Shown: piece by piece, positions 1 to 38,130 of the stretch | Numbering within the stretch: position 1 is the stretch's first letter | Layout: each line of letters opens with the position of its first letter | Assembly (NCBI GenBank): GCA_049472355.1 | Contig: JBLIRP010000030.1 | Location: 1-38,130, forward strand | Source of the DNA: a bacterium | Lineage (GTDB): Bacteria; SZUA-182; DTGQ01; JAFGSM01 | Direction: 5' to 3' | Length of the DNA: 38,130 nt | Notes under the pieces: generated by a model | Told to the model about the DNA's origin: nothing | Seen by the model: the letters and a program-made list of their open reading frames with translations, nothing else | Database searches by the model: none | Translations under genes and position numbers: made by a program

Positions 1-3000
1 CCCCTGAGCGGTGGTGCCATCGCCGAAATCCCAGTCAAAGGCAGCCCCTTCATAGTCGCCCCCACCTGAGGCCGAGGCATCAAACCGTACCGTCAGGGGA
101 TAGGCACCTGCGGTCGCATCCGCTGTAAATGTGGCCCGTGGGATATAGGAATTGGTATCAACATATTCATAAGCCCCTATATCCACTTCCGCACCCTGCG
201 GTCTCTGGATCCCTTCCATATCGATCAACGGTGCATTAGTGGTGTCTCCCGTGTCAATACAGGGTGAGTTGGGGTTAAGATAATAGTTTTCATCCTCGCT
301 CCCCACAAACAAGGGGTCCCCATTGATATTCCCCTCCCCTGCATAGCCTCCCCGGATGATGGAATGGGTCACCGCAAGGTTGTCAGGATAGATTTCCCCG
401 GGCAGGTTATTCCAGAGGATACAATTTCTTAGCGTTGGAAAGGGCTGATAGTCGCACCATATCCCACCGTAACTTCCACCGACATTTCCGGTTATCGTGG
501 TGTTGAGGATAAGGGGTGAAGAGCTGATACAATAGATTCCGCCACTGCTTCCGCCCCTGTTTCCGCTGACTATGGTATTGGTTATGAGCGCTGAAGAGCA
601 ATAACAGTAAATGCCGCCGCCGTGACTGGTAGCCGCATTCCTTGCGATGGTGCATCGGGTGATGACCGGTGAGGAAAAGGAGCAATGGATACCGCCCCCA
701 TTGGCTGCGGAACCGTTTTGCAGGGTAAACCCCTCCAGAACAGAGGATGCCCCTTCATAGGTATTAAAGGTAACGACACTCCCCTGTGCACCTCCGTCAA
801 TAATGGTTTTGGCTGAGCCGTTTTCTGACCGGAGGACTATTCCCTTACCCTTGAAATTGATGTTCCCGGGATAGGTCCCGTCATGGACCAGGATGTATTC
901 CCCGTCTGCCGCATCATCAATAGCACCCTGAATGGAATCATACTCGTATCCCTCTCCGACCTCCCGGGTCGGTGAAGTTGAGCCGACTTTGATACAATTC
1001 GATAGCGTCAGCGTATGTGAGCCGCACTCGGTGGTGATGGTCAGGCGCACATCATAGAAGCCATAGCTGTCATACGTATGAGAGGTACTCATGCCGGTTG
1101 CGCTGTTTCCATCCCCGAAATCCCATTCAAACTCCACCCCAGGATATATACTCCCCCCCGAGGATGATGCATCAAACGCAACCGCAAGTGGGGCGTTTCC
1201 TGCCGTCGTATCGGCGACGAATAATGCCCTCGGTGTACACGAATCGGGAGCAACGTATTCATACGCACCCATGTCCACCCCGTCACCCTGCGACCTTGGT
1301 ATCCCTTCCCTGTCAATAGGCGGGGCATTAGGATCACCGCTGTCCATGCAGGGAGAATTGGGATTCAGGTAGTAGTTCCCGATCCCAGCCTGCATAAATA
1401 GCGGATCCGCATTGATATTACCCTCTCCGGTATATCCGCCCCGGATGTCGGAATAGGTAACACTGGAATATGAACCTGAGATCTCAGATGGCGGATTGTT
1501 CCAAATGATACTATTGCTGATAATCGTTCCGGAATTACTGTAGATCCCTCCATAATTGTATATTGCCTGATTTTTAACGATGGTACAGCTCACGATATTC
1601 ATAGATCCATAGCAGCAAATTCCTCCGAAGTGCTGGGCCTTGTTGTTAGAGACAACACAATTTATTACATTCGATGATGGGGCATAATTATTATATATAC
1701 CACCTCCATAGGATAAGGCGATATTTTCCTGAATCGTGCACTGGTTTATATGAACCGGACTCCCGGAAAACCAAATTCCGCCCCCATAGTTTGCCCTGTT
1801 ATTCCTGATAATACAGTTATCGATTGGCAGCTCTATACTATTACAATATATCGCCCCCCCGTAATTGGTGGCCCGGTTGCCATTGATGGCGCAATTAGTT
1901 ATATGGGATGGGGAAGCGGCCTGCTGATACCTATTGTTACAGTAGATACCGCCGCCGTTAGCAGAGGCATTCCCGGTGATGGCACAGTTGCTGATCCCCG
2001 GGGATGAGTAACTACAGAGAATTCCCCCCCTTCCATTCCCTGAGATGGTACAGCCGTCGATATCCGGCAGGGAATATTCCGCATAGATCCCGGATCCCCC
2101 GTTTTTTTCGATGGTGCAACTGGAGATAACGGGGGTGGAATCCTTGCTGAACCTTACCCCGTCACCCACGTTTCCGGTTATGGTGCATTGATCGACACTC
2201 AAACCGGTCCCTTCGCCATTGATCCCGTTTGCACTATTTTCCTGAATGGTGCACCCTGTGATGCCAAGCGGGGATTTGATACTCGATATCCCGTGGCCCT
2301 CGTTCCGGGTAATGATGCAGGTATCGATTGTGGACGGGGCATTGGAATCGCTGTAAATCCCTATTCCCTCATTATCATTGATAGAACATTGCGTGATATT
2401 CGGCGGTGAGGTCCCGGTGATCCAGATACCGGCGCCGTTATTGGCGAGTACCGAGCAGCCGGAAATGGTCCGTGCGGATGAGGCATCCTTGTAATAGATA
2501 CCATATACGGCATTGTCTTGTATGGTACAATCGGTGATGATAGGTGAGGCGTTGACGCTGCATATGCCATAATCATTCGTGTTTGGGGAATTCGCCGTAT
2601 TTGCCCGGATGATGCACTGTGTTATGCTGGGTTCGGAGCCATCCCCGCAAAAGATTCCGCCACCGGTGTTTTCGCTGATCGTGCACTGGGTGATATCAGG
2701 CGATGAGCCGGTACAATAGATACCGCCCCCATACGATCCCGCGGTATTTTTGCTCAAAATGCATTGGTAGATACGGGGAGAGGCATCCTGACAAAAGATG
2801 CCGCCCCCATAAAGACCTACCGAATTTACTGTGATTGTGCAATGGGTTATTTGAGGGGATGAGGTGCGGCAAAAGACACCACCTGCCCCATTTCTCAGGG
2901 TGAAACCTGACACCACCGTGTTGCCATCCTCTCCCTCAATGAAACTGACGACCGGTCCCTCTGCTCCCCCGTCTACTATTGTCATATCCACAACATCGGG

Positions 3001-3258
3001 ATCATTCGGATCCTTCGATCTCACGGTGATAGCCTTGCCCACAAGATCGATGTTCTCATTGTAAACACCCTCACACACGATGATTACGTCTCCGGATACC
3101 GCGGCAAAAATGGCCGGCTGAATCCTCGTGTAGCAGGGATTCCCGTTAGGGTCGATGCCGTCCGGGCACACCCACCGGGTCGCTGCCCGTGCATGCGACG
3201 CACAAATGAAACATACCGCCAATAGAACCACCCAAAACACCCTCAAAAACCTTCTCAT
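1..3258 (-). CDS. Large secreted right-handed parallel beta-helix repeat protein with choice-of-anchor-Q-like and PKD domains (3' end beyond the window)
   Basis: Absent from the ORF track because it has no stop in the window. I translated it by hand from ATG 3258 (purine-rich GAGGAGGGGGGAG SD upstream), and it is open to base 1. It begins with signal peptide MRRFLRVFWVVLLAVCFICASHARA, followed by many GGGIxC..SP.I..C.I..N beta-helix coils. There are two SPC(I/M)DxG...D(M/I)GAYE motifs, each followed by a PKD WDFGDG motif (~1110-1125 and ~16-33). Confidence 0.9.
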   Translation of the reverse strand, partial: MRRFLRVFWVVLLAVCFICASHARAATRWVCPDGIDPNGNPCYTRIQPAIFAAVSGDVIIVCEGVYNENIDLVGKAITVRSKDPNDPDVVDMTIVDGGAEGPVVSFIEGEDGNTVVSGFTLRNGAGGVFCRTSSPQITHCTITVNSVGLYGGGIFCQDASPRIYQCILSKNTAGSYGGGIYCTGSSPDITQCTISENTGGGIFCGDGSEPSITQCIIRANTANSPNTNDYGICSVNASPIITDCTIQDNAVYGIYYKDASSARTISGCSVLANNGAGIWITGTSPPNITQCSINDNEGIGIYSDSNAPSTIDTCIITRNEGHGISSIKSPLGITGCTIQENSANGINGEGTGLSVDQCTITGNVGDGVRFSKDSTPVISSCTIEKNGGSGIYAEYSLPDIDGCTISGNGRGGILCSYSSPGISNCAITGNASANGGGIYCNNRYQQAASPSHITNCAINGNRATNYGGAIYCNSIELPIDNCIIRNNRANYGGGIWFSGSPVHINQCTIQENIALSYGGGIYNNYAPSSNVINCVVSNNKAQHFGGICCYGSMNIVSCTIVKNQAIYNYGGIYSNSGTIISNSIIWNNPPSEISGSYSSVTYSDIRGGYTGEGNINADPLFMQAGIGNYYLNPNSPCMDSGDPNAPPIDREGIPRSQGDGVDMGAYEYVAPDSCTPRALFVADTTAGNAPLAVAFDASSSGGSIYPGVEFEWDFGDGNSATGMSTSHTYDSYGFYDVRLTITTECGSHTLTLSNCIKVGSTSPTREVGEGYEYDSIQGAIDDAADGEYILVHDGTYPGNINFKGKGIVLRSENGSAKTIIDGGAQGSVVTFNTYEGASSVLEGFTLQNGSAANGGGIHCSFSSPVITRCTIARNAATSHGGGIYCYCSSALITNTIVSGNRGGSSGGIYCISSSPLILNTTITGNVGGSYGGIWCDYQPFPTLRNCILWNNLPGEIYPDNLAVTHSIIRGGYAGEGNINGDPLFVGSEDENYYLNPNSPCIDTGDTTNAPLIDMEGIQRPQGAEVDIGAYEYVDTNSYIPRATFTADATAGAYPLTVRFDASASGGGDYEGAAFDWDFGDGTTAQG

Positions 3259-3329
3259 GACTCCCCCCTCCTCTCTGTAACCGTTGGATTGAAATTTTAG
3301 ACACACTCCAAGTTGACCATCGTCGTCTT

Positions 3330-3526
3330 CTTTTCATACTCAATAGACAACCAAAGAAGAGAAATCTTTCACCTTGAAAATTTTCTCCTATGATTTTCAT
3401 ATTCCCTTGTGGGCGGAAGGCCCATGAATGTTTCACCTTGAAAATCCCTATGGGCCAAAAATCCCTACGGGCCATTTTCATGTGCCTGTGTGCGCCGAAG
3501 GCTCATGTGCCTTTCACCTTGAAAAT
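3330..3526. repeat. Three ~53-bp palindromic-ended repeat units (REP/MITE-like)
   Basis: TTTCACCTTGAAAAT occurs at 3367, 3431 and 3512. Units 3393-3445 and 3474-3526 are each 53 bp, begin ATTTTCA, end TGAAAAT and carry an internal GC hairpin. A degenerate unit lies at 3330-3381. Confidence 0.75.
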
Positions 3527-3825
3527 CCCTGGGGAAAAATCACCGGTAATATATCGCTGATAGATACATGAAATGCTGGGTTATGCGATCGCGGTAAGCC
3601 TCGCCATGGAAAGGGGTGGTGGATATTCCCCTGGCAAAGCGGCATTGATATGCACAGTCAAAGGCTATTGCTCGAAGGCAATCCCGCTGCCGGGACGGAA
3701 GCGGAGAGGTTCCCTTCATGGTGTGGGGCCGGTGGTTATCTATTCTGTGAGGTAAAGATAAAGGAATACGGTGAACCCATTAGAAAGGTTGCAGCACAAC
3801 CGGGGCCATAGGTAGGAGAGAGGCA

Positions 3826-5211
3826 TCAGAAATAGAAAATCATGGAAGTATACAGATAATGCTGTGTAACATGTGATGAAATTTCCTCCCCAAGCATGCT
3901 TTCCACGTTTTTCTTTTCTCCGAATCGGTGTTGATAGGCAACATCAAAGGCGAAATTCTTATACTTTATGCCACTGCCCATACTCACCCCATAGAAATCG
4001 TCAACATTTCCTCTCGCAGGCTCAGGATCATAAAAAAAGCCCATTCTGACGGGAATGACAGTGTTTGCCCTGAATCTTAAATATTCGGCACCGATTCGAA
4101 TTTGGGTGGTGTTTTCGATATTGGCCTCAGACTTCATTTCCTTGTTGATAGGGCTTACTTCATCCCCTGAGGGGTAGACCAATGTGTATTGATCCCAGTG
4201 GGTACGATATATATCCAGTGAGGTGGAAAAACTATCTGAAAAATCTACAGAAATTCCCAGTCCATATGAAAGAGGCATTTTCAATGTAAGATCTTCTTGC
4301 ACAGTGGACTCTTGGTGAGTATTCAGATTTGGGTTTCCTGGGTATTGCTCATGGAAAATCCTGCGCTTTTCATGCTGGATATCCGCCTTGAAGGGGGTCT
4401 TAACAACTCCTCCGATACGAAAACGCCTCTCTGCACCCCAAAGCATATGATATCCGGAGGTGAAGAGAAAACCGAGGTTCATATTGAAGCCAGAAAAAAC
4501 GTATCGTTCATATACTTCGCTATGACTTATTTTTTCACTTCCCAGGTCAATTCCTTGGGCATCCTGAATATTCAGATTTTCCCATCCAGTGTCCAGGATA
4601 TCATGGTCCCAAAAATTAAATGTCAGACCAATGGAAAATGATGGCACTATCTGGAGAGCAAGCGCAGGGGAGATGGCATAGAGAGAACCCCTTTGATATT
4701 CATAATCGTTGTGGGAAACATCAACTAAAGCCATTGAATCCTGTTCCCTCCAGGCAGTCTGATTCTCCAGGGAAAACTCGTAAAGATGCTGATAATTGAT
4801 TGAAAAGACAATATTACGCTGAAGAAACATACAAGGGAATACAGCACTGAGATAATTTAGGTGAACAATATCCAGAGGGTGATCTTCAATATCCCCCTCC
4901 ATGCCTCCGGTTTGATAATTATTTCTGCCTGAATAATAAGAGCCAACGATTGAAAATTCCGGCCTTTTAAGACGGAGCAATGCCGAGGGATTCCAGGAAG
5001 CAGCAGTTGCATCATCAGCAACACTGATAAAGGCCCCTCCGATACCTAATGCCCGGGCGCCAGACCCTACCGGGTTAGGCGTTGCCGTCATATCCATATC
5101 AGGATAATCCGCATGAACAATCCCGTTCACAGCGGGATACACAAAATATATAGGCCTCGTCAGGATCAAGCTTATGAAAATCAACATGTATTTTTTAAAA
5201 ACGGGTTTCAA
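3826..5211 (-). CDS. OmpP1/FadL/TodX-family outer-membrane beta-barrel protein
   Basis: N-terminal GSGARALGIGGAFISVADDATAASWNPSAL plug motif, alternating beta-strand pattern and C-terminal Phe (IFYF). The start is uncertain: TTG 5211 has a GGGGAG SD and gives a K-rich n-region; ATG 5235 and 5187 are alternatives. Confidence 0.85.
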   Translation of the reverse strand: MKPVFKKYMLIFISLILTRPIYFVYPAVNGIVHADYPDMDMTATPNPVGSGARALGIGGAFISVADDATAASWNPSALLRLKRPEFSIVGSYYSGRNNYQTGGMEGDIEDHPLDIVHLNYLSAVFPCMFLQRNIVFSINYQHLYEFSLENQTAWREQDSMALVDVSHNDYEYQRGSLYAISPALALQIVPSFSIGLTFNFWDHDILDTGWENLNIQDAQGIDLGSEKISHSEVYERYVFSGFNMNLGFLFTSGYHMLWGAERRFRIGGVVKTPFKADIQHEKRRIFHEQYPGNPNLNTHQESTVQEDLTLKMPLSYGLGISVDFSDSFSTSLDIYRTHWDQYTLVYPSGDEVSPINKEMKSEANIENTTQIRIGAEYLRFRANTVIPVRMGFFYDPEPARGNVDDFYGVSMGSGIKYKNFAFDVAYQHRFGEKKNVESMLGEEISSHVTQHYLYTSMIFYF

Positions 5212-5212
5212 A

Positions 5213-6316
5213 TCACTCCCCACGACGTATGGCATCTATGAAGCAACCCTGCCTTTGCATGTGAACATCGAGCCCATAGGGATAGGAAAACGACATGATC
5301 GCAGCTATCGTCCCATTTGATTGACCATCAGAATCCCCTTTATCCCCATCTGTTAAAGGAACCATGACCTGTTCTCCATCGAGAATCTCAAAATCCGTTT
5401 CTTGCCAAGTATTGGTGCCTTGATAGGTATAAAAGCGGGCGGAAGGATATACCGTATCCGGCAAGCATAAAAAAATGCTAACGTGCTCATATGATCCGAT
5501 GCCCTCTACCTTAAAGCTCAAGGGGCTGTAAGGCATGTAATGATCCGTCATCAATAATGATGGAATGCCTGCTGTGTTTGGGTCTAAAAAAACCACTTCC
5601 CGAAAATATGGATTGACGTCCTCTAATGGAGCGATTTGCAGGATAATATTTTTCCGGAAAAGGGGATTGGGATCGTAACTCGCAAGAGGCATGCACACAA
5701 TCGCCTGATCTAAAAAGGCATCGCCCTCATCCTCATCACTCACACCATCCCCATCAGTATCTTTATCATCTATGCTGACATAGAGTGCATCAAAGAGAAT
5801 GGATGCATCGGCAGTACCAGTCCCCCTCAAGATTATTTGATTCTCTTCGAGAGATCCATTTCTTATATACCCCAGAGAAAAGGAATACATGGGGAAAGGG
5901 CGATACTCTATCCGTTGTGAACCAATAAAAAGATCATTCACCCCTTTAAAGATTTCCAAGTAGCATGTAATGTTGGGATCAGGTGAATGCACGGAACTCA
6001 TGACTGTCAGAGTGGGATTGCCGTAATCATGAGGATAGCAGAAATTAATCCTTACTTCTTGCGGCCTATTATTATCACAGCATGTATAAAGGGCACAAGG
6101 GAATCCTACCCAGTTGGGATCATGTTGTTCTATCAATGTACCCCAATCGGAAGGTACTTGATATTCTATTATCCCTTTTTGTATATCAAAAAATTCTCCG
6201 AAAGAGCCATCCACATTCCCTATTTGCCAAATGTATGTCATGGCCTGCGCTGGAGGAAAAACAGACAGTATGAAAAACAAGAGAAGGCAATAGCTGAGTG
6301 TCAACCGGTCTTTCAC
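5213..6316 (-). CDS. Secreted protein: CBM-like (PL4 domain III-like) N-terminus, Ca-binding acidic motif, choice-of-anchor-U-like domain, GCFI C-terminal motif
   Basis: Signal peptide ending AQA; WQIGNVDGSFGEF...ILFDAL resembles rhamnogalacturonan lyase domain III; DKDTDGDGVSDEDE; LTDGDKGDSDGQSNGTI; ends QGCFIDAIRRGE. Overlaps the upstream gene by 4 nt (ATGA). Confidence 0.65.
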   Translation of the reverse strand: MKDRLTLSYCLLLFFILSVFPPAQAMTYIWQIGNVDGSFGEFFDIQKGIIEYQVPSDWGTLIEQHDPNWVGFPCALYTCCDNNRPQEVRINFCYPHDYGNPTLTVMSSVHSPDPNITCYLEIFKGVNDLFIGSQRIEYRPFPMYSFSLGYIRNGSLEENQIILRGTGTADASILFDALYVSIDDKDTDGDGVSDEDEGDAFLDQAIVCMPLASYDPNPLFRKNIILQIAPLEDVNPYFREVVFLDPNTAGIPSLLMTDHYMPYSPLSFKVEGIGSYEHVSIFLCLPDTVYPSARFYTYQGTNTWQETDFEILDGEQVMVPLTDGDKGDSDGQSNGTIAAIMSFSYPYGLDVHMQRQGCFIDAIRRGE

Positions 6317-9300
6317 TGAGCACTGCCTTTTTTTCTATTAACGATGTAGACCTCATATGGTTTCAATCCATGATTTACCCCTGCAGGCCTTTCAAAAAAC
6401 CGGTAACTTGTTTCCCATGTTCCCCTCTCATTGTTTCTCATTCTAATCGATTCGATTTCCCAAAGATCGGGTTTTACAAGAATATCCAAAGAAGACGTAT
6501 CGGTAAAGAAATGGTTGAGATCAAAAAGCCGGGTTTCCATATAGTTAGGATCAAAGGTCTTATCCTTTGAATAACCGGACTTCAAGAACCCTTTAAGAGA
6601 CAGGATAGGATTATTCAGTTCAGTAAGGTCAAGAGATAATGTTCCCTTTCCAGAGGCATAAATGGCATTGAACGTATTCGACTTCATATGTTCAGAAGAT
6701 AGGTAAGGAGCTACCCAGGTCCCTGAGTCTGGGTCAAACCAAAGAACCTGATAGGAGATGTACCTGTTCGATATAATATTGGGCATCTCAACAATGGATG
6801 GGAGATAGAAAAGGTTTATTCCTTTGTTTAACGGTGCGGTAACAGTCGGATAAATAGGTGAGCTCTGAAAGAAAAGCACCTCATCCAGGTTACTGATTTG
6901 ATCCCCGTCAAAATCCCCGTTCGGCGAAAAATCCTGAGATGTATTCAGTGAAAGCCAAGGATGGTTCGCATCCCCTTGATACTGGGGATGACCGATTATA
7001 TCTTGATAATGTTCTATTTCCTCCATATATGACGTATCCTCAAGCATAAGCGGAATGGTATTCGTATCAAACATGCAATTCGAATCACTTAGATCCATTG
7101 TGATCTTGTTGAGTGAATCAGGAATAAGTTTGGCAGTGGTTTCAATCGGATCGCCTAAAAAATCTGTCCCTTCAAATATCTGAATAAGGAGATTCTCATA
7201 CTCGGTCCGTCCATTAAATTTATAGTAATAACGGTCAGGGGATGCAAACCGGTAATTGTTGGGATAGACAAAGTCAATCCCTCCAACCCGTTGGCATCGA
7301 ACCCCGGGGACCCTGTCTGCCGCGGGATCAATTACCTCAACAAGTAAGGTGGTATGCTTTTCCGCCTGAGGATCCAGGATACCTATGATATACTCTACCC
7401 CTTCGGGAGGATAGGTGGATGCCAGGGTAACGTTAAGCAGGTAATAACCGCTCGCCTTACATGAAAAGGCAAGATAGTTGTTGGCAACAAGATACTGGCC
7501 ATTTTCATGCATGACCCTTTCATTGGGATCAGAAAAAAGGGCAAGCTGGATGAAGTAGCCGTATTCGGAGAGATCCTGGGAATAAATTTCATAGACATGG
7601 CCTTCCAGTCCATAAAAATAGATCCAGTCCGTATATTCATGGTAGAAGGTATGCCTTATTGGTGGGGCATTGACAAAAATCTCATGCCGGGAGTCAAACA
7701 GGATATCGCCTGGATCATCATCCGGCTCGTACGGATCATCAATGATATTTGTCTCTATCCGGGCAATAGTCCTTTCCATCCATTCAGTCCATGTTTTCTC
7801 CATGTCTTCTTTGAGGCTGCCTTCCACCATAAAATAGATATTGTAATATTGATCCCCGGAGCACGCTGAAGCTGTAAGGATTAGGCCGGAATCACTAATT
7901 TGCACTGTGTTGGGATCAAAATCAACAATGAGGCTTTTCTGAAGGGAGCAGGAGGGCGAGGAGAGAATGGCCCATGCCCGGTCGATGATGGCATCAGGAT
8001 TAACAGCAAGTGAAAGCTGGTAATGTATTTCTCCAGGTATCCTTTCGGCCTTGGCTTGGCAGTCAGAGATAAGTGCGTAGTCCTCCCCATGGATGGCAGG
8101 CGTACCAAGGTAATAGTTTAAATAGCGGTTAATCGTCTGATAATTGATGAATTTCCCTTTTGGAAAAAGCCCTGGGTTTTGTCTTGTCAGTGATACTGCA
8201 TTTTGTGCCATGCGGAAGGCCTCGGAAATCGTGGCTCCAGAGAGCACCATTGAGAAAAAGAAGTTGGAAAAGCAGGGGAAATGCTTTCCTTCAAGGGGAA
8301 AGAAGAGATGTTCTTTATCGGTACTTGCCATACCAGACCATCTTTCATCCGTTTGGTATGGATCAAACAGGGATAGAAACTGGCTTGAATATGGGGCATC
8401 CATAAGAATGAGGAGTCGTTGGGCGGGATGCGAGGGGATCATCGCTCGGAGTTCTTGCGGACTAAGGATGATATTGTGATTGAGATAAAACCGAGGGATA
8501 TTATTCTCCTCGATCATGACCGTTCCGATAAGGTAGAGAAAGAGGATTTGCTCCTCGCCAAGGGGAGGAATGGCCGTTAGAATTTGGGAGAACGCTTCAA
8601 GATCCTCAAGATCCTCTCCTGCGATATGGAGGATATCCCCGTTTTGTATACTCAAACCCTTACTCTCAAGGATTGCCTGTGCTCGCATGATTTGCTCATG
8701 GAAATTTTTTCGGACATCTTCCTGCAAAATCTCAGTGGCGCTTGAGATAATCAGGGCCTTTGTTTTGTTCCGGACGGTATCTGCGATACCTGTGTGGTAG
8801 GAGGCAATCTTGGGAAGCGTGCTTTTGTCCTTGGCATAGAGGGTTATGAGGTAGTTGGCCTCACTGGGGCAAGGATCGGGAACGGTGATGGTATAATATC
8901 CACCATAAAGATACGCACTCGGATCTTCAATATTTGGAGAGAGAGGAAGAAAGGTGGCCTCGGTCACAGCCGCTCCATGGGTACTTCTCATGCTGTTTTG
9001 GGCATTTTCCACAATAGCCCAAACCTCCCTTATTCCAGTGAGAGAAAAAACATCAACCATTATATTCAGGGTTCCCAGTCTCCGGTAGGCCTCCACCTCG
9101 CCAAAAACCGGCCTGCTTTCATTGACGTAATAGATGGTGTCCTGATCCCATTGTTCGACAAGGTTTGGACCTGAGACGCAGGGGATTTGGTTTCCGGGAG
9201 GAAGGGATACTTCGGCAAATGTAAAGGCACTGTTGATGCTGTTGGTGAGGCGCCATTCATCAAAAAAGGGATAGGAGAAGGAGACCAGCCCCTGATTGAG

Positions 9301-12300
9301 ATAATAGGCAATTTGGTTGGGATCGGTGCTGGTGATAGCGATGAGCTTTTTGGACAGGCCAGGGTCCTGACGCTGTTCTATCTCTTCAATAAAACTCCCG
9401 GAATAACATGCATCATATAAAAGAAGGATCTTATCCTGGACCTTATCCGCTATGCCGGCAATCTGATCAATCAGATGATGGGCAGACAGTGATTCTTTTG
9501 GATTTAGGGTGAATGTACCTCGGCCTCCATGGTCTACAAGAAAAACAAATAGTTCTTTTATTCCACTAGCGGAGTTCCTGATCCGGGCAAGGGGAGAACA
9601 TCCAAGATATCCGCATGCATTAGGGTCGAACATGCCGTATGTTGGATAACCATCGATTTCATCGAATATCCCATTATCATCGAGGTCTTGGAGAACGTAG
9701 GGATTGTAATAGTGGATTTCATCCTTTGTGTACCCCATTGCACGAAGCGTCTTATAAGCGTGATTGGCAATGGTATTGGTGCTCTCCCAGAGATAATCCC
9801 CTGTGCCTTTATACCCAGCCGCAATTATGGCCATCATCCCAGTAGCAATATCATAGTTTGGGTCATCGACGGATACCTCTATGGTAATATTTGCTGAAAG
9901 GGGCAGGTTTGGATCAGCGTGTGCGATGAGGCTGCAACGGCCATTCTTCCTGGGAGCAACCGAGTATTCAACCGAGTATTGTTCTACGATTTTTTGTATA
10001 TCCTCCTCAGGGACCAGGATGGCATGGTCTGAGGAAAAGAAGGTGATTCCTATATCCTGGGATATGGGCCGGAAGGTGTGATCCAATCTCTCTCCGATGA
10101 GTGTAAGATCGCCGGGAATGGATCTGATAGTAAGGAATTCTACAGGGGTTATCCCGTCTTCTGAGAAATAGAGGCCACAGAATTGGCTCTCAGGTATGGC
10201 CATCTGGGGAACCTGGTTGTTGAAAGGCGGGCCTTCAAGCGCCCAGGTCTCAAGCTCATCTCTTGCAAAGAAGAACGCCTCCTTGAGGGATCCGATAATG
10301 TGTGAAGCGACCATGTCCGGGCTTACCTCAGGGATGGTGTTGGAACCAAGATGGGGGGCAAGCGCATCAATAAAGGAAGTGGTAAAGCAGTTGGGTATTT
10401 CCGGATCTGAAGGTGAAGGTTTGATATAGGAAGCCCCGTTGCCGGTTGCGGTGATTACGGTGATGTCGGGGCCGGTAAGCTCATCGATGAATGTGCCGGA
10501 GGCCGCAGATTCGATGATGACCACTACCTGACGGTTGGTGCCCGGGTGATACATGCCTTCATTATCGGTGTAGCCATGCTGGAACGTATTGATGGCATTC
10601 CTTAGCTCTTGTGCTGTGATGATCTCATCAGACATAATCAAAAAATGGTTTTCTGCAGCCTTGCCAATAAGGTAGATATAGAGGGGGCCTTCATTGGCGA
10701 TGTGATCCTGAGGCCAGGTTTTAATGATATTCTGTAATTCCTCAGAGGTGGGTGTTGAATCATCCACGATAAGTTGATTTGGAATACCGTCATCATCTAT
10801 GTCTTGTGGCGAATCAGGATTAAGGTAATAGAAGTCGCAGGCCATATAATCCTGCTTAACGAATGCATTAACTACATGTTTGGCAAGAGATTGAGTGAGG
10901 TTCCAGCGGGATGTGCTTGAGTCAGACTGGCCGGATGCTTTCAGCCTTGGTCTGGTACGTGTTTGGATGTGCTGTTGAGAAAGTGATTTATAATTGATGT
11001 CCCCACCTGCAGCAAGGATGAGGTTCCCCTTCCCTTTCGGGGAAGGGCCGATATGGATCTTGAATTTTAATAACCCGTTTGTTTTGTCCGCCACATAGGC
11101 ATAGCCATCGGTTACTGTTACTCCTGATGCATAACCGGGTGTATCACAGCAATCCCTGAGCACCGGCCTATATTTGTTCTTTACATCGATCACTGCCAGA
11201 CCACCTGCCCCATCTGCAATATAGGCATAGTCGCCGGATACCGTGACATCCACCATCTCACCGGGAAAGTCGTAGGTCCCAGTAATCACAGGCATATTCG
11301 GATAACGTATATCGATTACCTGCAAGCCGCTTATCTCATCGGCCACATAGGCGTAGTTGCCGGATACTGCAATACCCACTGCATCGACGTAGGCATCGCA
11401 GGTTCCCACGATCACGGGTGTATACGGGTCACCTATATCAATCACCTGGAGACCACTTCTTCCATCTGCCACATAGGCGCAGTCGCCGGATACTACGACA
11501 TCCATTGCACTCCCTGGGGTGTTGCAGGTTCCCGCAATTACAGGCATATTTGGGTCACTTAAATCGATCACCTGCAGGCCGCTTTTCCCGTCTGCCACAT
11601 AGGCGTAGTCGCCGGATACTGCAACATTTACTGCATCACCAGGGGTATTGCAGATCCCTGCGAGCATGGGGTCATTCTTGTTGCCTATGTTGATCACCAG
11701 CAGGCCACTTCTTTGACTTAACCTATCATAAACCGCCAAAAGGACGTAATCATCGAATACGGCAACCCCCTTTGCAAAGCCGTGGCTAGTATAGCTTCCC
11801 ACGAGTAGCGGCCCATTATTACTATCGATGTCAATTACCTGCAGGCCGCTTATCCCATATGCCACATAGGCGTAGTCGCCGGATACTGCAACCCCCTCTG
11901 CGGAACCAGGGCTATCACAACTTCCCACAAGCACTGGCCCATGCTTGTTGCTTATATCGATCACCTGCAGACCGATTCCCCCATCTGTCACATAGGCATA
12001 GTCTCCGAAAATAGTCCCCCCTCGTGCATAACCGGGGGTGGTACACCCTCCAACGATCACTGGCCTATGCTTGTTGCTTATGTCGATCACCAGCAGACCG
12101 CTATCCTCATCTATCACAAAGGCGTAATCATTTGATACCGTGATCCATCCCGCATAACCGAGGGTATCACAGCATCCCACGAGAACAGGATCATTCTTTT
12201 TGGTTATGTCGATTACCTGAAGACCATTCCCTCCATCTGCCACATAGGCATAATCGCCGGATATCGCCACCCCTCCGGCAATCCCGAGGGTATTACAGGT

Positions 12301-13890
12301 TCCCATGAGCACAGGGGTATTCTTTTTGGTTATGTCGATCACTTGAAGACCGCTCTCCCCGTCTGCCACATAGGCATAGTCTCCGGATACCGCCACACTC
12401 ATTGCAAGACCAGGTGTATCACAACTTCCGGCGCGGAAGGGAGCATTTTTTTGGCTTATGTCGATCACCTGCAGCCCACTTTCACTGTCTGCCACATAGG
12501 CATAGTCACCAGATACCGCCACCGCATGGGCAATACCAGGCGTATCACAATTTCCCGTGGGCTCTGGCTCTTTCTTGCTTATATCAATCACCTGCAGACC
12601 ACTCTCCCGGTCAGCTACATACGCATAGTCATCGAACACTGCAACGTCACATGCATAATCGTGGGTTTGACAAGCTCCTGAGATAGCTGGCATCGTTTTG
12701 TTGTTTACACCGATCACCTGCAGGCCGCTATTACCATCTGCCACATAGACGTAGTCACCGGATACAGCAACTCCCTTTTTTGAACCAGGTGTATCACAGG
12801 TTCCTATGAGGGCTGGCCCAATCTTCTCCTTTATGTCGATCACCTGCAGACCACTCTCCCAATCTGCTACAAAGGCGTAATCGCCGGATAATGCAATCCC
12901 TCCTGCAAAGCCTGGGGTATCACAGCTACAAACAATTTCAGGTTTATTCTTGTTATTGATATCGATCACCTGCAGGCCCTTTTTCTCATTACCCACATAT
13001 GCGTAATTGCCGGATATAACTACATCCAATGCATAACCAGGGGTTCTACACGTTCCTACGAGTACCGGCCTATCCTTGATGTTTATGTCGATAACCTGCA
13101 AGCCCTTTTCCCAATCTGCTACATAAACGTAGTCACCCGATATGGCAATCCCTCCCGCATAATCCCCTGTATCAATGCCTTTCACGAGCTTGGGGGCATT
13201 CTTGTCGTCAATGTTGATTACCTGGAGGCCTTTTTCCCAATCTGCTACATAGGCATAGTCACCAGAGACCGCGATTTGACATGCATAGCCAGGGGTATCA
13301 CTGGTTCCCACAGGCACCGGGGCATTTTTTTCGTGTATGTCGATCACCTGAAGGCCTTTTTCACCATCTGCTACATAGGCGTAGTCTCCGGATACTATTA
13401 CATACTCTGCAATACCAGGGGTATCACAATGTCCAAGATGATATGAAAATTTGGGATTGTTGATATTTCTTATGTATAATCCTTCCGATCCAACGGCAAG
13501 ATAGGCATAGATATCTTTATCATAACCACCTCGTTCATTAATCTGTATCGCTATATCAGTGCAATCACCTACAGGGACGAACGATTCTAAGGAAACTTCC
13601 AATGATCTATTGTTGGGATCATGGATGCCTGTATTGATACTAAAAACTGCCATTCCTTGCGAAGTAGCGCAAAAGGCATACAACATCCCTAGTTCGCCAT
13701 TCTCTTTAAATGCCTCGCTCTCTATAACTTCAACTGCACGAAAATAACCATGATTATTGCTCCAATGCCCAACAAGCCCTAACTGAACCATATCTTGCAA
13801 TGCAGCCTCTATGTATGAAATAAACAGAAGGGACAAAAAGAATACCAAGCAGAGTGAAATCAGACACACTTTATTTTTTTTAGTGAGCAT
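6313..13890 (-). CDS. Giant secreted protein with LVIVD-repeat beta-propellers, three tandem C13/legumain-like (clan CD) domains and PPC-like C-terminal region
   Basis: 2525-aa ORF with a signal peptide and about 20-21 repeats of ~43 aa (VSGDYAYVADGESGLQVIDI). The central domain has FLVDHGG and YDACYSGSF (His/Cys dyad). Two flanking homologous domains lack the dyad. C-terminal motifs include DPYEPDD...DWIYF (PPC-like) and DFDGDQISNLDE. Confidence 0.85.
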   Translation of the reverse strand: MLTKKNKVCLISLCLVFFLSLLFISYIEAALQDMVQLGLVGHWSNNHGYFRAVEVIESEAFKENGELGMLYAFCATSQGMAVFSINTGIHDPNNRSLEVSLESFVPVGDCTDIAIQINERGGYDKDIYAYLAVGSEGLYIRNINNPKFSYHLGHCDTPGIAEYVIVSGDYAYVADGEKGLQVIDIHEKNAPVPVGTSDTPGYACQIAVSGDYAYVADWEKGLQVINIDDKNAPKLVKGIDTGDYAGGIAISGDYVYVADWEKGLQVIDINIKDRPVLVGTCRTPGYALDVVISGNYAYVGNEKKGLQVIDINNKNKPEIVCSCDTPGFAGGIALSGDYAFVADWESGLQVIDIKEKIGPALIGTCDTPGSKKGVAVSGDYVYVADGNSGLQVIGVNNKTMPAISGACQTHDYACDVAVFDDYAYVADRESGLQVIDISKKEPEPTGNCDTPGIAHAVAVSGDYAYVADSESGLQVIDISQKNAPFRAGSCDTPGLAMSVAVSGDYAYVADGESGLQVIDITKKNTPVLMGTCNTLGIAGGVAISGDYAYVADGGNGLQVIDITKKNDPVLVGCCDTLGYAGWITVSNDYAFVIDEDSGLLVIDISNKHRPVIVGGCTTPGYARGGTIFGDYAYVTDGGIGLQVIDISNKHGPVLVGSCDSPGSAEGVAVSGDYAYVAYGISGLQVIDIDSNNGPLLVGSYTSHGFAKGVAVFDDYVLLAVYDRLSQRSGLLVINIGNKNDPMLAGICNTPGDAVNVAVSGDYAYVADGKSGLQVIDLSDPNMPVIAGTCNTPGSAMDVVVSGDCAYVADGRSGLQVIDIGDPYTPVIVGTCDAYVDAVGIAVSGNYAYVADEISGLQVIDIRYPNMPVITGTYDFPGEMVDVTVSGDYAYIADGAGGLAVIDVKNKYRPVLRDCCDTPGYASGVTVTDGYAYVADKTNGLLKFKIHIGPSPKGKGNLILAAGGDINYKSLSQQHIQTRTRPRLKASGQSDSSTSRWNLTQSLAKHVVNAFVKQDYMACDFYYLNPDSPQDIDDDGIPNQLIVDDSTPTSEELQNIIKTWPQDHIANEGPLYIYLIGKAAENHFLIMSDEIITAQELRNAINTFQHGYTDNEGMYHPGTNRQVVVIIESAASGTFIDELTGPDITVITATGNGASYIKPSPSDPEIPNCFTTSFIDALAPHLGSNTIPEVSPDMVASHIIGSLKEAFFFARDELETWALEGPPFNNQVPQMAIPESQFCGLYFSEDGITPVEFLTIRSIPGDLTLIGERLDHTFRPISQDIGITFFSSDHAILVPEEDIQKIVEQYSVEYSVAPRKNGRCSLIAHADPNLPLSANITIEVSVDDPNYDIATGMMAIIAAGYKGTGDYLWESTNTIANHAYKTLRAMGYTKDEIHYYNPYVLQDLDDNGIFDEIDGYPTYGMFDPNACGYLGCSPLARIRNSASGIKELFVFLVDHGGRGTFTLNPKESLSAHHLIDQIAGIADKVQDKILLLYDACYSGSFIEEIEQRQDPGLSKKLIAITSTDPNQIAYYLNQGLVSFSYPFFDEWRLTNSINSAFTFAEVSLPPGNQIPCVSGPNLVEQWDQDTIYYVNESRPVFGEVEAYRRLGTLNIMVDVFSLTGIREVWAIVENAQNSMRSTHGAAVTEATFLPLSPNIEDPSAYLYGGYYTITVPDPCPSEANYLITLYAKDKSTLPKIASYHTGIADTVRNKTKALIISSATEILQEDVRKNFHEQIMRAQAILESKGLSIQNGDILHIAGEDLEDLEAFSQILTAIPPLGEEQILFLYLIGTVMIEENNIPRFYLNHNIILSPQELRAMIPSHPAQRLLILMDAPYSSQFLSLFDPYQTDERWSGMASTDKEHLFFPLEGKHFPCFSNFFFSMVLSGATISEAFRMAQNAVSLTRQNPGLFPKGKFINYQTINRYLNYYLGTPAIHGEDYALISDCQAKAERIPGEIHYQLSLAVNPDAIIDRAWAILSSPSCSLQKSLIVDFDPNTVQISDSGLILTASACSGDQYYNIYFMVEGSLKEDMEKTWTEWMERTIARIETNIIDDPYEPDDDPGDILFDSRHEIFVNAPPIRHTFYHEYTDWIYFYGLEGHVYEIYSQDLSEYGYFIQLALFSDPNERVMHENGQYLVANNYLAFSCKASGYYLLNVTLASTYPPEGVEYIIGILDPQAEKHTTLLVEVIDPAADRVPGVRCQRVGGIDFVYPNNYRFASPDRYYYKFNGRTEYENLLIQIFEGTDFLGDPIETTAKLIPDSLNKITMDLSDSNCMFDTNTIPLMLEDTSYMEEIEHYQDIIGHPQYQGDANHPWLSLNTSQDFSPNGDFDGDQISNLDEVLFFQSSPIYPTVTAPLNKGINLFYLPSIVEMPNIISNRYISYQVLWFDPDSGTWVAPYLSSEHMKSNTFNAIYASGKGTLSLDLTELNNPILSLKGFLKSGYSKDKTFDPNYMETRLFDLNHFFTDTSSLDILVKPDLWEIESIRMRNNERGTWETSYRFFERPAGVNHGLKPYEVYIVNRKKGSAQ
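11050..13520 (-). repeat. Intragenic ~129-bp tandem repeats encoding LVIVD propeller blades
   Basis: Recurring plus-strand motifs gatcacctgcag, gccacataggc and ccggata at ~129-bp spacing. I counted 20 clear protein repeats plus one divergent N-terminal repeat. Confidence 0.85.
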
Positions 13891-14139
13891 TTTACTGATA
13901 CACCCAAATCTTCCGAGAAGTTAATTTAATGACATCATAGGTTGACATGTAAATCATTTCTTGATCTTTAGTGAAAATGGGGAAAAGGCTTTTTTGCCAC
14001 CTCTTCCATAATTCCATCCTTGAATTGATAGCGTTCCCATTAATAAATATTTCATTACAATTAAAAAAGTCTCGAAATCGCTCCATGCGAGAGGGATTGA
14101 GAAGCAGGGTATTCGTAATGACTAGAGCAATTTCCACCC

Positions 14140-16359
14140 TTACTTTGTGATTACATGGTCTCCGATTCGAACGCTATCCAATAGATCTCGTTGTGAAGGC
14201 AATGCCACAGAAAAATCCTCTGTCACTTTTTTTACCCGCGCCTCACCCAGAACCGTTTCATTTTTAATTTCCTCTACTTGTTGATATATAAGGACCTTCA
14301 TCCCCTCCTTTATAAGATCAGCTTTAGTCATACTCATTACCAAGAACTCTTTCGCTTCCCTATCTTTAGTTCTATCCCTATCAGGGGTCTTGTCTAAGAT
14401 CCTTCCCTGAACCACAGGAAATTTCTCTTTAAACCTTTGGGCAAGACCAGATAGAAGGTGGGACGCATCCTGGGCATTACTCCATCTATTATAGACATTT
14501 TCTACAGCCAAGATATTCCCGGTTTCCACCTCTACAAGCCTTGCAACAATATCGAGGCACCAATCCCTGCCATCCCACCATTGCTGGAAAGATCCCACGA
14601 GTAAGGTCTCAGCAAAAAGGAGATTCCCCAATCTCGATGCGGTGGCCTTATCAATACAATCGCTCGTAGAGAACATCAACTCGCTCATTACCGTGTCTAT
14701 CCTATCCCTCTCCACGATTTGGAAACGTTCTGTTCGGAAAAAGGCAAGATATAGCATCTCCCTCAAAAAATTGAGGGAACCGGGAGAAGGGGGTGCAAGG
14801 AGTGGCTGTTCTGCTTTATATATCAAAAAGGGCATAAGGGCAAGGCACCATCGGTTCTGTATCCTTTCAATCTCAGGGACACGATATTCTACTGTAATCC
14901 CTTTTTGGGCGATTCTTCCATCCTTATCTTCTGCCAGAATGGTGAGGCGGTTTTCCCCCTCCTTGAGCCCCTGAAAAAGACGGGTAAAATAGAAGAGTGT
15001 CCTTTCTCCATACCAGAAACGATGTAAGGCATGAAGTAGACCTGCATGCTCCTTGCTGGATAAGAGGGGTTCCTCATTAATCCATAATCCGCTAATCTCA
15101 CAGGCTGATTCGATCCTCCCCTGGATCACGACAATTGGTTGAAAGACTATGCTCGAATAATGTTCGATAAAGATTTTGGGGATTTTTTCGTATGAGGGGT
15201 TGTGTGGCACGAATGAATTATTTGCCGCAATCCTGAAGAGGGGTACATCTTCCTGCCCTGCGGTATTATTATCCGAATTGAAATATTCCGATAAGGGTCC
15301 AGAAGATATAGATTCTTTGTTCTCCCATATCATGGCAAGGTCACCTTTGGTGACATTACCCGCAAGGTCGCGTGCCCAAAAACCCGGTGCATCGTTTGGA
15401 GATATTTCAAGACGAAACTCCCTCAACCTCTCTCCCCTTTGGAAGGGAATCTCCCGTGCACCTATCGTGAATGCATCGAGTCCGCCAGAATCAAAGATGA
15501 GACATTTGATCATCCTCACTTTCCCTGATTGTAGTTCCGCAGATGCATGATCGGTATAGATGCCGGAGGGAGCATCAGGGCCGATAATCACGGTGGGGCC
15601 CTGCTGATCGAGTTCAACCAAAAAATCCTTCTGCTGTTCATTTCCTGCAAGGTCGATCACCTTGCAGCAAATCTGATTTTCACCCGGCTTAAGGGAAATC
15701 CTCTTTTTGAAGGAGATTACAGGCATTGCAAGGTCAATAAATAGTGGTTGATCATTGATTATGACTGTGGATACGAAATAATCGTCTATCGCTTCACCTG
15801 TAACCTCATACATGGAGGCATTGGTATGGAATACAGGCAATCTTCCCTCGTCGTGTTTATGGAACCGGATAGCGGGAGGGGTATGATCCAATCCCCTTTC
15901 TTCGAGCCATCTTTGGCGTGCTTGGTTGAGATAATATTTTGCCCTGCCTGAATCCGCCATTTCAAGGGATAATGAAAGTTCTTCTATAGCCCTATTCGGA
16001 TCCCCCTGATGCAGATAAATGCACCCCAGTTCCCTGTGGGGGAAATACTCTTCCAGAACATGCATCCCATAGCTTCTGGCGTACCACTGGTCCTTATGTC
16101 TCTGGCTGATTGCTTGATAAAACTGATCGATTGCCTGATCCCAACACTCACCTTGGGCATAAGAAAGGCCTCTCCTGTAACAGCTATCCCAGTCGTTGCT
16201 CATGATCCAATCATTGGTGATTCCGAAAACGCGTCCATCTCTGACACAAGGCTCGGGCGTTTGCACGACGCAACTGGTGAGCAGAAGGATACAGAGGATA
16301 CATAAGACACCCATAAAGAGGAAGGGAAGGCAGGACAAGGATGATTCGGGCCTCATCAT
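14140..16359 (-). CDS. Lipoprotein with TPR, Ig-like and CsgG/HfaB-like domains
   Basis: Lipobox LLTSC; TPR helices (YRRGLSYAQGECWDQAIDQF, RELGCIYLHQGDPNRAIEEL); beta-sandwich repeats ending DLAGN; CsgG-like FQIVERDRIDTVMSEL...ARLVEVETGNIL; FlgT-C-like tail. Confidence 0.75.
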   Translation of the reverse strand: MMRPESSLSCLPFLFMGVLCILCILLLTSCVVQTPEPCVRDGRVFGITNDWIMSNDWDSCYRRGLSYAQGECWDQAIDQFYQAISQRHKDQWYARSYGMHVLEEYFPHRELGCIYLHQGDPNRAIEELSLSLEMADSGRAKYYLNQARQRWLEERGLDHTPPAIRFHKHDEGRLPVFHTNASMYEVTGEAIDDYFVSTVIINDQPLFIDLAMPVISFKKRISLKPGENQICCKVIDLAGNEQQKDFLVELDQQGPTVIIGPDAPSGIYTDHASAELQSGKVRMIKCLIFDSGGLDAFTIGAREIPFQRGERLREFRLEISPNDAPGFWARDLAGNVTKGDLAMIWENKESISSGPLSEYFNSDNNTAGQEDVPLFRIAANNSFVPHNPSYEKIPKIFIEHYSSIVFQPIVVIQGRIESACEISGLWINEEPLLSSKEHAGLLHALHRFWYGERTLFYFTRLFQGLKEGENRLTILAEDKDGRIAQKGITVEYRVPEIERIQNRWCLALMPFLIYKAEQPLLAPPSPGSLNFLREMLYLAFFRTERFQIVERDRIDTVMSELMFSTSDCIDKATASRLGNLLFAETLLVGSFQQWWDGRDWCLDIVARLVEVETGNILAVENVYNRWSNAQDASHLLSGLAQRFKEKFPVVQGRILDKTPDRDRTKDREAKEFLVMSMTKADLIKEGMKVLIYQQVEEIKNETVLGEARVKKVTEDFSVALPSQRDLLDSVRIGDHVITK

Positions 16360-18396
16360 CTACCTCACGTTAGATGCGCCCAAAGAGTGTACGACTTCCC
16401 GGCCAAGATTTTGGCTGACCACCTTCAAGTCATCACCATCCCTTACAGAGGCCTCAGCCATAGCTCTAATGACAGATGTTTCAGTCTCCACACAGCGAAC
16501 AAAGATTTTACTTTCATTGTGCATAAAAGGGAGTGAAATGAGATGATCTCCAGGTAGTGCCATGACAAAGAGAATTCCCTTTGCACCGAAAAGTTTTCCT
16601 ATGGCAAACTTAACTTGGTTTTCGGTTAGATACGAGGTCGCCCGTTCAAGTTCCTCAAGAACAAAGTCCAGTCTCTCCCGTTCCACAACCACAAAATCGG
16701 TTTGGTGCATCCAGAATCGATGGAACTCTTCTATGAAATGTCTCGTTAATGTCTGAGTATGACCATTCATTCTCTTCTCGTGCATGGCAGGAACAATGCA
16801 TATGGTATATGGGCCATGAGAAGATGCTATCGGATGGAGAGCCTCCTTATATCGCTTATTAAGCATCCCTTGAATCTGCTGCACGATTTGCCATTTCTTT
16901 TGTTCCCATTCATGATCAATAGGGGGTATCCCCCTTTGACCGTCATCAGGATGGTAGAGGTTGGGGCCAACCTTGGATATGACGTAAAAAATTAGTGTAA
17001 GCGACACCAGTCCACCCATCACTGCTCCCATCCATTTCAGCCTCCACTTCACACTACTTCCTTTTCGCACCGAGGGAGGGGCTTGAGAGGTGCCGAGAGG
17101 GGTCTCTCCGGAGGGTTCACTTGCACCCTCCGGGATGCCGGTGCGGCTGGCAGCATATCCCTGAAGGATCACCCCTTCAGGTTCTTGCCGCACCTGTCTT
17201 CTCCGGCTCGAATCATCTTTCCTTTTCCGGCCTTTCTCGGGCTCCTCCCCTCCGGTATCACCTTCCTTCTCCTCTCGTCGTTCCAGATAGCAGATGGTGG
17301 GATCGCCATAGAGCATGTAGTACGCCCAGATCAGATTGTCCCTGCCATATTCATCAATCAGCCGGAGCCTTGCCCTGCGAAGGCAATCACCTATTGAACT
17401 GCGCTCCATCATGAGCTGATAGAAGGAAAGGGCAAGGGCAAAACTGGCTGGGTCGCTGATATCCTGCAGTGTACCGATGTAGTGTTGCACCCCGCTTCGC
17501 AGGAATACATTGACAAGATCAAAGGCGTGATGGGTAAACCGGTGAGGTTCCGTTGTGGACCACTCCGCTGTCTGCCCGCTGCGGCAGGCGTTTGAGAAGA
17601 TGAGCGAGGGAAAGGCCTTCCTCCCCCCGCTGATACGCATGATATCCTGAGCGGTCAACAGGCCGTCCTCAAGATACCATCCGCTTGAACCGGGATCCTC
17701 CTGGTTGTAAACGGCATGCCCTGCATAGTGCAGGATGTCGAATCTGGGGAGACGGCGAATGATCTTTTTGGAATCGATGTTGGTGGTCTCGAGATATGTC
17801 TCGAGGGGACCACCCCATGCTTCAAGCCTCTGGGAAAGGAGAAGCCCTTCCTCGTATGATGCCGGAAGGTCCTTTCGGGGATCAGCTACAATCAGTATCC
17901 TGATCGTATCCCTGAAATCCCGGTCCCTTCCCCTTACCATCGGGTGGGAGGTGGTAACCAGCCGCCCAATATTGTAGCGAAGGCAGAAAAACTCCTCTCC
18001 ATCGTACAGGATCTCCCACGGTATACCCACCAGGGAATCATCGATGAGCAGAAAGAGATTCCTTGATTCGGTCGAAGCAAGGCGTTCCTTTATCGGCAGC
18101 GGGAGCAGGGAATCATAGAGATGCTGGCCTATCTCCTCTAATCGCCCGGCCTTGCCCATGGCCCCCTTTTCGGATGAATGATCGGATGCTTGAAGCAGGG
18201 AAAGGGATTCCTGTACCAGGGATTGGATGTCTGCGGAGCAGATACGACCACGGACATACTGCTGCAAGGTGATCTCTTCTCCCGGGTCTTTCTCCTCAAG
18301 GGTTATCAGCAATGATTCCTCCGTGCCCTCCCTAAGAACCCTGAGATAAACCGATCTCTCGGAGGTATTCCTGCATTGAAAACGCCCGGGCGTCAT
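16360..18396 (-). CDS. CHAT (caspase HetF-associated) protease with transmembrane helix and C-terminal CsgG-like domain
   Basis: Motifs IPWEIL, ILIVADP, LHYAGHA (His), FSNACRSG (Cys) and WAYYMLYGDP. No signal peptide. A charged linker leads to TM WMGAVMGGLVSLTLIFYVI and then FVVVERERLDFVLEELE...VRCVETETS. Confidence 0.9.
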   Translation of the reverse strand: MTPGRFQCRNTSERSVYLRVLREGTEESLLITLEEKDPGEEITLQQYVRGRICSADIQSLVQESLSLLQASDHSSEKGAMGKAGRLEEIGQHLYDSLLPLPIKERLASTESRNLFLLIDDSLVGIPWEILYDGEEFFCLRYNIGRLVTTSHPMVRGRDRDFRDTIRILIVADPRKDLPASYEEGLLLSQRLEAWGGPLETYLETTNIDSKKIIRRLPRFDILHYAGHAVYNQEDPGSSGWYLEDGLLTAQDIMRISGGRKAFPSLIFSNACRSGQTAEWSTTEPHRFTHHAFDLVNVFLRSGVQHYIGTLQDISDPASFALALSFYQLMMERSSIGDCLRRARLRLIDEYGRDNLIWAYYMLYGDPTICYLERREEKEGDTGGEEPEKGRKRKDDSSRRRQVRQEPEGVILQGYAASRTGIPEGASEPSGETPLGTSQAPPSVRKGSSVKWRLKWMGAVMGGLVSLTLIFYVISKVGPNLYHPDDGQRGIPPIDHEWEQKKWQIVQQIQGMLNKRYKEALHPIASSHGPYTICIVPAMHEKRMNGHTQTLTRHFIEEFHRFWMHQTDFVVVERERLDFVLEELERATSYLTENQVKFAIGKLFGAKGILFVMALPGDHLISLPFMHNESKIFVRCVETETSVIRAMAEASVRDGDDLKVVSQNLGREVVHSLGASNVR

Positions 18397-19133
18397 TTCA
18401 TCATCCCCTCCGTGATATCCATCAATACCAGCGCGATCAGGTGCCCCCCCGAGCGTATTCTCACTTCATAGTCACCGGGTGCAATCCCCTTGAACTGAAC
18501 GATATCGTGCACCAGGGGATGCGAACTGAGTACCCGGTCTTTCTGGACAAGATCCACCTTGATCGGTCCGGCCTCCGGATAGTCAGGGGGTGCTGCAACC
18601 TCACAGCTCAGTACGCAGATCCCCTCCCCGTCCTTTTCAAGATAAATCGTGATCGTATATCCCTGAATCCTCTTTGAGATGGGTGGAGGAGCTGTTTCCC
18701 TTGTATCGAGGGTGCTGCGGACCGGGACAGGCTCTCCGGCCTTCTTGAATGGAAAAGTCATCCCGTCGGTATCCTGTAAGACCAGGTTCCCATGAACCCA
18801 GGCCAGGGAAATCTTCAGGGCATCCGTAACCGCACCGATACCGGAGATGACCTTTGTGCTGACCGCATCGCACACCCGGGAGAGGCTGTCCGTTTCCGGA
18901 TTTTCCATTTGTTCCACCCGCGCAGTGATAATAAGTAGCCGGCGACAGACGGGACACCGGGAGAAATGATCCTCTGCCTTTTCTCTCTCAGAGGGTGTCA
19001 GGCGGGATGCCAGATAATCCGCAATGGTTTCCTCGGAAAGGCAGCCCCCTTCCCTCTCCTTTTCGGGGGCACTCTCCCCTTCCATCCTGGATAACGCATC
19101 ATGCATCAATCTATCGAACTTCTTATCTTTCAT
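18393..19133 (-). CDS. Zinc-finger (zf-HC2/ZAS) anti-sigma factor with C-terminal beta-sandwich
   Basis: CLSEETIADYL...EDHFSRCPVC (Hx3Cx2C). Lies directly downstream of an ECF sigma and has a GAGAGG SD. Overlaps the CHAT gene by ATGA. Confidence 0.85.
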   Translation of the reverse strand: MKDKKFDRLMHDALSRMEGESAPEKEREGGCLSEETIADYLASRLTPSEREKAEDHFSRCPVCRRLLIITARVEQMENPETDSLSRVCDAVSTKVISGIGAVTDALKISLAWVHGNLVLQDTDGMTFPFKKAGEPVPVRSTLDTRETAPPPISKRIQGYTITIYLEKDGEGICVLSCEVAAPPDYPEAGPIKVDLVQKDRVLSSHPLVHDIVQFKGIAPGDYEVRIRSGGHLIALVLMDITEGMMK

Positions 19134-19271
19134 GTTTGTCCTCTCTGATCATTCTTCCCGAATACTACTCCTCCCAAGGGTGAAAGGACAGCAGTGAGGG
19201 ATTCAAACCCTCCATGGCCGATTCGTGAACACGATATCTCATGAATAACAGACCAGTCAATGATTAATTTA

Positions 19272-19913
19272 TTACACCTCTATTTCTCCTCCCTTAATCT
19301 GGGTGAATTGTTTCAACAAGCGCCTTATCTTTTTCTGTATCCTATGCTTTAGCACATAGAGATTTCGAGGAGGAAGATTCATAATAGGGGAGATCTCATT
19401 AAATGACATCTCGTCAAGCCAATGGAATGTTACAAAAAGCCGCTCCCGGCTCGTCAGATTCTCTCGTATGATCTTCATAACCCTTTCCAACTCCTCCTGC
19501 TCAGCAATATGCCTTTCCACGTTTTCTATCTCCTTATTGACCGGGTGAGCGTTCTCACCCAATGGTACATACCGTGATGTACTTCTGATCAATGCATCGA
19601 GAAAATTGAGGGTGGCATTGACAGTGCAGGTTCTCAGCCAAGTTGCCAGGGTGCATCCATTGTCTCCGCGATAGCACCTCAATTTGTTACACTCATTCTC
19701 AAGAAAGGAAGACCAGATGGCCTGCTCACAATCCCTCATATCCTCCGGTTTTAGGTCAATCCAATGTACACGGGCAGTCTGGAATATAGTTGCGTTGATA
19801 AGACGGGAAAACCGTTCATGGAAGGCCTCCCAGGCCCATTCCTTGCCGTTTAAACACTCCTTCAAAAGCTCTCCATTCGGAATAGTTTGGTTCCGGTCGA
19901 GTTCCATCGGCAT
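19272..19913 (-). CDS. ECF-type sigma-70 family RNA polymerase sigma factor
   Basis: Region-2-like ELLKECLNGKEWAWEAFHERF...TLATWLRTCTVNATLNFL and region-4 LTSRERLFVTFHWLDEMSFNEISPIMNL...KHRIQKKIR. The likely start is 19913 or 19907; the track's extension to 20099 looks non-coding. Confidence 0.85.
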   Translation of the reverse strand: MPMELDRNQTIPNGELLKECLNGKEWAWEAFHERFSRLINATIFQTARVHWIDLKPEDMRDCEQAIWSSFLENECNKLRCYRGDNGCTLATWLRTCTVNATLNFLDALIRSTSRYVPLGENAHPVNKEIENVERHIAEQEELERVMKIIRENLTSRERLFVTFHWLDEMSFNEISPIMNLPPRNLYVLKHRIQKKIRRLLKQFTQIKGGEIEV

Positions 19914-20261
19914 ACGTAGAACATGTAGTTTATGTAATTGTTTATATGAGGGATTCGTGAAGTTAAAAAAGAATGGAAAAGAAACGATCGAAAATCCCCC
20001 CCCTAGTGAGACCAGTTCCATACATATTACCATAATAAAAATTTCTGATAAAATCCCTTGAACGGAAAGATGGATTGCAGGGGCGATCTCCTCGGACATG
20101 AAATCCCTTTTGTAAGGGGCACTCCGGCCAGCATCGTCACGGCATGTGAAAATGACGGCGCCACCGGCGGCGGGAGAGAGAGTATGTTGTATGGTGCAGG
20201 GGGTACAACATGACCTGCCCGTCCGTTTTCATCCATATCGACACTGTCGAAAAAGTCAAAA

Positions 20262-20398
20262 TTGATGGAATCGTAAAAAGTCAGTTTTACCCTATTCTGT
20301 CATTCCGTGCTTGAAACGGAATCCAGTTTTTTCAAATACTTCTGGACTCCAGCCTTCGCCGGAGTGACAGTTTTGGCGACTTTTTACGAGGTCATCAA
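20262..20398. repeat. Nested palindromic element: REP-like pair inside 21-bp imperfect terminal inverted repeats (MITE-like)
   Basis: The outer repeats TTGATGGAATCGTAAAAAGTC and GACTTTTTACGAGGTCATCAA match at 18/21. The inner pair is GTCATTCCG..CGGAATCCAG (20299-20326) and CTGGACTCC..GGAGTGAC (20342-20368). Confidence 0.8.
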
Positions 20399-20487
20399 GA
20401 TTCAGAATCTTAGGATCTCAAGCGTCCTGATTATAATGGTCAGGATTTTTGGAGACTTGCAGAAAAGGGTATGTTTCGACATCCTCG

Positions 20488-20517
20488 TTGACTGCATAGT
20501 GATTTTTTGTACAAAAA
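20488..20517 (+). promoter_or_regulatory. Possible sigma70 promoter with overlapping palindrome upstream of the HtpX-like gene
   Basis: TTGACT at 20488, then TACAAA after 16 nt, embedded in the perfect palindrome TTTTTGTACAAAAA (20504-20517). Confidence 0.3.
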
Positions 20518-20592
20518 TCGATTATTAGTATATGGGGCGGTACAAGAGACAATACTATACAACCATCATCAATCATCGGGAGAGATAGAGCA

Positions 20593-22671
20593 ATGTCCAT
20601 CAAATGCCCGGTTTGTAAGGAATCGGAATTAAGAAGGGTAATGACGGAGCAGGGGGTCATCGTTGATTGTTGTCCGGGATGCAAAGGGGTGTGGCTTGAC
20701 AAGGGGGAAATCCTTCTCTTCGCAAAGGACTCCGGGCTGATAAAAGAAGAGATAGAAAAGGGGGTGGAGCAGGGACTGCCTTCCGAATACACCTGCCCCG
20801 ACACCAATGAATCCATGCTTAAAATCCCACTGCTCAACAATACGGTGTTTGCCGACTACTGCCTGACAACCCATGCCCTATGGCTCGGCGGTGATGAGCT
20901 GAAGAAACTGGCGCAAAACCCGGTGAAGGATCTTTCGATCACCTTCGATGCAAGGGACCTTGCCCGCCTTCAATCGAACAGGATGCAGGAAAGGCGTGCA
21001 GAAGGGGGCAATCGTTCCCACACAACACTCGGACTCCTTCCCCTGCCCAACCTAGCCATCAGGTCTTCAACTGTTCTCATAGGTCTCTACGGACTCCTCG
21101 TGGTTGCCCTGATCATGCTGGTTGAATTCGCCGGTCTATCGCCGAATGTCGCCTTTATCATTGGAATCGCCATATGCACCTTCCAGTTCCTCCTGGGCCC
21201 CTTTGTCATGGATCTATCCCTGCGATGGTTTTACAAGATGCACTGGGTATCTCCCGCAGACCTGCCTTCGCACCTGAGGGACTTCATCCAGACAACGTGT
21301 GAAAGGCACGGCATGAAGTTCCCTCGCATGGGCCTCATCCATGACGGCTCGCCGAATGCCTTCACCTATGGACATCATCCCAATAATGCACGCATTGTCG
21401 TCACCCAGGGGATACTGGATCTGCTCAACGAACAGGAGGCAGAGGCAGTGGTGGCCCATGAGATAGGACATGCCAAGCACTGGGATATGCTGATCATGAC
21501 TGTTGCCCAGGTAGTGCCCCTCATCCTCTACTATATCTACCGAACCGTTATCAGCATAAAAACGGATGGGAACGATGACACGGGCTCCTATCGATTGGCG
21601 ATCGCCATCGGCGCCTATGTCCTCTTCATCATTTCCGAATACGTGGTGCTCTGGCTCTCCCGCACACGGGAGTATTATGCTGACCGCTTTGCCGGGGAGA
21701 CCATGGGTGATCCCAATTTCCTGGCCAGTGCATTGGTTAAGATCGGCTACGGCCTGGCCGGACAGCGGCCTGAAAAGGAGATAGAAAGGGGAAAGGGAAA
21801 GGCGAAAAAGGGAAATGCCCCTTTGGAGGCGGTCGGCGCATTGGGCATCTTCGATATGCATACGGCGCGGTCCCTTGCGATTACAGGCTACAACAAATCC
21901 GGAAGCATGGGAGGAGAGGTGGATAAGGGGAATCTCAAGGGCGCCATGAGATGGGACCTGTGGAATCCCTGGGCGAAATACCACGAAATCCACTCCACCC
22001 ATCCCTTGATCGCAAACCGGCTGCGGTATCTCAGCAATCAGGCTGTAAGCAGGGGCCTTACCCCGTATATCGTGTTCGATGAGGTCAAGATGGAATCATA
22101 CTGGGATGAATTCCTTGTTGATCTCGGTGTACGATTCTCCCCCGTGCTCGCCGTGCTTGTCTTCGGTGGATTGTACCTGTGGAATCCCACCGGGCCCTTC
22201 CTGGGGTTGGGGATCGCTGCGCTGGGGAGCACCCTCCTCTTCAAGACCCTTTTCAGCTACAAGCATGGCCATTTCCCTGAAATGACCATCGCCAAACTCC
22301 TAAAAGAGGTCAAGGTCTCCTCGGTTCGTCCGGTGCCGTGCACCCTAAAAGGCACGGTGATCGGCAGGGGGGTGCCCGGGCTTATATGGTCTGAGGACTT
22401 CGTGCTGCGGGACGATACCGGGATTATCTTCCTGGATTACAAGCAGCCCTTCCGGATATGGGAATTCCTCTTCGCCATCTTCAGGAGGGAATCCTTACAA
22501 AAACAAGAGGTAACGATCACAGGCTGGTACCGCAGGGCACCTATCCCCTATGTCGAGCTGAAGACCTTGAACACCCCCCTGAAGCAGCGAACGTGCTATG
22601 TGTACCACTTCAAGCTTGCCTCGGCCGTCGTCTTGACAGCAATCGGACTTTTTGTCATTCTGGCAGTCTGA
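20593..22671 (+). CDS. Long-form HtpX-like M48 zinc metalloprotease with N-terminal zinc-ribbon domains
   Basis: CPVC...DCCPGCKGVWLDKGE zinc ribbon; TM helices; M48 motifs PNAFTYG, AHEIGH (HExxH), SRTREYYAD and STHPL; extra C-terminal TM/beta domain. Confidence 0.9.
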   Translation: MSIKCPVCKESELRRVMTEQGVIVDCCPGCKGVWLDKGEILLFAKDSGLIKEEIEKGVEQGLPSEYTCPDTNESMLKIPLLNNTVFADYCLTTHALWLGGDELKKLAQNPVKDLSITFDARDLARLQSNRMQERRAEGGNRSHTTLGLLPLPNLAIRSSTVLIGLYGLLVVALIMLVEFAGLSPNVAFIIGIAICTFQFLLGPFVMDLSLRWFYKMHWVSPADLPSHLRDFIQTTCERHGMKFPRMGLIHDGSPNAFTYGHHPNNARIVVTQGILDLLNEQEAEAVVAHEIGHAKHWDMLIMTVAQVVPLILYYIYRTVISIKTDGNDDTGSYRLAIAIGAYVLFIISEYVVLWLSRTREYYADRFAGETMGDPNFLASALVKIGYGLAGQRPEKEIERGKGKAKKGNAPLEAVGALGIFDMHTARSLAITGYNKSGSMGGEVDKGNLKGAMRWDLWNPWAKYHEIHSTHPLIANRLRYLSNQAVSRGLTPYIVFDEVKMESYWDEFLVDLGVRFSPVLAVLVFGGLYLWNPTGPFLGLGIAALGSTLLFKTLFSYKHGHFPEMTIAKLLKEVKVSSVRPVPCTLKGTVIGRGVPGLIWSEDFVLRDDTGIIFLDYKQPFRIWEFLFAIFRRESLQKQEVTITGWYRRAPIPYVELKTLNTPLKQRTCYVYHFKLASAVVLTAIGLFVILAV

Positions 22672-22724
22672 GGGTTCTGAGAGACAAAAACAGCTTGGGC
22701 CCTCGTGGCCCACAAGGAGGAACC

Positions 22725-23282
22725 ATGAAATTATTGCGACAGATCGGCTCTCTGGCCTTCGTGCTCGGGCTTTTCAGTGTCGTATTCGCCGGGATACCCT
22801 GGTACGTCACCGTTGCCGATGATCCGGTTTTGCCCTGGTGGTTCAGGATATCGGTGTACTGCCTTCTTGGCGGCATTCTTATAGTCATGCTGACCTTGGC
22901 CGTCGAACAGCGGAAACTCAAAACATCAGGAGAAGGATTGCCCCTCAGCGAATCCAAATCCAGTGTCTTGTTATTGAATTCCGATGAAATACCCGGCCGA
23001 ACAATCACCGAGACACTGGGCCTCGTGCAAGGTCATACCATATTCGCCATCTGGCTTGGCAAGGATCTGTCCGCCATAATTCGATTGGTCCTTGGCGGCG
23101 AGCTGACCGAGTATGCAGAGATGATGGGGAGGGCCCGCACCGTAGCCACGAACAGGATGATCGCCAAGGCCGAATTCATCGGAGCGGATGCGATAATCAA
23201 TGTCCGCTATACCACCACCACGGTCATAGGAAGTGCGGCTGAACTTCTGGTGTATGGTACGGCCGTCAAGCTGAGTAAATAA
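22725..23282 (+). CDS. YbjQ/UPF0145-family (heavy-metal-binding domain) protein with two N-terminal TM helices
   Basis: ATG 22725 follows an AGGAGG SD. Motifs GGELTEYAEMM...GADAIINVRY...ELLVYGTAVKL. Confidence 0.85.
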   Translation: MKLLRQIGSLAFVLGLFSVVFAGIPWYVTVADDPVLPWWFRISVYCLLGGILIVMLTLAVEQRKLKTSGEGLPLSESKSSVLLLNSDEIPGRTITETLGLVQGHTIFAIWLGKDLSAIIRLVLGGELTEYAEMMGRARTVATNRMIAKAEFIGADAIINVRYTTTTVIGSAAELLVYGTAVKLSK

Positions 23283-23483
23283 GCAGTTCCCCCAAAAGGC
23301 CTATGCAGCGTTTGGAGATTGTCTCGATATCCTGTTTGTTCCGGCAATCACGGGACCGGAATCAAAAAAGGGTACTTTTATCAATGAGCGGCTCGATCGT
23401 CCGAAACCGGACATGAACCATATCGACTATTTGCCTTCGGATAGGATCTGATTTGTCAACCGGGTGCGCACTGCCGGGCGCAC

Positions 23484-23530
23484 AAAAAAGGAGGCATCTT
23501 CCCTGTACGACATACAGAGAAGATGCCTCC
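23484..23530 (-). terminator. Rho-independent terminator of the Gly/Tyr-rich gene
   Basis: Stem GGAGGCATCTTC...GAAGATGCCTCC followed by T6 on the minus strand, ~70 nt after the stop at 23599. Confidence 0.8.
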
Positions 23531-23598
23531 CTCCTATGTCACGATGTGTTAAAACATCCTTCAGTAGAGGACTCGACAAAAACCGCAAGATAGTGCAT

Positions 23599-24528
23599 CT
23601 ATTCTACGGTGATCTCCACCTCGAAGACATCCTGCGCAGTGGTGTCGCCGGAACGCTTATATTCCAGTCTAATGGTGGTAGTGCCGGTATCTTCGGCCTT
23701 AAAGAGCCATTGTTCGGTTCCGGCAGAGCCGAGTGCATATCCGCCCTGATAATACTGGGCGCTTGTATCCGAAACAATATCGTCATCGAGTTCGCTGGTA
23801 TCGAGTTCCCATCTGTAACCGGTTGAGACATTCGATGACAGGATAATGCTTATGGTGTCTCCTTCATCCACGGTAAAATCGTCACCGTCGTCTCCGGAAT
23901 CAAGATCGAGATCCGCATCCGCATAGTTTGGCTGAGTGTAATACGGATACCCACCGCCGTAGGGATAGCCGCCGCCGTACGGATACCCGCCGCCATAGGG
24001 ATACCCACCGCCATAATAGCCGCCACCGCCGTACGGATACCCGCCGCCGCCGTACGGATAGCCGCCGCCATACGGATAGCCGCCACCGCCGTACGGATAC
24101 CCGCCACCACCGTACGGATAGCCGCCACCGCCGTACGGATAGCCGCCACCACCATAATACCCACCGCCGCCATAGGGGTAACCGCCGCCGCCGTAAGGAT
24201 AGCCGCCGCCGTAAGGATAGCCACCGCCACCATAAGGATAACCGCCGCCGCCGTAAGGATAACCGCCGCCGCCGTAAGGATAACCGCCACCGCCATAATA
24301 ACCGCCGCCGTAGGGATAGCCACCGCCGCCATAGGGATAGCCACCGCCGCCGTAGGGATAACCGCCACCGCCATACGGATAGCCACCGCCATAGGCGTAC
24401 CCTCCATATTGGGGAACTCCCATATACGGAGAAAACTGCGCATGGGCTGCCGTCACAAGAAACGCGACCGCACAAGCAACGACCAGCATACCGACCAGGA
24501 ACAGGCAATTCTTCTTTTTGGAGAGCAT
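23599..24528 (-). CDS. Secreted Gly/Tyr/Pro-rich repeat protein with C-terminal chagasin-like (I42 protease inhibitor) domain
   Basis: ATG 24528 has a GGAGG SD and a signal peptide ending AHA. It has 23 G3-4Y(P)Y units and an acidic linker, then VDEGDTISIILSSNVSTGYRW...GSAGTEQWLFKAEDTGTTTIRLEYKR (I42 NPTTGY / GxGG / RPW-like pattern). Confidence 0.85.
   Translation of the reverse strand: MLSKKKNCLFLVGMLVVACAVAFLVTAAHAQFSPYMGVPQYGGYAYGGGYPYGGGGYPYGGGGYPYGGGGYPYGGGYYGGGGYPYGGGGYPYGGGGYPYGGGGYPYGGGYPYGGGGYPYGGGGYYGGGGYPYGGGGYPYGGGGYPYGGGGYPYGGGYPYGGGGYPYGGGGYYGGGYPYGGGYPYGGGYPYGGGYPYYTQPNYADADLDLDSGDDGDDFTVDEGDTISIILSSNVSTGYRWELDTSELDDDIVSDTSAQYYQGGYALGSAGTEQWLFKAEDTGTTTIRLEYKRSGDTTAQDVFEVEITVE
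23941..24390 (-). repeat. Coding tandem repeat of 15-21-bp units (GGGGYPY)
   Basis: 23 units counted. The 47-aa higher-order block (GGGGYPY)4-GGGYPY-GGGGYPY-GGGGYY occurs twice. Confidence 0.95.
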
Positions 24529-24902
24529 TGACTTTGTACCTCCCTGAAGGTGATAGGTGAATAAGCCCGCAACACAAAAGGCCGAATGATCCGTTTTCAT
24601 AAGGCTTGAGAGATTGGTATGGCCTTTGGAAGTACCCTTATCAAACAGTCCCTTGGTTGCATAATATTAAGACAATCTCTTATTACACATAAACGATGTA
24701 CTGTTTCGATCACTATAGACGATAAGACCATCTAAAAATTATGGCGGAAGGTTTTCTGCCTGAAAAGTCTTAGAACGAAACTGCCATCCGCTTTCTTATC
24801 ATATATTATACCATATATAATGATTATTACCCAATATTGCCGAAAAAGAGAAAGGGGGAGTAAAATCGAGATAGTTATGAACCAGATCGAGAGGAGAAGA
24901 GA

Positions 24903-25490
24903 ATGTTAAGAAAATATTTGAATCTTGGCACATTTCTGTTAGCTGTTTTTTCAATCTGTCTTATTATGCAGGGCTGTAGTTTTTTCAGGTATATGGACGG
25001 AAGCTCCAAGGGAGAAACGAGGCAATTTCATACAAGCGAAGAGAAATTATGGGCTGAAATCCAAAATGAAAAGCAAAAGCTGGAGACCTGGATACTGGAA
25101 TTGGAATACCGACTGTCGAAATATGACAGGGACATCAGGGCCATAGAGGACTTGATCCATTTAAAAAAAGGGAAACCACAAAAGGATTCCGCAGGGGCAA
25201 AGAGCGATATCGGTACTCTTAAGATCAAGGTATTAAGCGGGGATGGGGACATAGATTCCGCTCATAGAATGGCCAGCCACCTTAAACAAATGGGCTATAC
25301 GGTAAGACTGGTCGATCATGCACCCACGTCGAATTTTACCCATGATACGGTTTTCTATGCCCTGCGGTCTAAAAGCGAAGGAGAGGCGCTCGTCGCCAGG
25401 CTGGGAGGGAACACGACGCTTAAATTCATAAGCTGGCCTTCGCAATACGATCTTATGGTGGTGACGGGCAAAAACGATACAGGGAAATAG
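24903..25490 (+). CDS. Lipoprotein with coiled coil and LytR C-terminal domain
   Basis: GAGGAG SD; lipobox MQGC; IKVLSGDG...A..L..MGY...TVFY...DLMVVTGK matches the LytR_C pattern. Confidence 0.8.
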   Translation: MLRKYLNLGTFLLAVFSICLIMQGCSFFRYMDGSSKGETRQFHTSEEKLWAEIQNEKQKLETWILELEYRLSKYDRDIRAIEDLIHLKKGKPQKDSAGAKSDIGTLKIKVLSGDGDIDSAHRMASHLKQMGYTVRLVDHAPTSNFTHDTVFYALRSKSEGEALVARLGGNTTLKFISWPSQYDLMVVTGKNDTGK

Positions 25491-25532
25491 ATTCGTATTT
25501 ATCTTCTTTAATGCTTATGCTACCATGTCGGC

Positions 25533-26957
25533 GTGAGTTTCCTAACACGCGACATACGTAAAGGAATAATCGACGCCGGTCTCATACTGATCATCCTCTT
25601 CTCCCCTCTCGCCTTTGGCTCAGTGCACATATGGGCTTACACCCTCGTGGAATTGATCGTATTCTGCCTCTTGATACTGTGGGCGGCACGAAAGGTTCTC
25701 TCTCCCCACGATATGGATGATGTCGGCGGGACCAGAGAATTGACCCCTGTTTATATATCCTTCATTATATTCTTCAGCTTCGTGCTCCTCCAGATCATTC
25801 CCGTTCCCCCACAGGTCATACGATTTTTCTCACCCCGGGCCTTCGATCTCTACAGCATGGCAATACCCGGTTATGAGAAGGACGCCCTTTGGAGAGGCCT
25901 GAGCATATATCCCCATGCGTCCACAATAGCCCTAATCAAATATGCTGCCTATGCCGGTGTTTTTTTCTTGGTAACACAGGATATACGGGAAAGAAAGAGA
26001 ATCAACCGGCTCGTTATGGCCATGATTTGTGCGGGATCCTTCGAGGCGATATACGGTTTATACGGTTATTTCAGCAAGAACTACTCCATCTTCGGATTCA
26101 GCAGGATCCATATGCCCGGTCCTGCAACCGGCACCTACGTAAACAGAAACCACTTTGCCGGATATCTGGGAATGATCGTCTTTGTAGGCATCGGCTATCT
26201 GCTGAGCACAATGCCCATGAAAATCAGACAGGATCGCGGATGGAGGCATCGGTTGGTCAGTCTCTTCAATAGCGCGAAAACACCGGAAAGGGGGCTTGTT
26301 TTGATCATGATCATCACCATGATCCTGGGAATCATCTTCTCCCTTTCCCGTATGGGGGTGTTCAGTTTTGTCGTTTCCCTATTACTGATGATCTTTCTCG
26401 CCCTTGTCAATAGGCAAAGAAGGATGGTCAGCATCATCTTTATCATCTTCGCCCTTGGACTCAGCGCTTCTCTGTGGTACGGCCTCGACCCATTGATCGA
26501 CAGATACCATCACACGGCTGAATCCTATATCAACCGGGCCGTGGTATGGGAGTCCACCCGGAGGCTTATTGAGGATTATCCCGTAACAGGGAGCGGCCTC
26601 GGAACCTATGAGTCCATCTTTCAGAGGTATAAGCCAAGGGATTTCAGTCATCACCTCCTGATCTACGACCACGCCCATAACGATTACCTGGAGATTCTCT
26701 CCGAGGTGGGAATCATCGGTATCCTGCCCCTGCTGTTCGGGGGCATCTACTTTCTCATGTTACTATTCAAGAAATGGATCAAGAGCGAAAACGGCCTTTC
26801 CACGCAGATCTCCCTCGGCGGCATCGGGGCGATGCTCTATATCCTCCTGCACAGCCTGACCGACTTTAATATGCATATTCCGGCAAATGCCATGACCCTG
26901 TGTATTATTATGGGATTGAGCTATAACAACCTCTTAAAAGACGAATGTAGAATGTAG
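25533..26957 (+). CDS. O-antigen ligase / Wzy_C family membrane protein
   Basis: Multiple TM helices; GTYVNRNHFAGYL, SLSRMG, PVTGSGLGTY, HAHNDYLE and HSLTDFNMHIPAN. Confidence 0.9.
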   Translation: MSFLTRDIRKGIIDAGLILIILFSPLAFGSVHIWAYTLVELIVFCLLILWAARKVLSPHDMDDVGGTRELTPVYISFIIFFSFVLLQIIPVPPQVIRFFSPRAFDLYSMAIPGYEKDALWRGLSIYPHASTIALIKYAAYAGVFFLVTQDIRERKRINRLVMAMICAGSFEAIYGLYGYFSKNYSIFGFSRIHMPGPATGTYVNRNHFAGYLGMIVFVGIGYLLSTMPMKIRQDRGWRHRLVSLFNSAKTPERGLVLIMIITMILGIIFSLSRMGVFSFVVSLLLMIFLALVNRQRRMVSIIFIIFALGLSASLWYGLDPLIDRYHHTAESYINRAVVWESTRRLIEDYPVTGSGLGTYESIFQRYKPRDFSHHLLIYDHAHNDYLEILSEVGIIGILPLLFGGIYFLMLLFKKWIKSENGLSTQISLGGIGAMLYILLHSLTDFNMHIPANAMTLCIIMGLSYNNLLKDECRM

Positions 26958-26974
26958 AATGTCGAATGTCGAAG
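26943..26974 (+). repeat. GAATGT[A/C] heptamer tandem repeat spanning the ligase stop codon
   Basis: gaatgta gaatgta gaatgtc gaatgtc gaag. Confidence 0.85.
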
Positions 26975-26978
26975 TGTT

Positions 26979-28070
26979 GTGATGAAAAGACTATTCTTTA
27001 TACTATTCATCGGTTTGTTGATTTGCACGGGTTATTATTCGGCTCGTCAGTGGCTGGCTGAAATAACCTGCCCGATACAGAAGAGCTTTATACGGGAGAC
27101 CCGGACCCTGGACTTCACGGGTGATATCCGGGCAGAGAGGCTCCGCTCCTCGATCCGCTTAGCCCCGGGCGTTGATGAATACCGTGTACTGTTGGGGAAA
27201 TACTACGTTTACCAGGCATCAAGGGCACGTTGTTCGAAGGATAAAAGACACCTCTTAAAGCAGGCAGGGGATGAATATGCACAGGCGCTCCTTCTCAACC
27301 CTTCCTACACGGAAGTCCTGGCATACCTTGCCTGGGTGGATTGTTCTTCAGGCAGGCCCTTTGAGGGAATAGGCAGGCTGGAACGGGCGATACAGCTTGA
27401 TCCTCACAACTATTTCAATCACCTGTTCTACGGCATCTGCATAGCGAACTTCATCCGTACGCTTCCCTCGGGACTCACCGAAATGTATTGCTACCGCGCG
27501 GAGGAGGAGTTCAGACGAGGCCTCGATCTGCATCCCGGCATGGCAGGTCAGCCAGCCGTACGTACGGGAAGGGCGAGACTTTACCTGGAAAAGGGGGATA
27601 GAGAGGCAGCCATTGCCCAGCTGGAGGGAATCAGGGTAGTCGATGCAGCCACACTGCCCTGCCATCTGATGCGTGCGGACCTGTATCTGCAGGCAGGCAA
27701 TGAAAAAAAGGCCATCGGAAGGTACATGGACCTGTGGCAAAATCCCGATCTTAGCCGGGAAGAGAAGGAAATGATCATTGACTCGTTGTCCAACCATGCC
27801 GGGGACTATCCGGATAATGGCGAGCTCAAATTTCTATTGGGCAGGATCTATGTCGAACAGGGGGATTATGACAAGGCCCGGGGAGTGCTGCACGAGGTAG
27901 TCAGTGTCGAGCCCGGCAATGCAGAGGCGCACTACCTTTTGGGCCGGGTTTATGAATACACGGGTGACAGGCAGGCGGCTTACGAGGCATACGAGAGGAC
28001 CCTTCACTATAACCCACGCCATCCCGATGCCTCACAGGGGATTATCAGGCTGTATAAGGAAATGGATTAA
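26979..28070 (+). CDS. Membrane-anchored tetratricopeptide repeat protein
   Basis: N-terminal TM and multiple TPRs (e.g. EPGNAEAHYLLGRVYEYTGDRQAAYEAYERTL). Same reading frame as the upstream ligase. Confidence 0.85.
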   Translation: MMKRLFFILFIGLLICTGYYSARQWLAEITCPIQKSFIRETRTLDFTGDIRAERLRSSIRLAPGVDEYRVLLGKYYVYQASRARCSKDKRHLLKQAGDEYAQALLLNPSYTEVLAYLAWVDCSSGRPFEGIGRLERAIQLDPHNYFNHLFYGICIANFIRTLPSGLTEMYCYRAEEEFRRGLDLHPGMAGQPAVRTGRARLYLEKGDREAAIAQLEGIRVVDAATLPCHLMRADLYLQAGNEKKAIGRYMDLWQNPDLSREEKEMIIDSLSNHAGDYPDNGELKFLLGRIYVEQGDYDKARGVLHEVVSVEPGNAEAHYLLGRVYEYTGDRQAAYEAYERTLHYNPRHPDASQGIIRLYKEMD

Positions 28071-30259
28071 GCGTGACCCTGCCGGGAGGATCGTTTTCGT
28101 TCGGATTCATCATGGCCGTATGAGGAATAATAGTAGTACTGGTAGTAGCTTTGCTGCCCCATGCGTATATCGTTGAGCACCGCTCCCAGGAGATTCGCCC
28201 TGACATCCCGTAGCTGCTCCATCGCCCTGGCGGTCATGTCCCGTGAGGTCTTTCCCTCCTTTATAACAAGCACAACCTCGTCGACCATGGCGCTCAGGAT
28301 GACGGCATCGGTAATGGCAAGGACAGGACAGGTGTCGAAGAGTATCTTGTCATACCTCTCCTTGAGCAGTTCGATCATATCCCTCATTGTTTGGGACCCG
28401 AGCAGCTCCGCAGGATTGGGGGGGAGGTGACCGCACGTAATGATCTCCAGGTTGGGAATATCCGTTTTCCGGACGACCTCCTCCAATCGAGATTCCTCTA
28501 CCAGCAGATTTGACAGACCAATCCCCTTGTTAAGCCCGAATATCTCATGGATCCTCGGCTTTCTCAGATCGGCATCGATGAGGAGTATCCTGGAATCGGC
28601 CTGGGCCATGGTAACGGCCAGGTTGGACACGGTGAGGCTCTTCCCCTCGGAGGGCCCGGCGCTGGTCACGAGCAAGGTCTTCTTGTTCGCAGTCGGGGAG
28701 GAAAAGATGATGGCGGTCCTGAGCCCCTTGTAGGACTCGGCGGCGTTTGATTGGGGTTGATGCACGGTGACGAGCATGCTGTCTTGCTTGGAATCGATTC
28801 CCGGTTGTGCCTTGTACGAAGGCACCGGCCCCAGATAGGGGGTCTGAAGATACCGCTTTATGTCCTCAGGGGTCTTTATACTATTGTCCAGGTATTCAAG
28901 GAAGAAGGCAAAGGATATGCCACCGAACAGCCCGACAAAGAGGGAAAAAAGGATGGTGAGCAACCGTTTCGGTTTCACCGGCGACTCGGGAACGATCGCC
29001 TCATCCAGGACCCGTACGTTGGTGCGCTGAATGCCGCCCGTTATCCCCGTCTCCTTGAGCCGGGTCAGCAGTATTTCATACATCTGCTGGTTGATTTGCA
29101 CATCCCTCAGCAGCACATTGTAGGTAATGGCCCGCTTGCTCAAAAGCTGGGACTGATCCTTGAGCTCGTTGAGGGCCTTGGTCAGGGTTGTCTCCTTGGC
29201 CAGGGCGATCTCATATTCATTCTTCAGAAAATTCACCGCCTTTTTTATCTCCGTATTGAGCTTTTCCCTGGTGGTCCGGAGCTTTTCCTTGATGCTGATA
29301 ATGGTGGGATGCTTCTCACCATATTTCTTGGAGAAGTCCGAAAGCTCCTCGGTCAGGCGGGCCTCGTCCGTCTTCAGGCTCGTGATGAAGGCATTGGAGA
29401 TAACCCGGGGGATGGATTCGATCATCTCCGGACTATCCTGGATGGCCCTGGCCTGATTGTACCGCATTTCAGCCTCGACCCGCGCGTTTTCCGCATCCAG
29501 CACGTCGGAGTTAAGCTCGGCGAGCTTGGCAACGATAATATTCTCGCTCTCCTTCAGGGATATGATGTTGTACTCTTCCTTGTACTTATGCAACAAAAGT
29601 TCGGATTCCTCCAGCCTTTTCCGTTGCTCTTCTATCTTCCTGGACAGGAAATCAGTTGCCCCATATGCGGCCTCGACCTGTGTCTCCAGGTTATCTTCCA
29701 TGTAGCTCTCCACTATCCCGTTGGCGGCCTGTGCAGCCAGTAGGGGGTCCTCCGACTCAAAATGTATCCTGGCAAGGCGCGTGTTTCTCACCGGCTCAAC
29801 TGAGACAGAGCCGAGGAACTTTTCGACCAGTCCCTCCTTATCATCCGGTTTTGCCCCGTGCCCGCGCTTTTTCTCACCCCTTCTCCAGAAGAAAACGGCC
29901 CCGGTGACATAGGATCTCATTCCCCTGGAGCGCGGATTGAATGCATGGTTATTCTCGAGATTCAATGCATCGATCACCCTGGCAGCCAGGAACCTGCTTT
30001 CCAGGATCTTGTATTGGGTCTGATAGAAATCCTGGGAGGTTGCATCCACGGCATAAAGCTCCTTAAAATCCACGATGTTAGGATTTTCCTTTTCTATCAG
30101 GATCAGGGTGGTGGCCCTGTAGATGGGGACCCTGGTCAGGGTGTAAACGATTCCCAGGGCAGTGACAAAGACGACGATGGAGATGATGGTCCATCTGCGC
30201 TTGTACATCACCCAGAGATAATCCTTGAGATCTATCTCCTCTTCGTACGTCTCTTCCAT
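28067..30259 (-). CDS. wzc: Polysaccharide co-polymerase / tyrosine autokinase (Wzc/GumC family)
   Basis: EIDLKDYL N-terminus, two TM helices flanking a coiled coil, PESPVKP, Walker A GPSEGKS, IDADLRKP, DTCPVL and C-terminal Tyr cluster YYQYYYYSSY. Confidence 0.93.
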   Translation of the reverse strand: MEETYEEEIDLKDYLWVMYKRRWTIISIVVFVTALGIVYTLTRVPIYRATTLILIEKENPNIVDFKELYAVDATSQDFYQTQYKILESRFLAARVIDALNLENNHAFNPRSRGMRSYVTGAVFFWRRGEKKRGHGAKPDDKEGLVEKFLGSVSVEPVRNTRLARIHFESEDPLLAAQAANGIVESYMEDNLETQVEAAYGATDFLSRKIEEQRKRLEESELLLHKYKEEYNIISLKESENIIVAKLAELNSDVLDAENARVEAEMRYNQARAIQDSPEMIESIPRVISNAFITSLKTDEARLTEELSDFSKKYGEKHPTIISIKEKLRTTREKLNTEIKKAVNFLKNEYEIALAKETTLTKALNELKDQSQLLSKRAITYNVLLRDVQINQQMYEILLTRLKETGITGGIQRTNVRVLDEAIVPESPVKPKRLLTILFSLFVGLFGGISFAFFLEYLDNSIKTPEDIKRYLQTPYLGPVPSYKAQPGIDSKQDSMLVTVHQPQSNAAESYKGLRTAIIFSSPTANKKTLLVTSAGPSEGKSLTVSNLAVTMAQADSRILLIDADLRKPRIHEIFGLNKGIGLSNLLVEESRLEEVVRKTDIPNLEIITCGHLPPNPAELLGSQTMRDMIELLKERYDKILFDTCPVLAITDAVILSAMVDEVVLVIKEGKTSRDMTARAMEQLRDVRANLLGAVLNDIRMGQQSYYQYYYYSSYGHDESERKRSSRQGHA

Positions 30260-30268
30260 GAATTCTCC

Positions 30269-31132
30269 CTAAAAAAGGCACTCCGGTACCACAATCGTAT
30301 CATTGGACTGGACCAGCTCATCCAGGCCGATCCTCTTCTCCGTCTCCTTGCCGTCGATTATCCGCACCACCCTTGTCCGGCCCATGGCCGCCTTTTCCGT
30401 TGCACCCCCGCCGATTGAAATCGCCTTGCGCACAGTCGTGCCCCTCTCCAGGATATACTTGCCCGGATTCTTCACCTTTCCCATGATAAAGAAGGATTCG
30501 GCCTGGGGGATAAAAATGGAGTCACCATTCTGAACGTATATATTCTGGCTGAGATCACCCTCCAGGGCGCTGCGTATATCCACCCGTATCTGTTCTCCCA
30601 CCTCCGCCTGGTTGGAGGGGGTGATACTGCGCCGTTCCTCCACCCTTTTGGGACGGACGATGACCACCTCCCTGCCGGCATCAGCAGTAAGTCCTCCTGC
30701 CATCGATATGGCCTCGATCAGGGTGGTCCTCTTGGTGAGATAATAGGTGCCGGGCTTGCTCGCCTCTCCGATGATGGTCAACTTCTGACTTTTGTACTCG
30801 AGGACCTGGACCGTTACCTGAGGATTGATGATATAGCCGTTGGCGAGTTTTTCCGTTATCCTTGCGGCCAGCTCGGCGGTCGTCAGCCCCGCTGCCTTCT
30901 GCTTTCCAATGAGGTGAAAGTTTATATACCCGTCCAGAGAGACCGCCACCCTGCCGGACAGGTCCTCGTTCTTCCACACCGTGACCTGCAGCACATCCTC
31001 GGGACCGATCAGGTAATCGTTCCCGAGTTCTTCCGGGTATGCATGGGAACAAGAGAAAACGGCAAGAAGGACCGCAATGAGAAGTATCTTTGCCCACGTA
31101 TGAAAACTGCGAATGTTGAATGTAGAATGCAT
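30269..31132 (-). CDS. Polysaccharide biosynthesis/export protein (Wza/EpsE-like, SLBB domains)
   Basis: YLIGPEDVLQVTVW...DGYINFHLIG...GLTTAEL...INPQVTV (Poly_export) plus two SLBB-like repeats. The start codon is uncertain because it lies inside the heptamer repeat. Confidence 0.9.
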   Translation of the reverse strand: MHSTFNIRSFHTWAKILLIAVLLAVFSCSHAYPEELGNDYLIGPEDVLQVTVWKNEDLSGRVAVSLDGYINFHLIGKQKAAGLTTAELAARITEKLANGYIINPQVTVQVLEYKSQKLTIIGEASKPGTYYLTKRTTLIEAISMAGGLTADAGREVVIVRPKRVEERRSITPSNQAEVGEQIRVDIRSALEGDLSQNIYVQNGDSIFIPQAESFFIMGKVKNPGKYILERGTTVRKAISIGGGATEKAAMGRTRVVRIIDGKETEKRIGLDELVQSNDTIVVPECLF

Positions 31133-31373
31133 GAAACTACGAATGTCGAATGTAGAATGTCGAATGTCGAATGTCGAAGGAAAGATAAAACTGCGAATGC
31201 TGATTGTTGAATCCAGGATGCAGAATTTCGAAGTAAATTGGTTCTTCTCTTTTTATCTTATGCAACAAGCTCTATCCTCCCGCTCGATATTCTCCGGTTC
31301 ATCTGTTCCAAAATTCTTACTTTATTTTCCCTTCTGCGGTTCGACATTCTGCGGTTCTGCGGTTCTGCGGTTC
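31107..31373. repeat. Heptamer (GAATGT[C/A]) arm and opposing TTCTGCGG/TTCGACA arm between the barrel and wza-like genes
   Basis: 31107-31223 contains repeated gaatgtc/gaatgta. 31332-31373 reads ttctgcgg ttcgaca (ttctgcgg)3 ttc. Confidence 0.85.
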
Positions 31374-31379
31374 GTCTCT

Positions 31380-32636
31380 TTACAGAGCAGCACCGATCCT
31401 CAGCATGGTCTTGTTATTAAGCTGATCCCTGGAGTCGTCGTTTGAATCGGTATCTTCGTAATCATACGAAAGACCCGCATAGAGCCATCTTCTGATCCGG
31501 TAGGTAAGCCCGATACCGAAGTGGCTGACGTCATCCTCCCGGGCCAGTAATGCGGGATCAAGATTATCATATTCGTGCGCGTGATACCCCGCCGTTATAT
31601 CAACGTCAACTCTATTTATAACCCTTAGGGCAAGGGCAAGGCTGAGACCGGTGTTCGTGTAATACGAGCTTCTGGAATAGACGGCATTACCACCGTACTC
31701 CGTCTCCTCCATGGAACGACTGATGATGGTCCTGAGTCGTGTCGTTTCCGAGATCGCATAGGCGATATTGCCTGAAACCGATCCTATGTCTTTGTCTTCG
31801 TAAGGATAACCGCTCGGATCAAGGGAATTGTCAAATGACTTCTGTGCCCATCCTGCCTGAAGTCTTCCGCTGATCTTGGCTGTCGCATCCCACTTTAAAC
31901 CCGCATTTACTGCGGTTTTCTGGGAATCCTTGTCCGTGGCCTCACTGGGGCTATCAAAATAGTCCGTCATGGTTGTGCTCAATTCTACGAGTGCGGATGT
32001 CTTGGGAAAAAATTTATAATACACGGTAGCCCCGATGGATTCCTCTTTTCTGTTGATTGGTTCATTCACTGACTGGTCATATTTCAAATAGAATTGCGAG
32101 ACATTGACTTCGAGTAACAGATTGGATCCGGGAAATTCATAACCAACCCCGCACGATACACTATTGAGCCAATGGCTTGCCCTGATCCCGCCGGTTTCAG
32201 ATCTCGGGTCCTTGGTATCTATGTACAACTCCTTGACATTCAATGAGAGACCCATTGGAGAATTCAGGTTTAACTGGGCATTAGCGGTATGAGACGTATA
32301 GTCTTCATCGTTATATTCCTGGTACTGATGTATCCTCGCCGTATACCCCGCATCCAGCTTATAGTTTGTTCCTGCGCTTACGGATACACCCGGAACAATG
32401 GTAGTTATGGAGTCGCTTTTTTCATCATTCGGCGCATTATAGATATTGTCATCCCATGTCTCTTGAAGCTCTAATCCCGCACGGATCTTGGCTCCCTCTA
32501 TATCAAGTACCCCCTGAGCATATGCCGGGGTATTGATGCATAACCCACCATCACGGTACCCACAGGGGACAACCAGAAGAAAAAAAAGACATACAATGGT
32601 GAAAAAACAAAAGGTTTTTATTTTGAACGTGTCCAT
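31380..32636 (-). CDS. Outer-membrane beta-barrel protein of polysaccharide export loci (BBP2/EpsL/VpsM-like)
   Basis: Signal region; ETWDDNIY...SDSITTIVPGV; alternating aromatic strands ending LSYDYEDTDSN...NNKTMLRIGAAL. Located directly upstream of wza-wzc. Start taken at ATG 32636 (AAGGAAAGG SD). Confidence 0.8.
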   Translation of the reverse strand: MDTFKIKTFCFFTIVCLFFLLVVPCGYRDGGLCINTPAYAQGVLDIEGAKIRAGLELQETWDDNIYNAPNDEKSDSITTIVPGVSVSAGTNYKLDAGYTARIHQYQEYNDEDYTSHTANAQLNLNSPMGLSLNVKELYIDTKDPRSETGGIRASHWLNSVSCGVGYEFPGSNLLLEVNVSQFYLKYDQSVNEPINRKEESIGATVYYKFFPKTSALVELSTTMTDYFDSPSEATDKDSQKTAVNAGLKWDATAKISGRLQAGWAQKSFDNSLDPSGYPYEDKDIGSVSGNIAYAISETTRLRTIISRSMEETEYGGNAVYSRSSYYTNTGLSLALALRVINRVDVDITAGYHAHEYDNLDPALLAREDDVSHFGIGLTYRIRRWLYAGLSYDYEDTDSNDDSRDQLNNKTMLRIGAAL

Positions 32637-32829
32637 GGCCCTTTCCTTTTTGGCAGGTTTATAACAATCAATTGAATACCGGTTAAAAATTGAATATGGC
32701 ATCGGGAATGTCCGATTTGTCAGGATATTGTTTATTCTCTTCTATCCCCTCATAATTACAAGGTTGATTTATAAAATCTCGTTGCTTTGCATCTCAAAGC
32801 ATAATGTTTTGTTATTCCCAATCCTTTCC

Positions 32830-32920
32830 CTTCAACATTCAACATTCTACATTCGCACTTTTATCTTTCCTTCGTCATTCTACATTCGACATTCGTTCTT
32901 TAATGCATTCTCAATTCGCA
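32830..32920 (-). repeat. Inverted copy of the 31107-31212 heptamer element
   Basis: The reverse complement reads ...gaatgcattaaagaacgaatgtcgaatgtagaatgacgaaggaaagataaaagtgcgaatg... It shares the non-periodic core cgaaggaaagataaaa with the copy at ~31175. Confidence 0.85.
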
Positions 32921-32923
32921 TTT

Positions 32924-34570
32924 CTACGCGGATGGACTGGCGGTGAGCAAATCCTCCGAATCCGGCAGAGAGGGCAGTTCCTGCACAGGCGGCAGCAAGG
33001 GCGCCTCTTCCATGGGCTCTCTCACCAAGACAGGCGCCTCTTCCTCCATCACTGACTCTGCCTCTCCAAGGGAGTCATCCACAATGCGGGCTATCTCTTC
33101 CACTTGGGCAAGATTTCCCTCTTTCGCAGTGTCCTTCGCATTTTCCGCGGCAATCGCGGTTGTCTCGACAATCTGCTGAATCCGGGTGACTGCCGCTTCC
33201 GCCCTTTCCAATGATGCGGCATCCTTGGCAACGGCATTCAATGCTATTTCAGCAAGGGCATCGGCATTGGAGGTATAGGCGGAAACGGCATCGGCCATGA
33301 CTTGAACCGCCAGTGCCCTTGACTTGGCCATATCCCCCTCCAGATCCTTTATCCCGGCAGCCTCCTTTTCAATCTGTGAAGAGAGGCCTTCAATATGGGT
33401 TTCCACATCCTTGATCCGTGTCAACACCCTTTGTGCAGAAAGGGCGATCTTTGCATCCCCTGCTACATGAGTCATTACCATCAATGAAATGGTTTTAATG
33501 CCGGCAGTGTTGGCAGTGGAAACGCTGGACTTTGTTTGTGCCACCGCGGCCTTGGCCAGGGCCTGGTCGGCATTCGCGGCCGCCTTCACCTCTCCGGACA
33601 CCTTCGTGGCCTCACGTGTAACTGTTTCAATCTTATCCAGGGTCTGTACGATCTCTTCCACTGCCCTCTTGGCCTCCGCCGTGGCCTCGGTGTCTCCAAA
33701 GAGCTGCGATTCATTGAGGGCCTCTTCGGTTGTCGTCAGATGTGCCATGGATTCCTTGACGTCAGCCTCACACCGGGCAACCGATGCCTCTGCAATCGCA
33801 TCAGCCGCGTCTTTTCGTGCGGTTTCCGTTTTCAGCATTGCCGCTTGATCGCCTGCGATCCTTGCTGCGTTGAGAAGCTGGTCGGCACGGGAGGCGGCCA
33901 CATCCGCGGATTCATGGGTCAACACATTCTTTAACGCGGCCTTTTGCAATGGCGAGTTATCTATTTGAGGGTTTGACTCAGGCAGCCGTTCGGTGGTCAT
34001 ATCCCGTCGTGTCATGGGCTTGGGGTTCGGGATTCGGGTATAGTTGTCACTGGTAATCATGTCGCCGGTGATGAGACCACATTGGGTATCTCCATCCATT
34101 CCCACAATGATCTCACCGGCTGCACTACTGATTTTTGAGGTAAAGGATGGCGTCCTCAACGTGACGAAATGGTCTTTCTCAGGTTTAATATCAAACCAGG
34201 CCCTGCCCACCAGGATATTTACCTGGTTGGTGGTAATGAGCTTTTTATTGATAATCCCTATGATATCCCTTTTCTTTACGAAGCTGAGGTTCGAATCGAC
34301 ATCCAGCCGTAAAGTGCCCCCGGAGGTCAGGCGCATCTCGGCCCTCCCCTGTCTCGTCACCACCTTGTCCGTGCTGAAGAGGGGATGGGGAAATGATTTC
34401 AGCCGGCTCCATCTTCCCTTGGTCCTTACCAGCACTTCGCCCGAAGATGCAATGATTTCTCCCATTTGCGCCTCTCGTTTGATCCCCTGCGCGGAGGCCT
34501 TGAGAGGAAAGACGAGGGAAAGGGTAACTGCGATAACAAGGAAGGAGTTGAGAAATGGTTTGCTTTTCAT
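32924..34570 (-). CDS. Secreted FecR-domain protein with long Ala-rich helical/coiled-coil region
   Basis: Signal peptide ending ASA; GEIIASSGEVLVR...DKVVTRQGRAEMRLTSGGTLRLDVDS (FecR-like); ~300 aa Ala/Glu/Lys-rich helix; Pro/Glu-rich tail ending ASPSA. Confidence 0.7.
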   Translation of the reverse strand: MKSKPFLNSFLVIAVTLSLVFPLKASAQGIKREAQMGEIIASSGEVLVRTKGRWSRLKSFPHPLFSTDKVVTRQGRAEMRLTSGGTLRLDVDSNLSFVKKRDIIGIINKKLITTNQVNILVGRAWFDIKPEKDHFVTLRTPSFTSKISSAAGEIIVGMDGDTQCGLITGDMITSDNYTRIPNPKPMTRRDMTTERLPESNPQIDNSPLQKAALKNVLTHESADVAASRADQLLNAARIAGDQAAMLKTETARKDAADAIAEASVARCEADVKESMAHLTTTEEALNESQLFGDTEATAEAKRAVEEIVQTLDKIETVTREATKVSGEVKAAANADQALAKAAVAQTKSSVSTANTAGIKTISLMVMTHVAGDAKIALSAQRVLTRIKDVETHIEGLSSQIEKEAAGIKDLEGDMAKSRALAVQVMADAVSAYTSNADALAEIALNAVAKDAASLERAEAAVTRIQQIVETTAIAAENAKDTAKEGNLAQVEEIARIVDDSLGEAESVMEEEAPVLVREPMEEAPLLPPVQELPSLPDSEDLLTASPSA

Positions 34571-34734
34571 GGTATATGTTCCCTTTTTTTGAAATGGGTT
34601 GCTCTATGTTCAGCGCTCTCCGAACAGAAACACCTTGTATCACCATCTTATTATAAAGTAAAAAAAATAGAAATAAATACTATAATACTAAGCAATGTCT
34701 TATGAAAATTGGTGAGACATAAAGACAGTGAAAT

Positions 34735-34765
34735 AATTATCAATAAATTATCCATTTGTCAAATG
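34735..34765 (-). promoter_or_regulatory. Possible sigma70 promoter for the FecR-barrel-wza-wzc operon
   Basis: Perfect TTGACA (34762-34757) inside the palindrome CATTTGTCAAATG, in an AT-rich gap. The -10 match (GATAAT or TAATTA) has imperfect spacing. Confidence 0.35.
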
Positions 34766-34918
34766 CAATGTGCAAATGCATTCATTTATTCGACAGTTAG
34801 CTATAGTTGAAAAAAAACCGGTGCCTATGGCGAACGTATCGGGCAGCTCTTAAGCATAGAGATACACCGGAATACTGAGGCCCCGCCGGGAACTTCTTCC
34901 CTGATAAAACAGCGATTA

Positions 34919-37900
34919 CTACTTACAGTATCCCTTAAAGCACTTGTTGGAGCAGCACTGGCTGCTGTTCTGACACGGCTCGCCATTCGGGAGGCACGCA
35001 GCACAAATTGGATCCCTGGAACAGTCGGAATCATCGCAGTCTGTTCGAAGGTCGCAATCGTTGTCCACACCATCGTCACATGTGGAGCCGACAGTCTCAC
35101 TATCCGGTGGGGCTCCGCAATCATCCCGGCAGGTGCACGAGTCCTCACCAGGATCGCAGGTACCGTCGCCGCACAACGTCGGAGCGCCGCAATCTATACT
35201 GCAATTGGAGCCATCCTCTTCACCCTCGCAGGTACCGTCGCCGCAGCAGTACGATGTTCCGTGCGATTCGTCCGTGCATAACCATCCGGCATCGTTGCAC
35301 CTTGGATCTGTGCAGCCCTCGGCGGCACTGCAGCAGAAGCGATCGCCGGGTTTCCCTGTCTGGAGGCCGTTGCAGTCCTGCGGGCAGGTACGGCAGTCCT
35401 CCCCATCGGCAATCTCGCAGATGCCGTTGCCGCATTGTGCACCGTCATGGCCGATGCATTCATCCGGGCAGCTATGGCAGTCCTCGCCCTCTTCGCATAC
35501 CCCGTCGCCATCGCATATCGTTTCACAGGGCCCCATGGCGGAGAGATCGGTCTCCGAGAAGTCCTCCGGCCGGCCCTTTCCCTCCGAGAGGCCGGCAAGG
35601 CCGTCAATCGAGGCGATGGCCAGATAGCTGATCACAATGGTCCCGTCGAAATGCATTTCTATCTGGAAGGTGTTTGAATCGGTGGTGTTGCACTGCGGTA
35701 CGTTCTGCCAGGTCACCACTGCGCGGTCCTCGAGTTGCCTCCAGGTCACCGTTCCCTGAGCGTTCGGATCCAAGTCGTCAAAGAGCGCAGAAATGCGCGG
35801 CAGTTCAAAGTGAACGTCAAGCGACTCCATGTAGTCGCGGTCGCCGCCGGTGAAGGTGATGTACCCATTGCTGCCGACATAGAACGTTCCATACCTGGTG
35901 CCATAGAGCGACACCGTTTTCCCGCTGAGCAGGCTCACACTCCTGTACGAATCATCCGAAAGGCTCACTATCGTCCCGCCGCCCGGATTTATCGGCAGAT
36001 CGGCGATCGCCTCCACGCCGCCCGAGTAAAAGTCGTACGAGCCATCCGGCGTGAAGGTCAGGCGCAGGTAATCGAGGTCATTGTCAAAGGGGTCCACAAA
36101 AATCTCGGTGAAGCAGTCGGGAATATCATGGGTGGTGAACGTGTAACACATTCCGCCGTTGTTGTCGCTGACCGCATTACCTGCCTCGTCCCCGGCATCC
36201 AGTGCATAGAAGTATGATGTGTTGTGCTGCAATCCCATGAGATTAATCGTATGGGCCGTGGGAAATCCGCCCTCCGTTGCGGTCTGCGTCAGGTTCCCGC
36301 AATCGAGACCGTACCGTACCGTGCCGCAGGCAGGCTCGTCCGTATCAAAGGTCACCGTTGCGGTGTGCGTGGCGATGGCGGTAGTCTGAACATTGCTGAT
36401 GGCCGGAGGCGTGCAATCCACAACGGCGGTAGCGGTAACAGGAATATCCCTGCCGCCCTGGCCATTGTCGGCATCGATATAGGTGGCGGTTATCGCATCG
36501 CCGCCGGCAACCAGAAGAATGCCCGCGCCATTTTCGACAGCCACCGGAATCGTCCCGCGAAATTCAGCGGTCCCTGCGGCGGTCTCGGTCAACTGCACCA
36601 TCTCGCCGTTAGGTTCGGAATCGGATGCGACCGTGACCGCAACCGTCTCGACCGCGCCGCTGTCCGTGTTCAAGTCGCGGTCGATTACCTCGATGGCGAC
36701 CGTGGCGGAACAGGCATACCTTGATGCATCCAGGGCAATGACGCCCGCGGATGAGCACGCAATCAATCCAGGAGATGCACACAACGAGAAGGGTTGCGGG
36801 CCCTGCGGCACATCGTGGCCGTGGACCTCGATTTGCCAGACACCGGATTCCGGATTTTCCACATATACCTGCTCGATGTTGTTGACATGATCGGCCTGTG
36901 TTCGCACCGCCGGGCTGTCGGGATTGTACTGGTCGAGTGTCCAGGGATAGTGCCGGATCGATGACGGGCTGAAGACCCGAAGATCGAGGTCGTTCACCAG
37001 GGCGGCAGTCACGTTCGGGGTCCCCGGTACGTCGTCCCAGGCCATGGTGACCTTCAGCGCGGAATCACCGGGACTCACCAGCACTACAACGGAAAAGACG
37101 CCGTCCTGATCCACCTGGTCCTCGAGGAAGTTCCCGGTCCGCATGAAGTCGATGGTCTTCTGAATCCGTACCGACCCATACCCGAATCGATAATCCGGGC
37201 CGAGATTGCCGAGATCCACGGCATTGTGGGCAAGAAGGATCTTGAGGGTGGAATTTCTGAAGTCGGGCTTATCCGGGAACCGGGCACGGAAATCCTGCAG
37301 CAACAACGAGGAAAGTCCGCACACGGTGGGAGATGCCATCGAGGTCCCGCACATAACGGTGTAGGCGTTGTCGCTGCCCGACGAACATGAGGTTACCCCG
37401 CGATCCCCGTCGATCTGGCAGCCCGGCGCAGAAATGTCCGGCTTTATCCGCCCGTCGTCCACCGGGCCCCAACTGCTGAAATAGGTCATGGAGTCGTCGT
37501 TCGAGTTGAGTGCGCCCACGGTGATGTGATTCTTTGCACCGGCGGGCGGTGCGGTGCTGTAATAGTCCCCATAGCCCTCCACGTCACAGCGGCTTCCCTG
37601 CCTTTCATTGCCGTTGGCCCAGATGATCCGGAAGGGCGTGCCGAGGGAACCACGAACGATCGCGTCGATGAGTGCCGAGGTGACACCGTAGTCACCCTGG
37701 ATGTCACAATCAAAGCCGTTTGGTTCCGTATTCGTGCCGATGGAATTGTTGGATATGTCCGCACCATACGTGTTGATGGCCTCGGTGTAGTCGGACTCGA
37801 TGTCCCCCGGGTTACTGTAAAGAAAGATCCCGGTGCCGTCGTACTGGAACCCATAGGACTCCATCAGGACACCGGGGGCGATTCCCGTGTAGGTGGGATT

Positions 37901-38128
37901 GGCCACCCCTGCACCGCCGATGGTGCCGCAGACATGGGTGGCGTGATCTGCCATTCCCGACAGATCACGGACTGCAAGGCGTCCCTGGAAGTCGACGTGC
38001 GAGGATCGAGCAGTGCCGGCGTCGTAAACAAGCACGGTAATCCCCGAGCCGTCGAGGTCGTAAGGCAATGCCCGGACGATATCCGCCTCGGTGATCTCCC
38101 GATTGCCGTCGTTCACCTCGCTCAGCCG
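34919..38128 (-). CDS. Multidomain S8 (subtilisin-like) serine protease, 5' end beyond the window
   Basis: Catalytic triad motifs VYDAG, DHATHVCG and GTSMASP. Then a VNDLDL...NNIEQV beta domain, an FN3-like domain, a nidogen-like YVGSNGYITF domain and a Cys-rich CGDGxC..E....C..DC tail. The frame stays open upstream of 38116 (RLSEV). Confidence 0.92.
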   Translation of the reverse strand, partial: RLSEVNDGNREITEADIVRALPYDLDGSGITVLVYDAGTARSSHVDFQGRLAVRDLSGMADHATHVCGTIGGAGVANPTYTGIAPGVLMESYGFQYDGTGIFLYSNPGDIESDYTEAINTYGADISNNSIGTNTEPNGFDCDIQGDYGVTSALIDAIVRGSLGTPFRIIWANGNERQGSRCDVEGYGDYYSTAPPAGAKNHITVGALNSNDDSMTYFSSWGPVDDGRIKPDISAPGCQIDGDRGVTSCSSGSDNAYTVMCGTSMASPTVCGLSSLLLQDFRARFPDKPDFRNSTLKILLAHNAVDLGNLGPDYRFGYGSVRIQKTIDFMRTGNFLEDQVDQDGVFSVVVLVSPGDSALKVTMAWDDVPGTPNVTAALVNDLDLRVFSPSSIRHYPWTLDQYNPDSPAVRTQADHVNNIEQVYVENPESGVWQIEVHGHDVPQGPQPFSLCASPGLIACSSAGVIALDASRYACSATVAIEVIDRDLNTDSGAVETVAVTVASDSEPNGEMVQLTETAAGTAEFRGTIPVAVENGAGILLVAGGDAITATYIDADNGQGGRDIPVTATAVVDCTPPAISNVQTTAIATHTATVTFDTDEPACGTVRYGLDCGNLTQTATEGGFPTAHTINLMGLQHNTSYFYALDAGDEAGNAVSDNNGGMCYTFTTHDIPDCFTEIFVDPFDNDLDYLRLTFTPDGSYDFYSGGVEAIADLPINPGGGTIVSLSDDSYRSVSLLSGKTVSLYGTRYGTFYVGSNGYITFTGGDRDYMESLDVHFELPRISALFDDLDPNAQGTVTWRQLEDRAVVTWQNVPQCNTTDSNTFQIEMHFDGTIVISYLAIASIDGLAGLSEGKGRPEDFSETDLSAMGPCETICDGDGVCEEGEDCHSCPDECIGHDGAQCGNGICEIADGEDCRTCPQDCNGLQTGKPGDRFCCSAAEGCTDPRCNDAGWLCTDESHGTSYCCGDGTCEGEEDGSNCSIDCGAPTLCGDGTCDPGEDSCTCRDDCGAPPDSETVGSTCDDGVDNDCDLRTDCDDSDCSRDPICAACLPNGEPCQNSSQCCSNKCFKGYCK

Positions 38129-38130
38129 GG

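Follow-up and report, generated by a model that had tools for sequence, protein, structure and literature searches.

A CHAT protease, zinc anti-sigma and ECF sigma gene module with a predicted arginine cleavage site in the anti-sigma factor

A conserved bacterial gene module encodes an ECF sigma factor, a soluble CHCC zinc anti-sigma factor (AS), a CHAT-TM-CsgG-like protein, and a lipoprotein. On balance, we favor a model in which the membrane CHAT protein is a receptor protease that answers a lipoprotein-relayed cue by cutting the AS after Arg139, which would free the sigma factor. ORF analysis places all four genes on the minus strand at 14140..19913 of a 38,130-nucleotide stretch of DNA, here called the window (GCA_049472355.1, contig JBLIRP010000030.1, positions 1-38,130, forward strand), from a host of the GTDB lineage Bacteria; SZUA-182; DTGQ01; JAFGSM01. 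A preliminary description had read the module as an envelope-sensing CHAT/anti-sigma/sigma switch, a reading that our sequence-based analysis partly supports. It gains independent support from the predicted cut site in the AS together with a protease S1 Asp of the kind that suits Arg, and from lipoprotein co-occurrence tied to a shared periplasmic domain together with a predicted cognate ECF promoter.

Gene order and distribution

The module and its neighbors are arranged as follows.

19272..19913, minus strand: ECF-type sigma factor, 213 aa (TIGR02937, profile matches)
18393..19133, minus strand: soluble anti-sigma factor, 246 aa (profile, topology, structure model)
16360..18396, minus strand: CHAT protease receptor, 678 aa (PF12770, model, topology)
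14140..16359, minus strand: lipoprotein, 739 aa, predicted to partner the CHAT receptor in the envelope (domain searches, profile homology, co-occurrence)
6313..13890, minus strand: secreted 2525-aa cargo protein (domain searches)
5213..6316, minus strand: secreted choice-of-anchor U protein, cargo (NF041766 over cut-off)
3826..5235, minus strand: FadL/PorV/BamG-like outer-membrane barrel (PF03349; NF053685/NF033709 below cut-off)
1..3258, minus strand: secreted beta-helix/PKD protein that runs off the window, a predicted target gene (promoter at 3343..3371)

The preliminary description had claimed four co-oriented genes with coupled junctions, and both are present: four minus-strand ORFs, an ATGA overlap between AS and CHAT (18393-18396), and a CHAT stop codon directly followed by the lipoprotein start (TAG/ATG, 16360/16359). 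Its proposal of a four-gene unit holds insofar as the four genes recur together, but the unit is wider and takes in the barrel, secreted cargo, and an optional fused cyclase. The barrel is a regular member (34/54 loci). Homologs of the 2525-aa cargo, which carries 18 LVIVD repeats and three C13-like domains of the caspase fold, a single one of them with its H...C dyad intact, occur in 13 of 54 module loci.

That description had also made its reading depend on conservation of the gene order elsewhere, and the order proves to be strongly conserved. The host genome holds three copies of the module, and sigma and AS lie upstream of CHAT in 57 of the 75 evaluable loci (those with at least 1.8 kb of upstream sequence), a count that, like our other homolog counts, includes kin that are not independent cases. 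In a reverse held-out test, each of the nine new full-length Omnitrophota AS genes follows a sigma gene and immediately precedes a CHAT gene. The same is true of the four copies in Desulfonema magnum 4be13 (4/4), one of whose AS proteins belonged to the training set; one of these modules lies at about 602.3-608.4 kb of NZ_CP061800.1. The four-gene set recurs in several bacterial phyla, and the three genomic copies and 57/75 loci confirm that the arrangement exceeds chance.

Exceptions are of several kinds. No AS lies directly upstream at 13 of the 75 CHAT loci, nine of which are cyclase fusions. At least five AS genes from the phylum of the host lack a CHAT neighbor (L183-186, L188); four of these keep the Arg, and their genomes hold other CHAT paralogs. 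Three orphan sigmas were found. The first 40 loci hinted that cyclase and sigma outputs are mutually exclusive, an idea rejected because, among the 36 cyclase fusions, 25 come with sigma and AS as well.

The window contains no CRISPR array and, by gene content, no Cas7-11. PADLOC returns no match for 10 window proteins, and no Cas1 was found in the host assembly, which is 87.5% complete.

The CHAT protease receptor

The CHAT protein is predicted to comprise a cytoplasmic separase/Csx29-like protease (residues 1 to ~370), a linker, a TM helix, and a periplasmic CsgG-like domain.

17584..17718, minus strand: catalytic dyad H227 (HYAGH) and C271 (SNAC) (homolog alignment)
17452..17454, minus strand: D315, predicted S1 aspartate for P1 Arg, at Cys+44 (alignment, separase comparison)
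16966..17034, minus strand: single TM helix 455-477, N-in (topology prediction)
16363..16809, minus strand: periplasmic CsgG/LpoB-like domain (homology to the lipoprotein C-terminus)

The protein, classed with the CHAT/separase-like proteases of clan CD, matches PF12770 with 108.3 bits (cut-off 24). Its model (pLDDT 88.5) superimposes on separase 5fc2_B (Z = 26.2, rmsd 3.6, 312 aligned) and Csx29 (7y9x; Z = 23.4, rmsd 3.7, 306 aligned), followed by the DdvA structure 8rot (Z = 19.7) and SAVED-CHAT 8tl0 (Z = 18.6). A PDB sequence search with the CHAT profile gives no match at E 0.001 and only SAVED-CHAT at 0.0016. The His/Cys dyad is intact, as had been claimed: HYAGH holds H223 and H227, H227 and C271 are invariant in 64 paired homologs, and the Cys is present in 102/102. 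Asp occupies Cys+44 in 63/64 homologs by alignment and 99/102 by motif; the Csx29 counterpart, K670 (C627+43), replaces separase D2151 (PMC9729208). Taken together, D315 and R139 of the AS predict Arg specificity at P1.

Five K/R residues precede the TM helix of the window protein and one follows it, with no signal peptide. Among homologs, 96 of 98 have a TM segment, and the charge pattern is positive-inside in 64 vs 11. The C-terminal CsgG label of the preliminary description finds no Pfam match in the window copy, but it stands at the family level (Pfam CsgG in 9/28 members) and through profile homology to the C-terminus of the lipoprotein (HHalign 99.6%, 208 columns). Receptors with other outer domains (trypsin, DUF4384, TPR) have the same AS in 6/6 cases. 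Many CHAT homologs carry a fused adenylate cyclase, and some carry TIR domains (P0014, P0073); the CHAT tree is a quick tree.

The motif [VAILT]R[GS] occurs in the CHAT-TM linker of 40/96 homologs (shuffle mean 11.5, max 20) and after the fused cyclase in 21/50 (shuffle mean 6.8, max 14). Its strict form is absent from the linker of the window protein. A broader pattern, [VAILT]R[GSAHT] (71/96; 40/50), was picked after the data had been seen, and the strict counts alone are used. These V/T-R-S/G motifs suggest that CHAT may also process itself.

The sigma factor and its anti-sigma factor

The sigma factor scores 45.2 bits against TIGR02937 (sigma70-ECF; cut-off 42.9) and has no match in a Pfam search. 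Its profile matches AlgU, RpoE, and SigW chains (best E 1e-18), AlgU and RpoE over their full length. It consists of sigma2 and sigma4 only, about 200 aa, as is characteristic of ECF factors. The mechanically called start at 20099 is over-extended; by alignment, the second ATG at 19907 (211 aa) agrees better with homolog N-termini.

The adjacent gene encodes a zinc anti-sigma domain (C..H-x3-C-x2-C), as befits an ECF sigma with a class I zinc AS. In the structure model, this helical domain is followed by a beta hairpin (105-122), a loop (132-151), and an Ig-like sandwich (152-242); no TM segment is predicted.

18945..19043, minus strand: CHCC zinc ligands C31, H56, C60, and C63 (64 homologs)
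18714..18731, minus strand: predicted CHAT cleavage site P-V-P-V-R139-S, after Arg139 (Arg conservation, loop)

The match to Pfam zf-HC2 is slightly below the cut-off (20.4 vs 22.2 bits). The family profile nonetheless matches the zinc anti-sigma chains 3hug_B, RsiW, DdvA, ChrR, and RsrA, which bears out the original ZAS label, and we infer that the AS binds and inhibits sigma. Among 64 homologs, C31, C60, and C63 are invariant and H56 is kept in at least 90%. The C-terminal domain matches generic Ig/Fn3 sandwiches only (best Z = 8.2). Searching a word index with the AS profile yielded no more than nine proteins. N-terminal extensions among CHAT representatives had raised the suspicion of AS-CHAT fusions, but none of 150 proteins has an AS match and the extensions prove to be cyclase (class III) or TIR domains.

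R139 lies in a low-pLDDT loop between the zinc and Ig-like domains, and its flanking residues are variable; the Arg itself (V-R-S/G) is present in 78/78 aligned homologs. [VAILT]R[GS] is found in 63 of the 78 (shuffle mean 6.9, max 16; Lys control 0/78) and in 22/29 after reduction to <35% identity. The predicted cut falls ~35 residues past the helical zinc domain and so need not free sigma by itself, a caveat that applies equally to Csx30 (PMC10028731). Two loci, L051 and L054, encode the Arg loop and Ig domain alone before a cyclase-CHAT, with no zinc domain and no adjacent sigma.

The lipoprotein

The lipoprotein features a lipobox (LLTS/C30), TPR, Ig-like repeats, and CsgG-like and FlgT_C-like domains. 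Where the CHAT protein contains the shared CsgG-like domain, 43 of 48 loci also encode the lipoprotein; of the other loci, none does (0/6). Lipidation is not universal, since only 32 of 63 homologs pass a strict lipobox rule and several from Nitrospirota show no Cys. A curli CsgG channel, which would be a free-standing pore lipoprotein of ~270 aa encoded in a csg operon, was rejected: the CsgG match is partial (profile 41-99 of 210) and lies within multidomain proteins, and the window has no csg genes.

Promoters and predicted targets

Two promoters are predicted in the window.

19248..19276, minus strand: candidate promoter for the cognate ECF factor, located at the stop codon of the sigma gene, TGTAATAAA-13-GGTCTGT (family motif)
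3343..3371, minus strand: predicted sigma target promoter, TGAAAGATT-13-TGTCTAT (14.0 bits)

The first, predicted to drive AS, CHAT, and lipoprotein, is a weak copy of the family motif TGTAAGAAA-13/14-CGTCTAT. Scored leave-one-out, that bipartite ECF motif passes 11 bits in 53 of the 71 upstream regions, compared with 1.5% of shuffles; by the same measure the window copy reaches 7.8 bits, in the same register as its sigma cluster. Upstream of the sigma gene, autoregulation was considered and rejected, as no motif rises above shuffles and only TTGACA/TATAAT-like words are present.

The -35/-10 of the second site recurs at the locus of the nearest relative (L034), in front of a gene whose secreted product resembles that of the window gene at its N-terminus. 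The host genome contains 15 related sites vs 2 for the reversed control. Of 10 with a downstream ORF, eight precede signal-peptide proteins (background 717/2340), and the genes behind related sites include alpha-2-macroglobulins and other secreted proteins. Across the whole genome, the PWM finds 59 sites where column-permuted matrices find 25-78, no excess over the controls, and the bias towards secreted genes recurs in similar form with one of the six permuted PWMs. GGGAAA-type sites across the genome fit another sigma cluster, absent from the host assembly. A strict pattern has 1 match in D. magnum vs 1 in the control. Generic promoter and terminator scans stay at chance level, and the regions upstream of the barrel, lipoprotein, and C13 genes have no common motif.

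Proposed mechanism and alternatives

The gene set, topology signals, dyad, and common CsgG-like domains are visible in the sequence, and the favored model would connect them as follows. In the resting state, the AS would hold sigma through its CHCC domain, as homology to RsiW, ChrR, and DdvA implies. The cytoplasmic caspase-like domain of CHAT would be switched on by a signal from the periplasm, for which the lipoprotein is the probable relay; judging from homology and co-occurrence, lipoprotein and receptor would meet via their homologous CsgG-like domains and so cluster the protease. CHAT is predicted to make an Arg-specific cut at R139/S140, which would remove the Ig-like sandwich and destabilize the sigma-binding half, much as proposed for Csx30. 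Freed sigma, predicted to read TG(T/A)AAGAAA-13-(C/T)GTCTAT, would then direct transcription of its own module and of genes encoding secreted surface proteins. Class III cyclases, the fused type, need dimerization. More tentatively, and at odds we put below even, these proteins may form an undescribed receptor-caspase class: a CsgG-like or swappable outer domain would be clustered by the lipoprotein, the Arg-specific protease would cut V/T-R-G/S after the Arg in the AS, its own tether, and the cyclase linker, and sigma and cAMP outputs would build an adhesin/alpha-2-macroglobulin coat.

The R139 loop could instead be a bait or docking loop through which the AS restrains the protease (securin- or PCi-like) or is itself trapped by the protease in a partner switch. 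The true cuts would then lie in the CHAT linkers and would detach CHAT from the membrane or set the fused cyclase free. A conserved, exposed Arg could also belong to an inhibitor or docking loop, PCi is both cut by PCaspase and inhibits it (bioRxiv 2023.06.23.546230), the linker motifs are enriched (40/96 and 21/50), and L051/L054 keep only the Arg loop and Ig domain before a cyclase-CHAT. The motif is, however, universal in the AS (78/78) and partial in CHAT linkers, its strict form being missing from that of the window protein, and with its flexibility in the model and its variation next to the Arg, the loop resembles a substrate more closely than it does a rigid inhibitor loop. We consider this explanation unlikely. 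Distinctly unlikely, in our estimate, is that the zinc AS frees sigma in response to redox or zinc signals in the cytoplasm (RsrA/ChrR-like), with CHAT, lipoprotein, and barrel as regulon outputs. Soluble ZAS proteins mostly answer cytoplasmic oxidative signals (PMC8999054), the predicted promoter places CHAT and lipoprotein under sigma control, and both AS genes without adjacent CHAT and three orphan sigmas exist; yet neither the invariant Arg loop with its matching S1 Asp nor the pairing of the same AS with varied outer domains (6/6) is explained.

The best-studied CHAT/sigma systems serve defense (PMC11506125, PMC10028731), and the TIR domains of P0014 and P0073 would suit an anti-phage or cell-suicide module in which envelope damage leads CHAT to kill or arrest the cell while sigma induces defense genes. 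The PADLOC and Cas1 searches described above gave nothing, adhesin-like secreted proteins and alpha-2-macroglobulins make up both the neighborhood and the predicted targets, and we hold such a role to be very improbable; the module may serve envelope defense against predators or foreign proteases. That unrelated genes came together by chance has nothing in its favor beyond the general abundance of ECF and CHAT genes, is already refuted by an order conserved in several phyla, and deserves practically no weight.

Comparison with known systems

Published links between CHAT and sigma are either CRISPR-gated (Csx29) or hypothetical (DdvA self-cleavage, ECF54). If correct, the favored model would add a further route from envelope to ECF factor in which the protease, not the AS, spans the membrane and for which no intramembrane proteolysis is therefore needed, and an everyday signaling role for bacterial separase-like proteases. 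The module offers a named substrate, a predicted scissile bond (R139/S140), a predicted specificity residue (D315), a promoter, and a cultured host (D. magnum); an orthogonal protease-sigma switch may result. The preliminary description had inferred CRISPR-free envelope wiring. Conserved order and the lack of any CRISPR link found are in keeping with this, but it overlooked the closest published system, DdvS/DdvA of Myxococcus xanthus (PMC11506125, PMC6061681; 8ROT, 8RLZ).

Both systems have an ECF sigma, a CHCC zinc AS domain (AS profile vs 8rlz, E 7e-4), CHAT, and a proposed CHAT-dependent release, and the DdvS promoter GTAA-n16-CGT (PMC6061681) compares with GTAA-n17-CGT here. DdvA, however, is one transmembrane chain with a periplasmic TPR-CHAT, subject to RseP-type intramembrane proteolysis, and controls a CBASS-CRISPR island, whereas here the AS is soluble and separate, CHAT is cytoplasmic, and a CsgG-like outer domain, lipoprotein, and barrel are present. 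A DdvA-type AS was rejected: the AS has no TM, CHAT precedes its TM without a signal peptide, and the window has no sign of a CBASS/CRISPR island. Canonical RIP (RseA/DegS/RseP; RsiW) likewise joins an envelope cue to anti-sigma proteolysis and ECF release, but there the AS spans the membrane and is cut outside, then within; here the protease would span it and cut a soluble AS.

The Craspase circuit (Csx29/Csx30/CASP-sigma; PMC10028731, PMC9729208) also sets a cytoplasmic separase-fold CHAT beside an ECF sigma and its soluble inhibitor, with the cut predicted here likewise C-terminal to the sigma-binding part. Our module differs in having no Cas7-11/crRNA, a membrane-anchored protease, and a zinc ZAS-Ig inhibitor; neither AS profile nor model matches Csx30, whose family may be unlisted. 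For Csx29, P1 is Met or Leu and the S1 position holds Lys, whereas P1 Arg is predicted here and the S1 Asp is kept. In Haliangium, the SAVED-CHAT/PCaspase/PCc-sigma/PCi system (bioRxiv 10.1101/2023.06.23.546230) has a CHAT activated by oligomerization and a sigma with its inhibitor in the operon, but a cyclic oligoadenylate from type III-B CRISPR is the trigger, two proteases act in cascade, and sigma itself is cut. Anabaena HetF (PMC9457339), a CRISPR-independent CHAT, cuts PatU3 at R117/S118, the same R/S bond as predicted here; PatU3 is a division/differentiation inhibitor, whereas the predicted substrate here is an anti-sigma. Identity with HetF was rejected (NF045509, 14.5 bits vs a cut-off of 1200).

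The association of ECF54 with CHAT was another omission of the preliminary description. These actinobacterial factors (PMC7826278, PMC8999054) have a conserved CHAT neighbor and a beta-sandwich (carboxypeptidase-regulatory-like) protein at +1, and proteolytic control is proposed, as here. The same sources give the group as 100% Actinobacteria, with promoter GTATCAG/CTCC, no recognized anti-sigma, and TPR-CHAT plus subtilase, and describe neither a membrane receptor nor a lipoprotein. Identity with ECF54 is improbable, as hosts and promoter motif differ from those of the module.

The ECF sigma-CHAT module and its conservation

The module is real and conserved, and we judge it fairly probable that it constitutes a trans-envelope, protease-gated ECF switch. 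Its four co-oriented genes lie within the limits given in the preliminary description:

19272..19913 (-), ECF sigma factor
18393..19133 (-), anti-sigma factor
16360..18396 (-), CHAT protease
14140..16359 (-), lipoprotein

The last three genes are translationally coupled through an ATGA overlap and a TAG-ATG junction, and the protease retains an intact His/Cys dyad (H227 in HYAGH, C271 in SNAC), both as first described. The sigma factor scores above the TIGR02937 cut-off in the family-model search. The anti-sigma presents zinc ligands C31...H56-x3-C60-x2-C63 and has no predicted TM segment; its family profile matches the RsiW, ChrR, RsrA and DdvA chains. The CHAT protein contains PF12770 at residues 88-365 and one TM segment at 455-477, with no predicted signal peptide. 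Among homologues, the TM segment is C-terminal to the CHAT domain in 96/98, Lys/Arg residues flank it on the N-terminal side in 64 versus the C-terminal side in 11, and a signal-like N-terminus occurs in 0/89. These features predict that the protease faces the cytoplasm. The lipoprotein (lipobox Cys30) has TPR, Ig-like and CsgG-like parts, and is followed on the same strand by genes for a 2525-aa secreted LVIVD/C13-like protein, a choice-of-anchor U protein, a FadL/PorV/BamG-like barrel and a secreted beta-helix/PKD protein.

The window's own genome (3.49 Mb, 87.5% complete) carries three module copies, on contigs C73, C117 and C138, and also a module lipoprotein truncated by a contig end. Together with 40 loci from relatives and the best 80 of 412 from a genome collection, these copies gave 102 distinct CHAT loci; hosts among the best 80 are Thermodesulfobacteriota, Nitrospirota, Nitrospinota, delta proteobacteria, Omnitrophota and the isolate Desulfonema magnum. 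Where at least 1.8 kb of upstream sequence is present, the anti-sigma directly precedes CHAT in 62/75 loci and sigma plus anti-sigma do so in 57/75, bearing out the conserved neighborhood for which the preliminary description proposed a search. With 4 kb downstream as well, the lipoprotein occurs in 43/54 loci, the barrel in 34/54, C13-like cargo in 13/54, and all four module genes in 34/54.

Because the loci were chosen by CHAT similarity, a reverse test was run from the anti-sigma. Its profile yields 20 matches in 121 Omnitrophota genomes (10 full-length, 10 zinc domain only), and 9/9 new full-length proteins are flanked by sigma and CHAT genes. D. magnum has four anti-sigmas; for each of them, sigma and lipoprotein genes lie upstream and a CHAT gene follows. 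In the window's own phylum, 17/20 genomes have a match; in two of the 17 the matched protein is another, TM-type anti-sigma. No CHAT gene adjoins at least five full-length anti-sigmas there (L183-186, L188), which counts against strict coupling of the two proteins. Anti-sigma and CHAT identities are correlated (Spearman 0.70; nearest neighbor identical in 40/64), as kinship alone would give. In loci L196 and L197 the ECF sigma is long (330-340 aa) and is paired with another, TM-type kind of zinc anti-sigma; no CHAT of the module family was found in either genome. The window's genome also has three orphan sigmas near the C138 type that lack a neighboring anti-sigma, at C93:26183-26836, C90:4576-5208 and C47:3248-3901.

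Protease specificity and the predicted cut site

CHAT residues 1-378 were modeled with a pLDDT of 88.5. The predicted fold matches separase best (5fc2_B, Z 26.2, rmsd 3.6, 312 aligned), followed by Csx29 (7y9x_B, 23.4), gingipain R (21.2), DdvA (19.7) and SAVED-CHAT (18.6). According to PMC9729208, separase binds P1 Arg through D2151, and S. brodae Csx29 has K670 there, 43 residues past catalytic C627. CHAT D315 lies 44 residues past C271 and is Asp in 63/64 paired homologues and 99/102 CHAT loci; by spacing, not superposition, it is predicted to be equivalent to D2151. HetF cleaves PatU3 between R117 and S118 (PMC9457339). With D315 as the predicted S1 Asp and the HetF cut as precedent, a predicted Arg-specific enzyme would fit the V-R↓S/G site in the product of the adjacent gene, each matching the other.

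The predicted site is anti-sigma R139. The AlphaFold model (pLDDT 81) consists of helices 3-103, a hairpin at 105-122, a low-confidence loop at 132-151 that holds R139, and a beta sandwich at 152-242, which structure comparison places in the generic Ig/Fn3 type. Arg is found in all 78 anti-sigmas that have no gap at that position (79 aligned; mean column identity ~25%). Aligners may draw any Arg into a loop column, and an alignment-light motif count served as the control: [VAILT]R[GS] occurs within 21 residues before the K-x-F strand in 63/78 proteins, versus 5.5% of other such stretches and a mean of 6.9 (maximum 16) after shuffling, and the Lys version in none. The motif persists in 22/29 sequences after reduction to <35% identity. 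Held-out Omnitrophota proteins have the Arg in 9/9 cases and the strict motif in 7/9, and all three held-out D. magnum proteins keep the Arg. It is lost in L186, which has no adjacent CHAT and a degenerate sigma; four other CHAT-less anti-sigmas retain it.

The strict motif is also enriched in the CHAT-TM linker (40/96 vs 11.5) and behind fused cyclases (21/50 vs 6.8), which suggests that CHAT proteins may process themselves as well; the window's own linker does not contain it. At L062:3214-4449, an anti-sigma C-terminally fused to most of a sigma factor has a normal sigma on one side and a normal anti-sigma on the other; this could be a duplication-fusion, or a self-inhibited sigma releasable by a cut at its own Arg loop. 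Half anti-sigmas (Arg loop and Ig domain), with neither zinc domain nor adjacent sigma, precede cyclase-CHAT genes at L051:709-1110 and L054:12009-12410.

Predicted promoter and regulon

GTCTAT lies upstream of anti-sigma genes in 44/84 regions versus 2.4 expected, and a two-block matrix, TGTAAGAAA-13/14-CGTCTAT, exceeds 11 bits in leave-one-out scoring in 53/71 regions versus 1.5% of shuffles. The predicted promoter is present in 53/60 sigma-anti-sigma pairs, with 47 of the 53 sites between -40 and +60 of the sigma stop. In many cases the final sigma codons overlap the -35 box, which is wholly non-coding in L033, L035 and L126. Variants track sigma clusters: the C138 type has CATAAG(G/T)GA, the C117 type TGTAAGGAA..TCTCTAT, the window's cluster TGAAAG and another cluster GGGAAA. 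The window's predicted promoter at 19248-19276 is in register and weak (7.8 bits); a stronger predicted site (14.0) lies ahead of the beta-helix gene at 3258 and is also found in L034. Two 57-nt direct repeats (81%) at 3393-3530 immediately precede the predicted promoter at 3343-3371.

Within the genus, RRGAAA-N13-15-CGTCTAT outnumbers its reversed control by 15 vs 2 in the window's genome, and by 39 vs 8, 14 vs 2, 13 vs 5 and 13 vs 4 elsewhere; in most other genera it is not enriched over that control. Of ten own-genome sites with a downstream ORF, eight precede signal-peptide proteins (background 717/2340), including two alpha-2-macroglobulins and one LVIVD protein (21 proteins scanned), and the site ahead of the C119 macroglobulin is conserved in two relatives. 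Matrix-based enrichment is modest (20/441 vs 16/898, p 0.006), and 1/6 permuted matrices performed equally. These own-genome sites are of the GGGAAA type; GGGAAA-N14/15-CGTCTAT sites lie at C119:11269, C120:12529, C87:29664, C86:4557, C113:984, C10:9597, and C102:12997 and 14427, and are predicted to mark a genus-wide ECF-type regulon before secreted proteins. The sigma cluster that they match (likely of the L067-L071 type) was not found in the 87.5% complete assembly; that sigma possibly sits on a module cut at the end of contig C48.

Envelope arm and relation to known systems

Across the CHAT family, the periplasmic part shares homology with the CsgG-like and FlgT_C-like region at the C-terminus of the lipoprotein (99.6%, 208 columns); the FlgT_C part is missing from the window's CHAT copy. 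The lipoprotein is present in 43/48 loci whose CHAT has the shared CsgG-like domain versus 0/6 without it (one of these, L080, is a split gene); the anti-sigma is retained in 6/6 of the latter. Some CHAT proteins instead have trypsin, DUF4384 or TPR as their outer domain, and cyclase-CHAT, TIR-CHAT and CHASE2-CHAT proteins belong to the wider family (50 of 150 scanned). Cyclase fusions account for 36/75 CHAT loci, 25 of the 36 with sigma and anti-sigma, and the label switches eight times on a quick CHAT tree. The picture is of a receptor with exchangeable inputs and outputs. CsgG/FlgT-type domains form rings and class III cyclases function as dimers; clustering may be the step that activates the receptor, and candidate signals would be damage to the envelope, proteases of foreign origin, or the assembly state of cargo and barrel. 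P0011, P0014, P0047, P0038 and P0010 are membrane CHAT proteins that carry fused domains: class III cyclase, TIR, CHASE2, trypsin/DUF4384 or FGE-sulfatase.

In its working the module would resemble the Craspase circuit of PMC10028731 and the DdvA mechanism proposed in PMC11506125, but it belongs to neither system. It is not a Craspase circuit because the window has no Cas genes and no CRISPR array; no Cas1 was found in the 87.5% complete genome. Nor is it of the DdvA type, since the topology is inverse. DdvS recognizes GTAA-n16-CGT (PMC6061681). ECF-CHAT adjacency is already recorded in Actinobacteria as ECF54, which, according to PMC7826278, has no recognized anti-sigma and a promoter that differs from the module's. 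No published description of the module was found in the accessible literature, and an earlier mention may exist.

Other features of the window

24903-32702, exopolysaccharide export cluster (Wzy_C, TPR, Wzc, Wza, beta-barrel porin)
26934-26974, 31103-31232 and 32830-32917, dispersed GAATGTC/GAATGTA heptamer repeats, with a 58-nt, 90% inverted pair on either side of 31380-32702
23599-24600 (-), secreted-looking protein that combines an extended Gly-Gly-Tyr-Pro-Tyr repeat tract (18/21-nt repeats) with a chagasin-type cysteine protease inhibitor domain (I42)
20593-23282 (+), divergent HtpX-like M48 protease with an N-terminal zinc ribbon, overlapping a YbjQ-family gene and not seen as a conserved neighbor of the module
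5213-5260 (-), GCFI motif ending the choice-of-anchor U protein, which we take to resemble CFI-box sorting signals
6313-13890 (-), secreted protein that has three caspase-fold domains besides its 18 LVIVD repeats; His and Cys are kept in the middle domain alone (DHG...DAC); putatively another clan CD protease, this one outside the membrane
20277-20390, palindromic element of ~110 nt, possibly a small mobile or REP-like repeat, with a similar one upstream of the L055 sigma
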